From: Candidatus Omnitrophota bacterium | Lineage (GTDB): Bacteria > Omnitrophota > Gorgyraeia > 1-14-0-20-64-10 | DNA: 64,000 bases | Direction: 5' to 3' | Assembly: GCA_023248155.1 (NCBI GenBank) | Contig: JAHFFE010000008.1 | Coordinates: 6,515 to 70,514, forward strand | Shown here: one piece after another, positions 1 to 64,000 of the stretch | Numbering within the stretch: the stretch's first letter is position 1 | How the letters are laid out: each line of letters begins with the position of its first letter | Made by a program: the position numbers and the translations under genes | The notes under the pieces: generated by a model | Databases searched by the model: none | The model's input: only the letters and a program-made list of their open reading frames with translations | What the model was told of the DNA's origin: nothing

Positions 1-3000
1 GCCAATCAAAACGGACAGGCTATACCGCTTTTTGCCGATCAATATGGTTTTGCGGTTGAAGGATCGGTCCGTCAGGTGGCCGTCCGGTTTGATGATCCGC
101 TCTCCGGCAAATCGCAAACCGAGAATGTTTATCTGCAATATAACCGCGATGCGAAGGGCGATTGGCAGATGGTTACCTACTGGGCCACGGACAAGGTTCG
201 TTGGGATGCCGGCCTGAAAGATAATGTGACCGGTCAGACCGTTGGCGGGTATCGCTATAACGAAACACCGCAAGAGCGCCAGCAGTTCGGAAAAACGCTG
301 GTTCGTGTTGATGGTCTGGTCCGGCGCGATGAAGCCGGCAACCTGAAAATTTTGGCGTTGGGCGGGCTCAATACCGAAAAACTGCCGGCGCTGTCTGTCT
401 TGACCAACAACGGTATGCGGCAATTTGAGGATGTTCGTGTCCGGTTCTATACCGATTCGACATTCCATGAAGTTTCGGCCGGGTCCAAGGTGGGTGGTGT
501 CGGTTATGAAGCGAAGGTCGATGGCAAATGGGTTCCTCTGCATCAGCTGGGTATTGTTCCCGAGGGAATTGATACCGACCGTTCCACGGTGCTGGCGCTG
601 GAATCAACCAAGATCTCTATTGCGGTAGACGCGCAAGGCAACTTCACGCTGGGTAAATCGACCGAGGGGCTTAAAGATCTTAACGGTAAGCCGTTGACCG
701 GTTCGTTAGTCGGCCACCATTCGGAAGGCAACTTTAACCTTTATGTTGGCAAGGGCGGCCAGGTCTTTTATCAGGGTGCCCGAGCAGCAGAAGGTTCTGT
801 CGGTTATCAGCGGGTGGTTCAGCCGTTCATCGCGCAGATTCAATCTCAGGGCAGTTATGGAACCGGTTACCCGGTGCAATATCTGCCGTCTGAAAATCTT
901 GAAGGCTATCGGGATCTGATTGCGCAAGGTTTGGGACTCACTACCGAGCAGATGACTGGACTCTACCCGCAAGGGAAAATTTCAGAAGCTTTCTCCAATC
1001 CGGTTATTTCGTTGGCCGACGCCAATATCCGCGTTACGGTCGATGGCGGCACTTATGGCCGCCAGTTGCCGGGCGAGGGTAACCATCTGGAAATGAACAC
1101 ACAGAATGGATCTTCATTCTTGTTAAGCGGCCAGTCGGGGTTGGATCTGGTTCTCGATCGAACAGAGCAAAGCGTGGGCGCCAACCGCTATACGATTTTG
1201 TCCGAATACAACGGAACAGAGGGTGCCACTGTTAAACTGGAAACGCCGTTGGTCATCCACGAATTTTCGGAGCAAATCCAGATTAACCCGAAGGCTGTCG
1301 CTGAGATTCGGAATTTATTTATTCGCGGCATGGAACGGTTCAAAGGTATGGCTGCCCCTGATTTTGTCAGCGCGATGAAGGACGAATTGCAGAATTCGGT
1401 CAGCCGCTTGACGGCCAGCGGCGTTACACAATCGGTTGAGCCGGTCTACCGCGTTGTTTCGCGGTTTGAACAGCCGGCGCAAGATCCATTGACCAGCCGC
1501 ATGGAATTAACACCGCTCAACGGCCGTATGGTTACGCCGGCCATCCAGGGTGATTCACTCAACCCGGCCTCGTCCATTTCCCTGATGGGAACCAATTACG
1601 CTGTTGGTTCCAAAATTGCGTTTGAAGGCCGGCCTGAGGGGCTGACATTGGCCACATTAGAGGAAGGCCGTGCCTGGAAATCGACCGTGGTTACTAATAC
1701 CGATTTCTTAAAGGCGGTTGGTCTTGAAAAGAACCAGGCGGTCGTAGTGATGCAGCACTATACCTCGGGTAATACGCGCGTGCCACAGGTATTGCGTTCT
1801 ATCAGCGTGGTCAATCCGTCTACCGGCAATAGCGAACTAATGAGCTATCGGTATGATCCAAAATCGGGCGCCGATGTTGGAAGCGGCCAGTTTAGCCTGC
1901 CATTGAACAGCACTCTGGAGTCGCTCCAGAAACAGTTCGGTTCTGTGGATGTTGATGGTTTCGATGCCGGTGCCGGGTTAGAAGTGGTTGGAATGACTGA
2001 TCTGCCGAAGATGACTGCCGTTGCTCTGCGCGAGCAAGGGCAAGAATTAACGCTCGGCATTCAGCGGCAAATGGCTCCGCAATCCGACCAGATGCTCCGG
2101 TTTACGGCTGGCATGGAAGCGGTTCTACCAGGATTGCTTGGCGAACTCGACCGGCAGGGTGTTTCTTTAGAGGCGTTCTTGGGTGCCACTGAGTACGGTC
2201 CAACCTATTCCGGCATGCTAAATCCTGTTTTAGCGGATGCGGCTGACGCTTCCTCCAACAGGGAATTGATCGGCATCGCGGTGCTGGCGCCGGAAGTTAC
2301 GCCGGTTGGCCGGCCGGTTCTGCAGCAAGCGCTGGTTCAACAGCTTTGGCTGGGCCGCAATGGTCAGATCGCTTATGACATCGTTAGCGGACGTGACACG
2401 GCGGTGGAATTGGTTCAATTCTTCGATCCGAAAACCGGCCAGCAGGGCATCGTCACGAACGATCGCACCGGCAACTCCATTTTCTTTGCCAAGGGAACCG
2501 AATGGATCATGCCGATGAAAGATACTCCTACCGTAGATATTGCATGGAAAGCCGAAGCGTTTAAGGTGGAAGGAATTTCTCTAGTGCTCGGCCAGCAAAC
2601 GGCCTGGTTGTTTGATACCAAGAATAACCGGTTTGCCCAGTTGGAAATTAATGGACAAAAAACACAGCCCGACAGTAATGGCTGGGCCCGCATTAATGAG
2701 GGCGATATCTATCAGCTCAGCCGCGACGACGATCCCCGCCGTTTGGAACGGCAGAAAGACGGATCGCTGGCTCCCACCATTGTCTCAACAAACACACTGC
2801 CACCTTCGATGCGCGCCGACACGCTTCCGGTGGCGGAAAAGATAACACCCGAACAACAGTTGGAGCAGTTGAAAGCTTCTGTGAAAAATGTCCGCGACCA
2901 GTTGGGTGAAGCGTTAGGTTCCGAGAGCGCTCCCGGAAAACTGCAAACCCAGACGCGCGAACAGGAAACCCGGCTTGCGCATCTGTATGGACAGACACAG

Positions 3001-6000
3001 GAGCCCGGTGTCCAGCAATCGCGCGACCAGAAACCGCCGGTTAAGCTGGAGGATAAACAGCTGGCTTTGTTGGTTGGTACGGCTGATGAATATGTGAAAC
3101 AGGTCGATGCTTTCCTGAAAGACGGCAAAGCGCTGTCGGAAGACAAAATGAAGGCGCTGTTGGCTTCCGGCAACACGCTGTTGGAGAAAACCAAAGAATA
3201 CCTTGGCAACAAAGATTTCCAGGAACAGTTCGCGGTACTGCAAAAAGCTTCAGGCCAGATGGACAAGCAGCTGACCAAACTCGAGCAGGACTGGAAAGAC
3301 GCCAAGATGTCTCCCGAGCAGAAACAATATCTGGGCGCTCAGCTGCGATTTATGACGGAACAGCAGGCCACGCAGGCGATCCTTTATAGCAAGGCCCAGC
3401 CGCTGGTTGCTTACCAGGAAATGTACCGCGCGGTTACCGAAATCCGGCAAGAACTGGGATTGCGGGGCGAAGGGTTTGCCACGCCGGTCGCCCTGCCCGA
3501 TTCGCTGGCAGAAATCGGTTCCCGGCTTGAAGTACAAGCGCGGGTTATGGATGGTCTGGAAGAACGCCTCCAGGGTTTGCCCATCGCCAAACAAACGGAG
3601 ATTCTGAACGGATTAACCGAACAAACCAAAGCGCTCAATGCCGATCTTGGCAAAGCGTTGGACGACAAAGGAATTCAGGAAAATCTGGGCAAACTGGCTT
3701 CTGATCTTGAAACGATCGTGCCAGATGTTCTTCTTCTTAAGGGCCGCGTCGACAGCTGGGTCAGTTTGGGCCGTCCGGCCAGCTTCACCGTGGACGGCGT
3801 TGATCTGCGTGTTGAGGCCGCGAGTATCGGCTCCAAGCTCGATTCATTGCGCCAGGCTTATCCGGTCACTCGACTGGGCGAACTGGTTGCCAATGTCCAA
3901 CGCAATGCCGGTGATCTTGCGGTCCAATGGAACGAAAAGAACACGCTGTTGGTTCCGATGCTGCAGCAGCAGGCCGCGCAAAGCGCATTCGAATCCAAAT
4001 ATAAGCAAGTAGCTGCTCCGTTGATGGCTATCTACGGCAAAGTCTACGAAGCGGTGGATCGCGTTTATGACAAACAGGCCGAAGGGTACATCCGACGAAT
4101 TGCCGAAAGCACGGCGATATTATTGGAAAAATCAGCAGGAATGGAAAGGGCAGAGGCCACTCTTCGATCGATTGATCAGGCGAAACTTGGAAGTGATCAG
4201 CCCGCTTTCCAGTCCAGTCAGGAAAAGAATCTTGCGCGAACCGCTGATGCGCTAAAACCGGAAATTGCCGTCCTGAAAAAAGAGATCCAGACTGAACAGG
4301 CCGCGTTGCACGCCATTCGAGTGGAACAGCATGCTGCGTGGGACAGAGATGCTCCTCAGCAGGTTCTTTATAAAATTGATGAGAATGGCGAAAAAGTCTA
4401 TTTACGAAAAGATATGGCTGCTACCAATGATGTTGCCAAGCGGACCAATGACACGGTTAATACGCGGGTTTTATACAGCATTCCGAATGAGAAGACGAAG
4501 TCCTGGTTAGAGCTGAATGCCGGCTCTTTAGCGGTCGGTTCCGCGGATGGGAAGATCGCTACGCGCTATGTTTTGCAGCCGGCCAAAATTGATCCGGCAA
4601 ACGAGAATACGGTCTTAGCTCCGGAACGGATGTTGCGCATGACCGATTACGATCCCTCTAAAGATCCACAGCAGCGTGTTCATGTTGAGGAATCGTTGGG
4701 TGAAATCCGGTACGACAGCAATAAAAACTCCAAAGAACTTCCATTTGTCGGAAGTTTCAAAGATCCGGAGAGAGCCGGTCGGAATATCCGGCTGCTTTCA
4801 GAAACGAAATTCCTGAATCCCAGAGAAGCTGTTCGGGTTGAGCGCTTCAGCGGAGAATCCATCTACGAGCAGGCGGCAATTCAGGGAATGGATAAAGAAT
4901 TACAGCAACAGTCGTTTATCGACATTAATAAAATTGACACGAACAAGAATAAATTCCTTGTCAACGCGCGCGCTACCTATATGCGCCTGGCGGAGAATGT
5001 TCCCGGATATGCTGATTTGCGGAACCGCGCCAATATCGCCCAGCAGGAAACCCGCCTCTATTCAAATATAACCGATAATCCTTACCGGGGTACGGTTTTG
5101 GCCAGTGACGCCTACGGCATTTCTCGCGAACGGATCACTCGTGCGGATGATTTTTACGAAGAAACTAAATTTGTTGGACCCGGCGCTACTGAATCGTATC
5201 GGATAGAAAAAGCAACCGGTTTGGCTGATGGAGCCACGCATGTTGCCAAGTATGTTTATACCTATTACGACGGAGAAAAAGCAGTCAGTAATTACATTCG
5301 CGGCTCAGAAACATTTATTAAGGCTCCGGACGGAATCCGTCGCGGAAGCGATGTCCATCCTGATCAGTATGTAACGCCGTTGAATCCGAAACCCGTTGAG
5401 TTGGCAATGATTAAAGCCGGCGACCCCAAGAAGGGGTACACGCTGGACCCGTATGGCACGAGCGCTATGAAAGATTTTGTCGCGGCGCCGGCCAACATTC
5501 CTTTTGGAGGCAGTGAAGGCCGTATCTTGGCGCAGGTCGCCGAGATGCCGCAGTTGAAATTCAAGAGCGAGGCCTCTTTGAAAGAGAATGGCGTAGAGAT
5601 CTATGAAGCGAGAACCAAAGTCGAAAAAGCCGAGCAATTAAAAGTCCGCGACACGGGATTCATGCAGATGGACAGCAGAGTTTATGGCGAATCGGGTGAT
5701 ACCACCGGCAATATCCAATTCGTGGTTCGGAAGGATGATTTCGGAAATCTTCATGTCGATACCAAGGAAAACTACGCGTTTGTAAAAGGCGTTTGGGTGA
5801 ATGCGCGTGTTTTGGCTGTGGGACCGGTGGCGACTTCTATCTGGAACGAAAAACGGTATAACCCCAACCATGTCCAGATTGAAGGCGGAGAGCGATTTAG
5901 CCCTGACCAGCTGAATGCGTCTTATTCACGAATTGAGATTAATAAGGCTGGAGACGCGGAAGAGCGCGTTTATTACGGCAGAACACTGCTCAATTCCGAA

Positions 6001-9000
6001 GAACAGAAATTGAACTATCCCGATAAACCGGACGAACAGGTGATTGCCGGAATTTATAACAAGTTGGATGGAAGCTTTACTGGTAATACCCGAATGATCG
6101 TTCCTTATTTTTCTGATCCGAAGGGCTTTGTTCCTTTCCAGATGCTGTATGGCGCTTTCCATGTCGATCAACTCGGGCGTTGGGCGGCCGGTCCGGATGG
6201 GAAGGTAGATACTTTCATGGGAAATATGACGCCCAACCAGTTTGCCTGGACAACGGCTGTATTTCGCGAGGCGCTTATTTTTGAAGTCGGCGGTTTAGCG
6301 ATGAAAGGTCCTACGCTTGGGGGAGGTATAGGCAGAGGTTATCAGACGGTTGTTGGATGGTCTGCTGGTGCTGCCAGCCGCCGTGCGATTGTAGGACTGG
6401 GAGAGCAAGCTTTTGTTCAAGGTGGTAAAGCATTGTCCGAAGCGGGTATTTTGGTGGGCCGTTCTGCTGCTGCGCAAGTCTATACGCGGGCCTATTCCAA
6501 CGCGGCTGCGCGGCTGTTGTTTAAACCGGTTGGCCAGACGGTGGCAACGCTGGCGGATGACTTGGCCGTAGCGACCGTATCGCGAATCTCGGCGCAGGTG
6601 AGTGTCCATGGCGCCGGGTATCTCTCCGCGAATATTATAGGCCGTACCGGTATGCAGATAGCGACACCGTTCCTGACCCGGCCGGCAATGTCATGGCAGG
6701 CGTTTAGAGAAGGCGCTGGTCAGTTCTTTAGCTCAGGGAAAAATGGATGGGTTTCTCCGGAAAATATAAAAACACTACTTATCCGGACGCCGTTAGATAT
6801 TCAATTCAGGATGAACCCCGCCTTTTCGCTGGCATCAAACCTGGGATTGCTGATTTCTGACCGGATGGGGACTCCGATGGTAAATCAGTATGGGTTGCCG
6901 ACCTCCAACGGATTTTTCTCTACTCATTTCGCTGCCGACCGGCATGGCAGCGAAAATCTCTTTACCGCTGAGAGCTGGAAAAATGCTGTTATGCTGACCC
7001 CGATTATGTTCGCGTCCCAGCCGATTTCCAGAGCGTTGGGCGGATTGATCGGGTTTAACCAGTTGGCTCAGCTTAAATCGGCAGCACATTCTTCAGTGAT
7101 TGCCCAGTATTCGGTCCTCTATATGGATATGAAAGTTCTTTTGCCGGCCGCCGAGGGCGTGATTGTTTCGGGATTGGAAACGGTGGGAATTCCTTCCAAA
7201 GTAGAGGTTTTTGGGTTCTCTTTCAGTCCGTCTGGTTTGATTGCTCAGGTGGTTTCTTTTGGTATCATTGCGCCGCAAATTACACCGAATGCCGGGAAAG
7301 CCGCGTCGGCAGAAGTTTTAAGAACCGAGTCGGCCGATGCCGCGGCGGGCGCTTCCAGAGCGTTGACCGATATCGCCGGCCGTGAAGCCAGAAACCAGCA
7401 GGCCGTACCGCCTGCGACCGAAACTTTGGCCGGAACAGGAGCCGTTCAAGAAACCGTGGCTCGGCAGGTGGATATGGCAGAGCAAACGCAGACGAGCCAG
7501 CAGACGCGGACTGTTGCGGAAACTGAAACACCCGAATTAATCAGACTCAGTGATACGGCGCGGGAGCAGGTACCGGATGCCGAAGGCACCTTGAACCGAT
7601 TGCTCGTTCTTCCGGTGACATCCGGAAGTTCTGCGACCGGAGCGGAATTAGCCGATGTGACAGGATCTTTGCGCGCTTATTCGGGAGAGGCACGCGCCGG
7701 CGCCGGCGATTCCACTTTCCGCGGCGCGCTGCGCCAGGGTGTGGAACATGCCATGGGGATGCTGCAGTCCTGGTTGACAGGCCGTTCTGAACCCGGTAAG
7801 GCGCCAACGGCTACCGAACAATTGGATCTTTTGACTGCCGTGGATAATTTAGCGCAGGCGGTTGAAGCGACAGGTCTTGGGCGAAAACTGGGCGACAAGC
7901 TGGGTGATCTGGCAGGGCAGGCGGCAGGGTTTAAGACTCCGGAATTAAATGCGCTGGCTCCGTCTGCCGCGGCTCCGGCCTCGATTAGAGCGCTTAATTT
8001 GGGTCAATCGTTGCCGCAGAATCTGCAAAACGCCGGTGTTGCTTCTTCACGGGTCGCCGTTGTCGCCGGAAAACTGGGCGAAGTGGTTGCTCGGGTTCCC
8101 GATCAGATCAGACGGATTTCAGGCAGCAGCCCTGAAACCGCGGCTGTAATTACAGTGGCGATAACCCGAAGCGTCGCTTCCTTGGCGCGCTTTGTGCCGG
8201 AAGGGGATGTTCGCTCCCGGCTGGTCCAGGCCCCCAGAGCGGCCGCTGCCGAAATGGCGAAAATAACGCCGCGGCAGGAAACGACCCCGCCAACCGTTAA
8301 AGTTGCCGCTGCTCCGGAGACAACTCCCGCGCAGCCGCAGACTGCGTCAACATCCGACGCGATTCAGATCCGTTCCGTTGAAAACGGAAAAGCGGAAGAG
8401 ATACGGATCAAGCTTGATTCAGACCGTTCGAATGTTTCCTCAGCGACCGATCTTTCCGGGCGGCTTACGCTGACAGTAGACACGAAAGGCAACCTGACCA
8501 TTTCCGCCGAAGGAGAATTGCCGGCCGAATTGCGTAACAGCCGTGTCACCCTCACGCAAGATGGTAAGCCGGTTAACTCAAACGGCCGCGAATTAAACGG
8601 TAAAGTAACGCTCGGGTCTTTGCTCGATAAACCAATTCAGGTCAATACCGATAAAGATTCCGTAAAGATCCGAATCAACAGCGGCAAAGAAGGAACTTTT
8701 GAGGAAACTGCTCAAAAAGCGGCGGATAAGACAGCTGAAACCGCGCGTCCGCGCGAGACCGAGCCGTCCGCTCGTCCGAAAGAATCGTCGTTCCGCGATC
8801 AGGTACGCGCTGTGTTTAACGAAGCCGGCCGCGATTCGGACCAGCAATCATTTGTTACGCAGCAGGATGTTGTTCACAGTACATTCGACGGTGTTCGATC
8901 CGAATTCAACCAGTTAATCGAGCAGGCCGCCAAAGCGGCCACGCCGGAAGCGCGGCAGGCGCTGCTGGAAAAGGCCGTTCAACGGCTGGATCAGATGATC

Positions 9001-12000
9001 ACCGTGGCCGAAGAAGCGCTGGGAGCCATCGGCCGTAAAGGACTCAACGCCGCCGAAACCGGCAAGCTGGTGAACCAGCTGTTTGAAGATGTTTCGAAGG
9101 GGTATGACTTGCTGGCCGATACCGCGCTGGCTGCGGCTGAAGCGCGCGGAGGGAACGCGTCCGGACTGGTGGCTTCGATGGGTCAGTCGTTCAGCCGGAT
9201 GGCCGATTTCGCGGGCAGCGCGGCGCGTCTTCTTCAGCAGGCCGGCGCGAAACCGAGTGAGCTGATCACGCTGATCGGAAAAACAGCGGAACGGCTCATG
9301 GGCGCCGATGGCAAGAGCGGTTCGTTTGGAAAACTGCTGGCAATTTACGATGCCGTTGTAAAAGACGCGAAGGCGACCGCTGCCCAGCGGACCGAAGCCG
9401 TTGTTGGAATTTCCACGGCTGAAGCCAGCCTGGGCCGGTATGTGGAGAGATCATTGCAGACGGCCAAAAATGCCGGAATCAAAGTCAATGCCGAAGCGCT
9501 CGGCAACATGTTCTATGAATCAACCAACGAATACACCAGCCGCATTGAGCAGTTGGATGTCAATAAGTTCGGTGAGTTAACCGCCAATCAGGCCGGTCAA
9601 CTGTTCGGCAATGAACTGGCCGCGATGGAATCGGCGCGCGACGCGTTTGCGGCGGTCCGTTCATCCGGAGGAAAAGTGAACCTTGGGCGGGATGGAAAAC
9701 TGTTCGGCAGAATGGCAACCGCTGTTAGCCGGCAGATCACCGCGGTATTTGCCCAGACGAAAGCCGGCTCCGAACAGTTCTTCGCCGCGGTCGAGGCGTC
9801 GTCGCGGTTGATGGAAGATACCCGGTCGCTGGAGCAGGCCAGATTGTTGGAGAAGGGTGCCGCCGGCGATTTAATCCGTTCTCAGATGAAGACGCTTTCT
9901 ACTGCGTTGGATAAATTGGCTGGAGGCAGTAACGAAATAGTTGCCGCCGGCCAGGAAGCTGAAACATTATTTGTTTGGTTTGAAGCGCTCGTCGGCAGCG
10001 ACGTTTGGTCCGGGTTGGATGCAAACCAGCGCGCTGTTATTCTTGGTTTCTCGATCGAAGCGCAAGCATCGTCTCAGCTGGCTGGTGTTCGCAGTGAGGA
10101 ACAGCATGCCCGCGCGGGTGCTATTTTCCCGCAGCAGGCTACTCGCGGCGCTGGAGCATTCCGCAGCCGGTTGCAGAATGAGGTTCGGAATCTATTCAGC
10201 GATCCCAACCTTTCTGCCGACAGCAAACTTGAGTTGGCTAACCGGGTTGACCGTACTGAGAAGGCGACCCGTTTTGACCGCGCGACCCTTCGCGCCAAGA
10301 ACCAGGCGCGCGCTCAGGCGGCCGATGTGTTTGCTGACCAGGCGCGCGACAATGCGGGAACCGCGGCCGGTACGGCAGCTGCCGTTAAATGGGCAATCGC
10401 TCGCCGGACGCCGGCCGCCGATCGCCTGTTGGAATCGACCGGCGCTACGCGGTCCGATAAATCGCGCGGTTCTCCGGAGGATCTGGCTTCTCGTGCTGCG
10501 CAAGCCAATACCCCCGAATCCCGCCGTGCTGTTTCCGAAATCTGGGCCTCATTAAAACAGGAACTTCGTCAGCGCTCCGACTTTACTTCTGAAAGAGAAC
10601 TGGATCTCGACAGCCGCCTCTCCGGCCGCGCTCCCGAAACTCCGCGCGAATCGCCGCAGGAATTAATCGCGAGAACGGCTCCCGCTCTGAACAAAGCGGC
10701 GCAGGCCAAGTTGCAGAAAGCTCCCGTGGAACCGGTTGAAGTGGTTCGCATCGATAAGGCGGGCCGCAACGCGCTGCCGGGCTTGAAAGAACTTCCCAGC
10801 GGAAAAGACAGAGACACAATCATTGAAAACAGGATCCAGTCGATGTCCGATCAAAAACGGCTGGAAACGCTGACCAAGCAGACTGAGATTGGCACCAAAG
10901 ACGGAACCCCTGTGCTCGCGCTGCAGGTTGTCGAGGGCGATCGCGGATTCTTAATCTCTCTGGATTCCCGCCTCTCCACCGGCGGCACGGTCCGTCAGCG
11001 CGTTGCCACTGAGCTTGTCCGCCGCGCTGAGGTACAGATCCTTAGCAAGAGCCAGTTAGAAACGGTCTTCCGCCAAATGCATGCGGACAATGCCTCCGGG
11101 AAAACGATAGAACTTCCCGGCGGAAAATCACTGCCGAATATTGCGGCGGTTCGCGAAGTGATTGATCAGGTGGTGGAAGGGCCGGTCCGTCGGGTCGTTG
11201 AGGGAGATGGTTTGCAGGCACTGTTTAAATCAGGCTCGGAAATCGACACGCTCTCTAAAAAGATTGGCGAGCAGCTTGACCAGAAATTGCCTGTGGTCGA
11301 GGCCACGATAGTCTTGAACGACCGGCCCACCGATGTTGTGATGACCAACGAACTGGCACGTGAGATAGTGAAAAAACTGTCCGAAATCCGGAAGCCGTTT
11401 TACGCGAAAGAAGCCGAATCGGCCGTGACAACGGTACTGGAAACGGTTGTGATTCCGGAGGGCGCGACACCGCAACAAAGAACCGCCGCGATTGTTTCCG
11501 CATTGACCGGCAAGATTATCGAGCCGATGAAAGCGGCCAAGCCGGATGCGACCAACGGACAGGATATCGTCGTTACGATCACCGCCGATGGAACGGCCCA
11601 TAAGGCTCCCCGCGCAGATTTTGTGAAAGCAATGGCCGGCACTATTGGCGCGGAAGTAGCCGAGCGATTGGCTTATGAAGGAAAATTGGATCAGCTTACT
11701 TCTGATCAGACGAAAGAACTGGTCGGCAAACTTTCTGATACCGTCCGGTCAGTTGAAGCTGAAACGCTCGATGGATTGCGCAAAGGATTATTTAATGACG
11801 AGCAGATCATCCTTAACGACGCGGCCGATAATGCCATCCGCGGTGCCATTGTTCCCGTACTGGCGTCCAGAGCTGAACAATTGGCGAGGGAAGAGTTAGG
11901 GCAGACCGATCGGATTAATTTCCATAAGCCGGCGGAAGGCAAAGATTCATTAACGGCTTTAAAGAATACCGAGACCCGGTTGCTGAATGAAACCGGCACT

Positions 12001-15000
12001 GCCCGCGGCAGCCGCGAACATGCGGTGATTCTGATTGATTCACTGCCGCGTTTATTCGAGCAGAGCCAGCGCAACGGTCTGGCGTTGTCCGGGAAAGCGC
12101 TGTCGGAAGATCTTTCGAAAGAAATTACTGCCTCGGCCGATTTTCATGGCCAGCTAGCCCGCGATGCTCGAACTCAATTGGTTAACAGTTCTGAAAACCA
12201 TACGGCGTTTGGCTCGAACGAGCAGGTCAGTTCGCAGATTGACCGCGGCTGGAATAATATTTCGATTGATCGGACCTCTCTGAAACAGGGACAAGTCGAT
12301 CATTTGACCAGTATTGTCCGGCTGGAAGCGGCCGGTTTGGTGCGCGACGCGCTGGAGCCGTTTGCCGTATCGGGAGCTACGCAGGATCAATTTAATAAGG
12401 CCGGTCTCACGCCCGCGTTTATCGAGCGGTTGGGCTATGACAGCGATGGTTTGAAACTGGAGAGCGGTAAGACGGCCTATGCTCCCGAAACCGTTCAGAC
12501 TGTTCGTGGAAAAGTGGATTCGGAAGCGCGTGTCCGCGTGCGGGCCGAACAAGTTCGGGACCTCAAAGGTTTCCCATCGATTCGGCCTGAGCAGTGGGCC
12601 GCGATCCGCAATATCGCCATGGGCGATAAATATTCCGTAGAAGCGCTCTCGACCGGCGGTGGGAAAAGCTCATTTGTTTCTCCGGTGCTGGCGGCTTTCA
12701 TTTATGACACCACCGGTGAGAAGGTCGTCGTGGTCTTCAGTGATGCCGGATTAATGAAGGCCGGTTATAACGATGCCGCCCGCGTATGGGGTGTCGGAAA
12801 ATATTCAGACAAGCCTGGGTTGACCACCAATGGAAAGAGCGACGGACCAAAATTCGACGTCTATCTCCACGAGACCGGACATATTCCTGAGCGGCTCGAT
12901 CCCGAGCTGGAAAGTGCCAATATCATCTACACGACGCTTGAAGGTCTCAAGTCGGCCTCGTTGGCCGAGAAACTGGGGACTTCTCCTAATGCGTTCGAGC
13001 CGTTCCGGCAGGCCAACTATCTGATTGACGAGTTCGACACGCTGAAGCTTGATCCCGATCTGCAGGGAACGCTGCCCGGCAGCGGCATTACGCTGGCTCA
13101 GTTTGGACATGTGCAGACCCAAGTGGAAACCGTGGTCCGTTATATCCGCGCCACCTACGGTGAATCCGCCGTGGAAAATTTCCGGGAAGGCAAAGGCGGT
13201 AATGGTCTGAGTAATTCCATCGAGCAGTCTCTTACCTATACGGAAACTGAACTGTCGCCAGAGCTTCGCATCGTTGCGAACAGGGGCGATATCCATGAAA
13301 TGTCTGCAATCGGTCTAGAAAGAACAGCCAATGGGAATTATCGCTATACGCCACGGCATGACCAGGTTCATTTCAGCCCTGAATTTAAAGAAGGTTTAGT
13401 GGAGTATCTGCGCGAGAAGAGCGTCAGCCTGGAGTTGAAATTCAATCAGGATACTCAGTTCAGCGATTTTGTCGATTCTCCCGAAGGCCAGCAGTGGATG
13501 GCCGCGGCCGATGAAGTAGCCCGCGCCGTGACGGCGATTCACGGCCGTGATTTCGCGACGGACGCGACGCTGGCCGATGGCACCATCAGCAGCCGCAGCC
13601 CGACGCGGCTGGTTCCGGTCCACGAGGCCAGCGGCGGTACGCAGACCCGCCAGCATTGGAGCAATCCGTATCAGGCGGCTGCCTATAACGAAGTTTTGTC
13701 CGGAGAATTCCTCAAGAGTTCGCCGCTGCCGGCCGGTGAAATCCAACTCGATCCAACCAGTACGCGCGTCAGCACGAACGATGTTTTGGCCGATATCCGT
13801 GCCGGGCATATTGCAGCCCGAGGTGAGAACGGAACGGGTCCGCAGCTTCGTATTCATGGTTATTCCGGAACCGGTATTCAGGGCGGCGGCGGTCGTTTGC
13901 TGGGTCGTCTCTTCGGTGTGACGGTGCCTGATGTTGAGGCGCGCGCGGAGAATCTGGGAAGCTTGGCCGCAGATCAGTTCACCGTTTTACGCGGTCCCGA
14001 TGCGATGCAACAGGCGCTTTCGCAGTCTGCGCGCGTCACGATTGATGTGACCACCGTGCTGGATTCGAAGATCAACGAGACTCTCTGGCGCAGTGAGAAT
14101 CAATCGTCTGCCCATGTTATTCGCGACGGCGAAGGCAATTTCTGGTATTTCGAAAAAGGTTCCAATCAGCCCCGGTCGATTGATTATGCCGACGCGCGCC
14201 TGCTGGCGCTCAATGACAATGTCCGGTTCTTTATTCATCGTGCCGGAAGCCGTGGTCTCGACCTGCCGATTCCGGAAGGCGCCGGCATCCGTGTTCTGGT
14301 CAGTGACAGCACCGGCCTCGACGCGCTGGAACAGGCGCTCGGCCGTTGGCGCGGTGAGTACAATCACCAGCTGTGGGGTGCCGACAACTACAAGCCTGGA
14401 ATCGGGCAAGTCCAAAAAAATCAGGTTGATCTCGTGATGATTGATTCACGGGAAACCGGGCCGAATACAATCTCCAAGGGTGAGTTGGAGAATATGGCGG
14501 TCCAGAACCAGAACCGGGCTGTTGATCCAACGGCCTTAGGCCAGCAGATTCAGACCACTTTCTCAACCCGCGCGCAGTGGCAGTTGGGCAAGATGTTGAC
14601 GATTGTGCAGGCCAGTCCTGGCAGCGAGGCATGGGCGGCTCCTCTGCGGCAGAAACTGAACGATTTGATGGAACATAATGCAGCGGCTGCCAATCATCAG
14701 CAGACCGGAACTGCTTTGCAGTCAGGCGAGCATCAGCTTGTCGAAGCAGTGCGCAACGGCCTGCGGGGTGAAGTTTCAGCCATGGCTGAGGTTCGTTCGT
14801 TGGAAGCTTCCGGTGAGTATGGCCCATTGCCTGCAGAGGCAAAGGCCATTCTGGAAGAAACGTTAAGCAACCGCGTTGCCGATTTTGAAACCGAAGGCCA
14901 TCTGCTGACCCGCAATGAATTGGGACAGATTGCCGCCGGTAAGGGATCTGAATTAACGGCAGACACGCAGGCTGTTTTAATCCGCGGCGGCTACGCGGAG

Positions 15001-18000
15001 AAGGCCGATGCCACCGGCGTTCTGCGATTGACCGAGAAAGGCCAGAGTTCTTTGACTGAACTGGATCGGGCAACGGCAACGGTTCCAATCGTGTCATCTC
15101 TCTCAGAAGCCAGAACCGTCAGCCAGGCAATCCGGTTCGTTCAGTCTGAAGTGGGCCGCGAAGAACTTCCACTGCTGGCGGGCCGTTCCGCACCCGACTC
15201 GGTTCGTACGCTGACATTGCGCGATAATTTGAACGGTCTTCTGGAAAGCGTCGGATTAACGGAAGGCGAGCGAACCAATTTCCTCAACAGTCCGGAACTG
15301 CAGCGGCTTCAGGACGGGCAGGGCCGCTTCATCGGCGAGTCCGGTCGTAATTTTGTCGAGACCTCAGAACAACTGGTTGCCGCTGTGCGGAATGATTCCG
15401 ACCGTGGAGCGCTTTCGACGGCGCTGACATCGCTGGGCCATTCCGATTGGGCCGCGATCGTGACAAATGGAACGCAGCCGGGTAACGGCCTCGCGCTGGC
15501 ACAGACGGCGCTCGGTTTGTCGTCCAGCCCGCTGACCGATCCGCAATCCGGCGGCGTTAAATTCCTAGTTAGCGTCGGGTATCAGCTGCAGTTAGAACAG
15601 ACCCCGGCATCGGTTCAGTTATCGCCGAGCGATTGGGCCCGTTTGCAGACTTCCTCGAATATGGGGCTTGAGCTGAACTCGCTTCTTGGTACCCGTACGA
15701 CGGTTGATCCGGCGCTGATGGCGCGCGCGCAGTCAGGTCAGGAAACCATCCAGCAGGTGCTGCCGATCCGCCAGCAGCTGCATCAGATAGAAAAAGAACT
15801 CGATTCCATTCAGGACAGCCGTATTGAAGAAGCCGTGAAAACTGGCCGCGATAACCCGGTCTCGGTGAAGCGGGGTGATAAGAATGATCCATTGCCGGCC
15901 AACCTGGTTTTGAAGGAAGCGGAATTGACGCGCCGCCGCGATCAGACTCAGACACAGTTGACCAAGGCCGAGAAACCGCTGGACAAAGGTCTTCTAACGG
16001 TGGCCGATCTGGTGACTACGCATGCCGGCGGAGATGTGGACAGAGCCGCATCACTGGCCGTTCGGTTTAACCCGGCGTTGCAGTCGTACTCGCATAGCCA
16101 GTTAACGCAGGCGCTGCGCCGCTTGACCCAGCCGGTCAGGGATAATGGTTTCGGTCTGCAAGGGCGGAGCATCTCGGTCTATGATCTCGACAACTACCTG
16201 CGCGACTCGCGTGAATTCCTGAAAACCGCTGCGCCTTCGCGCGGCCTGTTGTCTGAAGCTTTGACCGAGTTGGATAAAGCGATTGATTTGGAAAAAATAG
16301 AGGGAACCCGGACCAAGGATAAGTCGAAGTCGGAAGTCACCCTGCCGATTATTGAAGCGGCGGCCGCCGCGACGGTTGCCCGTTTATCGGCCGGCCGAGT
16401 TGAAAAAATGGCCGGAGAAAATGAAGACGTGCCCCTCTTGGATGGCGTTCCTCTGACCAACGAAAGGGTTACCCGCTTGTTAATGACCGCGGTTAATCCG
16501 ACTGCTTCCGACAATGATTTATCGGCGGCGGTGACGATCGGCTCTGTGGCAACCGATTTGTCTGAACAGCAAGTCGGCAGTTATCAGACTGATCCGTCCT
16601 TATTAAGAGCGCGCCAGCGCGCCGCACTCGAATCGGCCGCCCGGCGTGTTGCCTACCGCGATGTTTCGAACAAGGCCGAACAGCTGGTGGCCCGTTTTGA
16701 AGCACAGGATAAGTCGTTAACGCCGGCTGACCTGAAAATTATTTATACCGCCTTCGAAGCCCTTGAGAATAAAAAAGACAGGGGTGCCCTTGTGCAGATT
16801 GTCCGCGCGCAATTATCGCAAAACGAGCTTTCTGCCGGGCAGATAATCCAGCAGCATCCGGCGGAAGTTGTATCAGAATACCGCAGCGCGCTGTTGCGCG
16901 ATCCGCTCAGCCTGCTTCCGTCCATCAGCCTGGTTGCTTCGGTCGCGTCCCAGGAAAAGATCAACAATAATTCGTATGCGTCTCTGGCTGCCGGCCGGCG
17001 AACCTTGATCGATCGCCTCGATTCAGTCAACCGGTTGTTTAACCCGGACCTGCAGGAGTCTGCGGCGACCGGGTTGGTAGAGGAGCGGCTGGGTATCGTT
17101 TCTCTGACGGCCGCTTCCAATGTCTCGATCGAACAGTCGTTGCTGCACTTAAATCGCATGGTGGCCAACGGCCGGCAGGAATTCTCCGATCCGGCCGGAA
17201 TCTTTGTCCGGCTCAACCTGAAACTGACCCAGGCTTCTTCCTTGCGGATCGACGAGGCTCGTTCGGCCGCGGCGCGTGTGACGCATCTGTTAGAAAAAGG
17301 ATTGCGGCGTGAAGATTTGGTTCCGCAGATTACGGCTCAGGCCGTTGATCAGTTGCGCGCGAAGGTCGGTCTGCCGCCATTGAACCTAAACCAGGTCCAG
17401 CGCGTGGTCTATGACCGCTACCTGCCGTTTGTGGAACGGGAATTGGGCGGCGTTGCCAATCCGGCGGCCAGCCAGAAACAACTCTCTTCCTATGCGGTCA
17501 ATGAGCTCAAATCAATTTTGACCGATATGGGCAATCCGGTCGCGTCGAACATCGCCCAGCAAATTTCCGATATCACGATTTTGCAGCTGGTTCAGTTAAG
17601 CCATAACTTAAACCAGCAGGTCTTTATCCCGAACAACACGGCGATCGCGATCCATCCGGAAGGGATCACGGCCGGCGCGTTGTCCGATGTGAAAGACCGG
17701 AATATTAACGGCATCACCGTTTTTGATGTCTTGGTCGATCAACCGTTTGAAAATGTGATGGGCAGCACGCCGGGTGCCATGCATTTTGAAAATGTCGGCG
17801 TCGCTATGCCGGAAAAAGGATTCCGCGTTCTGGATGTCGTTTCGATGCTGCGCGCTGGCCAGGTGAATATTCAGGCGCAGAAGATTGCCCGCTTGCTTCG
17901 CGAGAGCGGAGATTCGGCCAGCCTTCAGGTCGCTAATCTGGTTATCAGCTGGGCGCAACAGATTGAAGCTCAGGTTGACCGCTCCCGCATTACGATTGAC

Positions 18001-21000
18001 GGCACCGCGCGGTCTTTGCAGAAAAATCAGCGGATTGAGGAAAGCTGGCACGCTTCCGACCGCGCTTCCGTCGGCCAGCTAGGTGATGTGGCCAGCCAGG
18101 GTTCTCAGGCCATTCCGGCTACTGTCGCGGCGATACTGCGTGAAGACGGCCGGCTAATTCAAGTGGTGGCTGGTTCCGCTGATCCGGCAGCGATGGCCGC
18201 GGCGCGCAGCCAGTTAACCGGAGATGATAATGGTTCCGTCTTCGAGTTGTCGGCGAAACTGGAACGGTTGCGCGCTTCCAGTGACATTAATGAGTTGGCG
18301 ATCGAATTTACCAACACCTTGATTCAGTGGGAAAACGACAGCGGTTTGTATGTGAAGGCGTTCGGCTGGGTTCTGCGGATGATGGACAGCAAGGGTGTTA
18401 CTCTGTCCGGTGCTACCGCTGATGAAGCGATGGCCGGGTTCCGCCGCGGCATGGCCGATATTCAGAACGATACCTTCTACCGCTATGATGAGCGGCTGGA
18501 GCGGCTCGATGGCGACCAGCAGCTGAAGATGCGCTTTATTGGACGGGATACCGCGCAGCAGAGATTCTTTGTTCAAGCATCGGCTGAAAATCGTGCCGCT
18601 TATGTTGCCACACAGCAGGCGCTGGCTCGTTCGGTCGACAGTTATTTAACCCGGGCCGGACTGGAAGAAGGTGGCGGTGAAGAACCGAAGCCGGAAGAAA
18701 TCGCCGCTGCCAAAGCCAAGGAAATCGATACCGCATGGAAACAGCTGACAGCAATTTCCAAAGATGTTCAGGCGCCGATCGTTATCTCAGCGAATATTCG
18801 TCAGGCTAACGGCATCGTGATGCCGGCTGAAGCGGTACTCATTGAGCAGGCAATGGCTCGCCGCGTGGATGCGGCTGTTCAGCGTTTAATCGAACGGATC
18901 AACGGTGCTGCCGTTATCCGCCGCATGAATGTTCAGGAAGCGGCGATGGATGCCGTTGAACGGCAGGTACCGGTCTTCCTGATGAATAACGGGCGGCCTG
19001 AGCGCGTGATGGGTATGGATCGCAGCGGTCTGCTCGTCACGATGGGCGTTGGAAAAGACCAGACGCTTCAGCAAATAACCGCCGATCCTGCTCTGCAGGA
19101 AGCCGATTTCCTGGTCGGTGTTTTCCAGCCGATTGCGTTGGGTGAGCCGGTGACGCTCAAGCGAGGCGGTGTCGATGAACAGGTCCGGTTCGAATTTGTT
19201 TCTAACGGCGCCACAGCTTCTTCTTGGGAAATGCTGGACAAAGACGGTATTACTGATGTCATCCGTTCGCTGGCAAGAGAACCCGGATCATTTGAACGGT
19301 TTGAAGCCAGTTGGAAAACCCAGCATGAGACACCTGGCACAATCCACGCGGTGGCCCGTGACTCTAAGGGCCGCATTGTCGCCTCCATCGTCACTTATCC
19401 CGACTCTGCGGAAGTACATCCGGGTGATTACGCGGCTGCTCAGCAGGCCGGAGCTTCTTATTTAGTCAGCCAGCCGGCTCTTTACATCAAATATTGGGCT
19501 GCTGCCGATGGTGATAAAAAAGTCAGCGGTGCCGGCGATGCGCTCAGAGCCGCGCTGTTAAAAGCTTTGAAGGAAGGGAAGGTTTCTTCAAAGGATCGCA
19601 AGCCGTATCAATTGGTTACCTTCCACGCCAGAGCCGAACAATTCGGACAAGAAGGAACAGCGGCTCCGTCTGTCTTCGATATTTTGTGGAAAGAAAAGCT
19701 TCAGTTATCTGCTGACTCATATGATCTGATTACTCAGAAGGGATATTACCAGGGGTCTCATGGCGAAAGCGTGGATGCTCACTACGCGATTATCAAAACA
19801 GATAAAATTTTCTCAGAACAAACACCGGTTCCGCCGATTCAGAAGAGCGGCGCCGAAGAAGCGGTTATTGAAGAATCGGTAATTAATGAATTCGCCGATG
19901 GCCTGTTAGGCCGCCAGCTGGACGCGGTCATCACCAGCCAGATTGATCAGTTAACGGCCGGTTCAGGACAGGAATTAAGAAAACTGCCGGAAATCCGCCG
20001 GTTATCGGTGACCGATGCTGATATGAACTCGGTGATGGAAGCGCTGAAAGATCCTCGCACGATCGAAGACTTAAACTGCGCCTGTGCGTCGGCGGTCAAC
20101 TACGCGCGCGCGATGGGCCAGCAAGTGACCGCGCCGGATATGGGCAATATTGTCCACCGGTTCGTCGGACTGATGGTCCGGCAGGCGCTGACCGACAACG
20201 GCAGTTCACTGACGCTCTATGAGCGGTTGGGCATGGGCGAGCGTCCGTCGATCCCGGTTCCATTTGAACTGATCCAGACGGTATTGGCCACGCCTGGCCT
20301 GATTGCCGCCGCGCCGCGCGGATTTGTAACGACGCTTTACCAGACCTCCGCGGTTCCGGCAGGGAAAACCGTGACGGTGATGGAACGGACCGAATCGGTT
20401 CCGGTTCCGTCGGCGATTTACAGCCGTTACGCCAGGGAAGGTTTTGTACTGGGGAATCGCAACGGTCCGTTTGTTGCTTATCTGGAAGGGCGCAACATTG
20501 GCGGGCATGCCGCGGTAGTTTCTGCGATGCCGGATGCCGTTACAATCAGCCCGGTGGCGCCGGTTAGCGTGCGCGGATTTATGGTTCGCGGTCCGGCCAT
20601 GTTTGCGATCAAAGACGGCGTTTTGTACGCTGACAGCAAACAGGTAACCGGTCTCGATCAGGCGTTGGCCACGGTTCAAACCAGCCGTTGGCAGAAGGTC
20701 GCGATGGCAGGAATTGGTGGGGCTCCCGGTACGGTCAAGGCTGTTGATGAGATGGCCACCGCGGTCATCGAAGCGGCGAATTCGAATACGAATTCGTCAT
20801 CGCCGGTTGAAGGGCTTCCGCCCGATAATAGAGTACTCTCGGGCAGTCTTAGCAAGGCGAAGAAGCGGCTTGCTCGGCAGGCTGTTGCAAAGAGTAGGTT
20901 TGAAACCTGGCTCAGCAAACTGGCCCGGATTGCCACGCTGGGTGAAGAGCTGGCAAAGTTCCAGGAAGGATTGAATGAATTAAACAAATTGGATGATGGG

Positions 21001-22710
21001 GAATTACCCGATCCAGAACTCCGGTATGACGGTCCTGAAGCGGTTCAAGACTATCTGGAGTCGTCTCTGAGATTGGGACGTTTGGCCGCGATGAGAGCTT
21101 ATGCCGAAGAGGCCAAAGTCAAAGATTTTGAAGCCTGGCTGGCACAGCAGCCGTCCATTGCCGATGCCGCGATTGATTACGCGCGGGAGGCTGCTAAGCG
21201 GGATATTTCAACCGATCGTCCTGTGGCCTGGACTCCCAACGCGCCGCTGCCAGTGGTAGTCGAACAGCCAGTACAGCCGGTGGTTACCCCGGCTGAGAAA
21301 GAAGTTTCCGATCCGAGCTGGCTGGTCAAAGAACTCAGCACGAATGGCGTGGGGGTTCTGACCGCTTCCGGAAAAGTGACGCCCGCCAGCGTTGAGCGGT
21401 TTATGGATCTTTCGCGTACGGTGATGGAAGAACGGTATGGCTGGCAGAACTCGCTCGAAAAAGAAGGTGCCCGTTATTGGTTAGATGAGAAGGGCGATGC
21501 GTTCCTGACCCGGCCTGACGGTAGTTCCTCTGTGGCGTGGGACTGCTTCGATGGCGCGGTGGCGATCGCCAAAGTGCTTGAGTCCGTGGGCTTGCAGCCG
21601 GAACTGCGCGTTGGCCAGACCAACGGCTTCACGCGCGACGTGTTCGTAGAAGTTGAGATTGACGGCCAGACGCTGCGCTTAAGCGCCGTTCCGTCGATGA
21701 AGGCCGTTGAGGTGGTTTCCAATGCGGCCGCGTCGCAGTGGCGCAATATCCAGCCGGTTCCATGGACGGTCGCCAATCAGATGGCGGCGGCGCGCGTTTC
21801 AGTAGTCGGTATGTCGCACATGCGCCCGATGGCGATTCAGGAGCAGAACGGCTCCTATCAACTAATTCTCGGCGGCGTGACGCGCAATAGTGCTGGAAAT
21901 TTGGATATTACCGTCGCTACGCAAAAAATCGGTCCAGATGGAACGGTTACTCCAGTGTCGTTGCACCGCGCCCGGAACATTTCAATCCGCGCGATGCAGG
22001 TTCAGGGCAATGGTTCTGAGTTGTCGGAAGCGCTCAAGAACGCTGGTACGCAGGACCTGCGCGGTGAACTGGAACAGGCGTTGAAGGGAACCGGCGCGAA
22101 CCTCTCGACGCAGGGGAATTCGGAAGGATTGAAAACGCTGGCCGACATGCTGCGTATTCCGGTTGCTCAGAAGCGGCCGGTCCGTTTGCCGGCCTCCGGC
22201 GAAACCGTTCCGCAGGATGCGATGGTTGCCGCGCTGCCGGGTTTTGTCCGCTGGCAGCAGTTTGCCCAGCAGATCCAGAATAACGATGTCGTGGTTCTTC
22301 CGGCGCAGCTGCTTGACCAGGTTGATTCGGCCACGCTCGACGCGCTCTCGGCGCTGCCGCCGGAACTCAAGTCGCGCGTGGTTTTGCTGGGGTCAGGGTG
22401 GCAGCAGCGGTTGGGTAATAAGACCGGCTTCCAATATGCGGCTGGTGCTGAAGAATTGGCAGCGCTGTTCGCCGGCCGGCCCGGCATCCGCGTTCAGGTG
22501 TTCGGCCTGAACCCGGTGGAAGATTCGTTCAAGGCGATCCGCGGCGCGCTCAGCGGCAAGGGAATCACGCTGGTTGTGGTCCGGTTGACCGGCTCTCTCG
22601 AGCAGTTCCTGCTGATGCTGGGCCGGGCACTGTTAACGCCGGAAGCGGTCACGCATACCGAAGCCCAGCGCCTTGCGCAGGAAGTCCGCTCGTTGGGCCG
22701 TCAGGCATAG
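1..22710 (+). CDS. Giant protein, 5'-partial (at least 7,569 aa inside the window, N-terminus lies upstream). Mostly alpha-helical/coiled-coil, with an embedded P-loop NTPase core and a C-terminal ~130 aa domain shared with the next five genes.
   Basis: The reading frame is open from base 1 to a TAG stop at 22708-22710, with no stop in 22.7 kb. Codon usage is uniform and the region is GC-rich. The track ORF 76..22710 begins at a GTG only because the window starts inside the gene. A Walker A motif (LSTGGGKSS, ~12651-12675) and a Walker B DEFD motif (13027-13038) sit within a helicase/SecA-like motif order. Long Ala/Leu/Glu/Gln-rich heptad-like stretches occur at ~2800-4400 and ~8800-10500. The C-terminal ~130 aa align with the C-termini of the following genes. 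Confidence 0.85.
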   Translation, partial: ANQNGQAIPLFADQYGFAVEGSVRQVAVRFDDPLSGKSQTENVYLQYNRDAKGDWQMVTYWATDKVRWDAGLKDNVTGQTVGGYRYNETPQERQQFGKTLVRVDGLVRRDEAGNLKILALGGLNTEKLPALSVLTNNGMRQFEDVRVRFYTDSTFHEVSAGSKVGGVGYEAKVDGKWVPLHQLGIVPEGIDTDRSTVLALESTKISIAVDAQGNFTLGKSTEGLKDLNGKPLTGSLVGHHSEGNFNLYVGKGGQVFYQGARAAEGSVGYQRVVQPFIAQIQSQGSYGTGYPVQYLPSENLEGYRDLIAQGLGLTTEQMTGLYPQGKISEAFSNPVISLADANIRVTVDGGTYGRQLPGEGNHLEMNTQNGSSFLLSGQSGLDLVLDRTEQSVGANRYTILSEYNGTEGATVKLETPLVIHEFSEQIQINPKAVAEIRNLFIRGMERFKGMAAPDFVSAMKDELQNSVSRLTASGVTQSVEPVYRVVSRFEQPAQDPLTSRMELTPLNGRMVTPAIQGDSLNPASSISLMGTNYAVGSKIAFEGRPEGLTLATLEEGRAWKSTVVTNTDFLKAVGLEKNQAVVVMQHYTSGNTRVPQVLRSISVVNPSTGNSELMSYRYDPKSGADVGSGQFSLPLNSTLESLQKQFGSVDVDGFDAGAGLEVVGMTDLPKMTAVALREQGQELTLGIQRQMAPQSDQMLRFTAGMEAVLPGLLGELDRQGVSLEAFLGATEYGPTYSGMLNPVLADAADASSNRELIGIAVLAPEVTPVGRPVLQQALVQQLWLGRNGQIAYDIVSGRDTAVELVQFFDPKTGQQGIVTNDRTGNSIFFAKGTEWIMPMKDTPTVDIAWKAEAFKVEGISLVLGQQTAWLFDTKNNRFAQLEINGQKTQPDSNGWARINEGDIYQLSRDDDPRRLERQKDGSLAPTIVSTNTLPPSMRADTLPVAEKITPEQQLEQLKASVKNVRDQLGEALGSESAPGKLQTQTREQETRLAHLYGQTQEPGVQQSRDQKPPVKLEDKQLALLVGTADEYVKQVDAFLKDGKALSEDKMKALLASGNTLLEKTKEYLGNKDFQEQFAVLQKASGQMDKQLTKLEQDWKDAKMSPEQKQYLGAQLRFMTEQQATQAILYSKAQPLVAYQEMYRAVTEIRQELGLRGEGFATPVALPDSLAEIGSRLEVQARVMDGLEERLQGLPIAKQTEILNGLTEQTKALNADLGKALDDKGIQENLGKLASDLETIVPDVLLLKGRVDSWVSLGRPASFTVDGVDLRVEAASIGSKLDSLRQAYPVTRLGELVANVQRNAGDLAVQWNEKNTLLVPMLQQQAAQSAFESKYKQVAAPLMAIYGKVYEAVDRVYDKQAEGYIRRIAESTAILLEKSAGMERAEATLRSIDQAKLGSDQPAFQSSQEKNLARTADALKPEIAVLKKEIQTEQAALHAIRVEQHAAWDRDAPQQVLYKIDENGEKVYLRKDMAATNDVAKRTNDTVNTRVLYSIPNEKTKSWLELNAGSLAVGSADGKIATRYVLQPAKIDPANENTVLAPERMLRMTDYDPSKDPQQRVHVEESLGEIRYDSNKNSKELPFVGSFKDPERAGRNIRLLSETKFLNPREAVRVERFSGESIYEQAAIQGMDKELQQQSFIDINKIDTNKNKFLVNARATYMRLAENVPGYADLRNRANIAQQETRLYSNITDNPYRGTVLASDAYGISRERITRADDFYEETKFVGPGATESYRIEKATGLADGATHVAKYVYTYYDGEKAVSNYIRGSETFIKAPDGIRRGSDVHPDQYVTPLNPKPVELAMIKAGDPKKGYTLDPYGTSAMKDFVAAPANIPFGGSEGRILAQVAEMPQLKFKSEASLKENGVEIYEARTKVEKAEQLKVRDTGFMQMDSRVYGESGDTTGNIQFVVRKDDFGNLHVDTKENYAFVKGVWVNARVLAVGPVATSIWNEKRYNPNHVQIEGGERFSPDQLNASYSRIEINKAGDAEERVYYGRTLLNSEEQKLNYPDKPDEQVIAGIYNKLDGSFTGNTRMIVPYFSDPKGFVPFQMLYGAFHVDQLGRWAAGPDGKVDTFMGNMTPNQFAWTTAVFREALIFEVGGLAMKGPTLGGGIGRGYQTVVGWSAGAASRRAIVGLGEQAFVQGGKALSEAGILVGRSAAAQVYTRAYSNAAARLLFKPVGQTVATLADDLAVATVSRISAQVSVHGAGYLSANIIGRTGMQIATPFLTRPAMSWQAFREGAGQFFSSGKNGWVSPENIKTLLIRTPLDIQFRMNPAFSLASNLGLLISDRMGTPMVNQYGLPTSNGFFSTHFAADRHGSENLFTAESWKNAVMLTPIMFASQPISRALGGLIGFNQLAQLKSAAHSSVIAQYSVLYMDMKVLLPAAEGVIVSGLETVGIPSKVEVFGFSFSPSGLIAQVVSFGIIAPQITPNAGKAASAEVLRTESADAAAGASRALTDIAGREARNQQAVPPATETLAGTGAVQETVARQVDMAEQTQTSQQTRTVAETETPELIRLSDTAREQVPDAEGTLNRLLVLPVTSGSSATGAELADVTGSLRAYSGEARAGAGDSTFRGALRQGVEHAMGMLQSWLTGRSEPGKAPTATEQLDLLTAVDNLAQAVEATGLGRKLGDKLGDLAGQAAGFKTPELNALAPSAAAPASIRALNLGQSLPQNLQNAGVASSRVAVVAGKLGEVVARVPDQIRRISGSSPETAAVITVAITRSVASLARFVPEGDVRSRLVQAPRAAAAEMAKITPRQETTPPTVKVAAAPETTPAQPQTASTSDAIQIRSVENGKAEEIRIKLDSDRSNVSSATDLSGRLTLTVDTKGNLTISAEGELPAELRNSRVTLTQDGKPVNSNGRELNGKVTLGSLLDKPIQVNTDKDSVKIRINSGKEGTFEETAQKAADKTAETARPRETEPSARPKESSFRDQVRAVFNEAGRDSDQQSFVTQQDVVHSTFDGVRSEFNQLIEQAAKAATPEARQALLEKAVQRLDQMITVAEEALGAIGRKGLNAAETGKLVNQLFEDVSKGYDLLADTALAAAEARGGNASGLVASMGQSFSRMADFAGSAARLLQQAGAKPSELITLIGKTAERLMGADGKSGSFGKLLAIYDAVVKDAKATAAQRTEAVVGISTAEASLGRYVERSLQTAKNAGIKVNAEALGNMFYESTNEYTSRIEQLDVNKFGELTANQAGQLFGNELAAMESARDAFAAVRSSGGKVNLGRDGKLFGRMATAVSRQITAVFAQTKAGSEQFFAAVEASSRLMEDTRSLEQARLLEKGAAGDLIRSQMKTLSTALDKLAGGSNEIVAAGQEAETLFVWFEALVGSDVWSGLDANQRAVILGFSIEAQASSQLAGVRSEEQHARAGAIFPQQATRGAGAFRSRLQNEVRNLFSDPNLSADSKLELANRVDRTEKATRFDRATLRAKNQARAQAADVFADQARDNAGTAAGTAAAVKWAIARRTPAADRLLESTGATRSDKSRGSPEDLASRAAQANTPESRRAVSEIWASLKQELRQRSDFTSERELDLDSRLSGRAPETPRESPQELIARTAPALNKAAQAKLQKAPVEPVEVVRIDKAGRNALPGLKELPSGKDRDTIIENRIQSMSDQKRLETLTKQTEIGTKDGTPVLALQVVEGDRGFLISLDSRLSTGGTVRQRVATELVRRAEVQILSKSQLETVFRQMHADNASGKTIELPGGKSLPNIAAVREVIDQVVEGPVRRVVEGDGLQALFKSGSEIDTLSKKIGEQLDQKLPVVEATIVLNDRPTDVVMTNELAREIVKKLSEIRKPFYAKEAESAVTTVLETVVIPEGATPQQRTAAIVSALTGKIIEPMKAAKPDATNGQDIVVTITADGTAHKAPRADFVKAMAGTIGAEVAERLAYEGKLDQLTSDQTKELVGKLSDTVRSVEAETLDGLRKGLFNDEQIILNDAADNAIRGAIVPVLASRAEQLAREELGQTDRINFHKPAEGKDSLTALKNTETRLLNETGTARGSREHAVILIDSLPRLFEQSQRNGLALSGKALSEDLSKEITASADFHGQLARDARTQLVNSSENHTAFGSNEQVSSQIDRGWNNISIDRTSLKQGQVDHLTSIVRLEAAGLVRDALEPFAVSGATQDQFNKAGLTPAFIERLGYDSDGLKLESGKTAYAPETVQTVRGKVDSEARVRVRAEQVRDLKGFPSIRPEQWAAIRNIAMGDKYSVEALSTGGGKSSFVSPVLAAFIYDTTGEKVVVVFSDAGLMKAGYNDAARVWGVGKYSDKPGLTTNGKSDGPKFDVYLHETGHIPERLDPELESANIIYTTLEGLKSASLAEKLGTSPNAFEPFRQANYLIDEFDTLKLDPDLQGTLPGSGITLAQFGHVQTQVETVVRYIRATYGESAVENFREGKGGNGLSNSIEQSLTYTETELSPELRIVANRGDIHEMSAIGLERTANGNYRYTPRHDQVHFSPEFKEGLVEYLREKSVSLELKFNQDTQFSDFVDSPEGQQWMAAADEVARAVTAIHGRDFATDATLADGTISSRSPTRLVPVHEASGGTQTRQHWSNPYQAAAYNEVLSGEFLKSSPLPAGEIQLDPTSTRVSTNDVLADIRAGHIAARGENGTGPQLRIHGYSGTGIQGGGGRLLGRLFGVTVPDVEARAENLGSLAADQFTVLRGPDAMQQALSQSARVTIDVTTVLDSKINETLWRSENQSSAHVIRDGEGNFWYFEKGSNQPRSIDYADARLLALNDNVRFFIHRAGSRGLDLPIPEGAGIRVLVSDSTGLDALEQALGRWRGEYNHQLWGADNYKPGIGQVQKNQVDLVMIDSRETGPNTISKGELENMAVQNQNRAVDPTALGQQIQTTFSTRAQWQLGKMLTIVQASPGSEAWAAPLRQKLNDLMEHNAAAANHQQTGTALQSGEHQLVEAVRNGLRGEVSAMAEVRSLEASGEYGPLPAEAKAILEETLSNRVADFETEGHLLTRNELGQIAAGKGSELTADTQAVLIRGGYAEKADATGVLRLTEKGQSSLTELDRATATVPIVSSLSEARTVSQAIRFVQSEVGREELPLLAGRSAPDSVRTLTLRDNLNGLLESVGLTEGERTNFLNSPELQRLQDGQGRFIGESGRNFVETSEQLVAAVRNDSDRGALSTALTSLGHSDWAAIVTNGTQPGNGLALAQTALGLSSSPLTDPQSGGVKFLVSVGYQLQLEQTPASVQLSPSDWARLQTSSNMGLELNSLLGTRTTVDPALMARAQSGQETIQQVLPIRQQLHQIEKELDSIQDSRIEEAVKTGRDNPVSVKRGDKNDPLPANLVLKEAELTRRRDQTQTQLTKAEKPLDKGLLTVADLVTTHAGGDVDRAASLAVRFNPALQSYSHSQLTQALRRLTQPVRDNGFGLQGRSISVYDLDNYLRDSREFLKTAAPSRGLLSEALTELDKAIDLEKIEGTRTKDKSKSEVTLPIIEAAAAATVARLSAGRVEKMAGENEDVPLLDGVPLTNERVTRLLMTAVNPTASDNDLSAAVTIGSVATDLSEQQVGSYQTDPSLLRARQRAALESAARRVAYRDVSNKAEQLVARFEAQDKSLTPADLKIIYTAFEALENKKDRGALVQIVRAQLSQNELSAGQIIQQHPAEVVSEYRSALLRDPLSLLPSISLVASVASQEKINNNSYASLAAGRRTLIDRLDSVNRLFNPDLQESAATGLVEERLGIVSLTAASNVSIEQSLLHLNRMVANGRQEFSDPAGIFVRLNLKLTQASSLRIDEARSAAARVTHLLEKGLRREDLVPQITAQAVDQLRAKVGLPPLNLNQVQRVVYDRYLPFVERELGGVANPAASQKQLSSYAVNELKSILTDMGNPVASNIAQQISDITILQLVQLSHNLNQQVFIPNNTAIAIHPEGITAGALSDVKDRNINGITVFDVLVDQPFENVMGSTPGAMHFENVGVAMPEKGFRVLDVVSMLRAGQVNIQAQKIARLLRESGDSASLQVANLVISWAQQIEAQVDRSRITIDGTARSLQKNQRIEESWHASDRASVGQLGDVASQGSQAIPATVAAILREDGRLIQVVAGSADPAAMAAARSQLTGDDNGSVFELSAKLERLRASSDINELAIEFTNTLIQWENDSGLYVKAFGWVLRMMDSKGVTLSGATADEAMAGFRRGMADIQNDTFYRYDERLERLDGDQQLKMRFIGRDTAQQRFFVQASAENRAAYVATQQALARSVDSYLTRAGLEEGGGEEPKPEEIAAAKAKEIDTAWKQLTAISKDVQAPIVISANIRQANGIVMPAEAVLIEQAMARRVDAAVQRLIERINGAAVIRRMNVQEAAMDAVERQVPVFLMNNGRPERVMGMDRSGLLVTMGVGKDQTLQQITADPALQEADFLVGVFQPIALGEPVTLKRGGVDEQVRFEFVSNGATASSWEMLDKDGITDVIRSLAREPGSFERFEASWKTQHETPGTIHAVARDSKGRIVASIVTYPDSAEVHPGDYAAAQQAGASYLVSQPALYIKYWAAADGDKKVSGAGDALRAALLKALKEGKVSSKDRKPYQLVTFHARAEQFGQEGTAAPSVFDILWKEKLQLSADSYDLITQKGYYQGSHGESVDAHYAIIKTDKIFSEQTPVPPIQKSGAEEAVIEESVINEFADGLLGRQLDAVITSQIDQLTAGSGQELRKLPEIRRLSVTDADMNSVMEALKDPRTIEDLNCACASAVNYARAMGQQVTAPDMGNIVHRFVGLMVRQALTDNGSSLTLYERLGMGERPSIPVPFELIQTVLATPGLIAAAPRGFVTTLYQTSAVPAGKTVTVMERTESVPVPSAIYSRYAREGFVLGNRNGPFVAYLEGRNIGGHAAVVSAMPDAVTISPVAPVSVRGFMVRGPAMFAIKDGVLYADSKQVTGLDQALATVQTSRWQKVAMAGIGGAPGTVKAVDEMATAVIEAANSNTNSSSPVEGLPPDNRVLSGSLSKAKKRLARQAVAKSRFETWLSKLARIATLGEELAKFQEGLNELNKLDDGELPDPELRYDGPEAVQDYLESSLRLGRLAAMRAYAEEAKVKDFEAWLAQQPSIADAAIDYAREAAKRDISTDRPVAWTPNAPLPVVVEQPVQPVVTPAEKEVSDPSWLVKELSTNGVGVLTASGKVTPASVERFMDLSRTVMEERYGWQNSLEKEGARYWLDEKGDAFLTRPDGSSSVAWDCFDGAVAIAKVLESVGLQPELRVGQTNGFTRDVFVEVEIDGQTLRLSAVPSMKAVEVVSNAAASQWRNIQPVPWTVANQMAAARVSVVGMSHMRPMAIQEQNGSYQLILGGVTRNSAGNLDITVATQKIGPDGTVTPVSLHRARNISIRAMQVQGNGSELSEALKNAGTQDLRGELEQALKGTGANLSTQGNSEGLKTLADMLRIPVAQKRPVRLPASGETVPQDAMVAALPGFVRWQQFAQQIQNNDVVVLPAQLLDQVDSATLDALSALPPELKSRVVLLGSGWQQRLGNKTGFQYAAGAEELAALFAGRPGIRVQVFGLNPVEDSFKAIRGALSGKGITLVVVRLTGSLEQFLLMLGRALLTPEAVTHTEAQRLAQEVRSLGRQA

Positions 22711-22791
22711 TCAGAAATAGCATAGAAGATTTTTACACAAAAACCGGTTCACGCATGGCATACTTAAAGTAGGTCAAGGGTAAAAACACCT

Positions 22792-22832
22792 TTCGCGGGG
22801 TCGCACCAGCTCTCCCCGCGGAAGTTTTTATT
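22792..22832 (+). terminator. Rho-independent terminator between the two giant genes.
   Basis: A 9-bp GC-rich stem (TTCGCGGGG...CCCCGCGGAA) with a 13-nt loop is followed by GTTTTTATT. It lies 82 nt after the stop of giant gene 1. Confidence 0.6.
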
Positions 22833-22898
22833 ACCCCTCTTTTTCAAGAGATAAGAACTTTTCGATAAAGCGGTTTAGTTGACCCAAAAGGGGGATTC

Positions 22899-25800
22899 AT
22901 GATCGTTCGCTTTAACCGGAAAACAGGGCAATCTTCCGAAGGAACTCCAGTTCCTGGCGAAGGCGTTTTACTTCCGGTCCAGCGCCCGCGGTTAAGACCG
23001 GTTCTGCGTTCGGTCGCGGCAGTCACGCTGGCGGCCTTCACGATCACTTCCATCGTTCCGTCCGTTTTCGCGCAAACCGTTCATTCGAAAGAAACACTGC
23101 GTCCGGTTCAAGAAGCGGAAGGCAATAATAAAGAAAAGGTTGGCGGCCTTGAAGAACGTCTGCGTGCTTCTGGTTCTGAACCGATTTCGGCTGATCCAGT
23201 ACTACTCACCCCGACTCCTTCAGTTTCAGCAGGCGGCCAAGGTGATGGACTCGCCACCACCACTAATTTCTGGGTTAACCGATCTGGAAGCCCTATTGCC
23301 GGGAAGGAAGAAGATTCCGCGGTCCGCGTTGATCGCCGCACTGCGCTGGCGGCAGGTTTATTGGGTACGGCAGCGGTAGCCACGGCGCTGACAGCGCCTG
23401 TTTCACTGCCGGCCCAGGATGTTACGCCACCTCAACCCAAGGTTGTTGCCGCTGCTCCGAAAGCTGCAGCGAAACCAGCCCCACGCCCTGTTCTTGTGGA
23501 ACAGATCACCAGTAATCTTGTCCAGAATGACAAGGGACAAATACAACTCGAAACCGTTTCTCGAGGGACACGGTCAGACCGGGTGATTGCTCCTCCTACG
23601 AAAGAGTCGCGCCATCCCATGATAGCTGCGGTCCAGGCCGTTAAAGCCACTTTGACCCGCGGTCAGGAGCTGGTCCGCTCGTTTCTCACGGGTCCTTCTG
23701 AAGTGATCCGCTGGTTCGCGGTCAAAAACCACGCGCGGTCGATTATTCCAAAAAATCATCCGAATGTCATTCTCTCTCTCAACGATTTCCGGCCGTTTAT
23801 TGATCAAGGCCCGGAGCGGGTTGCAGTGGTATTAAAAGCAATCGGTGCCGCGGCCAAAGCTCAGGGTTCCAAAGTATCGATCGCGCTGGATATTGGTGCT
23901 TTTGTCGATAACCGGGATTTCAGTGATTTGAAAACGCCGATCAGCGCTAACACCACCCGTGATTATCTGGTTCCATTTGTGACCGAAGCAAAACGGCAGG
24001 ACATCAAAGTGCTTCCTTACAGTTCCGACCGCGGCGTGATGCTGGATATCGGAAGTTACAAGCGCGAATTACAGGATGCCCTGCAAATGGGCTTTGACCG
24101 CGAAGCGATCGTGACCGACTGGGAATGGTGGGCGTCGCCTCCCGGTGTTGAGAATCTATGGGAAACACTAACGCTTAATAAACAGGATGACGCGAAGGCG
24201 CAACTGGCGCTTGAGTGGCTGAAAGCTCATCAGCAACTGCTTACCAGTGTGATTTCAGACAAAGAAATTCCGGTTACCGCCAAGCCCACTCAAATCTACG
24301 CATTGGTGAATCAGGATTTTGCGCAGGTGCTCATCAAGGCATTAGACGGTAAACCGTTGCCGTCACGGTTTCATTTGGTGGTGATGGCCTATAACACGCC
24401 TCGCGGCAAAGAGGCCGAGTTTGTTCAAGCAGCGCAGAAGTCTTCGGCCGACTTGACCGGCCAGAAAGCCAGCGGCTACGCGCTCAATTTTGAAAGGGAT
24501 GCCAGCCCGGATCAATCATTAAACGGTTTGGCTGTTGAAGGAAAAGTTGGTGAAACCGTTCAGCAGATTGCCGCGCAGGCCAAAACCGGCGGTGAACCGC
24601 TCTTTATGCATATTCCGTCGCATCGTGATCTGACCAGTTTAATGGAAACCGGCAAGATGGTGCCGGTGTTACCAGCCGATCAGGTTGAGCTGGCTCAAAC
24701 AACGGCTATTGCCTTGGGTAAGATGGTGCTCGGCGGCACACCCAAATCTCCCGAAATTATTCGCCGTTATTTACCAAGACCGGAAGATACCGCCACGGTG
24801 ACGAACCGAATTGCCGTGGAGCCGGTGACCCATGGTATTGGCTTTGGCACCACCGGTGTTGGTACTGTCGGGGCAGTCGGTCGCAATGTGGAAGCATGGA
24901 TGGGCAAGGGCGTCTGGTGGTTCCTGGATCCAGACACATTTATTTTGGGGCCGGAGGCCGGCTTGACCGTTTCTGCCATGAAAAAAATCGTCGGTACTCT
25001 GGTCAGGGGTGAATTGGAAACCGTCAGCATGGAATTGATCGTGACGCCGCTGGGTGAAGACGGCCGACCGTCGGGTCCGGCATTGCCGCCTATTTCAGTG
25101 ATGGGTGTTCCGGATCCGACCCGCGAACTCAAAGGGGCTCGTTACGACGCGCAATTGCGCGTTAAGCTGCGCCGGCCCGGCGAGCGCCTGGCGCAAAATC
25201 CTGAGAGCTGGCCGCTGATTAATGCCTCGATTGAGGCTGAAGTCGCTTTGGGCTATCCCGGCTACGGCCGCACGCCGCTGACCGTGTCGGAAGCGATCCA
25301 TATTCCTCCAGGGCGTGGCAATGAAACCGCTGAGGTGACGATTCCTCTGGGTGAAATTACTCCGACCATCAGCTTTTTTATTTTGCGCAGCCGCGATAGC
25401 CAGGAAAAAATCACCGGTTGGTATGGCCCCGTAAACCCGATGTATATGTCACAGTTCACCGATTATCTGCTCGACCAGAAATACAAAACGAAATGGGCTC
25501 ATCTGGAGACCGTCTGCGCCGATCCCAATACCAGTGCTCAGCTGTTGGCTGAAGCGACCGAAGAGATGAATCGGATGGGCGGGCATGTGACGGCGCTGCA
25601 GCTGGCGGTCGATCACCGGGGTGATCTGATGGTGCCGGTTTCAGTTGAAGAATACAAAGATGCCGCCTCCATGCGCGCACAATTTCAATCGCTGCGGGAG
25701 CATGGCGTAACCCATATTTCCGTGCGGGTTCCTGAGATCGAACAGAATGCCGATAAATATCTGGTTCAATACGCCGAAAAAGATATTTGGGGTGTCGATT

Positions 25801-28800
25801 ATAATGCGGCCCGGGACATCTTGGGAAGACAGGAACAGCAATTTTTGGAATTAATCCGTATTGCTCATGAAGCCGGGTTGAATGTCGGTTTGCAGCTTGA
25901 TGAAGCCGAGATTGACCGCCTCACCGATCCAAATCAGTCGGTTCGCGCAAAGGAGCGGTTGGAAAAGACCGGCTTGAAAGATCAATCGCACGGATTGGAA
26001 ATCATCCGGCTCATCGTCAAGGCCAACGAAGAGTTCCATTTCCAGCTTGATTTTTTTAACTTGAATCTTAAGAAGGGGTCCGGCGAAAGCCGTGTTCGTG
26101 CGGAGATACAAGCGGCCCGGGAACGGCGCGGCTCTCTGCAGTCCGATATGCAAAAGCTGATGGATATGCTCGATACATTGCTGGTTGAAACCGGAGACCG
26201 TGGTGGCCGTCCCACCGAATGGAACCAATATGCCACCCGTGTTTCAGTCAACAGCGTAACGCCTGATACCGCCCGTGAAATTTTGGAGACAAATCATACG
26301 GGTCTGGTTCAACGAGCCCAGCACCGTTATCCCCAGGCCTTGTTCCTGCAGGGAGGTTCTCTAAACGAAATCATTACCACGCTGAATCAGCGATTTCCGT
26401 CGCTGGTCAATTCTCAGGGTCAGGTCGATCCCCAATTACTGGAGGAGCTGATTCAAAGAATCAGGGTGCCTTCAACCACTGCTTTCCGCGCGGTCTCTGT
26501 TCCGGAAAATCGCATTGCTGAGGTACAACAGTGGGCTTCTACGCTGACCGACGAACAGATTCGCCAGTCTATCCAGAAGAAGGAAGATCGTGTCCGGTTT
26601 TTGCTTGCGGCCAGGGCCTGGGAAATTGGCATGGCTCAGGAACCGGTACTGGCGCGGTATCAAAATCCGATTGATCTGGCCTTTTTGGCAGCCCATGAAA
26701 TTCAGATGAACCGGTTGTTGACCGTCGGAGATACCCATCCGAAAGTAGTGATGCGGTCTTTGCCGACTCAGCAGATTACCGCCAGCGGCCAAGCGGTCAT
26801 TGAAGTGGAAATCAAGAACGAAGGCAATTTGCCGGCTCAATATATGACGATTCTCCATTTAATGGGTGAAACTCCTTCCGGGCGCCCTGCATGGCCGTTG
26901 GATGAGCCCCGTTTGGAGCGGTTTACGAAGGAAGTTATTTTAAAACCGGGCGAATCCCAGCGCGTACGGTTTGTCGTTGATGGAAATATCTTGCGCCAGG
27001 AAGGGCATGTCAACTTCCGCGTGCTGGCGCGCGATGTGAACACGCTCTTGCACAAGCCGGGCCAGGGCCTTGATATGGAAGAAGATGAAGAAGCGTTCGC
27101 CCGCGCCGAAGGAACTTTATATGTCACTCTGCCGCAGCGGTTGAAAGCGATCCCGGACCAAGCCCAGCGCGATGAAGCGATACTTGAAAATTCTTTCCAT
27201 GGGCTTCGACGGAGATTTGAGCGCGCGGAGGCACTGCGCCGCGAGCGGACCGGAGAATCATTTAATGATGCTGCCTATGCCCAGGGATACGGGGAGCGTT
27301 ATATGGAGTATATGGCCGTTTTTGCTCCGTATTACACAATGGGGATCAGAAAGGAAGGGACGGGATCCGGAACAATTCTTCGTTTGACATTCCAGCGCAC
27401 GGCCCAAACGCTTCAGGAACATTTGGAAGATGTGCGATCGGAGCAGCGGCAGCAATTGGAAACAATCGCTTTGCTTCCCGATCAGTCAGAACTTGCTACG
27501 GCCCGATGGCTGCGCAAAGGGCTCGAATATGGCATGAAAGCCGGTTTGGTGGCGTTGGCGATTGCGGCATTCAGAAATGTTCGCAGTTCCGCGCGTCGCG
27601 GGTATGAGGGTGCTGCTTTGGAGCAGTCGTTAAGTACAGGGGGTCTCGGGGATGGAACTCCCGTAGGCCGTTTCAGCCAATTTTTGGACATGAACACCGA
27701 ATGGTCCCATCGCGTTGAAGGAATGGGCGCACGCTGGACTCAGGATAGGGCTGGAAATCATCCGGAACAGGGGAAGGTGGCTCGCGCGATGCGCGCGACC
27801 GGCCGGTTTGTGATCGGCCTTCGCGATGATATTCAGGATCAAGCCATGCCGATCGTATCTCGTCAGCAAAGCCGTTTGGAGTGGATTCAGAAAATAGCTC
27901 CTAAGGTGGTTACCGGTGCTTTAGTCGTCATCGGTTCATTGGCGGCGTTGGGAGCCATCACGCTTCCCGCGGCCGGTATCGCGCTGGCTGTTCTTGTGGC
28001 CGCGGTTGTTCTGCTGGCGGTTCCGGTGATTGGACCCGTTCTTCAGCGGCTTATCTCGGTACTCTTTTTCCTTCCGCTTGATTTGGCCGCATGGGCTCCA
28101 GCTAATGGAGCGCTTCTCATACTGGGCCCGATTATTTTCTTCGCGATGGCTGCCATTGGCTTGTCCTTGATCGGCACCTTGTTGGGTGTCGCTGTAACCG
28201 TATTCTCCTGGCAGAGTATTGCAGTGGTTGCGTTAATATGGGCCGCGTTATGGCTCTACGATGGCGTTGGCCGAAGTCCTTACAGCGCGATCAGCTTTAC
28301 CTGGAGGATTGTGGGTGCTTTGGGAATCGGCGCCGTCGCGGCCGTCGTTGTTTTTGCGCTGACTTATATAATCTCGAACGCTTTGTTGTTCTGGTTTTTA
28401 GTCGGCGTTGTTTTCTTTTGGGCGGTTCGGGCTACCCATATTTTTACTTCCAGTCCGGCTCCGTTAATGGCCTATGCCGAATGGGTCTCTTCTTATCGGT
28501 TCCTGGTTCGGTGGGCAATTACCGGCCTGGTTATTTATGCCGGTGTTATGCTGGCGGCCGCCGCTTCGACGGTCATTATGCCGATATTACTAGGCGCGGT
28601 TCCGGTAACGGGTATTGCCGCTTTAGCAACTTCCGGTTTGGGTGTCATCAGCCTGTTGGTGATCGGAACGGTTTTACTGACCTATCTTCTGGGGTCGCAT
28701 TATCAACTTTATGGAACAGTTCCGTTCTTACGCAACCATCCCATTTTATTGTGGACGGCTCGTGTCGCGACAGCCGCGGCGCTGGCGGCAGCGATACCGT

Positions 28801-31800
28801 GGCTGTTGGGAGCGGTTCCGGCATTCTTTGCCTCGATGTTGCCGGCGTTTATGGCCGGGTTATTGTTGCCGGTTACTCCAACGGTCGGGACCTATGTGAT
28901 GGGTCTGGTTATTTTCGGCCGCGCGGCCGGATTAATCTGGAGAGGAATTGATTACGCGACTTTCAGCCGGCCGGCCAACCAGCCGATCAGTGTTACGATT
29001 TTACGCGCGTTGTTCCATGCCGTGGTGCTGGGTGTGGGTGCTGCCATGCTGCTCCCGCTGGGGCTTTTGGCCATCAAGGGAATCAGCATTGCCGGTGCCG
29101 GCTGGATTGTTTTCTGGTTGATGATCGTTCCTAGCGCGGCGCTCATCCTTGCGGCCCTTTGGGATTGGTCTGCCACGCCCCGTTATTGGCTGCAGGAGCA
29201 ATTTGAGCGGGAACGGGTTCAGCAAGCGCAACTGATCGGCGCGATTCAGGTCTTCGAAGGATCCGGCGCACAGCGGGTTTCTGCGGCTAATCTGCATCAG
29301 ATGGCTTTACCGCAACTGCGCGCGGAGTTTGCAACCATGGCCGCTCAGCCGGGGCAAAATCTTTCTGCCTCGGATCGTACCCGTTTGCTTTCCCGATTCC
29401 GTCTGCGCCAGTCGCCCGACCAGCTTCCGCTGGTGAATCCGGATCTGGTTGTTTTGCAGGCCGCCTGGGCCGATGCTGTAGCGGCTACGCATATTGACTG
29501 GCATCACGGCGTGCCGCAGCTTCCTTCATTTATTTCCGGAAATCAGGCCCCCACGCAGATTCAGCAGATGATTCAGCTGACGCCGGACCAACAGCGGGTA
29601 TTGAACTGGTATTATTGGCGGCATTTGGCCGAACGCGATGCCGATACCGAAGTGCGCCGGCTCAGCACCGAGCAAGGATCCGTCGTCGGATTGGCCGATC
29701 TGTCACTGGCCGATCAGGAACTGGCTGTGACGCCCTACTTCAACTGGTATATGAACCGATTCAAAGATACTATTCTTAACCAGGATGAAGGAACCACTCT
29801 GCGTACTTTGGGCGGCTTTTTGTGGACCTCTGATTTGCAGCATTTGGTTGGCCGGTTCCGCCAGGATGACAGTTTGGCAGTGGTTATGCCCGCGCTTATT
29901 TTGAGTTTGGAATACGCGATGGACGGTCCCTCGGTCATCGGCGGCGCGCAGATCCGTAACGCCAACAGAAATTATGGAGTATTCGGCGTGGTTGTTGTGA
30001 CCGTGGTGATGTGGGCCCAGGTCGCGTTGATGAACATTGCTGTTCCGCTGGGTTTTATCGCTTCGATGGTGAACCGATGGGGCCGGTCAAAGGTTCAGGG
30101 CGGCAATGTGCTGCATACGCTGCGTGCTTCCGCGGACGCCGGCATGGAAGGTTATCAAAAAGCGTTCTGGTATGTAATTTTAGTGCTGGGCCGCTGGCTG
30201 CAGGGTCTGCTCTTTACCTTGATGGAAGTGTATCTGGGCCGATGGGTCGGCCGGCGCGATCTTGAAGAGTATCAGGCCACCCGTGTTTTTGAAGGATCGG
30301 CTGATGGCGATGGAACACTCTCGAACCGGGTTCGTACACTTCTGCATGAAAACACACTTAATTCACTGGTCGAGGCGCATTACGCCGGTTTGATTGGCGA
30401 AGACAACTCACTATTCGATATGGGTCGGTTCGCGTTTCCTTCTCAAATGCGAAATGTTCCCTGGCAATTAAGAGGGGATGGTCCCGGCATTCAGGATGCC
30501 GAAGCGTTTGGTGACCGTTCCAACAACCAGCAACTGCCCGGTACCATTGAATGGCGTACCGAGGGCGGTATTGGCGGCGGACATGCCCGCGTGGCGGTCC
30601 GTTTTGAAATTATCGACAGCATCGATTTATCCGGCGCCGGATTAGAGGAAAGTAAAGTAGGTACCCAATCAAAACTGGTTTTGGAGCGGCTGGCTGACGG
30701 TACCGTTCGTATCCGTAAACAGGGTGAATCCCTGCGATATCTGGTCCGCTTAAATAAGGATCAGAAAGCGTCGCTGGATCAGCGGTTGGCGCAGAACAGC
30801 AATAACTGGAAAGCTACGGCCCGCTTTTTTGAAACCGAAAGAGATGCCGCCATTGATCAACTAAAAGCGCGGCAACGAGAGGTTAGGAATCTGGAAAGGG
30901 CAGGCGCTCCTGATATTCAAATCAGAATTGCCAAAGATGCGGTAGAAGCAGCTAACAAACAAGTGAAATTTGTCTCGCCTATTGCGGACGGTCTTATTTC
31001 GGAGAACGGCCGGTATCTCTATGCTTTTCAAGATGGATCTGTGACGCGTGTTTTTGTAAATGGACAAGATCAGGAAACGCTATTGACGAAAAACCGGCAA
31101 CGCCGACTTTCCACCGAGCCGGGTAAAGTCTATGTTCAAGCACCCACCGGACGCACCAAGGGTGAAAATGCCGGTGCTGGCCTTGCGTATGCCATCGGTT
31201 TGGTGGAGCCGCGCCTGCAATTAACGCGGGACGGCAATTCCTACCGCGTCAATCTGCCGTTTAGAACGATGGAGGAGGAGCTTTTCCCGGAATTGGGCGA
31301 GGCGCGGCATGAAATCCAGGATCATGGGGATCGCCAGCACGGCGTGCGCGCTCATCAGGGTGTTGAAGCGGCACGGGTTTTAAATCAGGAAAACGATGAG
31401 CGTCTGCGCAGGCATCGCGGCATCGAGTCGTCGATTTCCGCGCTTCCTCAAGGTGAGTTTGGGCATCACCAGGTGCGCGACCGTATCGGGCAACGCGGGC
31501 AATGGCTTTTAAACGCCGCGGCTACATTGCTGCGTTGGGAGCGCGATCGTGATCTTGATGAAAACAATTACCGGTCTGGGTTAAATCCGCTTCGCTGGAG
31601 TTTTAAGAAAATCGCGTTGTTAATCGTCCAGGTAGCAGCTTTCAGTGCCGTGCTTTGGCTGGTTTTGAACGGTATGGTTGCTTTAACCTCTCTTCAGGTG
31701 ATTGCCGGGGTATTGTTTGGCATCACGTTGCTGGCTACCCAGTTTAACTGGTGGTGGACGCTCAAAATTATTGCTGGTTTCACGGCGCTTTATTTCGCAT

Positions 31801-34800
31801 GGCCCTGGGGATTGGCAATGGCGATTACCGGGCCTACCTTTGCCGCCTTTTTGTGGGGCTACATCAAGCCGATCTCATTTATCGGAAATGTTCAGCATAA
31901 TCGTATTCAGGGTATGCGCGGGCATTACCAATCTGAGATGATCGAGTCGGCATTTGACCGGCTTGAAGCACGGATAGGCTTGGCGCAGATGGGCCCGGTG
32001 CTGGATGCTTCTCAACAGCAGTACGACGCTCAACTGCGTGACGGTTTGGCGCTGATCCAGCAGACCCCGGCACTGCAGACTTTGGCTGAACTCTATCACC
32101 GCGTGATTGGTCCGGAAGAGCTGACTGTTCAGCGGCCCTGGTGGAATCTACTGCGGTATATTCCAATCCCAGGATTTCCACGGCGCCCGATAACCAATAT
32201 ACCGTTTCTGCGGGGCGTAATGCAGGTGGAGCCCACTTTGCGGCGGGTTATCCGGCAGGTAGAAACAGGGCCTTCTGCAGGGCAGGAAGAGTCGGGCGGC
32301 CCAGGTAGTCGTACCGCGGCTCTTGCCGATATCGAACGGCTTTTGGTTCGCGAGATGCGCGATTTTTCGCCGGCTCAGCGGCGCGCTGTTTTTGAAGCGC
32401 TTCGCTGGAACACTGCGTTGCAATTCGCGGCGATTGGCAACCGGGCTATTTCCGATCAATATTCCCGCAGCCGTGATCCGGAAGTAACGCGCATGGGCGA
32501 TGTTAACTCACAGTTCGGCGTGGAAGGGCAGGATCGTTTAACCCGGTTGCAGGCCCAGCAGCAGTTACTGAACGGCCAGTTAATTCAAACGGCCTATCCA
32601 TTTGCGGGCAACCGCTCCTGGACGCGCAGTTCCGACGCGGCCATTTATGGCGGTATTCCGGCACCCTCTTTGACCTACAGTGGCTCATCCAATAATCTGT
32701 TGAATGCGCTGGCACGGGGCGCCCAAAATGGCGGTTTTATTATTGAACGAATGGCAATCAATTCGACGGCCAATGGGGATGTTCTTTATATCGATTCCGC
32801 TCTCTTGGCTAATGATTACGGAAATACAAGCGGCATTGACAAAGGCCGCGGCCTTTTAATTCTGGTCCATGAGGCGGGGCTTATTACCGACGAACAGTAT
32901 GAAACAATGTCCAGCCGTTTGAGCGATATTCAGTTTCAAGGCGGGAATGTGGGTGCCGCGCTTAACACATTTTTAAGAAATGGTTCTGATTTAGCGGGAA
33001 TTGTGGTGGTCGGCACTACCTGGACCTATAATCGCGACAGAGCAACCCAGTGGAAGCCGGAATTAAAGGTCTCCGGTGATTTTAAATATACAGCCCCGTC
33101 TGCCGGTGCAACAGAGCAGCAGAAGCAGGAACAGAAGATCAAAGACGAAGCAGCCCTCAATGAGATTTTTGATAAAGCGTCTCAATCAATTCGCCGGATT
33201 AATCCGCTGCGGGCCGCACTGGATCAGAAATCGGCCGGTCAGACGCTGTCCAATTATCTTCTGGAGAACACCTCGCTTCAGCCCGATCTTGAAGTTTTGC
33301 AGTCTGATTTGAACGCGCAGAGTGAAGAGCTGAATTCAGTAATCAACACCGAGATTTCCGCAGAACAGCTTAATCAATACTATGATGACCGGCAGGCGCG
33401 CGAGGGCGACCGGGAAGTTTTTCGGATCACAGCGCAGAATGTGAATTGGCGGGCGATCGGTTTTTCGGGCAATACGCTGCAGGAAGCGCTGGCCGAATTG
33501 CGGCAATCGATCGCGCACGATGGGACGATTTCTTTGACGCCGCGCCGCAATCTGCTGACCTGGGCAATGGATCTGTTTAATTTGCGAAATCAATCGTACA
33601 GCCGTGAAGTGGTACTGCTGCAGTTGTTGTTTGGCGCCAACCAAGATCAGCTGTTGATGCGCGGCGGCCGCGTGGTTGGTTTGCGCTGGAGCAACCTCGA
33701 CAGCCATTTTGATGCCTCGCAATGGCAGTTTGCCGTCGGACCGTATCTCTGGCCCGGCAGCACGATGGGACGCGTCGCTCTCTGGATGCGGCGCGGCAGA
33801 ATGCATCAGGCGCCGCCGATTCCATTTTTGGAAGCGGTCCGGTTGCTGGAAATGTCTCCCAACGCGGCGGTGGCTTCCGGCTTTAACCGGCTTCCGACCG
33901 ATGCGTTCAGTTTGCCTCAGTTGCTGACCGAGGACGGCCGGCATGGATCGCTGAACCGGTTAACACCGACGCTGAACCCGACGATGAACGCCTGGAATAT
34001 GCACAAAATTCCGTTTATGCAGCTTCAACTGTTGCTGCGCAAAGGGGACAAATCGACCCAGCGTGCCGTGCAATATTTTGCCGGTCTGGCGATTGAACAG
34101 TCATTTCAGCATTTGTTTGATCATCCGTTATTTGCCGGCGTTCACCCCGATTATTTAAATCATCTCTCCAATACGATGAGACAAACATTCGGTTTGCAGG
34201 CAGTCTTGCGCGATGAAGTTTCCACGGCCGGCGCGCATGGCGCCGGAACATTCTCTTACGGTCTGACCGGCTATACCGGCTCCCGCCTCTCCGGTATTCG
34301 GGTGGGGCCGTATCCGCCGGGGCATGTGGCGGCCTACTGGATTTATCGCGAATATCAGGCGCTTGACGAACAGTGGAATGGTTTATTTAATGCAACCACC
34401 CGCCAGCTGCAGCGCGAGGCTGTTTTTGCGCGTACCAACAGTCCGGTTCCGCCCGATTCCTCCGCCGATAGTGTCCCGTTGATTTATCAGGGAGATGTGG
34501 TGGATCCATGGACTGTCTTGGCAACGGCCGGGGCTCAAATCGAACAGACTCGGCGTGCTTCGCGCAGCCCGCATACGCCGGCTGAGAATCCGTTGTTGCT
34601 GGGTCCGTTGGTCAGTCCTGAAGGCCGTTCGAATGCCATTGAAGAAGCCGCGCGACAAGTCAGAGCATCGCTGGCGCAGCCGGTAACCGCGGCGACGGTT
34701 GGAACAATTCGTCTGGCTGAAGAACCGCCGCCAGCTCCTGTGGTTCCGATGACGGGTACTCTTCCGTCGGAATCCGGCCTGGAAGAGCAGACAGCCGTCC

Positions 34801-35396
34801 AGCTGTTTGTTCCGTCTACAGTCACCGCATTACCATCTGAGCTGGTAACAGTGACGGTGGCTCCTGAGACGGTGGCGGAATTGTCCACGAGCACAACCAT
34901 TACCACAGCGCCGTCCTCGACAAGCGTCACCGTGACGGCTCCGGTTGGAACTTTCCAGCCGGGACTGTTTGACAGCTTAAAAGCTTTGTCTGAAATTCGT
35001 GTCGCGGTGATTTCGGCCGAGACCGCGTTGAATTATCCGGAGTTGTCAGGTATTGCCGGAAAATTAAAGCAAATCCGAAACACGAATGCCTACCTGCTGG
35101 TTTTGCCGAATGATCCGAAGCAGTTGGAAGACGCGTTGATGGAACTGATGGAAAAATCCGAGGTCATTGTTCAAAGCTATGGCTCAGCGGACGATTTGTC
35201 GCTGAAAGATTTTAGAGATGCGGTTAGTCCGTTCTCCTCGATTCATTTAGGGAATCCTCAGCCGGTGAATGGCTCCTTCCCGATAGTGTTGAGCCAAATC
35301 TTGGGCGCTCTGGCCGGTATTGCTCCGGAATCGGTTACCGAAGCCGAGCTGGCTGGCGTCGAAGAAGCTGTTTTTGGTACGCTGACCAGCGCGTAA
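22899..35396 (+). CDS. Giant polytopic membrane protein (4,165 aa). N-terminal signal/anchor. Block of about 16 TM helices encoded at ~27900-29200. Second cluster of 4-5 TM helices at ~31600-31880. Large soluble domains on both sides. Shared C-terminal domain.
   Basis: ATG at 22899 is preceded by an AAGGGGGA RBS 5 nt upstream, and there is a single 12.5 kb ORF. The N-terminus LRSVAAVTLAAFTITSIVPSVFAQT is signal-peptide-like. Many 18-25 residue hydrophobic segments occur (VVTGALVVIGSLAALGAITLPAAGIALAVLVAAVVLLAVPVIG, and so on). The C-terminus (AVISAETALNYPELSG...) aligns with the C-termini of neighbouring genes. Confidence 0.85.
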   Translation: MIVRFNRKTGQSSEGTPVPGEGVLLPVQRPRLRPVLRSVAAVTLAAFTITSIVPSVFAQTVHSKETLRPVQEAEGNNKEKVGGLEERLRASGSEPISADPVLLTPTPSVSAGGQGDGLATTTNFWVNRSGSPIAGKEEDSAVRVDRRTALAAGLLGTAAVATALTAPVSLPAQDVTPPQPKVVAAAPKAAAKPAPRPVLVEQITSNLVQNDKGQIQLETVSRGTRSDRVIAPPTKESRHPMIAAVQAVKATLTRGQELVRSFLTGPSEVIRWFAVKNHARSIIPKNHPNVILSLNDFRPFIDQGPERVAVVLKAIGAAAKAQGSKVSIALDIGAFVDNRDFSDLKTPISANTTRDYLVPFVTEAKRQDIKVLPYSSDRGVMLDIGSYKRELQDALQMGFDREAIVTDWEWWASPPGVENLWETLTLNKQDDAKAQLALEWLKAHQQLLTSVISDKEIPVTAKPTQIYALVNQDFAQVLIKALDGKPLPSRFHLVVMAYNTPRGKEAEFVQAAQKSSADLTGQKASGYALNFERDASPDQSLNGLAVEGKVGETVQQIAAQAKTGGEPLFMHIPSHRDLTSLMETGKMVPVLPADQVELAQTTAIALGKMVLGGTPKSPEIIRRYLPRPEDTATVTNRIAVEPVTHGIGFGTTGVGTVGAVGRNVEAWMGKGVWWFLDPDTFILGPEAGLTVSAMKKIVGTLVRGELETVSMELIVTPLGEDGRPSGPALPPISVMGVPDPTRELKGARYDAQLRVKLRRPGERLAQNPESWPLINASIEAEVALGYPGYGRTPLTVSEAIHIPPGRGNETAEVTIPLGEITPTISFFILRSRDSQEKITGWYGPVNPMYMSQFTDYLLDQKYKTKWAHLETVCADPNTSAQLLAEATEEMNRMGGHVTALQLAVDHRGDLMVPVSVEEYKDAASMRAQFQSLREHGVTHISVRVPEIEQNADKYLVQYAEKDIWGVDYNAARDILGRQEQQFLELIRIAHEAGLNVGLQLDEAEIDRLTDPNQSVRAKERLEKTGLKDQSHGLEIIRLIVKANEEFHFQLDFFNLNLKKGSGESRVRAEIQAARERRGSLQSDMQKLMDMLDTLLVETGDRGGRPTEWNQYATRVSVNSVTPDTAREILETNHTGLVQRAQHRYPQALFLQGGSLNEIITTLNQRFPSLVNSQGQVDPQLLEELIQRIRVPSTTAFRAVSVPENRIAEVQQWASTLTDEQIRQSIQKKEDRVRFLLAARAWEIGMAQEPVLARYQNPIDLAFLAAHEIQMNRLLTVGDTHPKVVMRSLPTQQITASGQAVIEVEIKNEGNLPAQYMTILHLMGETPSGRPAWPLDEPRLERFTKEVILKPGESQRVRFVVDGNILRQEGHVNFRVLARDVNTLLHKPGQGLDMEEDEEAFARAEGTLYVTLPQRLKAIPDQAQRDEAILENSFHGLRRRFERAEALRRERTGESFNDAAYAQGYGERYMEYMAVFAPYYTMGIRKEGTGSGTILRLTFQRTAQTLQEHLEDVRSEQRQQLETIALLPDQSELATARWLRKGLEYGMKAGLVALAIAAFRNVRSSARRGYEGAALEQSLSTGGLGDGTPVGRFSQFLDMNTEWSHRVEGMGARWTQDRAGNHPEQGKVARAMRATGRFVIGLRDDIQDQAMPIVSRQQSRLEWIQKIAPKVVTGALVVIGSLAALGAITLPAAGIALAVLVAAVVLLAVPVIGPVLQRLISVLFFLPLDLAAWAPANGALLILGPIIFFAMAAIGLSLIGTLLGVAVTVFSWQSIAVVALIWAALWLYDGVGRSPYSAISFTWRIVGALGIGAVAAVVVFALTYIISNALLFWFLVGVVFFWAVRATHIFTSSPAPLMAYAEWVSSYRFLVRWAITGLVIYAGVMLAAAASTVIMPILLGAVPVTGIAALATSGLGVISLLVIGTVLLTYLLGSHYQLYGTVPFLRNHPILLWTARVATAAALAAAIPWLLGAVPAFFASMLPAFMAGLLLPVTPTVGTYVMGLVIFGRAAGLIWRGIDYATFSRPANQPISVTILRALFHAVVLGVGAAMLLPLGLLAIKGISIAGAGWIVFWLMIVPSAALILAALWDWSATPRYWLQEQFERERVQQAQLIGAIQVFEGSGAQRVSAANLHQMALPQLRAEFATMAAQPGQNLSASDRTRLLSRFRLRQSPDQLPLVNPDLVVLQAAWADAVAATHIDWHHGVPQLPSFISGNQAPTQIQQMIQLTPDQQRVLNWYYWRHLAERDADTEVRRLSTEQGSVVGLADLSLADQELAVTPYFNWYMNRFKDTILNQDEGTTLRTLGGFLWTSDLQHLVGRFRQDDSLAVVMPALILSLEYAMDGPSVIGGAQIRNANRNYGVFGVVVVTVVMWAQVALMNIAVPLGFIASMVNRWGRSKVQGGNVLHTLRASADAGMEGYQKAFWYVILVLGRWLQGLLFTLMEVYLGRWVGRRDLEEYQATRVFEGSADGDGTLSNRVRTLLHENTLNSLVEAHYAGLIGEDNSLFDMGRFAFPSQMRNVPWQLRGDGPGIQDAEAFGDRSNNQQLPGTIEWRTEGGIGGGHARVAVRFEIIDSIDLSGAGLEESKVGTQSKLVLERLADGTVRIRKQGESLRYLVRLNKDQKASLDQRLAQNSNNWKATARFFETERDAAIDQLKARQREVRNLERAGAPDIQIRIAKDAVEAANKQVKFVSPIADGLISENGRYLYAFQDGSVTRVFVNGQDQETLLTKNRQRRLSTEPGKVYVQAPTGRTKGENAGAGLAYAIGLVEPRLQLTRDGNSYRVNLPFRTMEEELFPELGEARHEIQDHGDRQHGVRAHQGVEAARVLNQENDERLRRHRGIESSISALPQGEFGHHQVRDRIGQRGQWLLNAAATLLRWERDRDLDENNYRSGLNPLRWSFKKIALLIVQVAAFSAVLWLVLNGMVALTSLQVIAGVLFGITLLATQFNWWWTLKIIAGFTALYFAWPWGLAMAITGPTFAAFLWGYIKPISFIGNVQHNRIQGMRGHYQSEMIESAFDRLEARIGLAQMGPVLDASQQQYDAQLRDGLALIQQTPALQTLAELYHRVIGPEELTVQRPWWNLLRYIPIPGFPRRPITNIPFLRGVMQVEPTLRRVIRQVETGPSAGQEESGGPGSRTAALADIERLLVREMRDFSPAQRRAVFEALRWNTALQFAAIGNRAISDQYSRSRDPEVTRMGDVNSQFGVEGQDRLTRLQAQQQLLNGQLIQTAYPFAGNRSWTRSSDAAIYGGIPAPSLTYSGSSNNLLNALARGAQNGGFIIERMAINSTANGDVLYIDSALLANDYGNTSGIDKGRGLLILVHEAGLITDEQYETMSSRLSDIQFQGGNVGAALNTFLRNGSDLAGIVVVGTTWTYNRDRATQWKPELKVSGDFKYTAPSAGATEQQKQEQKIKDEAALNEIFDKASQSIRRINPLRAALDQKSAGQTLSNYLLENTSLQPDLEVLQSDLNAQSEELNSVINTEISAEQLNQYYDDRQAREGDREVFRITAQNVNWRAIGFSGNTLQEALAELRQSIAHDGTISLTPRRNLLTWAMDLFNLRNQSYSREVVLLQLLFGANQDQLLMRGGRVVGLRWSNLDSHFDASQWQFAVGPYLWPGSTMGRVALWMRRGRMHQAPPIPFLEAVRLLEMSPNAAVASGFNRLPTDAFSLPQLLTEDGRHGSLNRLTPTLNPTMNAWNMHKIPFMQLQLLLRKGDKSTQRAVQYFAGLAIEQSFQHLFDHPLFAGVHPDYLNHLSNTMRQTFGLQAVLRDEVSTAGAHGAGTFSYGLTGYTGSRLSGIRVGPYPPGHVAAYWIYREYQALDEQWNGLFNATTRQLQREAVFARTNSPVPPDSSADSVPLIYQGDVVDPWTVLATAGAQIEQTRRASRSPHTPAENPLLLGPLVSPEGRSNAIEEAARQVRASLAQPVTAATVGTIRLAEEPPPAPVVPMTGTLPSESGLEEQTAVQLFVPSTVTALPSELVTVTVAPETVAELSTSTTITTAPSSTSVTVTAPVGTFQPGLFDSLKALSEIRVAVISAETALNYPELSGIAGKLKQIRNTNAYLLVLPNDPKQLEDALMELMEKSEVIVQSYGSADDLSLKDFRDAVSPFSSIHLGNPQPVNGSFPIVLSQILGALAGIAPESVTEAELAGVEEAVFGTLTSA

Positions 35397-35564
35397 AAAG
35401 AATTTTTCCTCAAAAAATTTTCCATCCGGTTTTTCTCGCCAGTTGTTTGCTTTCACGCTATAATAAATAAACAAGAACCTGACCCTCATCTCGTCGGCCA
35501 GGAGTACAATCGGCTGCCGGGGTGGGGGAATTTCTTCCGGCGCTTTTAAAACAGATTGCGATTG

Positions 35565-38500
35565 ATGACCTTAAACCGTTTTTTGCGGCAAACCGCCTTA
35601 TTATTACTGCTTTCATTTTTCGCGCAGTCTGGATTTCCTCAGCCGCTGCTTGAGCAGGCGTTACGCGTTCAAAATCCCGCACAGACGGATGTGGCTGCTC
35701 GCCTCAAGCAATCACTGGATGCCGGCGCCGAAGAAAAACCGGTAGATCCGGGGCAACCGGAGGCACCAAAAAGAATTGTTATTAACACTGGAAATCTTAA
35801 TATTCCCGTTTCACCCAATACCGAATTTGTCATTAATGCCGATAATGTAACTTTGGTTCCAGCAGGATCTTCTCAGCCGCCACAAGCTGCTCCACTACCG
35901 TCTGCGCTTCCCGTTGAACCGCCGCGCGCGCTTCCAGCCCCGGAGGCATCTTCCAGTTCAAAAACTGTCGAACCAAAAACTGTCATTCCCGATTCGATCG
36001 GGAATCCGGATCCTCGCTTGCGCGAGGATGACACGCCTCGAGAAACGGTTTCTCGGCCGTCCATTCCATCCGCGCGTTCGGCTCCAAGTTATTCTCCAAC
36101 GCGTCCGTTGAAACGACTCTTCTTAGTTGCGACCGGCAGTCTGTTGTTTATTACCGCACTGACGCTAGTCTTCTCAATCAATCAATCCGGCAAAAGCTGG
36201 AAGGAGTTTTTCTTTCCTTCGGTCACCCAGATTGTCCCAGAACAGATCGAATCGGATATCAACCCGCCGGAACAAATTGATTTCGTGCCGGCTGAATCGG
36301 CATCCGTTTTCCCGGACGAGGGAACATTTTCCGGTGATCGGAAAGTGATTCAGGCCACTTCCGAGCAGGCTGGGGGAGTCGCGCATAATCCGAACGAAAA
36401 ACTTTCGCCGACTGAATTTGAACAGCAGTTTTATGGACACCAGATCGCTCTTTTGCAGGGACTCGCCGACGCGCAAATTCCGCGCCAGCCGGATGTGCAG
36501 GGAATTTTTAGCCGGCTTCGGATCGCGTCGGTTCCCGGCGAAGATTCCGGACGCAACCGGATTAAAGCGGCGCTGGCCCGTGACCAGGCTGAGGTTGATC
36601 AGGCCGCCGCCGCAGTAATCAAAGTGTTGCAGCAGGAGCAGTTTACAAAAACGGCGTCCCGTTTTAACCGGGTTGAAATAACGCCGGCCACTTGGAAGCA
36701 ATACCAGCAAGCGCTCAACAGCTGGTTTGCCGCGCAGCAGCGTCAGCTCAAGCGACTGGTCGAGGTTCTTGCGGAATTTGTCGAGAAAGACAAGCAACTG
36801 CTTCCGGGAGATAATATCCTGCTGAGGGATTATTACCTTGATTTGACGGCGCACCGGCTGGCTGAAATCTCCGTTGAAGAGTTTCAGGAAAGCCGCCGCC
36901 TGCATGATCTAATGATCCGGCTGGGCGTCGAATTGCCGTTTTCAGCGCTGGAATTGCCGGAGGGACTCGGATATGGCCCCTCCATGGTGCCGGCCGGCCC
37001 GGTTCCACCCGATCAGCTTACCCCGGCCGTTGAACGGCCTGAGCTTCTGCAAAAAACATTGGGCTCCATGCATCTTTTGCTGGCGGCCCGCGTGAAGCGG
37101 ATTGAGGCCCGGCTCGCATTTCTTGACTGGGAGATCAAGGCATACCGTGAAATGATTGGCAAAGACCCCCAATCTAGAACCGCCGAATACGACCGTTGGA
37201 ACACGGAACTAAAAATCACATCCCGTCTTTCTTTAGTGGCTCAGCGCCGCCGGATTCTCGCCCAGCAAGATTACCTCGCTGTGACCGGATTCCTTTTACA
37301 AAACCAGGGGCAAACCCGGGTTGACTGGCAGGCCGCTCCGGCTGCCATAAAAAAATTCCGGGATCAATTGCGCAATGAAGGGAAACTTCCGGAGCAGGTT
37401 GCCTCTGTTTTTCAGGTTTTGTTTGAAAGGGCTCAGAGCCGTCTGCGTGATGCCGAAAAAATAGAATTCTACGAACGGGTTTTCTTTTATACCGGCGGCA
37501 CCCGGGATGCCGTTTGGCGTGACGCTTCCGGCAAGCGCGTTTTCGGTTCCTACGCGTTTACCGGCGGAATCGCATACCTCGATTGGAAAGTCCGACAAGA
37601 ACAGCGTAATCAGCAGCAGATTGAGCGTGATCAGGGTAAAGTCGCTGATCAATTTGAATTACGATTGGCCCTGCAGCGCCGGCAATTAGCCCAACTGGAG
37701 TATGAGCAGGCCGTTTCTGATTTTAGCATGGCCGGCCTGCGCCGTGTTTTGGGGATTCCGACCGGTGCTGGGTCGAGCGGATTAACCCGTGCCGCCCCAC
37801 TCGTGCGCGAGCCGGGCACCGTAGCTCTTTTTTCGGAGCTGGGTGATTTAGGTGAAGTTGCCGATGGGCTTGATTTGTCTGACCGGATGTTAACAGCCGC
37901 GGAACGGCAGACGCTGACCGTTTATGGACTGCCGCAAGATTTGCCTGAACCCGCCCGTAAAAAAGCGGCGGCAACGATGGTCGCGCAGTCGCAGAAAGCG
38001 GCGGCGATTGCCATTCGCGCGCTCTGGCAGCAGCGGATTTGGGCCGCGCAAGAGGCCGATATCGCCCGCCGGGTGGAACTGTCGGAGCTGGAAACTGCTT
38101 CTGATAAGTATCTGGACGCGGTCTATCAGGAAGAACTCAACAGCGTCCGCATATTTGAAATGCGCCGGCTGACTGCCGAGCTGTTGATGGAAGGGTCGTT
38201 AACGCTCAATCAACTGTTGGATTTGTTTAGAATACCGCTTGCCTATCGTCAGGACCCCGCTCATTCAAACCGGTGGTTTGTTTTTTCAAACGATGCTGAT
38301 CTTCTTGATTTCTTTGGTTTAAGCCGCTGGGATTTGAAAGCCAGGGTAGGCGCTTCTGATCCGGCAGAGTACCAGCGGTTGAGCCGGCTTCATGATGAGT
38401 CGGTTCAGCTGGCGATCGTGGCTGGCCGGTATACAAACGGCAATCGGATTGATGCCAAGGCGCATCAGACGGAAATTTTCGCGAAATATAAAGCAGGCAC

Positions 38501-39932
38501 CGGTTGGGATTGTGAAAAGAACAGCGCTGAGATTGCGGGACGGCAATGGATCGATGGTTCGATGACAGAACTGTTAAAGAATAACAACCTTCAGCTGGCA
38601 CAGGGGATGCCGTTGTTTCCGGCGAACCGGCCCGTTCCATCGGCGGTACCATCCGTGGAGGATCTGACCGGGCTGTCTTACCGGGGGATTCCGGAATCTC
38701 CGGGTTACGGCGGATCGGTTATTCTGGACGGCGCGAGCGTTTCGCTGACGGGCGGGACTTATCAACTGTCGATGGCCGGTATCGTTTCCGCCCTGCCTGT
38801 ACCGTTGCAGGATTATCAGGTTAAAGAACATCCGCTAGGTCAGCGGTGGGTTCCGCCGGAGCGGCTGCAGCGGGTTGTTGTCCATGACAGCAACAATCCT
38901 CTGGCCGCCGCGCCTTCGGAAACCGTTTTTGTGGTTCAGCAGGGGCCCGCCGGCAGTCCTTTCCTTGGCAACGGGAAGTACACCGTTGTCAGACCCGGTC
39001 TTTTACCGATCGATCCGCGCGTGGCCTCCGCGCCGGTTCCTGGCGTACGTGCTTCATGGGACCCTCAAGCGAAACAATGGATTCTGCCGGATCGGGTTGA
39101 AGATCGCCAGGTGATCTATTTTTATCCGGTACGCGAATTACAGGTCTTGTTTGAAAACGGCAAGTGGATTCCCCGAGTGAATTTAATAGGAATTATTCCA
39201 CAGATGGTTTCGTGGGAAGAGGCGGGCCGGTTGGCTCAAAACCCTGAGAGGGCTTTGGGGCCGAACCGGACCGTTTTGAAAGTGGGAGATTACGTAAGAG
39301 ATCCTCAAACCGGAAAACGATATGTTTCTTCGAATGGGCAGGGAGGTTTTTTCCAATATCAGTTGACGATTCACCGATATTTGAATTCGCAGGGAGCCGC
39401 CGAGCAGGAGATCGATTTTGTTTCTGAGGCTATTCGCGATACGGATCCTCCGATTGCTCTGAAGCCCGAGAGGTTATCTTCCGGTTCGGGACTGGAAGAA
39501 TTTTTAGGACGGCGGATTGCCGAAGCGCCCGGGTTTCAAGCGGTTGTGATTTCTGCCGAGACAGCGGCCGATTGCCCAGAGCTGGCCGGCGCTGAAGAGA
39601 ATACTTATCAATGGGGGAATCTGCAGCTGATAGTTTTGTCGGAGGAGCCTGCTCAATGGTCTTCCGTAATCACCGGATGGTTATCGCAGCCGAACCTAAA
39701 TTTGACGCTTTACGGTCGTGCCGGCGATCAGTCTCTCTCAGTACTTGGACAGATGCTGGCTGGTGCCGAAGAATCGATTGCGATCCAGGGACCGTACCCA
39801 CCGACGGGACAGAGCTTTTCAACCCTCTTTAAGATGATTCTGGCAAATTTGGCTGGCCTGGAAGAAGCAACTATTTCTGATGCTGATTTGAACCAGGCCG
39901 CAGAGCTGCTCGGATTAGGTAAATACGTATAA
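35565..39932 (+). CDS. Large secreted/anchored coiled-coil protein, paralog A (~1,455 aa). Signal peptide, TM anchor, Pro-rich spacer, conserved N-module, beta-rich C-domain, shared C-terminal domain.
   Basis: The ORF runs 35556..39932; the ATG at 35565 gives MTLNRFLRQTALLLLLSFFAQSGFPQP (signal peptide). A second hydrophobic segment is LFLVATGSLLFITALTLVFSI. The module WKQYQQALNSWFAAQQRQ... is shared with the genes at 40086 and 46417. The C-domain VDPRVASAPVPGVRASWDP...YFYPVRELQVLFENGKWIPRVNL is ~55% identical to that of the 46417 gene. Confidence 0.8.
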   Translation: MTLNRFLRQTALLLLLSFFAQSGFPQPLLEQALRVQNPAQTDVAARLKQSLDAGAEEKPVDPGQPEAPKRIVINTGNLNIPVSPNTEFVINADNVTLVPAGSSQPPQAAPLPSALPVEPPRALPAPEASSSSKTVEPKTVIPDSIGNPDPRLREDDTPRETVSRPSIPSARSAPSYSPTRPLKRLFLVATGSLLFITALTLVFSINQSGKSWKEFFFPSVTQIVPEQIESDINPPEQIDFVPAESASVFPDEGTFSGDRKVIQATSEQAGGVAHNPNEKLSPTEFEQQFYGHQIALLQGLADAQIPRQPDVQGIFSRLRIASVPGEDSGRNRIKAALARDQAEVDQAAAAVIKVLQQEQFTKTASRFNRVEITPATWKQYQQALNSWFAAQQRQLKRLVEVLAEFVEKDKQLLPGDNILLRDYYLDLTAHRLAEISVEEFQESRRLHDLMIRLGVELPFSALELPEGLGYGPSMVPAGPVPPDQLTPAVERPELLQKTLGSMHLLLAARVKRIEARLAFLDWEIKAYREMIGKDPQSRTAEYDRWNTELKITSRLSLVAQRRRILAQQDYLAVTGFLLQNQGQTRVDWQAAPAAIKKFRDQLRNEGKLPEQVASVFQVLFERAQSRLRDAEKIEFYERVFFYTGGTRDAVWRDASGKRVFGSYAFTGGIAYLDWKVRQEQRNQQQIERDQGKVADQFELRLALQRRQLAQLEYEQAVSDFSMAGLRRVLGIPTGAGSSGLTRAAPLVREPGTVALFSELGDLGEVADGLDLSDRMLTAAERQTLTVYGLPQDLPEPARKKAAATMVAQSQKAAAIAIRALWQQRIWAAQEADIARRVELSELETASDKYLDAVYQEELNSVRIFEMRRLTAELLMEGSLTLNQLLDLFRIPLAYRQDPAHSNRWFVFSNDADLLDFFGLSRWDLKARVGASDPAEYQRLSRLHDESVQLAIVAGRYTNGNRIDAKAHQTEIFAKYKAGTGWDCEKNSAEIAGRQWIDGSMTELLKNNNLQLAQGMPLFPANRPVPSAVPSVEDLTGLSYRGIPESPGYGGSVILDGASVSLTGGTYQLSMAGIVSALPVPLQDYQVKEHPLGQRWVPPERLQRVVVHDSNNPLAAAPSETVFVVQQGPAGSPFLGNGKYTVVRPGLLPIDPRVASAPVPGVRASWDPQAKQWILPDRVEDRQVIYFYPVRELQVLFENGKWIPRVNLIGIIPQMVSWEEAGRLAQNPERALGPNRTVLKVGDYVRDPQTGKRYVSSNGQGGFFQYQLTIHRYLNSQGAAEQEIDFVSEAIRDTDPPIALKPERLSSGSGLEEFLGRRIAEAPGFQAVVISAETAADCPELAGAEENTYQWGNLQLIVLSEEPAQWSSVITGWLSQPNLNLTLYGRAGDQSLSVLGQMLAGAEESIAIQGPYPPTGQSFSTLFKMILANLAGLEEATISDADLNQAAELLGLGKYV

Positions 39933-40085
39933 AGTCAGATAATTTTTTAATGATATTTTTGAGGCAAAAGCCATCGGTCTATGGCATACTTACACTAGAG
40001 CGATTGAATAAAAAGTTTCGTGGCGGAAGAACGGGTTTCGCCGCGAGATTTTTATTTAGCTCCCTTTTTTCAAAGATCAAAATAG

Positions 40086-43000
40086 ATGAAGAAAATCAGA
40101 TTTCGTCAAACCATCGCGATTGGGCTGCTGATGGCGTTCTCCGTTTCATCGGTGACGCCGGGAGGGGCGGCCGTATCCTCCAGCCGCGCCGACACGCTGC
40201 GCGCGCTGAATGTTTCCGAAGCGGATAACTCTGGTTTGGAAGAATCCCTTAAACGTCCTGATTTTTTGGCGTCGGCGGAGCCGTCCGTCCGTCCAGCCAG
40301 TCTGCCTGGTGCCCAGACAAATCCACCGCAGCGCCGCCGGTGGCCTTTAGTCGTAGCCAGCCTTTTGGCTGTTTCTTTCTTATTTCCCTCTCTGATCGGT
40401 CCTGAAAAGAAAGATCAAAATCCTAAAGTACAACCTCCACCTCCGATCACTCAGCGGGTTGCACGGAAACTCCGTGTGCCGCCGCCCATTCCCGATCGTC
40501 CATTGCCTCCCATCCCTGAGATTGATAAAGAAGATGCTCCTTTGCGTGATTTGCAGGCAGGAATTCTCGAGATTCTCGCCCGTTTCTCAGAACCGGGCGG
40601 AGTGCTTCGCCAGCAGGAAAGAGACCGGACCGAAAAACTATTCGATAAGGGCGCAGTCGGAAAAAACCAGGAACTATTCGCAAACTTCAATACGCTTCGT
40701 GATCGTGTTTTTGTCAGACAAGCCGCTGCCATCCGGATTCTGGAAGAATATATTACCGGTGATGAGAAAACACGGAACAATCTTTGGGACGATTATAAAG
40801 CGGCCATTGATGCCTGGTTTGACGCGCAGCAGGATGAACTCGAAGCGCGGGTTGATCTGACTTCCTATTTGCTTGACCAGGCGCGTAGTTTACATGCCAA
40901 GGGAGTAATTGGCGAACAAGACCTTATTAAAAAAGAAGTAGCTCACGACAGCGCCAGACTGATGGTGCGGGAGTTTTCACTTTACCGTCGATTTTTTGTG
41001 AATTTGAGAAAAATCGGGGTGGCATTGCCGTTTCCAAAAACCCAGCTGCCGGCGGCCGGCGGCAATTTCGTTCCTCAACTGGTTCCGCCAATCCCCAATG
41101 GCGAGCCGTCGCTTTCAGTGTTGGAAAAGCAGGAAATCCTTCTGGAATCGTACGATCTTATACAGGAACTTTTAACGCTCTACCAGGACCGTTTGCGACA
41201 GGGGCAGAAAATCAGGATCGATCATTTGCGCCGCATCGTCGCTCTGCGTGAAAAAAAAGTGGCCACTCAAATAGAGTTAGATCGCGCCCATTTCTTGAAT
41301 CAGCAGGCCGCATTAATGGAAATTCAGATCCGCCGTTTGGAAGACCAGAGGCAGTTTGTCGAGGCCTATAAAATTCTGGTGACGACCGAAGGCCTGGATC
41401 AGCTGCCGTTGAAATATCTGAATCATCCGCTGGTGCGCCGTGCTACCGGCGAAATTGCACTTGAATTGGGTTATGCCAAATCGGCTGGTGAGGCGCTGGA
41501 GTTTGATCCGTCCATAATTCTTTCTGTCATAGGGGACTTAAACCCAATTCGCACACTGATCTTTTTAAATGCGCAGCAAGATTTAACAACGGCCGTGTTG
41601 AAAGAAGCGGATGGTTTGGTTGAAACACTGCAGCTGCCTGAGGGCGCCGGGAGCAGGATGGGATTGGTTGCCTATACCGGAGCCGTGCTGCGGTCCTCAC
41701 TGGTTGCCAATCGCCGATTGCCAAATACCATTACAATACGGGAAATTCTAACTCAGCAGCATCAATACGATCAGGCGAAACTGCAACAGGAAGCCGGCCA
41801 ACTTGTCCGCCAGCAGATTTTACTCCGGATCAAACTGGGGCTTCCAGTCGGCGATGTCGAATCGACGCTTTCTCCGGAGGGCCGCCGTACGCTGGAGTTT
41901 TCTTCAAACGGTGTTCTACAGCCCGGATCTTTGAAAGATTTTGATGAAACGGATGATTTGACTCCCGAGATCGGGCAGGACAATCGCGCGCGCTTACTCG
42001 AGATCGGACAGCTTGTCAGAACGGCATTCGGCACAAGAGATCGGCTTACTCCGTTGCAGATCCGCCAATCGAGCGATGAACTACTGGATGCGGAACAGCG
42101 TCTTATGGCGGTGCGGATTCGCAGTCTTGCCCGGCAGAAAGAGTTAAATTCGGTGCTGACTGCCCAAGTCAGGGAAGGCGTGAAAACTGGCGCCCTCAAT
42201 AAAAGAGAATTGGCCGATGCCGAAGCATGGGAAGAACAGTCACGCGTGGGAGATGCTGAATCGGCCCGTTTGTTGGTTGATTTATTGAGCCGTAAACAGC
42301 TTTCTCGTGAGCAATTGGCGCAACTGCTGGATGTTGCTCCGTCAAAATTAGCCGGTCGTATTCCGGCCGGTGCCAAAGAAGTGATTGAGCGATTGAATGG
42401 CCCTGACTGGTTTGCTCCGGCCGCCGTGATTGGTCCGGAAAATCTCGACGAGTACCCGCTATGGAGAGCCGAGCATAACCGTCTGGTGAATGACGAACGG
42501 CAGATTTTACGGGATGCGCAAGCCAGCCGCACCACGGAGTTGAGTAAGCGTCTTGATCAAGAGAAGGCACTGGTTAAAACAAGGACTTCCACCCTGCAAT
42601 CTGAAGAAGCAGCCCAACATGATTTGACTCAGGGGGGAATGCAGCTGAATTTGCTCGGACGGTCTCGCGAGATGGATGAATGGCTTCGGGATCACGGGAT
42701 CGATCTTCCCAGTCCGATTGATCCGCGGCCTGCCGGATTACCGACGATAGATGATTTAAGAAATGGTTTACGCGGCCGCAACTTACCGCTTCAGCCGGAA
42801 GCTCCATTCTATGTTGCGATTCCCGGCCAGGCCGATAGTAAAGCGCTCAGTGCCGGATTTTATGCGCCCGATGCGGTTGTTTTTCTGTCCGGGCCTCCAA
42901 AAACCTCTCCCGATCATATTCGGGCGCCTGTTTTTGGCGTGGATGACTGGAATGTGCTGAAAGAATTTTTTACGGGTGCTTCAATCACCGATTCAAATGC

Positions 43001-44315
43001 CAACGGTGAGCCGCGGCTCCGGTTAGGCCGTGTTACGGTGAATCAGGTGAATCCCTCTACCGATTTTGATCGGGGCAACGGACGGGCTGTTATCCATCTG
43101 GATGGGTATGAGTTGGTGAGGCGTCCGGCGCAGTTTGCTCCGGGGTTGCTATCGAGTTTGGCGGAAGCGTGGAATCCCCAGCTGGTTCCGGAAGAAAAAG
43201 TAGAAGATCGAAAAATGGTGGTTGGTTATTATGTGCGGGTTGTCGAAATTGGTGATGACGGCGTCGAACGGAAAAGAGTGGTGGGGGTCCTTCCGGCGGA
43301 AATGTCATGGACTCAGGGGGGACGATTGTCTGAGAAAATGTCATTACCCAATCAAAATCCGAATTCATTCCCCAATTATCTTAAAGAAGTTGCTCCAAGG
43401 CACTACGGGTGGATTACGCCGATTGACAGCTTGTTGTCTGATCCGGCGACTGGCGAGCCGCTGGTTTTCAGAAAGGAAGGCAATGAGTTTGTCTATTTGA
43501 GAGTTCGTCTTTATCAGCGGGACCTGGCTGACGGCACCATTGAAGACGAGCTTGGTTTTGATGAAGAGCCGGTGGTTGTTCCGGAGGAGGAAGAAGAAAA
43601 TCTACAACTGCCGGTGCCGGTCGCGCCGCCGGTTAACCCGGCTCCTCAACAACCGAATGCTGCCGCGCCTGTTTTACCGCTGCCGGAGCCGGCTGTCCGC
43701 GAGGTGAAACTGCTTCTGACTCAGCTTCCGTCCGGCGATTTTGCCGTCCATACCTATGCAGGAACCTATCGGATGGATGGCTTATCCATCGGGCAGGCCC
43801 CTAGCAATGCTTTTGATGAATGGCTGGCAAACCACTCCTCTGACGGGGCTCTTCTTGCGAAAGAGCCGTTGAATTTGCTTCCGATCGAGCTGTCATCCAA
43901 CGAACAGATTTTTATTGAAAGCGGATTGATGGCGGAAGCAGACCGAGTTGCTTTGTCGCGGCAATTGGCGATGTCCGGCATCACCAATGTCAACATTCAT
44001 TGGGTCGGCAGCAACCAGGATGAGGTTAGCGCTGTCTCCGATACCGTTCTCGCGCTTCGCCAGACTGGAACGCCGGTTGTGATGATGGTCAGCCCGGCGT
44101 ACCAAGGTGCGCTCGAACGGATGTTTGGTATCGGGGGTATTCATAAAGAACTTCGGCCGACGATCGGTATTGTGAGCGGCCTTGCCAATACAAGGGTTGT
44201 TTTGATGGCGTTGTTGACCAATATGGCGTTTCTTTCCCGCTTAACGGTTTTTGACGGTGTTTCATCCGGTCTTGAAGAGAACGCCACGGCGTCTGTTTTC
44301 CAATTCATGGCGTAA
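40086..44315 (+). CDS. Large secreted/anchored coiled-coil protein, paralog B (1,409 aa). Signal peptide, TM anchor, Pro-rich spacer, conserved N-module, shared-type C-terminus.
   Basis: ATG at 40086 gives MKKIRFRQTIAIGLLMAFSVSSVTPGGAAV (signal). A hydrophobic anchor WPLVVASLLAVSFLFPSLIG follows. There is a Pro-rich stretch, PPPPITQRVARKLRVPPPIPDRPLPPIPE. The N-module WDDYKAAIDAWFDAQQDELEARV...IGVALPFP is paralogous to the genes at 35565 and 46417. A long coiled-coil region is present. Confidence 0.8.
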   Translation: MKKIRFRQTIAIGLLMAFSVSSVTPGGAAVSSSRADTLRALNVSEADNSGLEESLKRPDFLASAEPSVRPASLPGAQTNPPQRRRWPLVVASLLAVSFLFPSLIGPEKKDQNPKVQPPPPITQRVARKLRVPPPIPDRPLPPIPEIDKEDAPLRDLQAGILEILARFSEPGGVLRQQERDRTEKLFDKGAVGKNQELFANFNTLRDRVFVRQAAAIRILEEYITGDEKTRNNLWDDYKAAIDAWFDAQQDELEARVDLTSYLLDQARSLHAKGVIGEQDLIKKEVAHDSARLMVREFSLYRRFFVNLRKIGVALPFPKTQLPAAGGNFVPQLVPPIPNGEPSLSVLEKQEILLESYDLIQELLTLYQDRLRQGQKIRIDHLRRIVALREKKVATQIELDRAHFLNQQAALMEIQIRRLEDQRQFVEAYKILVTTEGLDQLPLKYLNHPLVRRATGEIALELGYAKSAGEALEFDPSIILSVIGDLNPIRTLIFLNAQQDLTTAVLKEADGLVETLQLPEGAGSRMGLVAYTGAVLRSSLVANRRLPNTITIREILTQQHQYDQAKLQQEAGQLVRQQILLRIKLGLPVGDVESTLSPEGRRTLEFSSNGVLQPGSLKDFDETDDLTPEIGQDNRARLLEIGQLVRTAFGTRDRLTPLQIRQSSDELLDAEQRLMAVRIRSLARQKELNSVLTAQVREGVKTGALNKRELADAEAWEEQSRVGDAESARLLVDLLSRKQLSREQLAQLLDVAPSKLAGRIPAGAKEVIERLNGPDWFAPAAVIGPENLDEYPLWRAEHNRLVNDERQILRDAQASRTTELSKRLDQEKALVKTRTSTLQSEEAAQHDLTQGGMQLNLLGRSREMDEWLRDHGIDLPSPIDPRPAGLPTIDDLRNGLRGRNLPLQPEAPFYVAIPGQADSKALSAGFYAPDAVVFLSGPPKTSPDHIRAPVFGVDDWNVLKEFFTGASITDSNANGEPRLRLGRVTVNQVNPSTDFDRGNGRAVIHLDGYELVRRPAQFAPGLLSSLAEAWNPQLVPEEKVEDRKMVVGYYVRVVEIGDDGVERKRVVGVLPAEMSWTQGGRLSEKMSLPNQNPNSFPNYLKEVAPRHYGWITPIDSLLSDPATGEPLVFRKEGNEFVYLRVRLYQRDLADGTIEDELGFDEEPVVVPEEEEENLQLPVPVAPPVNPAPQQPNAAAPVLPLPEPAVREVKLLLTQLPSGDFAVHTYAGTYRMDGLSIGQAPSNAFDEWLANHSSDGALLAKEPLNLLPIELSSNEQIFIESGLMAEADRVALSRQLAMSGITNVNIHWVGSNQDEVSAVSDTVLALRQTGTPVVMMVSPAYQGALERMFGIGGIHKELRPTIGIVSGLANTRVVLMALLTNMAFLSRLTVFDGVSSGLEENATASVFQFMA

Positions 44316-44325
44316 ACGCGCTAAA

Positions 44326-46401
44326 ATGGGCGACATGATCAGAAAAACAATTACGGCGATAGTTGCCGGGTCGATGGCGCTGGTTTCTTCAGCGCCGGCA
44401 TCTCTTTTTATCAATTCTGCTCAGCCAGTTTGTCTGCGTTCCCTCCAGGGCGGTGAATCATTTAGAGTTATTTCGGGTATGGAAGAAAAACTAACTGCTC
44501 AAACAGTTACCGGTGCTTCCGATTCCGGAGCGCTCGATCGGCGTACTGTGCTTAAGGCAGGTGCTCTCAGCATAGGCGCTTCCATTCTAAAGTGGGCTCG
44601 ATTATTGCCCGACGATGCCATTTTTGGACAGGAGGGGAAAGCGGTGCAACCTAAAGGCGCTCTGTCTTTGCTGGCCAAAGAATTGGGTGGTAGAAGCGAT
44701 CTTTCGATCATTGTTTGGGATCCATCCAGCATCGGGGGACTTCCCGGTTTTTTTGATCGGGCAGTTCAGGCCGGCGTGACCCGCGTCTGGGTCAGCGGAT
44801 TCCGGTTCAATCAGATGGACAATGCCCGCCAGAAAGCTTTTTTTAATCAGGCTCGCGTTTCCGGCCTGCGCTCCATCGGGTTCATTGACGGTAATTACGA
44901 TTGGGCTAACAATCCCGCGTTTGTAAAATCACATTACGAAAAACTGATTGTCACACTAACCCAGTTTCACAATGATAAATTATTGGGTCGTCTCAAAATC
45001 GTGTTTGCGGCCGATATTGAGCCTTGGACCGGGCCCAATGGAAAGAATTGGAATGGTGATTTCAAGCCGTCGACCGACTTGGTTTGTAACTGCGTTATTC
45101 CGGAAATCAGCGGATTTGCTCAAAGAACAGGCCGTGTTGATAGAACAAATCTGATTACGCTCGTTATGCCATTCTGGTCTCAGAATGGTACGAAGCTGGA
45201 TAATGACCTCGTGGTTAAAGGAGTTGAAGATCTACCCAATACCACGCTGGCTCTGATGAGTTACCGGAATTCCGCTCTTGAAATCGAAAGTGTTCTTAAT
45301 GACACGCGAAGTCGTTTAAGAACAACACCGGCACGGGATCTCCGCTGGGCGTTCGGAGGAGAGACGCTTCCACCCGGTGAAGTAGGCGGGCAGCACGTCA
45401 CTTTTCACGGAAGATTAAAACGGGTTCCTCTGGAACTGTTGCGTGTGATCCGCCGGCTTTCGGAGAGTGAGCGTAAACAGTTGGATGAGGTTTTTATTCA
45501 TTTTGCAAGTCCTGTTGCCGCCGATAAAGCGATTAAGGAATGGCTGGAGAGTCCTGCTGAGGAACCGGCAAAAGGAAAAGATTTTTCAGTCAGAGGCGGC
45601 CAGGCAAAGATATCCAAAGATGGTTCGCGTCTGGAATTTCAAATGGATCTGGGCGATTTGGCCGATCAATCGTTAGTCGCTGTGGCACTGGTGAGAACCG
45701 ACACCTGGTATCCTCAACCGTATGATAATGCAAGCGCCCAGGTACCGGTGCAGGTGGATAAGGACGGTGTTGGCAATGTGGTCGTGTTTGCGGCCGACCG
45801 GAGCTCGTTTGTCGGAGAACAAACGAAAGGCCGCGCCGTGATCATTCTGACACCCACTGATTTTCAAGCTGTAGTAAAAGACAGACTCAACCCCGCACGG
45901 TTAGAACTCCGCGCTCAGAAAATCATCGTATTCGATAAAGAGGGAAAAGCCTCGGTTGTTAATCGGTTGCCTCGCGGCGGTCTGGAAGAATCGATCCGGC
46001 TTCCGGCGCATGCGACCGATGAACGCGTTATTATTTTGACGCCGGACACCGCTGTCGTCGGCCTGGAACTGCTGCGCGGATTTCGTCCCGAGGCAGGCGA
46101 GAAAATCCCGGTGGCGGTGATTGTGCGCAACGCGGTTCAACATTCCCAATTGCTTGATTTATTGGAGGCCCAGTCGATTCAGCTGCAGTTTCCGGTCGTT
46201 GACCTTTCTGAGACGGGCCAAAATCTTGGGGAGGCCATCGTTGCGCTTCAGGAAGATGCCTGGATTGCCTCTCTCAATCCGTTAGTGATCGACACGATGG
46301 CCGCGTTCCGCCAGCTGGGCACATTCCTCGGTATTCCTGAACTGGACCAGCGCCTGCTGGACAAATGGCTGGACGAACAGGGAGTCGCTTCCGCGGCGTA
46401 A
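44326..46401 (+). CDS. Secreted protein (~691 aa from ATG 44326; alternative start 44479 gives a Tat-type leader). Its C-terminal ~110 aa are nearly identical to the C-terminus of the 46417 gene.
   Basis: The track ORF 44251..46401 overlaps the upstream gene, so an internal ATG is the likely start. ATG 44326 gives MGDMIRKTITAIVAGSMALVSSAPASLF (signal-like). The downstream MEEKLTAQTVTGASDSGALDRRTVLKAGALSIGASIL is a textbook twin-arginine leader if translation starts at 44479. The C-terminal PLVIDTMAAFRQLGTFLGIPELDQRLL is shared with the next gene. Confidence 0.7.
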   Translation: MGDMIRKTITAIVAGSMALVSSAPASLFINSAQPVCLRSLQGGESFRVISGMEEKLTAQTVTGASDSGALDRRTVLKAGALSIGASILKWARLLPDDAIFGQEGKAVQPKGALSLLAKELGGRSDLSIIVWDPSSIGGLPGFFDRAVQAGVTRVWVSGFRFNQMDNARQKAFFNQARVSGLRSIGFIDGNYDWANNPAFVKSHYEKLIVTLTQFHNDKLLGRLKIVFAADIEPWTGPNGKNWNGDFKPSTDLVCNCVIPEISGFAQRTGRVDRTNLITLVMPFWSQNGTKLDNDLVVKGVEDLPNTTLALMSYRNSALEIESVLNDTRSRLRTTPARDLRWAFGGETLPPGEVGGQHVTFHGRLKRVPLELLRVIRRLSESERKQLDEVFIHFASPVAADKAIKEWLESPAEEPAKGKDFSVRGGQAKISKDGSRLEFQMDLGDLADQSLVAVALVRTDTWYPQPYDNASAQVPVQVDKDGVGNVVVFAADRSSFVGEQTKGRAVIILTPTDFQAVVKDRLNPARLELRAQKIIVFDKEGKASVVNRLPRGGLEESIRLPAHATDERVIILTPDTAVVGLELLRGFRPEAGEKIPVAVIVRNAVQHSQLLDLLEAQSIQLQFPVVDLSETGQNLGEAIVALQEDAWIASLNPLVIDTMAAFRQLGTFLGIPELDQRLLDKWLDEQGVASAA

Positions 46402-46416
46402 TGTGGTGATAATCCT

Positions 46417-49400
46417 ATGAAAAAACAATCAGTTTTTTATCCTCGAAAAGTAATCGCTTTTTTTATTTTTTTGGTATTTCTTTCAACCAGCGTCGGAGTC
46501 AACCCATCGTCCAAAAATTTCCCGGATGTTTCGCCTGACGCGCTGCGAGCCGTTAGCGGCGCGGAGTCGGCGGCTCAGCCGGGACTTGAAGAGTCTCTGA
46601 AAGAATCCGCCGGCCTATCTCGCAGCGGATGGTCGCTTAATTGGCTGGCCGGTATTACATTTGCGTTAACGGCAGCGTTGGATTGGGGCGAACCGGTGGC
46701 TGCCCAACAGGCGCAGCCGTCCCCGTTCGTAGCGACCCTCGATAATTTTCCGTCCGGCCCGGAATACAGTCGTTCCTCTGAAACCTTGAACCGTTATTTG
46801 AAAACCCTGGTGCCGGAACTGCCAGGGCCGGTCATTCTGACGCCGGGCGCCACGGTCCGTATCATCGCTATTCATGAGACTAAAGACCAAACAGGAGAAA
46901 TCGACGGCGCCTATGTGACGCTGACGCCTTCGAAGGAAACGATTGTGGTGCGCGCCGGTGACAACCGCTGGCTGGTTCCCGCCGGTGTTTCGTTAAAAGT
47001 CCATATCGACCGCAGGAAAAAAGAAACGCGCGTTTACCGTGAATCGGAAGTCACACGGCTGGCGGTTGAATTATCTGACATTGCCGGGCTTTCTGATCTG
47101 ATGGACCGTTTTGATGTGGAGGGGCCGGTCGTTGGCGCAACGCGGTTTAAATCCAGCGGAAAACTGGTGATGGGAGGAATTATTTATCGCGACGGGGGCG
47201 TTCGCCATTGGAATATTGTGCCGATTGATCCGGGATCTTCCGTTACGGTGATCGCGCCCGATGGCACGGAATCGACGGTGCCGGCCTTAAAACCGTTGCG
47301 TTTGATTATTCAAGACGGACAAGCGCGCATTGATCCGAAACAGCAATACAGTTCGGTGCGAAAGCCGGCATTTTTGCCGCCGGCGGTAACAGGCCGCTTC
47401 GATGCGGTGCCGGTGGTCGAAAACCCGAGCCCGATCGTCCGATCGAGCCGTGCTGCTCAGCCGGTTCCGGCTGCTTCGGTCCGCCGTTTCATTCCGCCGA
47501 AATTGGATCCGGAACTTCCGAAAATTCCGGAGCTGCAACTGGTAGCGGCGATTCCATCCAGTGTGACGGCCCGGCCGGCCGCAGATTCTCAATTCACGGA
47601 CTCTCGCAAAAAAGAGCCGGCTCCAATGCCGATGCCGGCCGATCTGCCGCGGACGGCTCCGGTCATAGCAGCAGACCGCGTCCGTGTCCGGCAAAATCCG
47701 CGCAATCCGGATCTGTCTCCGAATGTTGGACGGAACGATTCGGGTCCCGGCCCGTCCTCTCCGGATATTGCCGTGAAAGATAGAACACCGGTTCCTCCAG
47801 CAGAGGCATCGCCGGTTGCGTTGGCTCCAATTGCAGCGGGGGAGGCTCCCGTTCGCCGTGTTGCACCGGTTCCTCCTGTGGATCTCCCGGTTCCGCCACC
47901 CTCCGTCGTAGCCGGTGGTAATTCTCTGGTCCGTTTGGATCGTTTGCCGCGCGAGCCGGCGGTTTCACCGGTGCCCGCTCGCTCGATTCCAGAAAGTGAG
48001 TTATTTTCGGAGAGTCTTAATTTCGCGGATCGATCGCCGGTGATTGACGCTCCTCAGCCACATCCGAAATTGGCCGAACCGCCGGTAGGTGTCGTTAATA
48101 CCACACGTCGCCGAGCCCCGGCGTCAAAGCCGGCGGAAGAGTTAATCTCTCCGGTGCCATTGTCAGAGCCACTTTCAGCGGAATCGACTGTTGAATTACG
48201 CAAGATTGAAGGGGATATCCTTAACAGCATGGCGCGATTACACCAGTGGGCCGTCGATGCTCTCAACAATCATGCGGCCCGCGTGGCCGAACAGCGGCAA
48301 AAGAAAGCAGGCACCCCGGCGGATAGAAACATTGCCGATTTCAACACGCTGAAAGCCGATGTCGATGCGGCAATGGGACGTGTTATTCTTGTCCTGCGCG
48401 ATTATGTCAGGGCCGATGGCCCGGCGCGCGCCGGTTTTTGGAACCGGTATCAACAGGCAGTCCAGAATTGGTTTGACGCGCGCGAGCGGCAGGTTGGCGC
48501 TTATCTGGAACTGGCCGATGATTTATTACAGCGCGATCGTCAGTCGGCTTCCAACCAAGGCAATACCAGCACGCGTGACCTAGAGCGGTCGCAGGCTGCC
48601 AGCGAAATTGCCGGATTCACGCTTCTGGAATTAACCGCCTTCCGTAATCTGTACGACGACCTCATTGAGCTGGGTGTTCCGGTTCCGTTCCTGAACGCGG
48701 CTATGCCCGATGAAATTGGTTACACGCCCTATTCCGTTCCGGTCATTCCCAGTTTGCAAAAGCCGGCAGCCGCGGCCGACCGTGCCCGTTTTTTAGAGAA
48801 GGCCTTCAATCAAATCGCCGAAATTTTACGGCTGAACAGTCAAAAACTGGGTGTTGATATCCGATTGCGTCTATCGGAATACCAGCGGTTTAAAAACAAT
48901 TTCTATTCCACTCCGCGGGGAGGCACGTTACCTCAAGGCACGAGCAGGGAAGAGATGAACTATGCCAGTTTTCTCAGGGATGAGGCGATTTTTCAGCGGG
49001 CCCAACAGCAGCGCCTTTCGGCTCAAATCAATTTTGTTGAAGCATTACAAGTTTTGTCGCAGACGCAGGGGCAGCCGTTTTTGCCGGCTGACAATGAACA
49101 GGTGCGTGCGGTTGTGGCCAACTATGCCGTTGAACATGGATACCCTCCTGACATTGGTCAGGAGGTGGTTATTTCGGTGGTTGGTTTAAGAACGGTGCGC
49201 GACACGATCTTTATCTCCGCCCAGGAACGGCTTTCGCGGGCGATCTCGGATGAAATGGCGGCGCGGGTTGTTCTGTCTCAAAAATTAATCGTCTACCTCC
49301 AGGATGACTTCAAACGGATGGTTCATGCCAACCTACGTGTTCCCGGCGCCTACCCTGCCTGGGACATTTTCGTTGCCGAATATAAACTCCGGCAGGCTCG

Positions 49401-51615
49401 GCAACAACTCGCGATCACTCAACTTGCGCAGGAAAACGATACGGTCAGAGCTCAGCTTGGTTTACCGCGCAGTAATATTGAGCTGGCTGTGCCGCCAGCA
49501 GTGCGCAGTATTCTGGAAACCAATAGACAGTCGCTTCTGCCGGGTTCTTCCATCACGGAATCAACGGATAGTTTTAAAGAATGGATTAAAGGGGCTGATG
49601 CCAGCGTTTTATCGCCGTTGGATACCGCAGAGAACCTTGCGGCCACTTTTCTGGGATTGGTAAATCCTCCGTCAGAGCCCAAGGCGGATGATTTGGTTCG
49701 CCGGCAGGCCGAAAACGAGCGGAAGATGCTCGAGGCCAAAATCAAGATGCTTGAAAACGAAAACTGGCTGGCCAAGGCGTTGGCCTCTATCCGTGAATCA
49801 ACCGAAGCAACCCATCCCGGATCTGTAACGAAGCCGGAATTGGAAGATGCCCGTAACTGGCGCGCGCAAATTGAACTGAGAAACGCGGAAATAGCCGTAA
49901 TTCGTGCCGATATCGTCCGGCTAGAACCTGGGTTGGATCCGGTCCGGTATGCCGAGCTAAGAGGGGAGTACAATCGGCTCGTTTTAGAGCGGTTGCGTGT
50001 TGCCAGCCGAGTTAATAGAGAGCGGATGGATGTTCTTGATGGCCGCTTGAAGATTGAGGGAATTCTGGAATTGAATGCCGAAGCCTGGAGGAGGTTTGAC
50101 GCCGCTTACGCGGCGGGTACTCCGCAACCTCTTAACCAGATTTTAGGACAACTCAGGAATGCGGGAGCTGTCCGCCGCACTGATTCCATTGACAGAGCGA
50201 TTCAAAGCTGGGGACAGACAAACGATTATGGCAAGCTGTTAGAACAAGCGCTCGCGCGTAATGAAGAACTGGTTCAACGGGGCGCTTCGCTCGATGCTCA
50301 CTCGTCTCGGCCGGCCTTGCCGACGCTTGAAACGGTTCTTTTCGATAATAGTAGTAAGTCGCAAACCTATCCGGATAACCGTTCCGAGGTTTTCACGGTC
50401 ACTTTGGGCAAAGGGGGAGTTCCTCAGCCGCTGCAGATTGCCGGCCCTTTCCGTATGGACGCGCTGGTTATTCCGTCCTATGTTTCTCCGCGTGTCGAGC
50501 CCTATCAGAATGCGCATGATGATCTTCGTCCCCGGGACTGGCAAGCTCCGCGCGATTCACTCGAGAAAGTCGATCTTCTTGACTCGACTGCGCCCACCGC
50601 ATCCGGCCGGTTCGGCGCCGGGTCTTTCTTCCGTTACCGGCAAACGCCCGCTCTTTCTTCCGAAAACACGACCGGCCTGTCGACATTCCTGAGGCCGGGT
50701 GTATTACGCGTCGATCCACGGGTGGCCTCTATGCCGGTTCCGGGCGTTCGCGCTTCATGGGATCCTAATAAGAAACAATGGACTTTGCCTGACAAGGCTG
50801 AAGACCGCCAGGTCGTTTATTTTTATCCGGTGCGTAAATTAGATATTGTGTTTGAAAATGGGAAATGGGTTCCCCGGGTAAATTTATTTGGAATTGTTCC
50901 TCAGCCTGTTTCGTGGAGAGAAGCGGGTCAACTGGCAGAAACACCCCAACGGACTTTAGGTCCGAACCGGAGCGTTTCGAGAGTGGGAGAATATGTAACC
51001 GATCCATTGACGGGGGATCCCTATGTTTCTTTTAATGTGGAGGGTGGTTTTTCCAGATACCGTATTAATGTGACCTCGTATCAAACCCCTGAAGGAAAAG
51101 TTGAGCAGGAGTTCAGTTTTATTTCCGAGACTATTGGCGATACCGATGCGCCGCGTTCTGCCATAATTGGAACCGCGGCCGCCGCATCCGGACAGGAAGA
51201 ATCGATTGTACTTCCGGCCGGCGCGACCAACGGCAATATAATTATTTTCACGCCAGAGACGGTCGAGGCTGGGGTTGAACTGATGCTGAATCGGTTTCGC
51301 TTGGCGGCCGGAGAGAAAATTCCGGTGGCCGTGATCGTGAGCGACGCCGTTCAGCATTCCCATGTTTTGGATTTACTGGAAGGCCAACCTGTTGAATTAC
51401 TGTTTCCAATCATGGACCTTTCCGTGACTGGAGATAGCCTGAAAGAGGCGATTGATGCGCTTGCGGCAGATGCCGAAAGTTACTCGCTAAAACCGCTGGT
51501 CATCGACACGATGGCCGCGTTCCGCCAGCTGGGCACATTCCTCGGTATTCCGGAACTGGACCAGCGTTTGCTGAACGAATGGCTGGATCAGCAGGGAGTT
51601 GTTTCCCAGGCATAA
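46417..51615 (+). CDS. Large secreted/anchored coiled-coil protein, paralog C (1,732 aa). Signal peptide, TM anchor, long Pro-rich low-complexity stalk, conserved N-module, beta-rich C-domain, shared C-terminal domain.
   Basis: ATG at 46417 gives MKKQSVFYPRKVIAFFIFLVFLSTSVGV (signal). An anchor WSLNWLAGITFALTAALDW follows. A Pro-rich stretch is encoded at ~47400-48160. The N-module WNRYQQAVQNWFDARERQV...LGVPVPF and the C-domain VDPRVASMPVPGVRASWDP...YFYPVRKLDIVFENGKWVPRVNL are paralogous to the 35565 gene. The last ~120 aa match the 44326 gene. Confidence 0.85.
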   Translation: MKKQSVFYPRKVIAFFIFLVFLSTSVGVNPSSKNFPDVSPDALRAVSGAESAAQPGLEESLKESAGLSRSGWSLNWLAGITFALTAALDWGEPVAAQQAQPSPFVATLDNFPSGPEYSRSSETLNRYLKTLVPELPGPVILTPGATVRIIAIHETKDQTGEIDGAYVTLTPSKETIVVRAGDNRWLVPAGVSLKVHIDRRKKETRVYRESEVTRLAVELSDIAGLSDLMDRFDVEGPVVGATRFKSSGKLVMGGIIYRDGGVRHWNIVPIDPGSSVTVIAPDGTESTVPALKPLRLIIQDGQARIDPKQQYSSVRKPAFLPPAVTGRFDAVPVVENPSPIVRSSRAAQPVPAASVRRFIPPKLDPELPKIPELQLVAAIPSSVTARPAADSQFTDSRKKEPAPMPMPADLPRTAPVIAADRVRVRQNPRNPDLSPNVGRNDSGPGPSSPDIAVKDRTPVPPAEASPVALAPIAAGEAPVRRVAPVPPVDLPVPPPSVVAGGNSLVRLDRLPREPAVSPVPARSIPESELFSESLNFADRSPVIDAPQPHPKLAEPPVGVVNTTRRRAPASKPAEELISPVPLSEPLSAESTVELRKIEGDILNSMARLHQWAVDALNNHAARVAEQRQKKAGTPADRNIADFNTLKADVDAAMGRVILVLRDYVRADGPARAGFWNRYQQAVQNWFDARERQVGAYLELADDLLQRDRQSASNQGNTSTRDLERSQAASEIAGFTLLELTAFRNLYDDLIELGVPVPFLNAAMPDEIGYTPYSVPVIPSLQKPAAAADRARFLEKAFNQIAEILRLNSQKLGVDIRLRLSEYQRFKNNFYSTPRGGTLPQGTSREEMNYASFLRDEAIFQRAQQQRLSAQINFVEALQVLSQTQGQPFLPADNEQVRAVVANYAVEHGYPPDIGQEVVISVVGLRTVRDTIFISAQERLSRAISDEMAARVVLSQKLIVYLQDDFKRMVHANLRVPGAYPAWDIFVAEYKLRQARQQLAITQLAQENDTVRAQLGLPRSNIELAVPPAVRSILETNRQSLLPGSSITESTDSFKEWIKGADASVLSPLDTAENLAATFLGLVNPPSEPKADDLVRRQAENERKMLEAKIKMLENENWLAKALASIRESTEATHPGSVTKPELEDARNWRAQIELRNAEIAVIRADIVRLEPGLDPVRYAELRGEYNRLVLERLRVASRVNRERMDVLDGRLKIEGILELNAEAWRRFDAAYAAGTPQPLNQILGQLRNAGAVRRTDSIDRAIQSWGQTNDYGKLLEQALARNEELVQRGASLDAHSSRPALPTLETVLFDNSSKSQTYPDNRSEVFTVTLGKGGVPQPLQIAGPFRMDALVIPSYVSPRVEPYQNAHDDLRPRDWQAPRDSLEKVDLLDSTAPTASGRFGAGSFFRYRQTPALSSENTTGLSTFLRPGVLRVDPRVASMPVPGVRASWDPNKKQWTLPDKAEDRQVVYFYPVRKLDIVFENGKWVPRVNLFGIVPQPVSWREAGQLAETPQRTLGPNRSVSRVGEYVTDPLTGDPYVSFNVEGGFSRYRINVTSYQTPEGKVEQEFSFISETIGDTDAPRSAIIGTAAAASGQEESIVLPAGATNGNIIIFTPETVEAGVELMLNRFRLAAGEKIPVAVIVSDAVQHSHVLDLLEGQPVELLFPIMDLSVTGDSLKEAIDALAADAESYSLKPLVIDTMAAFRQLGTFLGIPELDQRLLNEWLDQQGVVSQA

Positions 51616-51668
51616 TCGTTTGTTTAAAGTGCGTTTAGTCCTTGTTTTTGAGATAAAATAGTAATGGA

Positions 51669-54122
51669 ATGCCTAACAAACGGTTTTTTATCGGCCTGAT
51701 TATTTTGGGAGCCGCGGCGCTGACGGTGTCGGCTGCTTCGGCCGCGGAGCCTGATTTTTGGTCCCGCTTGAAACAGGCGGTCCGTTCGACCGTTTCCCCT
51801 CAAAAAACCGAACAGAAAAAGCCCGAAACAGTTGTCCCGGCGCCGCCCGCTCCGATTGTAAAAAAACCGGCGGTCCGCGAACCGCCTCCCAAAATGCTCG
51901 TTGACGATTTTGAAATCGGCGAAACGCACGGCATTTTCAAGGAACGCAAGAACCGCATCGACGCGTTCCAGGGCACCTGGGCCAAGCCGCCTTCCTACGC
52001 GCTGATCACGAAAGTTCCCGATACGCGGCCCGGCTATTCCGGCAACTCACTGCGCATTGAATTCAACAAGCAGGGCGGCTGGTGCGGCTGGTACACGCTG
52101 CTCAACGGCATCGATGTTTCCGGCTGCAACGCGCTGACGTTCTGGGTCAAGGGCGAGCATGGCGGCGAACGGTTCGACATCGGTCTTTCCGACGACCGGA
52201 TGCAGGAGATGGAGGTCGATTCCATTTATCTGGGCGCCGTAAATACCTATCTGCCCGACGGCGTGACGACCGAATGGCAAAAAGTACGCGTGCCGCTGGA
52301 GGCGATCCGCTCCGAAATAAATTTAAAGAAGATGGGCTGTCTGGTTTTCTGGTTCCGCTATGAGAGCCACAGCGCCATTCAGATCGACGATATCGGCTTT
52401 GATAATGATCCCGAGGTTGAACGGATTCAGAAGGAAAATACTCCGCGCGCCGAACCCGATCCGCGCGCGCCGCGTGCTCTCTGGGTATGGAAGTATGACC
52501 TGGTCAACCAGCCGCAAGTGCGCGCCGACTGGTTCCCGTTTTTTGAACAGACGGCGATCCGAACGATTTACCTCTACATGGGCGAGGAGCCGGTCAGCCA
52601 CTGGCCTTCTGACCAGCAGAAAAATCTGGCACAGTTTTTGAAAGAGGCCCACGCCCGCAAATTGGAAGTGCACGCACTGCAGGGCAACCCGCTCTGGGCC
52701 TTAAAAACGATGCACCCGAAAGTGATCGCCTGGATCAGCGGGTTCCTCGATTTTAACGCCGCGCACTCGCCGGAAGAACGGATCGACGGCATCCATATGG
52801 ACATTGAGCCGTACCTCACCCAGGAATGGGAAACCGGCGACCGCGACCGCCTGAAAAAAGAGTTTCTGGAACTGCTCGATCTCTGCCGCCAGTTGATTGA
52901 CAAAAAAGCGGTGGCCACCGACCGCCCCTGGGCCGTCGGGCCGATGGCCAAAAAACCGTTTGTGATGGGGCTGGCCATTCCGCTGTTTTATGATCAGGAA
53001 CCGGAAATGGAAGAAAAACTGCTCAGCTACCTCGATTATGCCGCGCTGATGGATTATTACGATTCGTCCCGCGACATCATTGCCGAGGGTTGGCCGCACA
53101 TTAAGCGCGCTCAAAAAGCCGGCGTTCAGATGGTTGTCGGCGTCGAGACGCAGGACCTGGTCCAGATGAACCAGGGCAAGCGCCGCAACACTTTTTTTGA
53201 AGAAGGCTGGGAAGAGATGGAACGCGACATCGCCCGGACGATCGGCGCGTTCGCCGGTAATCCCAGTTTTGCCGGCATCGCGGTCCATTGCGATTACTCC
53301 TACCGCAGCCTCCAGCGCGGCCGCAATGTTCCGACGCACGAACGGTCCGGGAAAATTCCGCGTATTGCCGCCGATCTGGGCAATAAAAAAATTTCCATCG
53401 ATGGAGATCTGTCCGAATGGGCCGACGCGAAATGGATGAAAGTCGACCAGCGCGAGCAGGTGGTTTACGGCGTCGGCGCTTGGGGCTGGGCGCAGGATAT
53501 GTCGTACAAGGCGGCCGTCCGCTGGGAACCGAAAGCGCTGTTTTTGGCGCTGGATGTGACCGACAACCAGGTTGTTCAGGAGAAAGCGGATAAAGATCTT
53601 TGGGAGGGGGACCATTTCGAGCTCTGGCTTGACGCCGATCTTTATGAGGATTACAGCGAAGCCGTTAACTCCGCCGATGATTTCCAGATCGGCATCAGTC
53701 CGGGTAATTTTAAAAATCTGCCGCCCCAGGTCTATGTCTGGGTGCCGTCCGTTTCACCTGAATCGGCCGCGCTCGTGCAGATTGCCGCCAAGCCGAAATC
53801 GCCCGACGCAAAAAACAAATCGGGCGGCTATACCATCGAACTGCGCATCCCGGTTGCGTTCTTATTCCAGAATATCCAGAAGCGCGTCGGTGTCGATCCG
53901 GGTGAGGTGAGCGCGCCGCGCGGCGTTACGCTCGAGTCAATGGTGCTGAATATCGGCTGTTTGGAGGCCGGCGAGTTGAAGCCCGGTTTCAAACTCGGCA
54001 TGATGATTGACGGGTCCGACACCGATAATCCATCCCAGCCGCAGAAATGTCTGCTCTCCACTTCGGTGGAACGGCAGTGGGGAGACCCGACTACGTTTAA
54101 CATTGTGGAGCTGGAAGAATGA
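51669..54122 (+). CDS. Secreted multidomain carbohydrate-active-like protein (817 aa). Signal peptide, ~110-aa beta-sandwich (CBM-like) module, glycoside-hydrolase-like TIM barrel (DGIHxD motif), CBM9-like domain.
   Basis: The N-terminus MPNKRFFIGLIILGAAALTVSAASAAEP is a signal peptide. The module GGWCGWYTLLNG...LTFWVKGEHGGERFDIGLSDD...YLPDGVTTEWQKVRVPLEAI is paralogous to modules in the next three genes. ALWVWKYD...IYLY...LEVHALQGNPLW...DGIHMDIEPY is paralogous to the 56626 gene and resembles GHL/YngK-type TIM barrels. DGDLSEWADAKW...LWEGDHFELWLDAD matches the CBM9-like family pattern. Confidence 0.7.
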   Translation: MPNKRFFIGLIILGAAALTVSAASAAEPDFWSRLKQAVRSTVSPQKTEQKKPETVVPAPPAPIVKKPAVREPPPKMLVDDFEIGETHGIFKERKNRIDAFQGTWAKPPSYALITKVPDTRPGYSGNSLRIEFNKQGGWCGWYTLLNGIDVSGCNALTFWVKGEHGGERFDIGLSDDRMQEMEVDSIYLGAVNTYLPDGVTTEWQKVRVPLEAIRSEINLKKMGCLVFWFRYESHSAIQIDDIGFDNDPEVERIQKENTPRAEPDPRAPRALWVWKYDLVNQPQVRADWFPFFEQTAIRTIYLYMGEEPVSHWPSDQQKNLAQFLKEAHARKLEVHALQGNPLWALKTMHPKVIAWISGFLDFNAAHSPEERIDGIHMDIEPYLTQEWETGDRDRLKKEFLELLDLCRQLIDKKAVATDRPWAVGPMAKKPFVMGLAIPLFYDQEPEMEEKLLSYLDYAALMDYYDSSRDIIAEGWPHIKRAQKAGVQMVVGVETQDLVQMNQGKRRNTFFEEGWEEMERDIARTIGAFAGNPSFAGIAVHCDYSYRSLQRGRNVPTHERSGKIPRIAADLGNKKISIDGDLSEWADAKWMKVDQREQVVYGVGAWGWAQDMSYKAAVRWEPKALFLALDVTDNQVVQEKADKDLWEGDHFELWLDADLYEDYSEAVNSADDFQIGISPGNFKNLPPQVYVWVPSVSPESAALVQIAAKPKSPDAKNKSGGYTIELRIPVAFLFQNIQKRVGVDPGEVSAPRGVTLESMVLNIGCLEAGELKPGFKLGMMIDGSDTDNPSQPQKCLLSTSVERQWGDPTTFNIVELEE

Positions 54123-55315
54123 ACAAGCAGTCATTGCGCAATGACATGTTCTTCGTTCTCGTTTTATGCTTAATGCTGTGCGCCACCCCTGTTTTTGCCG
54201 CCGAGGTCTCCGTTAGAGACGTCCCGGCATTCCCGGAGGGTACCGCCATTCTTCCGATTGAACAACCGCGCATGCAGCGCGGCCGGTTTGGCGCCTATGC
54301 GATGAGTCCCTCAAAAATGGGTATTTTCCCGGACTTCAAAATAGCAAAACGGCCGGGGTCGTCGGTGGAACCGATGTATGTCCGCTTTCGCAAAGAACCG
54401 GGGCCCTCTTTTTGCGGTTCTTACTGGATTATTGCCGGCGATTTGCGCAAATACGCCACGCTGACCTTCTGGATCCGCGGCGAGCGCGGCGGCGAGAATT
54501 TTGAAATCGGCCTCAATGACTTAATCGCCAGCCGCCGCGAAGATGCGATCATGGGAGGCTCCATTTACCGGTATCTTCCGGGCGGCATCACCAAAGAATG
54601 GCAGCAGGTGAAAATTCCGCTCGAAGATTTTTTCGGCGCCGATTTTTCCCGCATACACAGCCTTGTTTTTTCGTTCTCTGATCCGGGGGAGGGAGCGCTC
54701 TGGATCGACGGCTTTGTTTTCCATGAAGAAGCGCTGGTCCAGCGGGAGGACGAAATCATCCGATCGGGCGAACTGCTGCTGGACAACTTCGACCACAGTG
54801 ATTTGAACCTGCTGGGCCGCAAAACCAACGCTTACAAAAAAACACCGTCGTTTTGCGCGGCCAGCCGTGTTGAGAAACCGCGCCGTGGAAACCAGGGCCG
54901 CTCGTTGCGCCTCGATTATGATAAGCAGTCGACCGGGTGGGCCGGTTATTTTTCGCTGTTTAACCAGATTGACGGCGCTTATTACGATTTAAGCCAATTT
55001 AAGGAGATCCGTTTCTGGGTCCGCGGCGCGCGCGGTAAGGAGGTTTTTGATGTCGGCATGGCCGACCGTTCCTGGTTGACTATTGGTGATTCGGTCAAAT
55101 GTGGTACAATAGATAAATACTTAAAAAAAGGCGTCACAAAAGATTGGCAGGAAGTAGTAATTCCGTTTAAAGATTTTGGCAAATTAGATTGGTCACAAAT
55201 GGGTTCTTTTGTGGTAAATTTCTCTAGGCCGGCAAAAGGAACCCTTTTTGTGGATGATGTCCGGGTGATTCGGAAATCGGACGAAGAACTGCTGAAGGAG
55301 TGGGATAAACAATGA
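54119..55315 (+). CDS. Secreted protein with two tandem beta-sandwich (CBM-like) modules (398 aa).
   Basis: There is an ATGA overlap with the upstream stop. The signal peptide is MNKQSLRNDMFFVLVLCLMLCATPVFAAEV. There are two copies of the FW(I/V)RG..G.E.F.IG(L/M).D ... YL..G.TK.WQ.V.IP motif (CGSYWIIAG...FWIRGERGGENFEIGLND and WAGYFSLFN...FWVRGARGKEVFDVGMAD). Confidence 0.75.
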   Translation: MNKQSLRNDMFFVLVLCLMLCATPVFAAEVSVRDVPAFPEGTAILPIEQPRMQRGRFGAYAMSPSKMGIFPDFKIAKRPGSSVEPMYVRFRKEPGPSFCGSYWIIAGDLRKYATLTFWIRGERGGENFEIGLNDLIASRREDAIMGGSIYRYLPGGITKEWQQVKIPLEDFFGADFSRIHSLVFSFSDPGEGALWIDGFVFHEEALVQREDEIIRSGELLLDNFDHSDLNLLGRKTNAYKKTPSFCAASRVEKPRRGNQGRSLRLDYDKQSTGWAGYFSLFNQIDGAYYDLSQFKEIRFWVRGARGKEVFDVGMADRSWLTIGDSVKCGTIDKYLKKGVTKDWQEVVIPFKDFGKLDWSQMGSFVVNFSRPAKGTLFVDDVRVIRKSDEELLKEWDKQ

Positions 55316-55923
55316 AAATAAAGCGGGTCCTGGTTTTGGTTCTGGTTCTTTTTTTTCTGTCGGGACCTCTTCGCGCGTCGGCCGACTCCGTTTTGGTGGA
55401 TGATTTCGAGCAGGAAGCGGCTAATAAGGTAGGCGGGCGCACCAACAGCTATGTGATGGCGCCCTCGCGCGTGCTGGCGCTGCGCGTCACCGAGAACGCG
55501 CACGGCGGCAAAAAAGCGCTGGTGCTCAAATACGATAAGAAGGGCACCGGCGGTCCGTACGATTCCGGCGGGTGGTGTGGTTATTACACCATGCTGAAAG
55601 TCGGTTCGCGTTATTACGACGCTTCCGGCGCGAAAGCGATTTCGTTCTGGGTGCGCGGCGACCGGGAAGACGAAAATTTCGTGATTGGCCTTTCCGACAA
55701 ACATTGGGATGAGCTGGGTGATTCGGTCAAATCAGAGCCGGTGGTGCAGTATCTTCCGGCCGGAAAGATCACCAAAGAGTGGCAGAAAGCGACGGTTCCG
55801 CTCAGCGCGTTTATGCTGGAAGCCAAGGAACTGGCCTCGATCGCGATCTGTTTTGAAGGATCGATTTATCCCGGCGGTGAATCGCGGGGAACGGTGTACA
55901 TCGACGACTTGATGTTGGAGTAG
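55312..55923 (+). CDS. Secreted single beta-sandwich (CBM-like) module protein (203 aa).
   Basis: There is an ATGA overlap with the upstream gene. The signal peptide is MKIKRVLVLVLVLFFLSGPLRASA. GGWCGYYTMLKVGSRYYDASGAKAISFWVRGDREDENFVIGLSDKHWDELGDSVKSE...YLPAGKITKEWQKATVPLSAF is a clear paralog of the next gene. Confidence 0.8.
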   Translation: MKIKRVLVLVLVLFFLSGPLRASADSVLVDDFEQEAANKVGGRTNSYVMAPSRVLALRVTENAHGGKKALVLKYDKKGTGGPYDSGGWCGYYTMLKVGSRYYDASGAKAISFWVRGDREDENFVIGLSDKHWDELGDSVKSEPVVQYLPAGKITKEWQKATVPLSAFMLEAKELASIAICFEGSIYPGGESRGTVYIDDLMLE

Positions 55924-55966
55924 GGGTTATGGCATATTTAGAGTGGGTCAAGAGGAGGGAACTAAA

Positions 55967-56629
55967 ATGAAGAAAATGATTTGGGCAGTTTCTCTGCTGG
56001 TGCTGACGATGACCGCTTCCGCGTTCGCCGCTCCGGTGCTGGTGGACGATTTCGATCACGAAGATGGAGCCAAGAACTCGCTGGGCAACCGTGCCAATGT
56101 GTTCATAAAAGCTCCGTCCAAGGCAATGGTCACCGCCCGCAAGGAAACGGTGCAGGGCAAGCCGACGCAGGTGTTGATGCTTAAGTATGACAAGCGCAAC
56201 AGCGGCGGCCCGTTTGATTCGGGTGGGTGGTGCGGTTATTACACGCTGCTGAAGTCGGCCGCCGCGCTGGTGGCTCCGACGCCGCAGAATCCGAACCCGC
56301 CTGCCGGTACCGACAAGTACCTCGATGCCAGCGGGTTCAAGGATCTCAGCTTCTGGGTCCGCGGTGAGAAGGGCGATGAGAATTTCGTCGTCGGTGTTTC
56401 TGACCGGCAGTGGGACAAGCTGGGTGATTCGGTCAAGTCCGAGGAGATCGGCAAATATCTGCCGGCCGGCAAATTGACCAAGGATTGGCAAAAGGCGACC
56501 ATTCCGCTGAGTGAGTTCTTCATCGATCACTCGCAGTTGGCCGCGGTCTCCATCGTGTTTGAAGGAGACCTGTTTCCTGAAACCGGACACCAGGGTACGA
56601 TCTACATCGATAACGTCGAGCTCGAGTGA
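55967..56629 (+). CDS. Secreted single beta-sandwich (CBM-like) module protein (~220 aa).
   Basis: The track ORF starts at GTG 55943; ATG 55967 is preferred because it sits 7 nt after AGGAGGG and gives MKKMIWAVSLLVLTMTASAFAAPV (signal). GGWCGYYTLLKS...LSFWVRGEKGDENFVVGVSDRQWDKLGDSVKSEEIGKYLPAGKLTKDWQKATIPLSEF is ~60% identical to the 55312 protein. Confidence 0.8.
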   Translation: MKKMIWAVSLLVLTMTASAFAAPVLVDDFDHEDGAKNSLGNRANVFIKAPSKAMVTARKETVQGKPTQVLMLKYDKRNSGGPFDSGGWCGYYTLLKSAAALVAPTPQNPNPPAGTDKYLDASGFKDLSFWVRGEKGDENFVVGVSDRQWDKLGDSVKSEEIGKYLPAGKLTKDWQKATIPLSEFFIDHSQLAAVSIVFEGDLFPETGHQGTIYIDNVELE

Positions 56630-57606
56630 ATCGTTCTTTAAGAACGGGGGGTTTCTGGTTTAAGAGAGCCCTGACGGCCGTTGTGCTGTCAGGGCTTTTT
56701 TCTTTGTTTGGCATCGGCGCGGTGGGGCCGTCCTTCGTTGGCGCCGAGGAATCCTCCGAGGCCGATGCTGCCGCGGCGCCGAAAGTCAGCGCGATCTGGG
56801 TCTGGGACGCGCGCATCGTGGTGGTCGACGCGGCGCGCGCGGGTCTGCTGGCGTTTTGCCGAAAGCACAAGGTGAATATGATTTATCTTTCGGCGTACGA
56901 TCTGCGTCCGCCGATGGATGAATCGTACCGCACGTTCAACGTCGACGCGCACCGAAACGGAATTACCGTGCAGGCGCTGGCCGGCGATCCGCGCTGGGGA
57001 AAAACGCAGTATCACCATATTCCGATGCAGTGGATCGAATCGGTGCTTCAGTTTAACCGCCAATCCAACCCGCAGCAGCGCTTCGACGGCATTCACGCCG
57101 ACGTCGAGCCCTACTTGCTCTCAAAGAGTTGGAAAGAACAGCCGGCCGCTCTGCTGGGCGGGTACCTCGACCTGCAGTCCAAAGTGATGGGTCAGGTGCG
57201 CGGGCAGGGCGTTTCCTACGGCGTCGATATTCCGTTCTGGTTTGATGATGACACCAATTACCGCATTGAATGGCAGAGCCAGATCAAAACACCGACTCAG
57301 CATATCCTCGACACCGTCGACTCGATTACCGTGATGGCCTACCGCAATTTCGCGGAAGGCGACGATGGCACGGTTCACCTGGTTGCGCTGGAGCTGGAGT
57401 ACGGCGACAAGGTCGGCAAGAAAGTGATCATCGGCCAGGAAACTCAGCCCGACATGTTCCCGGCCTATATTTCTTTCGGCGGTACCTCTTATAAAAAACT
57501 GGTTGAGGAACTGGCCAAGATTGAAGGGGCTGTCGGCGGACGTTCCAGTTTCGGCGGTTTCGCGATCCACCATTACGACAGTTACCGGAAACTCTGCGGT
57601 GAATGA
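56626..57606 (+). CDS. Secreted glycoside-hydrolase-like TIM-barrel protein (326 aa), paralog of the central domain of the 817-aa protein.
   Basis: There is an ATGA overlap with the upstream gene. The N-terminal hydrophobic signal/anchor is ALTAVVLSGLFSLFGIGAVG. AIWVWDARIVV...MIYLSAYD...ALAGDPRWGKTQYHH...FDGIHADVEPYLL aligns with ALWVWKYDLV...IYLY...ALQGNPLWALKTMH...IDGIHMDIEPYL of the 51669 gene. Confidence 0.7.
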   Translation: MNRSLRTGGFWFKRALTAVVLSGLFSLFGIGAVGPSFVGAEESSEADAAAAPKVSAIWVWDARIVVVDAARAGLLAFCRKHKVNMIYLSAYDLRPPMDESYRTFNVDAHRNGITVQALAGDPRWGKTQYHHIPMQWIESVLQFNRQSNPQQRFDGIHADVEPYLLSKSWKEQPAALLGGYLDLQSKVMGQVRGQGVSYGVDIPFWFDDDTNYRIEWQSQIKTPTQHILDTVDSITVMAYRNFAEGDDGTVHLVALELEYGDKVGKKVIIGQETQPDMFPAYISFGGTSYKKLVEELAKIEGAVGGRSSFGGFAIHHYDSYRKLCGE

Positions 57607-57607
57607 G

Positions 57608-58597
57608 ATGAGCAGACACGCCCAGCCACGGGTCCTGCCGCTCGGGGACACTCTCCGCCGTCCGTGCTCGCTTCGCTGCGCGCGTGGCGGCAGAGGCCTC
57701 TCCCGCCCGCGTCACCCCTGGCTTGGGGCTTCGTTGTTTCTTTTTCTTGGTTTTTTTCTGGCTCTTCCGTTGGCGCACGCTGATGTAGTTTACGATGCTC
57801 AGGGCAACAGCATGACCGGCCTTGTGGTTGAAGAACACCGCGACCGTATTCTATTCAACACCGAGCAGGGAGAAAAAACGGTGTTGCGCACGCAGATCGC
57901 CGATATTTTCTATTCCGAACCGGAACGCAACCAGTTTTACCTCGGCAATCAGGCCATTCAGGACGGCGATTACAATTCGGCGCGTGTTTTTTTTATGAAA
58001 GCGCTGCAAATCAACCCGCAATTTTCCGAAGCCGGCGATGCGCTGCAGCGGCTGAAAGACCTTCAGGAAAAAGGAACGCTGTCGCTGGCCGACGCTAATC
58101 CGGTTCGGCTGCTGGAGACCCTCTGGGGCGTCCAACTGCAGGAGGGCGGCACCGGCGCGGTGGTCTTCGCGGTGGAGTCCGGCTCGTTCGGCGATCGGAT
58201 CGGGTTAAAAGCCGGCGACCGTTTAATCGCTTATTGGGGAGAGTCTCTGCTGTATCTGCCGGCCCAGGAAGTGGCGTCGGCCATGCTGGGGAGCGCCGGA
58301 ACAACACTGAAGCTGACGCTTCAGCGCCGCCTGGTGCTTGATCCGGAGCCGGAGCTTGCGATTCCCTGGCCCGGCATGAAGGTCGACATTACGCGGTTGG
58401 GATGGACGGTGCTTTCGATCGATTCCGTCGGGCCGTCGGTGAAAGCCGGGTTTTTAGCCGGCGACCGGATCGTCAAGGTGGATGGCCAGTCAACGCGGTA
58501 TATGCCGCTTTCCAAAATTAATGGGACTATTCAGTCGGCCAAAATCCGCGGTATGAGCGCTTTTATCGAGCGGGATTTAACGGTGGTACGGGAATAA
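57608..58597 (+). CDS. TPR-containing protein with two PDZ domains, N-terminal signal/anchor (~329 aa).
   Basis: The track ORF 57503.. overlaps the upstream gene, while ATG 57608 immediately follows the upstream TGA. LGASLFLFLGFFLALPLAHA is signal-like. A TPR-like helix pair is present (YLGNQAIQDGDYNSARVFFMKALQINPQFSEAGDALQRLK). There are two PDZ signatures (GLKAGDRLIAYWGE and GFLAGDRIVKVDGQ). Confidence 0.65.
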   Translation: MSRHAQPRVLPLGDTLRRPCSLRCARGGRGLSRPRHPWLGASLFLFLGFFLALPLAHADVVYDAQGNSMTGLVVEEHRDRILFNTEQGEKTVLRTQIADIFYSEPERNQFYLGNQAIQDGDYNSARVFFMKALQINPQFSEAGDALQRLKDLQEKGTLSLADANPVRLLETLWGVQLQEGGTGAVVFAVESGSFGDRIGLKAGDRLIAYWGESLLYLPAQEVASAMLGSAGTTLKLTLQRRLVLDPEPELAIPWPGMKVDITRLGWTVLSIDSVGPSVKAGFLAGDRIVKVDGQSTRYMPLSKINGTIQSAKIRGMSAFIERDLTVVRE

Positions 58598-58613
58598 ATG
58601 AGGAGCCTAATTC

Positions 58614-59183
58614 ATGTCCGCCAAATTTAAACGAACGCATTACATCAACGATATCGGGCTTCAATTCCGGTATATGGGCGCTACACTGCTGGTTCTGGTT
58701 TTATTTCTTGCGATCGCGATGGCCGTGGTTTATTTCACCGGCTGGACCGAGCTGGTTCAGCGGCTCTCGGCCATTTATCCGCAGGGGCGCCTGGTCGAAA
58801 TTCTTCAGAAGATCTATCTGCGCCTGTTCGCCGGATTTCTGCTGCTGGTACCGGTGGTGATCATTCTCACGCTCTACCTGTCGCACACGATCGCCGGTCC
58901 GCTGGTGCGGATCAAGCGGTATCTGCGGCTGATGGCCAAGGGTGATTTTGATCTGGCTCCGATCGTGCTTCGTCCCGGAGACGAGTTGAAAGATGTCGCC
59001 GAACTGGTCAACGAAGTGACCGCTAAAATGGGGCCTCGTTCGCAGGAACGAAAGCGGTTGGTGGAATCGCTGAAGGAGACCGCGCAAGCATTGCGCGCCG
59101 ACCTGCAGAAGCTTCCATCGGCGGGGCAGGAGATCCAGCGCAAAATCAATACCCTCAACGATATGCTGAAGATGCTCGAATGA
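58614..59183 (+). CDS. Small membrane protein with two TM helices followed by a HAMP-like linker (189 aa).
   Basis: A GAGGAG RBS lies 9 nt upstream. The two TM helices are LLVLVLFLAIAMAVVYFTGW and FAGFLLLVPVVIILTLYL. Then SHTIAGPLVRIKRYLRLMAKGDFDLAPIVLRPGDELKDVAELVNEV has the HAMP amphipathic pattern. The C-terminus is helical. Confidence 0.6.
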   Translation: MSAKFKRTHYINDIGLQFRYMGATLLVLVLFLAIAMAVVYFTGWTELVQRLSAIYPQGRLVEILQKIYLRLFAGFLLLVPVVIILTLYLSHTIAGPLVRIKRYLRLMAKGDFDLAPIVLRPGDELKDVAELVNEVTAKMGPRSQERKRLVESLKETAQALRADLQKLPSAGQEIQRKINTLNDMLKMLE

Positions 59184-59722
59184 AAAAGAAAATCGCACTG
59201 CTTCTGCTGATGGCGGTTGTCTTTCCGTATTCCGTTGCTGTTGCCGTGCAGTCCCGGGAAGAGGCGAAAGATACCGATTCGGACGGAAAACCCGATGAAT
59301 GGCGCATTTATGATGGGGAAACGCTGGTCCGCATCGAGCGCGACCGCAACCATGACGGCCACCGGGAAGTGGTGGTTTTTATGGAGGGCGGCAAGCCGGT
59401 CCGCTCCGAAGTCGACCGCAACGGAGACGGCAATCCGGACCTGGTCCGGTTTCTTAAGGCCGGCATGCCGGAACGGGAGCAGGCCGACCAGAATTTTGAC
59501 GGAAAACCGGATGCCTGGATCTTCTATAAGGAAGGGATCAAAGACCTATTGATCATGGATAAGAATTTTGACGGCCGGCCGGATGCCTGGTTTTATTACG
59601 GCCAGGCCGGTCTGAAGCTGGTCGCCGGAAAGATCGACGAAAATTTTGACGGAAAAATTGACCGTTCGTTTGGCGCTCTGCCGGCCGACGAATCCCGAAA
59701 GCCCTGGGCAAGCCAGCCATAG
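59180..59722 (+). CDS. Secreted Ca-binding repeat protein (180 aa) with six DxDxDG/TSP3-like repeats.
   Basis: There is an ATGA overlap with the upstream gene. The signal peptide is MKKKIALLLLMAVVFPYSVAVAVQS. The repeats are DTDSDGKPDEW, DRNHDGHREV, DRNGDGNPDL, DQNFDGKPDAW, DKNFDGRPDAW and DENFDGKIDRSF, spaced at ~22 aa. Confidence 0.65.
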   Translation: MKKKIALLLLMAVVFPYSVAVAVQSREEAKDTDSDGKPDEWRIYDGETLVRIERDRNHDGHREVVVFMEGGKPVRSEVDRNGDGNPDLVRFLKAGMPEREQADQNFDGKPDAWIFYKEGIKDLLIMDKNFDGRPDAWFYYGQAGLKLVAGKIDENFDGKIDRSFGALPADESRKPWASQP

Positions 59723-59725
59723 GTA

Positions 59726-59754
59726 TTGACCCTGTTTCCTTGGAGTGATAAAAT
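59726..59754 (+). promoter_or_regulatory. sigma70-type promoter for nagB (TTGACC, 17 nt, TAAAAT).
   Basis: TTGACC lies at 59726-59731. A 17-nt spacer follows, then TAAAAT at 59749-59754. This sits ~58 nt upstream of the nagB ATG, and an AGGAGG RBS is at 59796-59801. Confidence 0.55.
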
Positions 59755-59811
59755 AGCCTTTCTCTCGTAACAACATCTTTGAATTACACATAACAGGAGG
59801 AGTATTTTCCA

Positions 59812-60579
59812 ATGGAAGTTGTAATTAAGTCGTCTGCTGAAGAAATGTCAAAATTATCCGCGGAATTGATCGCCGATGTGGTCCGCCACAAGCCGCGCGC
59901 GATTTTGGGCCTGGCCACCGGTTCGACGCCGCTGGGAACCTACAAGGAACTGATCCGCCTTCACAAAGAAGAAGGACTGGACTTTTCCCGCGTCAGCACC
60001 TTCAACCTCGACGAGTATGTCGGGTTGACGCACGATCATCCGCAGAGCTACCACTACTTCATGTGGGAGAACCTCTTTAAGCATATCAACATCAATCCGA
60101 AGAATGTCCATATTCCGGACGGCACCTCGAAGGATGTTCCGGGCTTCTGCCGCTGGTACGAAGAGCAGATCGTCAAGGCCGGCGGACTCGATGTCCAGTT
60201 GCTCGGCATTGGCAGCAACGGACATATCGCGTTCAACGAGCCCGGCTCGTCCCTCGGATCCCGCACGCGCGTCAAGACGCTCGATGAAGGAACCCGCAAG
60301 GACAACGCCCGGTTCTTCAAGACCATGGAAGAAGTACCCAAATACGCGATCACGATGGGAATCGGCACGATCATGGATTCCCGTCAGTTGATTCTTTTGG
60401 CCACCGGCGCTGGCAAGGCCGACGCGATCGCGAAGACCTGCGAAGGTCCGATCACCGCGTTGGTTCCGGCGACGATTGTTCAGCTCCACCCGAAAGCGAC
60501 TATTGTCGTGGACAAACCGGCTTCGACGAAATTGACCCGGGAATACCCGGCCGAGCCGAGCGTCCTGGTTTTGTCGTAA
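59812..60579 (+). CDS. nagB: Glucosamine-6-phosphate deaminase (255 aa).
   Basis: An AGGAGG RBS is present. The protein carries the hallmark NagB motifs LGLATGSTPLGTYKELI, FNLDEYVGL and LLGIGSNGHIAFNEPGSS, and its length is typical of the family. Confidence 0.9.
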   Translation: MEVVIKSSAEEMSKLSAELIADVVRHKPRAILGLATGSTPLGTYKELIRLHKEEGLDFSRVSTFNLDEYVGLTHDHPQSYHYFMWENLFKHININPKNVHIPDGTSKDVPGFCRWYEEQIVKAGGLDVQLLGIGSNGHIAFNEPGSSLGSRTRVKTLDEGTRKDNARFFKTMEEVPKYAITMGIGTIMDSRQLILLATGAGKADAIAKTCEGPITALVPATIVQLHPKATIVVDKPASTKLTREYPAEPSVLVLS

Positions 60580-60598
60580 GGGAAGGGAGAACAATCCG

Positions 60599-62548
60599 AT
60601 GGCGGTTCCCAACCACGATTTAATCAAGGCGGTTGAGACGGCCCGATCGGCTTCAGAACTGGTGAAGGGAACGAAGGCCGCGAAAGCGGCCTTCGCCCTT
60701 TTATCGGCGAAGCCGGCGGACCTGAAAAAAGCGGGTTACTCCGCATTGACCGCAGCACAGTTAAAAACGCTCAAGGCACAGGGCAACACGGCCGATGACT
60801 GGAAGAAAGTTTTCGCCGGCGCCAAGTTCGATGCCAAGCGCGTTTCCCGCTGCCATTTTTCCGGCACGGTTTTATTGTCGGCTTCGGCCGGCACCGTCGA
60901 AGTGGAGGGGGTTTCTTTCCCGACCGGTCTTTCGCACACCACACTGGTGGATTGTGTCGTCGGCAAAGACGCGTTTGTCCGCAATGTCCGCTTAATCAAC
61001 CGCACGGTGATCGGCGAAGGCGCCGTGTTGTTTGATCTGGGCACCGTCACCAAGGGCAAATCCGATTCGTTCGGCAATGGTTCCGAGATTTTAATCGCGA
61101 TTGAAACGGGCGGGCGCGAGGTTCCGGTTTTCGCGGAACTGACCGTGGATGACGCCTGGCAGCTCTGCCGCAGCCGCTCCAACAAGGCGCTGGTCGATGG
61201 ATATACGGCCGCCGTCGCTGCGTATGTCAAAACAGTTTCAGCGCCGTGCAATGTGATCTCCGCGAAAGCGAAGGTTCTGCACACGCCGTCCTTAAAAGAT
61301 GTTTTCCTCGGCGAAGCGGCCATTGTGAATGCCGCCCAGCAGGTGGAGAATGTCACCGTTCTGTCCAATTCCGATGAGAAGACCGAGATCTCCCACGGCG
61401 CGATCGTCAAGTCGAGCGTGCTGCAGTGGGGATCTGAAGTTACCAGCGGCGCGCTGGTCGACACTTCTTTTCTGACCGAGCATTCCCATGTGGAGCGGGG
61501 CGGGTTTGTCACGCATTCCATTCTGGGACCGAATACCGGTGTGGCCGAAGGCGAAGTCACCAGCGCGTTGCTGGGGCCCTTTGTCGGATTCCATCACCAG
61601 TCGCTGTTGATCGCCGCGCTCTGGCCGGAAGGCAAGGGCAACGTCGGTTACGGCGCCAATGTCGGTTCCAACCATACGGCGAAAGCCCCCGACCAGGAAA
61701 TTTGGCCGGGCGAGGGAACCTTCTTCGGTCTGGGTGTGAACATCAAGTATCCGTCCGATTTGACGCAATCGCCGTACACGATTATTGCCAGCGGTGTCGC
61801 GATGCTTCCGCAGAAAGTCGAATTTCCATTCTCGTTGATCAACACGTCGGCGGGGCACACCCCCGGGATTTCACCGGCCTACAACGAGATCATGCCGGCC
61901 TGGGTGCTCTCGGACAATGTGTATATGGTCAAGCGCAACGAAGGCAAGTACGCGAAGCGCAACAAGGCGAAGCGTTCGAAGTTCGATTTCGAAGTGTTCC
62001 GCCCCGAGATCATCGATATGATGGTCGACGCGCGCAAGCGGCTTTCCGCGGTCAGCGGCAAGGAAGTTTACACGGCCAAAGATGTGGCAGGCTTGGGCAA
62101 GAACTACATGTCCGAGTACAGCCGCAAGAAGGCAGTGGAGACCTACTCGTTCTACATCCGCTATTACGCGGCTCTGGGCTTCAAGCGCGAAGCGGCCAAG
62201 TTGGTGTCTGAGAAAAAGGCTGAGAAGATCAAGCGGCTTTTGCAGACGCCGTGCGACTGCCTGCGCTGGGAGCATGAGCGCAAGTTGCTGGCTTCCGAGT
62301 TTTCCGGGAAATCCGAAAAAGAGATTCTGCAGTTCTTGCTGGAGGCGCAGGACAAGATTGCCGCCCAGGTGCAGAGCTCCAAAGAGAAGGACGACAACCG
62401 CGGCGCCGAGGTAATCGAGGATTACACGGCCGCCCACAAGCCGGCCAAAGACGACTCGTTCGTCAAGGAGACTTGGACCGTGACCGCGAAGATGAAAGAG
62501 GAGATCAACTCTCTGATGAATCGCGTGGAGCAGGTGGCTGTCAGTTAA
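60599..62548 (+). CDS. Hypothetical protein with left-handed beta-helix/hexapeptide-like repeats and a helical C-terminal region (649 aa).
   Basis: A GGGAAGGGAGA RBS is present. Repeated short beta-strand hexad patterns occur (VEVEGVSFPTGLSHTTLVDCVVGKDAFVRNVRLINRTVIGEGAVLFDLGTV and VLSNSDEKTEISHGAIVKSSVLQWGSEVTSGALVDTSFL...). The architecture resembles DUF4954-type proteins, but I recognise no specific family from sequence alone. Confidence 0.5.
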   Translation: MAVPNHDLIKAVETARSASELVKGTKAAKAAFALLSAKPADLKKAGYSALTAAQLKTLKAQGNTADDWKKVFAGAKFDAKRVSRCHFSGTVLLSASAGTVEVEGVSFPTGLSHTTLVDCVVGKDAFVRNVRLINRTVIGEGAVLFDLGTVTKGKSDSFGNGSEILIAIETGGREVPVFAELTVDDAWQLCRSRSNKALVDGYTAAVAAYVKTVSAPCNVISAKAKVLHTPSLKDVFLGEAAIVNAAQQVENVTVLSNSDEKTEISHGAIVKSSVLQWGSEVTSGALVDTSFLTEHSHVERGGFVTHSILGPNTGVAEGEVTSALLGPFVGFHHQSLLIAALWPEGKGNVGYGANVGSNHTAKAPDQEIWPGEGTFFGLGVNIKYPSDLTQSPYTIIASGVAMLPQKVEFPFSLINTSAGHTPGISPAYNEIMPAWVLSDNVYMVKRNEGKYAKRNKAKRSKFDFEVFRPEIIDMMVDARKRLSAVSGKEVYTAKDVAGLGKNYMSEYSRKKAVETYSFYIRYYAALGFKREAAKLVSEKKAEKIKRLLQTPCDCLRWEHERKLLASEFSGKSEKEILQFLLEAQDKIAAQVQSSKEKDDNRGAEVIEDYTAAHKPAKDDSFVKETWTVTAKMKEEINSLMNRVEQVAVS

Positions 62549-62558
62549 TTCAAATGTC

Positions 62559-62621
62559 ATCCCCGCGAAAGCGGGGATCTCATAGGCGGGGATGGCGAAA
62601 GCTGTCCCCGCCTTTTTCTTT
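62559..62621 (+). terminator. Tandem-hairpin rho-independent terminator after the 649-aa gene.
   Basis: ATCCCCGC-GAAA-GCGGGGAT is a perfect 8-bp stem with a GNRA loop. GGCGGGGA-TGGCGAAAGCTG-TCCCCGCC is a second stem, followed by TTTTTCTTT. The gene's stop is at 62546-62548. Confidence 0.7.
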
Positions 62622-63118
62622 CCACTTACTTAAGTTAGCGAGTCGGCCCGGCTCGGTTGTTCGGGAGCCCAAAGGGGTGTTGCTCCCGCATCGTTCGTCT
62701 CGCTCCACCGTGCTCGCCTCACTCCGGGTATCGCCCTCACTCGTCCCGCCAAAGAACTCTGGCGGGACACCATGGCCGTTCGGGCTCTTCACGGTGCGGA
62801 GAGCAAACCCCTTCGTGGCTCTCACTCTAACTCAACGGTTGTATGACTAAGAGGCGGGCCGGGATATGGGGCAAGTGGACCTTGGCGGAGGCCGAATCGA
62901 ATTGTTCTTCGGCAAGGCCGGAGACAGAGCGACGGAATTGGGTGGCAATTCCTAGCGTGTCCACGGCTCCCATACCCGGCCTGACTCGAAACACGCCTTG
63001 CCTGACGGAAGCGTGAACGCAGAGAGGCAACACCCCTTTGCGGCGATCAAGCAAGATTGAATTGGTGGACTGACTCGATAATTAGGAGAGAGTTTTAGTG
63101 TTGCAAGCAGTGCAGGTG

Positions 63119-63619
63119 TTATTTAAAAAATCTTGTAAATAAATAGACAAAAATAAAAAATACAATGCCCATCCAAAAATACTCTGACCATCGAAAGTCA
63201 AAAAGTATCCAAGAATTGCTCTCGAACATTTTCCCTTTACAATAGGATTCAATTTCAAATTTCGCATTTTGAAAAGCCGAACTATTCCCAGAAAAGAAAG
63301 GATCTATGATGAGCCACCAGTTATCATTTGGATACAAGAGTGTTCGGCTATCCAAACAGACACTCTTATCCAGGCATCTTAGTCTCAGTTTATAAAAACG
63401 TTGACGAACTCCAGCAGGTACAAAGGGTTCTATTTGGCGCAATTCAATTTGCACCACATCTTCCCACCGTGTAAATTTTCCATTATGGGTAAAACCATCG
63501 TTTCGTAAACGTATTTTTTCTATAAAAAATAAAAGTCCTAGAAAACGCTCACCTAAAATAGTTTCATGATCCATGATGTTCTTTTTTGGTAAGGCCGAAG
63601 GCAGATCGAAAGAATCCAT
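63119..63619 (-). CDS. Small hypothetical protein (166 aa) with a C-terminal TM helix, encoded in an anomalously AT-rich ~500 bp island.
   Basis: The ORF is on the - strand. Local GC is ~30% against ~57% for the rest of the window. The C-terminus YFWMGIVFFIFVYLFTRFFK is hydrophobic. I recognise no family. Confidence 0.4.
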   Translation of the reverse strand: MDSFDLPSALPKKNIMDHETILGERFLGLLFFIEKIRLRNDGFTHNGKFTRWEDVVQIELRQIEPFVPAGVRQRFYKLRLRCLDKSVCLDSRTLLYPNDNWWLIIDPFFSGNSSAFQNAKFEIESYCKGKMFESNSWILFDFRWSEYFWMGIVFFIFVYLFTRFFK

Positions 63620-63632
63620 TAGGAGGGAGGGG

Positions 63633-64000
63633 CTATTTCCACTGGGCCGTGAGCTGCGTCCAGATGCGGACTTCTTCGCTGTTCACATCGGCCGTTTCGG
63701 AGTCTGCATCCCAGCGGTATTCGCCGGAGACATCGAATTTCCATTGCTTAAAGATTTCATAGCCCATCGTCAGCCGGCTGACAACCAGGTGATGGTTCTC
63801 AAGGTCATTGGAAAGGTTGGTCAGGTGATAGTTCGCGCTCGGCGTGATCGTGAGCCGGCGCGTTTTCTTCCAGGTATGCAGCGTGTACGGCCAGAAAAAC
63901 CCGGCATCGTACGCGCTTCCGGTGTGTGCCGCGAGGTTCGGCGTTCCTTCACGGTTGGCCCAGCGCCCCTTAAAGTAAGTGTAGCCCAGCGTTAAGTTGG
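63633..64000 (-). CDS. 3' end of a - strand gene (partial, continues beyond the window) encoding a beta-strand-rich C-terminus, possibly an outer-membrane beta-barrel protein.
   Basis: The - strand frame is open to the window edge and ends with TAG (complement of 63633-63635). The translation ...NYHLTNLSNDLENHHLVVSRLTMGYEIFKQWKFDVSGEYRWDADSETADVNSEEVRIWTQLTAQWK has alternating hydrophobic/polar residues with an aromatic at the penultimate position. The track shows no ORF here because no in-window Met exists. Confidence 0.4.
   Translation of the reverse strand, partial: NLTLGYTYFKGRWANREGTPNLAAHTGSAYDAGFFWPYTLHTWKKTRRLTITPSANYHLTNLSNDLENHHLVVSRLTMGYEIFKQWKFDVSGEYRWDADSETADVNSEEVRIWTQLTAQWK

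Follow-up and report, generated by a model that had tools for sequence, protein, structure and literature searches.

A short, probably gene-converted tract in the paralogous 3' ends of two neighbouring genes of a Candidatus Omnitrophota bacterium

Ectopic (interlocus) gene conversion between bacterial paralogues is known from pairs such as tufA and tufB of Salmonella and from multigene families in concerted evolution. Exchange of C-terminal modules is a feature of polymorphic toxin loci of the Rhs/CdiA type. We have analyzed a 64 kb stretch of DNA (referred to here as the window) from a Candidatus Omnitrophota bacterium, in which two neighbouring genes, E and F, end in the same C-terminal domain (CTD) and share a near-identical tract of DNA close to their stop codons. 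As in conversion of the tufA/tufB type, this tract is short, includes silent sites and is embedded in diverged paralogues of a single genome; its two copies lie near one another as direct repeats, and the neighbourhood encodes no dedicated machinery. Unlike genes in concerted evolution, E and F have only one such tract of ~65 nt, and the rest of the CTD is saturated at silent sites, so that the domain as a whole is not undergoing concerted evolution at present. The locus also resembles diversity-generating retroelements, in that two near-identical stretches lie a few kb apart, with one of them at the 3' end of a C-terminal domain of a probably surface-exposed protein. It differs from them, however, in having neither a reverse transcriptase among its larger ORFs nor adenine-specific mismatches; furthermore, each copy is the translated end of a gene, and homology extends far beyond the identical stretch. 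With the Rhs/CdiA loci it shares the arrangement of neighbouring large secreted proteins with common modular C-termini, in which homology at borders can drive recombination. In contrast to those loci, the E/F tract lies inside the domain and not at its border, the domain is conserved rather than polymorphic, and the locus is without toxin/immunity pairs or orphan cassettes.

Loci for giant proteins have been reported in Candidatus Omnitrophota (bioRxiv 10.1101/2023.11.21.568195; bioRxiv 10.64898/2026.06.07.730766), and E and F probably belong to a locus of this kind. The features of the window are summarized in Table 1. Six very large ORFs, A to F, form an array on the same strand, and no match was obtained in a Pfam scan of A to F or in an NCBIfam scan of C to F. 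As in the reported loci, the array includes ORFs of at least 7544 and of 4165 aa with no Pfam match, and carbohydrate-binding and sugar-metabolism genes lie downstream. The genes downstream of the array encode CBM30/CBM9/CBM11 proteins, a PDZ/TPR protein, NagB and a DUF4954 protein; two further ORFs (56626-57606 and 59180-59722) have no Pfam match. The best matches of the DUF4954 gene among GTDB species genomes (74-76%) are to groundwater MAGs assigned to 'Candidatus Omnitrophota'. Unlike the reported loci, the window yielded no type II secretion-like or PilZ neighbours among its larger ORFs, as judged by Pfam.

Homology between E and F is limited to the last 141 residues. B and C have in common another C-terminal segment, which is distinct from the CTD of E and F, and hhalign comparisons of the C-termini of A, C and D with the E/F domain were not significant (E values of 0.014, 0.055 and 0.44 for a single pair). 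The weak additional profile match in E, which lies just upstream of the complete CTD of that gene, may be a degenerate partial tandem duplicate of the first half of the domain.

Table 1. Coordinates of genes, C-terminal domains and tract copies in the window
Feature	Position	Strand	Description
Gene A	76-22710		at least 7544 aa; extends past window start
Gene B	22899-35396		4165 aa
Gene C	35556-39932		paralogue of D and F
Gene D	40086-44315		paralogue of C and F
Gene E	44326-46401	+	691 aa; signal-peptide-like N-terminus, LR...GMEE leader, unannotated body, CTD
Gene F	46417-51615	+	1732 aa; signal-peptide-like N-terminus, LR...GLEE leader, body paralogous to C and D, CTD
Weak extra CTD-profile match in E	45817-45969	+	profile positions 20-72; secondary hmmsearch domain
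CTD coding region of E	45979-46401	+	GLEE motif to TAA stop; ~140 aa
CTD coding region of F	51190-51615	+	GQEE to TAA stop
Homogenised tract, copy 1	46288-46352	+	3' end of gene E; 64/65 identical to copy 2
Homogenised tract, copy 2	51502-51566	+	3' end of gene F; direct repeat 5214 nt downstream of copy 1

The original prediction for this locus was that two 50-mers near the ends of E and F are identical. This was confirmed: positions 46288-46337 and 51502-51551 match at 50 of 50 nt. No copy beyond those at 46288 and 51502 was found in the window when up to 3 mismatches were allowed, 100 shuffles produced 0 matches, and the 64 kb contain no further exact repeat of 22 nt or more. The near identity continues through the 65-nt tract listed in Table 1, which is bounded by the flanking mismatches at 46287 and 46353 and contains a single, silent difference (T/G at 46338). 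Copy 1 encodes IDTMAAFRQLGTFLGIPELDQ. The 5' edge of the tract is sharp, in that the three conserved codons immediately before it (P-L-V) carry 3 silent differences. At the 3' side the predicted ~70 nt at ~96% identity is borne out by 67 matches in the 70 nt from 46288 to 46357 (95.7%), but the accompanying claim of only 3-4 mismatches to the stop codons is not, since 13 mismatches occur in the 64 nt between the last base of the 50-mer and the TAA stop.

The remainder of the domain is considerably more diverged. The window self-alignment pairs 45978-46402 with 51189-51616 (429 nt) at 72.7% identity, a figure that includes the tract. Outside the tract, 243 of 357 nt of the CTD are identical in a codon alignment (68%), as are 137 of the 200 nt immediately upstream, compared in register; the ~75% originally given for the upstream domain is thus too high, the values measured in register being 67-69%. 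The proteins are 68-69% identical over the last 141 residues and about 62% identical when the tract is excluded. All 21 codons of the tract specify the same residue in E and F. Where the codon is degenerate, 19 of 20 tract codons are identical, compared with 39 of 74 (53%) at identical residues elsewhere in the CTD (binomial 5e-5). By the method of Nei and Gojobori, dS is 0.068 and dN is 0 in the tract, against a dS of 1.30 and a dN of 0.26 in the rest of the CTD. When sites or codon columns were shuffled, runs of 50 or 65 were reached in 0 of 20,000 trials (P<5e-5). A silent-only permutation, in which the identical-codon flags were shuffled among codons with identical amino acids, gave P=0.006-0.008, to be read as a post hoc test. 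For comparison, no exact run exceeds 14 nt in a paralogous stretch of C and F used as a control (462 nt, 71% identical). The identity fragment in E and F (50 nt exact, 65 nt with one mismatch) is therefore significantly longer than the background divergence predicts, which is a Sawyer-type indication of conversion.

The family to which the CTD belongs is small. When 1.84 billion representative proteins were scanned in full by HMMER for the E/F domain, only 38 were recovered, and in all 38 the CTD forms the extreme C-terminus. An AlphaFold2 model of the F CTD, based on a 30-sequence alignment (pLDDT 91.6, pTM 0.86), predicts a four-stranded alpha/beta domain with two helices at its end; the tract (residues 105-125 of 141) takes in the last part of strand 4, helix 4 and the beginning of the final helix. 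No relative was found when the model was compared with the PDB by Foldseek (best E 0.08, TM about 0.3), and a sequence-profile search of the PDB with the CTD gave no match. Known C-terminal sorting domains (the T9SS CTD, PEP-CTERM and LPXTG) were considered as identities for the CTD and rejected, as there was no Pfam or NCBIfam match and the predicted fold is a four-stranded alpha/beta one rather than a beta-sandwich or a TM anchor.

The closest relative outside the window is protein P0006, encoded at locus L002 on a 966-nt JGI contig; its body resembles that of F and D, and the start of a G-like gene comes after it. Within the tract, L002 shares 67% of its DNA and 10 of 21 residues with E and F, as in the rest of the domain. 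With this single outgroup, E and F are mutually closest both inside and outside the tract. No orthologous E/F pair in a sister genome was recovered by word-indexed protein searches or by scans of GTDB genomes and JGI metagenomes with the E/F alignment. Two other loci, L087 and L088, have adjacent genes that both end in the CTD; these show no nucleotide-level repeat, and their domains are far more diverged than those of E and F. Among the 28 family members from outside the window, the tract columns have a mean pairwise identity of 36%, against 33% elsewhere, and rank 38 of 121 alignment windows. As the tract is thus unremarkable in the family and is not kept in L002, it is only in the E/F pair of this genome that 27 residues in a row are identical and the codons with them.

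These observations are best explained by a recent, short ectopic gene conversion between the paralogous 3' ends of E and F, a reading to which we assign a probability of roughly 0.7. We infer the mechanism of recombination, its direction and its timing from the pattern of divergence. The CTD copies of E and F would descend from an ancient duplication, the age of which is indicated by the saturation of synonymous sites. Much later, a short stretch of one copy would have served as template and overwritten the other by homologous, non-reciprocal recombination. The stretch converted would be at least 65 nt long, with all differences erased, silent ones included, and the silent difference at 46338 would either have arisen since the conversion or have been left over from before it. 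Because dS in the tract is about 5% of the background value, conversion would have come long after the duplication. Either gene may have been the donor, as E and F are identical in the tract and L002 is equally different from both. The geometry favours recombination: the copies are in direct orientation, 5214 nt apart, within the same operon-like array. There is no need to assume a separate function for the identical DNA. As a side effect, a direct repeat of 50 nt could allow rare deletion of the 5.2-kb F gene, although this length is near the minimum for homologous recombination.

Since the window comes from a short-read metagenome assembly (contig names of the form k141_...), the identity could in principle have been created by low-k bubble merging or strain mixing, which would have made merely similar segments identical. 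We regard this as quite unlikely. At 50-65 nt the repeat falls below the assembler's last k-mer size of 141, so that collapse in the graph is impossible, and bubble merging presupposes segments that are already nearly identical. Moreover, an ENA assembly of sample ERZ27280021 agrees base for base, being 100% identical to the window over 21.4 kb that include both copies. It may share reads with the source assembly, but its contigs break elsewhere, with k141_4085768 ending at about position 55682 of the window and k141_665373 beginning at 55667. Both copies of the tract are in frame, in intact ORFs and with unique flanks.

It is also improbable that the tract is a functional DNA or RNA element kept by selection, such as a structured RNA, a target of an sRNA or antisense RNA, a site that regulates the downstream gene or one used by a recombinase. 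In favour of such an element, silent sites are conserved beyond what constraint on the protein would require, and both copies lie shortly upstream of the next gene start. Synonymous divergence is also slightly lower in the tract than outside it even against L002 (pS of 0.37-0.43 versus 0.71-0.73), which could hint at codon-level constraint, although with 16 sites the sample is too small to interpret. Against this, folding energies compared with shuffles show no excess stability, with z scores of +0.36 for the tract, +0.73 and -0.98 for two 147-nt contexts and +0.74 for the minus strand. When 44000-52500 was searched against Rfam with lax settings, just three matches came up (E 0.12-0.19), all of them well short of the gathering scores; one of these, to EAV_LTH (E 0.12; 46233-46302, minus strand), extends into copy 1 by 15 nt and is without an equivalent at copy 2. 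No promoter-like or terminator-like site was found within the tract, and the distance from the tract to the next start codon differs between the copies (65 nt from the E copy to F, 103 nt from the F copy to G). Pfam scans of the larger ORFs of the window turned up neither a recombinase nor an integrase. The sequence of L002 differs, and a search for the same 3' cassette on other genes, as had been proposed, was negative: neither the 50-mer nor any other DNA coding for its 20-aa peptide occurs in JGI metagenome contigs or IMG/VR, and the 50-mer is also absent from the 88 other loci. Of the two interpretations originally put forward, gene conversion is therefore favoured by the contrast in dS (0.07 versus 1.3), the sharp 5' boundary and the lack of conservation in the family or in L002, while the RNA element or recombination site finds no support in folding, Rfam, promoter or terminator sites, start-codon spacing or further copies.

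Purifying selection on the protein segment, combined with biased codon usage and preserved by chance, might likewise produce a run of identity. The tract does contain an LG-FL-IP motif and the pair of columns that the family conserves most strongly (L114 and L118), and it uses many common codons (CTG, GAC, CAG, TTC). However, codon identity at identical residues drops from 19 of 20 in the tract to 53% elsewhere, and the silent-only permutation gives P of about 0.007. Nor are the 21 tract residues conserved above the rest of the domain across the family, and dN relative to L002 is not reduced in the tract (0.38, against 0.33-0.42 in the remainder). This explanation is accordingly hard to credit. 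Programmed variation, by a diversity-generating retroelement or by a cassette or deletion switch of C-terminal modules acting through the repeat, is very improbable: the repeats are indeed directly oriented and located where the C-terminal domains end, in proteins with a surface-exposed or secreted look, but Pfam detected no reverse transcriptase, recombinase, integrase or invertase among the larger ORFs of the 64 kb, the differences between the copies extend beyond adenines (T/G, C/T, G/A and A/G, in both directions), both copies are complete gene ends rather than silent cassettes, and L087 and L088 lack a comparable repeat.

Apart from the conversion between E and F, the proteins that carry the CTD have other features in common. 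The carriers comprise secreted-looking giant proteins and multi-enzyme fusions; in many carriers, enzymes of sugar-nucleotide and amino-sugar metabolism are fused into one giant protein, with PGM/GlmM-like, NagB and DeoC modules identified by faint or weak Pfam hits. Further enzyme modules in the carriers were recognised by eye only. The CTD is preceded by an [AS]GLEE motif, and the tetrapeptide GLEE occurs 104 times in the 54,695 residues of the CTD family proteins, where 2.7 occurrences are expected (an enrichment of about 40-fold). In proteins A to F of the window it was observed 11 times, against about 0.5 expected. The residue before GLEE is usually A, S, T or G, and the motif is positioned at apparent module boundaries. 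Its codons vary, which marks it as a motif at the protein level. In some relatives the helix-4 segment that corresponds to the tract itself reads AGLEELGRFL. A related arrangement is found at the N-terminus, where 21 of 28 long family or window proteins have a leader that consists of a signal-peptide-like segment, LR, 3-40 residues and then G[LMAVQ]EE; most of the signal-peptide-like segments end in a small-residue, AxA-like site. A literature search for AGLEE and GLEE returned nothing relevant, and neither the GLEE motif nor the CTD appears in the text of the two reports on Omnitrophota giant proteins (bioRxiv 10.1101/2023.11.21.568195; bioRxiv 10.64898/2026.06.07.730766).

Together with [AS]GLEE as boundary motif and with the leader at the N-terminus (signal peptide, LR, GLEE), the CTD might constitute an undescribed system for the export, docking or processing of giant and multi-enzyme proteins in Omnitrophota-like groundwater bacteria. 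The homogenised helix-4 segment might then be the contact surface for a common partner, so that conversion between E and F would have been favoured rather than neutral. We put this forward as a speculation, and a doubtful one.

The tract described here is a clean and small case of ectopic gene conversion, if our preferred reading is right, in an uncultivated bacterium. The process itself is well known and its occurrence is unsurprising, but the tract is a caution for domain phylogenies and for the assembly of such loci. The more interesting lead is the rare and undescribed protein family that surrounds it, with its CTD and GLEE motif. Work on the giant proteins of Omnitrophota lacks 'cleavage points' (bioRxiv 10.1101/2023.11.21.568195); if GLEE is a processing or docking signal, it would supply these missing points.

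The C-terminal domain shared by the neighbouring genes E and F defines a protein family that is very rare; only 38 clusters carrying it were found among 1.84 billion representative proteins. In every carrier, from 98 to 5062 aa in length, the domain occupies the extreme C-terminus. It matched nothing in Pfam, NCBIfam or the PDB, and the AF2 model predicts with confidence (pLDDT 91.6) an alpha/beta fold. Directly upstream of its complete domain, E also matches the domain profile weakly over the profile's first half, perhaps the decayed remnant of a partial tandem duplication. In the stretch of E that is near-identical to F (46288-46352), synonymous divergence (pS) from L002, the locus of the closest outside relative, is about 0.4, lower than the value of about 0.7 for the rest of the domain, although the 16 sites available are too few for interpretation; the amino-acid divergence from L002 is the same in this stretch as in the rest of the domain.

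Coordinates of the features discussed (window positions unless a locus is named)
Feature	Position	Description
A	76-22710	giant ORF, at least 7544 aa, cut by window start
B	22899-35396	giant ORF, 4165 aa
N-terminal leader	22899, 35556, 40086, 44326, 46417	N-termini of B, C, D, E and F; also 16 family proteins
GLEE-type sites	40233, 44268, 45979, 46582, 51190	examples in window genes A-F; also in P0006-P0041
Half-domain match	45817-45969	in E; RAVIILTPTDFQAVV...KIIVFD
E/F C-terminal domain	45979-46401 and 51190-51615	~140 aa; also in proteins P0006-P0041
G-K	51669-57606	run of five paralogous, secreted-looking proteins
Giant fusion carriers	L003-L006, L087, L088	P0009, P0010, P0012, P0014, P0017, P0018, P0028, P0029, P0038, P0040
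Peptidase_S8 genes	L087 8291-10168; L088 13371-15215

A flanking DUF4954 gene hints at Candidatus Omnitrophota as the taxonomic placement. This phylum is known for giant genes, and two giant ORFs, A and B, lie at the start of the window; neither matches any Pfam family. Further along the same strand, C and F have in common a 462-nt stretch (38991-39452 and 50692-51153) with 72% DNA identity, and their proteins are 49% identical over 256 aa. Since this stretch lies directly upstream of C-terminal domains that differ between the two, the proteins are mosaics in which a shared body is combined with a C-terminal module that can be exchanged. Downstream of F, carbohydrate-binding modules of the CBM30, CBM9 or CBM11 type are present in G-J, and a second segment is common to G and K. 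I and J are 47% identical, with a 60-nt stretch at 83% identity (55545-55604 and 56200-56258).

A conserved leader was found in 21 of the 28 long proteins examined. It consists of a signal-peptide-like hydrophobic segment, ending in most cases in a small-residue AxA-like site, followed by 'LR', 3-40 residues and G[LMAVQ]EE; in appearance it is a sorting signal specific to the lineage. The motif [ASTG]-G-L-E-E, with the variants GMEE, GAEE and GQEE, is enriched about 40-fold (104 observed against 2.7 expected in the domain family, and 11 against 0.5 in genes A-F). Its sites follow the N-terminal leader, separate what appear to be enzyme modules and mark where the C-terminal domain begins. The codons encoding it vary, so the signal is at the protein level; GLEE is possibly a cleavage or docking site.

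In many domain carriers, a signal-peptide-like N-terminus precedes a giant fusion of sugar-metabolism enzymes that are normally cytoplasmic, and these proteins look like polyproteins. Pfam or NCBIfam identified PGM/GlmM-like, NagB and DeoC modules; the assignment is by eye only for the GHMP-kinase-like, nucleotidyltransferase-like, epimerase-like, ROK-like and HAD-like modules. At two loci from different samples, L087 and L088, both members of a pair of adjacent genes have the domain at their end, and the pair is directly followed by a Peptidase_S8 gene encoding a Fervidolysin N-pro-like domain, whose product is a candidate processing protease for the GLEE sites.

Follow-up and report, generated by a model that had tools for sequence, protein, structure and literature searches.

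Among described enzymes, the GH18 chitinases and endo-β-N-acetylglucosaminidases (Pfam PF00704, clan GH-K) share the (β/α)8 architecture with the barrels of the locus analysed here, and the CBM30 of CelJ (Cel9D-Cel44A of Clostridium thermocellum) and the CBM11 of Lic26A-Cel5E represent the same β-sandwich family as its binding modules. The ligands of characterised CBM30, CBM11 and CBM9 modules are β-glucans, cellulose or xylan rather than chitin or peptidoglycan. As whole systems, Sus-like polysaccharide utilisation loci and cellulosome-type sets of CBMs and enzymes follow a shared logic, with glycan-binding surface or secreted proteins placed beside their cognate glycosidases. Moreover, glycoside hydrolases are reported to flank the giant genes of Omnitrophota, and digestion of prey cell walls has been proposed (bioRxiv 10.1101/2023.11.21.568195; 10.64898/2026.06.07.730766).

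The locus compared here lies in a window of 64 kb, that is, the whole stretch of Omnitrophota DNA that was analysed. On balance, we favour the reading that its cassette of genes is a phylum-wide Omnitrophota exported system for the capture and hydrolysis of a glycan that probably contains N-acetylhexosamine. Unlike Sus-like loci and cellulosomes, no SusC/SusD pair, TonB-dependent transporter, dockerin or cohesin was found in the cassette, whose conserved partner is instead a PDZ/TPR protein.

Organisation of the cassette

Five ORFs of the + strand (G1 to G5) span positions 51669-57606 exactly (Table 1), and were initially described as a five-gene operon with ATGA overlaps located upstream of nagB. 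Such overlaps do occur at the G1/G2 and G2/G3 junctions, whereas the one at G4/G5 reads GTGA and is conditional on a GTG start, and G3 and G4 are separated by a gap of 19-40 nt. For G4, an ATG at 55964 (221 aa), which is preceded by a GGAGG box, is more likely to be the start than the GTG at 55943. The unit has to be extended to at least six genes, with the PDZ/TPR gene (start codon 2 nt past the G5 stop; Pfam matches PDZ_6, PDZ_2, PDZ and TPR_2) as the sixth conserved member. In this regard, nagB is indeed found downstream, but three more co-directional genes stand between G5 and nagB: the PDZ/TPR gene, a gene whose small membrane product carries a HAMP-like segment (Pfam HAMP at 23 bits, under the cut-off), and a gene for an exported repeat protein, whose start overlaps the preceding stop (ATGA) and whose product weakly matches the Lsa25.6 adhesin in NCBIfam. 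The nagB gene is a true equivalog (NCBIfam TIGR00502, 323.9 bits versus a cut-off of 236.9), and it is followed by a gene matching Pfam DUF4954 (E 4.9e-54). A clear N-terminal signal sequence is present in five of the six cassette proteins, G5 carrying a long signal or an uncleaved anchor, and from these sequences G1 to G5 and the PDZ/TPR protein are predicted to be exported.

Table 1. Features of the cassette and of its downstream region, given in positions of the window.
Feature	Position (nt)	Strand	Residues or length	Description
Candidate extended -10 box	51652-51661	+		GATAAAATAG; 8 nt upstream of the G1 start
G1	51669-54122	+	817 aa	Signal peptide, CBM30-like module, GH18-like barrel, CBM9 domain
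G1 module	51894-52403	+	aa 76-245	CBM30-like
G1 barrel	52464-53327	+	aa 266-553	Divergent GH18-like (β/α)8 barrel
G1 C-terminal domain	53361-54116	+	aa 565-816	CBM9
G2	54119-55315	+	398 aa	Signal peptide, two CBM30-like modules
G2 module 1	54257-54742	+	aa 47-208	CBM30-like
G2 module 2	54764-55282	+	aa 216-388	CBM30-like
G3	55312-55923	+	203 aa	Signal peptide, single CBM30-like module
G4	55943-56629	+	228 aa (from GTG 55943)	Signal peptide, single CBM30-like module
G5	56626-57606	+	326 aa	Signal peptide or anchor, stand-alone (β/α)8 barrel
PDZ/TPR protein	57608-58597	+	329 aa (from ATG 57608)	Signal peptide, one TPR, two PDZ domains
Small membrane protein	58614-59183	+	189 aa	TM, HAMP-like segment, coiled coil
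Exported repeat protein	59180-59722	+	180 aa	Six D-x-[DN]-x-DG repeats
Promoter-like site	59726-59754			Before nagB
nagB	59812-60579	+		Glucosamine-6-phosphate deaminase
DUF4954 protein	60599-62548	+		Left-handed β-helix segment (GlmU- or NDP-sugar-pyrophosphorylase-like)
Terminator-like hairpin	62584-62613			After the DUF4954 gene

Carbohydrate-binding modules

A module HMM applied to the six frames of the window recovered the five copies in four genes that the first-pass annotation had counted (one in G1, two in G2, one each in G3 and G4) and none in the giant ORFs. Domain E-values run from about 1e-66 to 1e-78 (4e-66 and 3e-78 for the two modules of G2, 7e-77 for G3 and 9e-76 for G4). The motifs GGWCGYY, FWVRG..GDENFV.G.SD and YLPAGK.TK.WQKAT.PLS.F are all found as first reported, but the module measures about 165-180 aa instead of ~110 aa. 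Profile searches assign it to the carbohydrate-binding family CBM30/CBM11, the match to CIA30 being weaker. The curated Pfam CBM30 cut-off of 27 bits is exceeded in G1 (32.8 bits), G2 (69.7 bits over two stretches, with CBM_11 at 33.2 bits) and G4 (27.9 bits), and G3 stays marginally below it (26.7 bits). Moreover, the module profile matches the CBM30 of CelJ with an E-value of 8e-13, and a Foldseek search with the AF2 model of G1 (three domains, pLDDT 89.7, pTM 0.83) returned CBM30 (2c24) and CBM11 structures. Profiles and predicted folds place the module in the CBM30 family. The motifs G-W-x-x-x, F-x-[IV]-[KR]-G-x-x-G-G-E-x-F-x-I-G and V-T-x-x-W-Q-x-V-K-I-P-L are common to the cassette modules and to the CBMs of CelJ and Lic26A-Cel5E, although the latter are appendages of cellulases whereas the former are mostly free-standing secreted proteins (G2, G3 and G4). 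All 120 G3 orthologs listed are single-module proteins of about 200 aa, 113 of which end in [LF]E. The CBM9-like domain proposed for the C-terminus of G1 was borne out both by profile (Pfam CBM9_1 at residues 585-816, 46.4 bits versus a cut-off of 23.4) and by fold (Foldseek match to CBM9 1i82, TMt 0.83).

The (β/α)8 barrels and their relatives

The window contains exactly two matches to a TIM HMM, G5 and the central domain of G1 (E 1e-47), which are paralogous (BLASTP E 8e-23, 26% identity) and carry the motif DGIH(A/M)D(V/I)EPY, as the first-pass annotation had it. The AF2 models of G1 and G5 are confident (β/α)8 barrels, that of G5 (pLDDT 86) showing eight β/α units. The term GHL-type is imprecise: no GHL Pfam family matches, and the domains are instead related to GH18 and homologous to PDB 10yv. 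The G5 profile matches 10yv with an E-value of 1.8e-18 and the G1-ortholog profile (A3) with 3.9e-12. Pfam GH18 is matched by 20 of 55 G1 orthologs at E<=0.01 (best score 35.1 bits versus a cut-off of 29.6). In the window itself, neither G1 nor G5 matches this family even at E<=1, and none of 26 members of the G5-type TIM family has any Pfam match. As far as profiles and models indicate, the barrel is a remote GH18 relative from a family without Pfam entry, and the cassette exposes a large enzyme family, so far uncharacterised.

The sole solved homolog, 10yv (275 aa), is an actinobacterial single-domain protein that aligns over its full length and shares with the G5 family the motifs W-x-W-D, G-D-x-x-W, D-V-E-P, D-x-P-W, G-x-E-T and H-Y; no paper on it was found in the literature. 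The label of this entry, 'Putative GH97 from Cellulomonas fimi', points to an identity that is unsupported here, with no Pfam GH97 match for the window proteins or the 26 family members.

Compared with GH18 enzymes, strand 4 reads F-D-G-I-H-x-D-x-E in the cassette barrels versus F-D-G-x-D-x-D-W-E, so that the second Asp of the DxxDxDxE motif is replaced by His. The MxYD strand of chitinase B has its counterpart in strand 6, where the G1 motif M-x-Y-(Y)-D aligns with it. Unlike GH18, G5-type barrels show Y-R-N on strand 6 and A-x-H-H-Y on strand 8, and the cassette barrels are small (about 270 aa) and devoid of the α+β insertion domain. GH18 entries dominate the fold matches: the top Foldseek matches of the G5 barrel are Cwp19 (GHL10; 5oq2, TM 0.60, E 2e-8), GH18 chitinases, the GH153 domain of PgaB (BpsB/PgaB 6au1, E 9e-7) and dispersin, and the matches also include GH26 mannanases, SleL and the chi-lectins Ym1, Ym2, YKL-39 and SI-CLP. 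The Asp after strand 4 is common to the barrel family, Cwp19 and the C-terminal domain of PgaB. A Glu likewise closes strand 7 in PgaB (PMC5765458), where Cwp19 has a Gly. Profile and Pfam searches gave no sequence-level match of PgaB or Cwp19 to the barrel family and, in contrast to PgaB, the cassette barrel has no deacetylase domain attached.

The TIM domains keep candidate catalytic acids, namely a D-x-E after strand 4 (D159/E161 in G5) and the Glu that closes strand 7 (E272). Among 150 representatives of pairwise identity <=50%, these residues, along with Y239 and R240, show next to no variation, and in Omnitrophota they are invariant. In this context, we deem it very unlikely that the cassette encodes a non-catalytic set of lectins or adhesins, its barrels being chitinase-like lectins, or that it acts as an autolysin on the cell's own peptidoglycan in the manner of Cwp19 or SleL. 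Chi-lectins and SleL do figure among the fold matches, with Cwp19 at the top, several positions that are invariant among G5-type barrels have changed in that of G1 (D61 to K, D121 to N, D201 to A, and an altered HHY motif), and MurJ adjoins the cassette in one clade. Chi-lectins, however, typically lose the catalytic Glu, yet nearly every member, both paralogs included, retains D159, E161 and E272, and a Pfam search of the cassette proteins found no peptidoglycan-binding modules (LysM, SPOR, PG_binding).

Gene order, fusions and related operons

The order G1-G2-G3-G4-G5-PDZ/TPR is the same in all 30 Omnitrophota loci examined (G5 identity 41-63%), with the PDZ/TPR gene after G5 in every locus with flank. 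The TM-HAMP gene comes next in most loci (orthologs of 39-69% identity in 22 of them), and nagB occurs within 8 kb downstream in 19 of the 21 loci with enough flank, always followed by the DUF4954 gene, this pair being usually downstream of the cassette. In one clade (L005/L028), nagB is missing downstream, RND and Lnt genes are found upstream and MurJ downstream. G1-G2 fusion proteins of 1215-1247 aa occur elsewhere, as do 2xCBM30-TIM, CBM4_9-TIM and PDZ-TIM (P0376) fusions. This conserved gene order and the fusions indicate that the parts of the cassette work together.

About 20 proteobacterial loci carry an exopolysaccharide operon that ends with the TIM homolog, after genes for HEAT, PgaC-like GT2, TPR+YaiO porin and LtaS-OpgB-like transferase proteins. 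The homolog there takes a PgaB-like slot, and the best match of the GT2 is the PNAG synthase PgaC/IcaA. A second arrangement with GT2 and YaiO is found in L003. Both arrangements, together with the PgaB GH153 domain among the best fold matches and the housekeeping envelope genes around the cassette in the L005/L028 clade, lend some weight to a tentative alternative, in which the cassette trims, releases or cross-links the cell's own exopolysaccharide or capsule, with the barrels in the role of PgaB-C, PelA or BcsZ of synthase-dependent systems and G2-G4 as matrix lectins; NagB and the GlmU-like DUF4954 protein could equally supply precursors. We regard it as rather doubtful, since every Omnitrophota locus examined lacks any GT2 synthase or porin for 10 kb around the cassette, as does the whole 64 kb window, and since biosynthetic operons do not usually encode four separate secreted proteins that are CBM-only or CBM-rich.

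Proposed mechanism and substrate

In the favoured model of exported glycan capture and hydrolysis, the five CBM30-family modules and the CBM9 domain would provide multivalent binding, and the glycan would be hydrolysed by two divergent barrels, one placed between the CBMs of G1 and the other alone as G5. The chemistry would be of the GH18/GH153 type. After strand 4, the invariant G-x-H-x-D-x-E-P motif would supply its Glu as the general acid, while the Asp before it would position or stabilise the 2-acetamido group of the substrate; the strand-7 Glu and the Tyr after strand 6 would complete the active site. Such a chemistry would make a β-linked polymer containing N-acetylhexosamine the most likely substrate, be it chitin, the glycan of peptidoglycan or an exopolysaccharide of PNAG-like type. 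Counting against the model are the lack of a Pfam GH18 match for G1 and G5 themselves, the His in place of the second motif Asp, and the positions changed in the G1 barrel. The role of the PDZ/TPR protein is probably to organise the cassette proteins, and NagB, whose gene is conserved downstream, could receive the freed amino sugars. The earlier guess of an amino-sugar substrate fits the GH18 relationship, the Cwp19, GH18, PgaB and dispersin folds, the proteobacterial PgaC-like synthase and the conserved downstream nagB.

The known ligands of CBM30, CBM11 and CBM9 argue for a glucan instead, since every characterised relative (CBM30 of CelJ, CBM11, CBM9) binds β-glucans or xylan. On a cellulose-like or mixed-linkage β-glucan, the barrel would work in the way of the classical 4/7-type glycosidases, E161 serving as acid/base and E272 as nucleophile. 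The D-x-E-P Glu after strand 4 and the Glu ending strand 7 do reproduce the clan GH-A layout, GH26 mannanases are among the fold matches, and the LtaS-like transferase of the proteobacterial operon recalls cellulose modification. We still find this substrate unlikely: the profile-level kinship is with GH18 and not with any clan GH-A family, the best fold matches all act on HexNAc substrates, the partner GT2 is closest to PgaC/IcaA, and the synteny with nagB favours an amino sugar.

Giant genes and transcription units

The first-pass annotation linked the cassette to the giant-protein array that precedes it. Adjacency is frequent: of the 15 loci with enough flank, about 12 have an open frame of at least 900 aa that ends just 5' of G1. 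In the window, 53 nt separate a 1732-aa ORF from G1, with no terminator found there. Together with the reported placement of glycoside hydrolases beside Omnitrophota giant genes (10.1101/2023.11.21.568195; 10.64898/2026.06.07.730766), this would suit a cassette co-expressed with the giant, hypervariable surface proteins encoded upstream as their glycan-attack or attachment arm, used on prey or host cell walls, much as has been suggested for Omnitrophota in general. This possibility, to which we give limited credit, has against it that the giant ORFs lack any Pfam domain and share no homology with the large ORFs that precede G1 in related loci, that RND and Lnt genes take the upstream position in L005 and L028 and L034 has no frame of at least 900 aa directly upstream of G1, that a G1-G2 fusion occurs on its own in another genome, and that a promoter-like box precedes G1. 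The link is one of adjacency only, and this adjacency is not universal.

This box, GATAAAATAG, is present as an exact 10-mer just twice in the window, both times in intergenic positions upstream of gene starts, and its second copy falls inside the window's best sigma-70-like site, the one before nagB. Similar boxes were seen at the starts of G1 orthologs in L001, L019 and L021 only. On this weak evidence, a transcript of the cassette alone may begin at the box. As separate observations that count against the favoured reading, nagB apparently has its own promoter and is absent downstream in L005/L028, and the NagB reaction can also run in the biosynthetic direction. The nagB and DUF4954 genes probably form a transcription unit separate from the cassette.

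Organization of the cassette

We consider it rather probable that genes G1 to G5, together with the PDZ/TPR gene that follows them, encode an exported set of proteins that bind a glycan multivalently and hydrolyse it, the glycan being most likely a polymer containing N-acetylhexosamine. In such a system, CBM30 and CBM9 domains would provide multivalent capture, two GH18-related (β/α)8 barrels (TIM barrels) would be responsible for glycan hydrolysis, and the PDZ/TPR protein would act as the organiser of the set, candidate foreign targets being the wall of a prey or a host, or environmental chitin. The domains themselves are of known kinds; the novelty lies in the family status of the barrel, in the cassette of six genes in fixed order and in the distribution of this cassette.

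The first-pass annotation had described an operon of five genes coupled through ATGA overlaps. The five genes are indeed there (see table), but the constant order G1-G2-G3-G4-G5-PDZ/TPR, together with the start of the PDZ gene 2 nt past the stop of G5, indicates a functional unit of at least six genes. Such order was identical in every locus whose contig reaches far enough, as judged from 30 distinct Omnitrophota loci with G5 identities of 41-63%. As for the coupling, direct reading of the junctions showed ATGA overlaps at G1/G2 and G2/G3, but G4/G5 would share a GTGA (if the GTG start of G4 is right) and G3 and G4 are 19-40 nt apart. The N-termini of G1-G4 and of the PDZ protein (signal peptide, TPR and two PDZ domains) each have a basic segment, a hydrophobic one and an A-x-A-like site, and therefore resemble Sec signal peptides. 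G5 has either a long signal or an uncleaved anchor, and some of its orthologs show a lipobox (L-S-G-C or L-A-G-C) at the signal site.

Coordinates of the features discussed (window positions unless a homologous locus, L, is named)
Feature	Position	Strand	Size	Remarks
Six consecutive giant ORFs	76-51615	+	7544, 4165, 1458, 1409, 716, 1732 aa
w1458 (giant ORF)	35556-39932	+	1458 aa
w716 (giant ORF)	44251-46401	+	716 aa
GATAAAATAG, first copy	51652-51661	+	10 nt	8 nt before G1 start
G1	within 51669-57606	+	817 aa
G2	within 51669-57606	+	398 aa
G3	within 51669-57606	+	203 aa
G4	start GTG 55943 or ATG 55964	+	228 or 221 aa	GGAGG box before the ATG
G5	within 51669-57606	+	326 aa
-LE terminus, G1	54111-54119
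-LE terminus, G3	55915-55920
-LE terminus, G4	56621-56626
-LE terminus, HAMP-like protein	59175-59180
Repeat protein	59180-59722		180 aa	exported
GATAAAATAG, second copy	59747-59756	+	10 nt	inside pre-nagB sigma-70-like site
w1458 C-terminal counterpart	L009 4664-5071
w1458 C-terminal counterpart	L019 4774-5154
w716 homolog	L019 16134-16820
w716 homolog	L021 16212-17135
Third TIM paralog	L002 11736-12563
G1-G2 fusion	L088 10001-13744		1247 aa
Proteobacterial TIM operon	L073 3751-10945

The close homologs for which a source is named all belong to Candidatus Omnitrophota MAGs, with some TPA assemblies labelled as 'uncultured Planctomycetia'. In most loci, the PDZ gene is followed by genes for a TM-HAMP-like protein and for a D-x-N-x-DG repeat protein. 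The window repeat protein contains six D-x-[DN]-x-D-G-x-x-D repeats resembling calcium-binding loops, and weakly matches the Leptospira adhesin Lsa25.6. In one clade (L002, L030, L031, L032 and L034), these two genes are replaced by a third TIM paralog after the PDZ gene, which shows 27-34% identity to G5. Further downstream, nagB occurs within 8 kb and on the same strand in 19 of the 21 loci with enough flank, always alongside a DUF4954/left-handed beta-helix protein; it is a true equivalog (TIGR00502, 324 bits vs 237). The clade of L005 and L028 is an exception, with MurJ and UvrC genes downstream and RND and Lnt genes upstream. The gap before nagB contains the best sigma-70-like site of the region, and DUF4954 is followed by a strong terminator-like hairpin; nagB and DUF4954 thus probably form a transcript of their own. 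Neither SusC (TonB-dependent transporter) nor SusD genes were found among the window neighbours or in the related Omnitrophota loci, and the cassette differs in this respect from Sus-like polysaccharide utilisation loci, where both genes are adjacent.

Binding modules

A repeated module had been noticed in five copies, each of about 110 residues. All of its quoted motifs are present and its number holds, since an HMM built from the window copies recovered exactly five modules in the six-frame translation of the whole 64 kb, but each copy measures ~170 residues, with pairwise identities of 30-39%. The Pfam CBM30 profile (PF21582, curated cut-off 27 bits) scored 32.8 bits for G1, 69.7 for G2 (two stretches), 27.9 for G4 and, just below the cut-off, 26.7 for G3, whereas CBM11 and CIA30 gave weaker matches. 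The same profile matched all 55 G1 orthologs. Moreover, a profile of the five copies found the sequences of the CBM30 crystal structures of Clostridium thermocellum CelJ (E 8e-13), sharing the strands F-x-I-K-G-x-x-G-G-E-x-F and V-T-T-x-W-Q-x-V-K-I-P-L, and the conserved aromatics of the module G-W-C-G-Y-Y align with the G-W-W-I-S region of CelJ. A structural model of G1 built with 55 homologs (pLDDT 89.7, pTM 0.83) shows a (β/α)8 barrel (residues 269-546) between two beta-sandwiches (76-245 and 565-816), the first of which superposes in Foldseek on the CBM30 structures 2c24 and 1wmx (E 5e-10 to 2e-8, TMt 0.58-0.65, 26-30% identity) and also matches the CBM11 fold.

The CBM9-like character proposed for the C-terminal domain of G1 was borne out both by profile (CBM9_1, PF06452, 46.4 bits against a cut-off of 23.4, matched by 55 of 55 G1 orthologs) and by fold (1i82, E 1.6e-11, TMt 0.83; 7nwn, TMt 0.78). 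CBM9 domains sandwich the reducing-end sugar between a pair of tryptophans, and five tryptophans of the region (W584, W619, W645, W653 and W804) are invariant. CBM30 domains bind beta-1,4-glucan chains through cleft aromatics, and the CBM families therefore suggest a beta-glucan as the substrate, a possibility that we regard as unlikely. A search for G3 homologs returned only single-module Omnitrophota orthologs, and consequently nothing was learnt about other domain partners.

The TIM barrel and its candidate catalytic residues

Two paralogous TIM barrels had been recognised, and exactly two were found by HMM in the six-frame translation of the 64 kb: G5 and residues 266-553 of G1, which match each other with an E value of 8e-23. 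The G5 model (pLDDT 86) is a clean eight-fold beta/alpha barrel. Its previous assignment as 'GHL-type' had to be abandoned, as no Pfam or NCBIfam model matched G5 or 26 homologs even at E ≤ 10, the GHL10 profile (PF02638) included for the 26 members. The only solved relative of the family is PDB 10yv, annotated as 'Putative GH97 from Cellulomonas fimi', for which no paper was found in our literature search; it aligns end to end over 275 aa with an E value of 2.7e-8 for G5 alone and 1.8e-18 for the family profile. The GH97 label was rejected: this family has a three-domain architecture of ~650-700 aa and the TIM domain described here stands alone with ~270 aa, and Pfam GH97 matched none of G1, G5 and the 26 homologs.

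Three kinds of evidence (fold, Pfam profile and motifs) link the family with GH18 and its relatives. Foldseek searches with the G5 model returned Cwp19 (GHL10) first (E 2e-8, TM 0.60), together with many GH18 chitinases and ENGases, SleL, the GH153 domain of PgaB/BpsB (6au1, E 9e-7) and a dispersin; PDB profile searches gave no sequence match to PgaB 310-672, its C-terminal GH153 domain. The Pfam GH18 profile (PF00704) matched neither G1 nor G5 of the window at E ≤ 1 and none of the 26 G5-type members, but it matched 20 of 55 G1 orthologs at E ≤ 0.01 over approximately profile positions 93-200 (strands 3 to 6), a few of them above the gathering score of 29.6 bits (P0207, 35.1; P0214, 34.6; P0222, 31.1). 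At strand 4, the barrel motif F-D-G-I-H-x-D-x-E-P parallels the GH18 motif F-D-G-x-D-x-D-W-E, and at strand 6 the VDYAAVMAYYD of P0207 aligns with the VDFANIMTYD of chitinase B; where GH18 has MxYD, G1 reads M-D-Y-Y-D and G5 M-A-Y-R-N. Thus, the barrel is a relative within the GH18 superfamily, which we file as GH18-related and not as a GH18 member because the window proteins miss the profile and the second Asp of the motif is a His.

GH18 enzymes hydrolyse beta-1,4-GlcNAc linkages with retention through substrate assistance. In G5, the stretch corresponding to the GH18 signature DxxDxDxE reads D154-x-x-H157-x-D159-x-E161. In an alignment of the best 150 of 4,146 family representatives, a His is found at the second position of the motif in 121 of 159 sequences, D159 is kept in 156 and E161 in 157, and W58, W60, G120, G155, P162, P203, W205, Y239, R240, G270, E272, T273, H315 and Y317 are also near-invariant. 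D159 and E161 directly follow strand 4 in the G5 model, and E272 ends strand 7. A strand-4 Asp stabilising the oxazolinium intermediate is common to Cwp19, PgaB, GH18 and GH20, and PgaB has a Glu ending strand 7 (PMC5765458). A TIM domain devoid of catalytic acids would have told against the first-pass annotation; the candidate acids D159, E161 and E272 are, however, nearly invariant across the family. The barrel of G1, a divergent paralog, retains D378, E380, Y463, D465 and E493, with K, N and A at the positions of D61, D121 and D201 of G5.

The TIM family outside Omnitrophota

A search of 1.84 billion proteins, clustered at 50% identity, yielded 4,146 representative clusters of the TIM family at E ≤ 1e-3 and 1,130 at E ≤ 1e-30. 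Members occur in Xanthomonadales, Steroidobacteraceae, Massilia, Acidimicrobiia, Elusimicrobia, Cellulomonas and Paenibacillus, the latter as tandem double barrels. In about 20 proteobacterial loci, the TIM gene closes a conserved operon after genes for a HEAT-repeat protein, a processive GT2, a TPR plus YaiO outer-membrane barrel protein and a membrane LtaS/OpgB-like transferase, an arrangement found in Xanthomonadales and Steroidobacteraceae (L035-L086, e.g., L073, L064 and L069). The GT2 scores best against PgaC/IcaA in NCBIfam (E 3e-37), short of the equivalog cut-off, and shows resemblance to NodC and chitin synthase as well. Massilia loci keep the YaiO, LtaS-like and TIM genes, with GT2 and HEAT not detected, and L003 shows the GT2 and YaiO genes differently arranged.

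No description of the YaiO-GT2 operon was found in our literature search. Its layout is that of a synthase-dependent exopolysaccharide system, apparently an uncharacterised one, with the TIM barrel in the slot held elsewhere by PgaB-C, PelA or BcsZ. By analogy, this layout supports a glycan-cleaving role for the barrel and leans towards a HexNAc polymer as its substrate. The position of the barrel in an operon of this kind also raises the reading that the target is the exopolysaccharide of the Omnitrophota cell itself, which we see as possible but doubtful; the partnership with a PgaC-like GT2 is present in the proteobacterial homologs and absent in the window. The barrel also exposes a large family of putative enzymes (4,146 clusters) with a clear predicted catalytic signature, no Pfam model and one unpublished crystal structure, and flags an undescribed synthase-dependent exopolysaccharide operon in Xanthomonadales and, in the reduced form described, Massilia. 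Both leads can be pursued in culturable carriers such as Stenotrophomonas, Rhodanobacter, Massilia, Paenibacillus and Cellulomonas fimi.

Fusions, C-termini and a putative promoter box

Several natural fusions join parts of the cassette, among them G1-G2 proteins of 1215-1247 aa (CBM30-TIM-CBM9-CBM30-CBM30), two CBM30 followed by a TIM barrel (four representatives), CBM4_9-TIM and PDZ-TIM proteins, and a module-TIM fusion in Victivallis. Such recurrence is evidence, at the level of domain architecture, that the parts would work together. The 1247-aa fusion of L088 stands alone on a 2.47 Mb contig, without G3-G5 or the PDZ gene, and a 4642-aa Laminin_G_3/FG-GAP protein is encoded 3.5 kb away on the opposite strand.

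The proteins also share their ends: -[LF]E occurs at a fixed C-terminal position in 113 of 120 G3 orthologs, whereas in loci L001-L034 the G4 orthologs end in -LE or -LEK, those of G1 in -LEL[KQE] and the HAMP-like proteins in -[IVL]LE. Together with the double-PDZ partner and the PDZ-TIM fusion, these termini suggest a possible C-terminal docking to PDZ domains. Their reading as a Shine-Dalgarno embedded ahead of the next gene was dropped, since the codons differ (TTG GAG, CTC GAG, CTC GAA) and the G3 terminus lies 40 nt from the next start.

The exact 10-mer GATAAAATAG has only two copies in the 64 kb, both intergenic, on the + strand and a short distance ahead of gene starts, those of G1 and nagB (see table). 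These may represent an extended -10 box common to both genes, a hint that the cassette has its own promoter, and translation of G1 might start on a leaderless or near-leaderless mRNA. The box recurs ahead of G1 or nagB orthologs in few loci and is not general, so the promoter idea is a weak one.

The giant genes upstream

The cassette had been linked to the giant system encoded upstream. A frame of at least 900 aa stops shortly before G1 in about 12 of 15 related loci, so the adjacency is recurrent, and a functional link would rest on it. Those large frames show no detectable homology to the giant ORFs of the window beyond a C-terminal stretch. When the giant ORFs were compared with 86 related loci by tblastn, only a ~135-aa C-terminal stretch of w1458 and homologs of w716 were found, and the giants are therefore unusable as conserved partners. 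Pfam scans of five of the six giant ORFs (7544, 1458, 1409, 716 and 1732 aa) gave nothing, nor did NCBIfam in those of 1732 and 716 aa; none of the modules or TIM domains appeared in the giant ORFs with the same six-frame HMM searches, and tandem DNA repeats were not found in the window. Glycoside hydrolases flanking giant genes of Omnitrophota have been pointed out in general terms, with digestion of the prey wall as the proposed role (10.1101/2023.11.21.568195; 10.64898/2026.06.07.730766). A description of the cassette was not found in our literature search.

Bacteria of the phylum Omnitrophota have not been cultured, are ultra-small and probably live as predators or depend on a host. To our knowledge, attention has so far been paid to their giant genes and not to the conserved genes beside them. 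The cassette is one of the few phylum-wide conserved elements next to giant genes with a readable biochemistry, and its six small proteins are amenable to direct expression and testing on glycans. A wider proposal, which we find improbable when taken as a whole, would join all these threads. The barrel would found an unclassified glycoside hydrolase family near GH18 and GH153, comprising 4,000 or more clusters at 50% identity; for the Proteobacteria, this family would supply the dedicated hydrolase of an as yet undescribed exopolysaccharide pathway made of the PgaC-like GT2, the YaiO porin and the LtaS-like transferase; and Omnitrophota would have recruited the barrel into a phylum-wide conserved extracellular machine that also includes free CBM30 proteins and a PDZ/TPR scaffold. 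This scaffold would dock the -LE C-termini of G1, G3, G4 and the HAMP-like protein, and the machine, beside hypervariable giant surface proteins, would take hold of the amino-sugar wall of a host or prey cell and breach it.

The C-terminus of w1458 resembles stretches of L009 and L019 (24-31% identity, E ~1e-7) that are the C-terminus of the large ORF directly preceding the G1 ortholog, and nothing else of the giant array is conserved at that place. The w716 homologs (31-32% identity, E 1e-29 to 1e-42) lie downstream of DUF4954 in L019 and L021, whereas w716 itself is upstream of the cassette; the flanks are thus rearranged around a fixed cassette. Inside the 4165-aa ORF, positions 28001-30000 of the window show a strongly negative AT skew (-0.29), unlike the remainder of the window.
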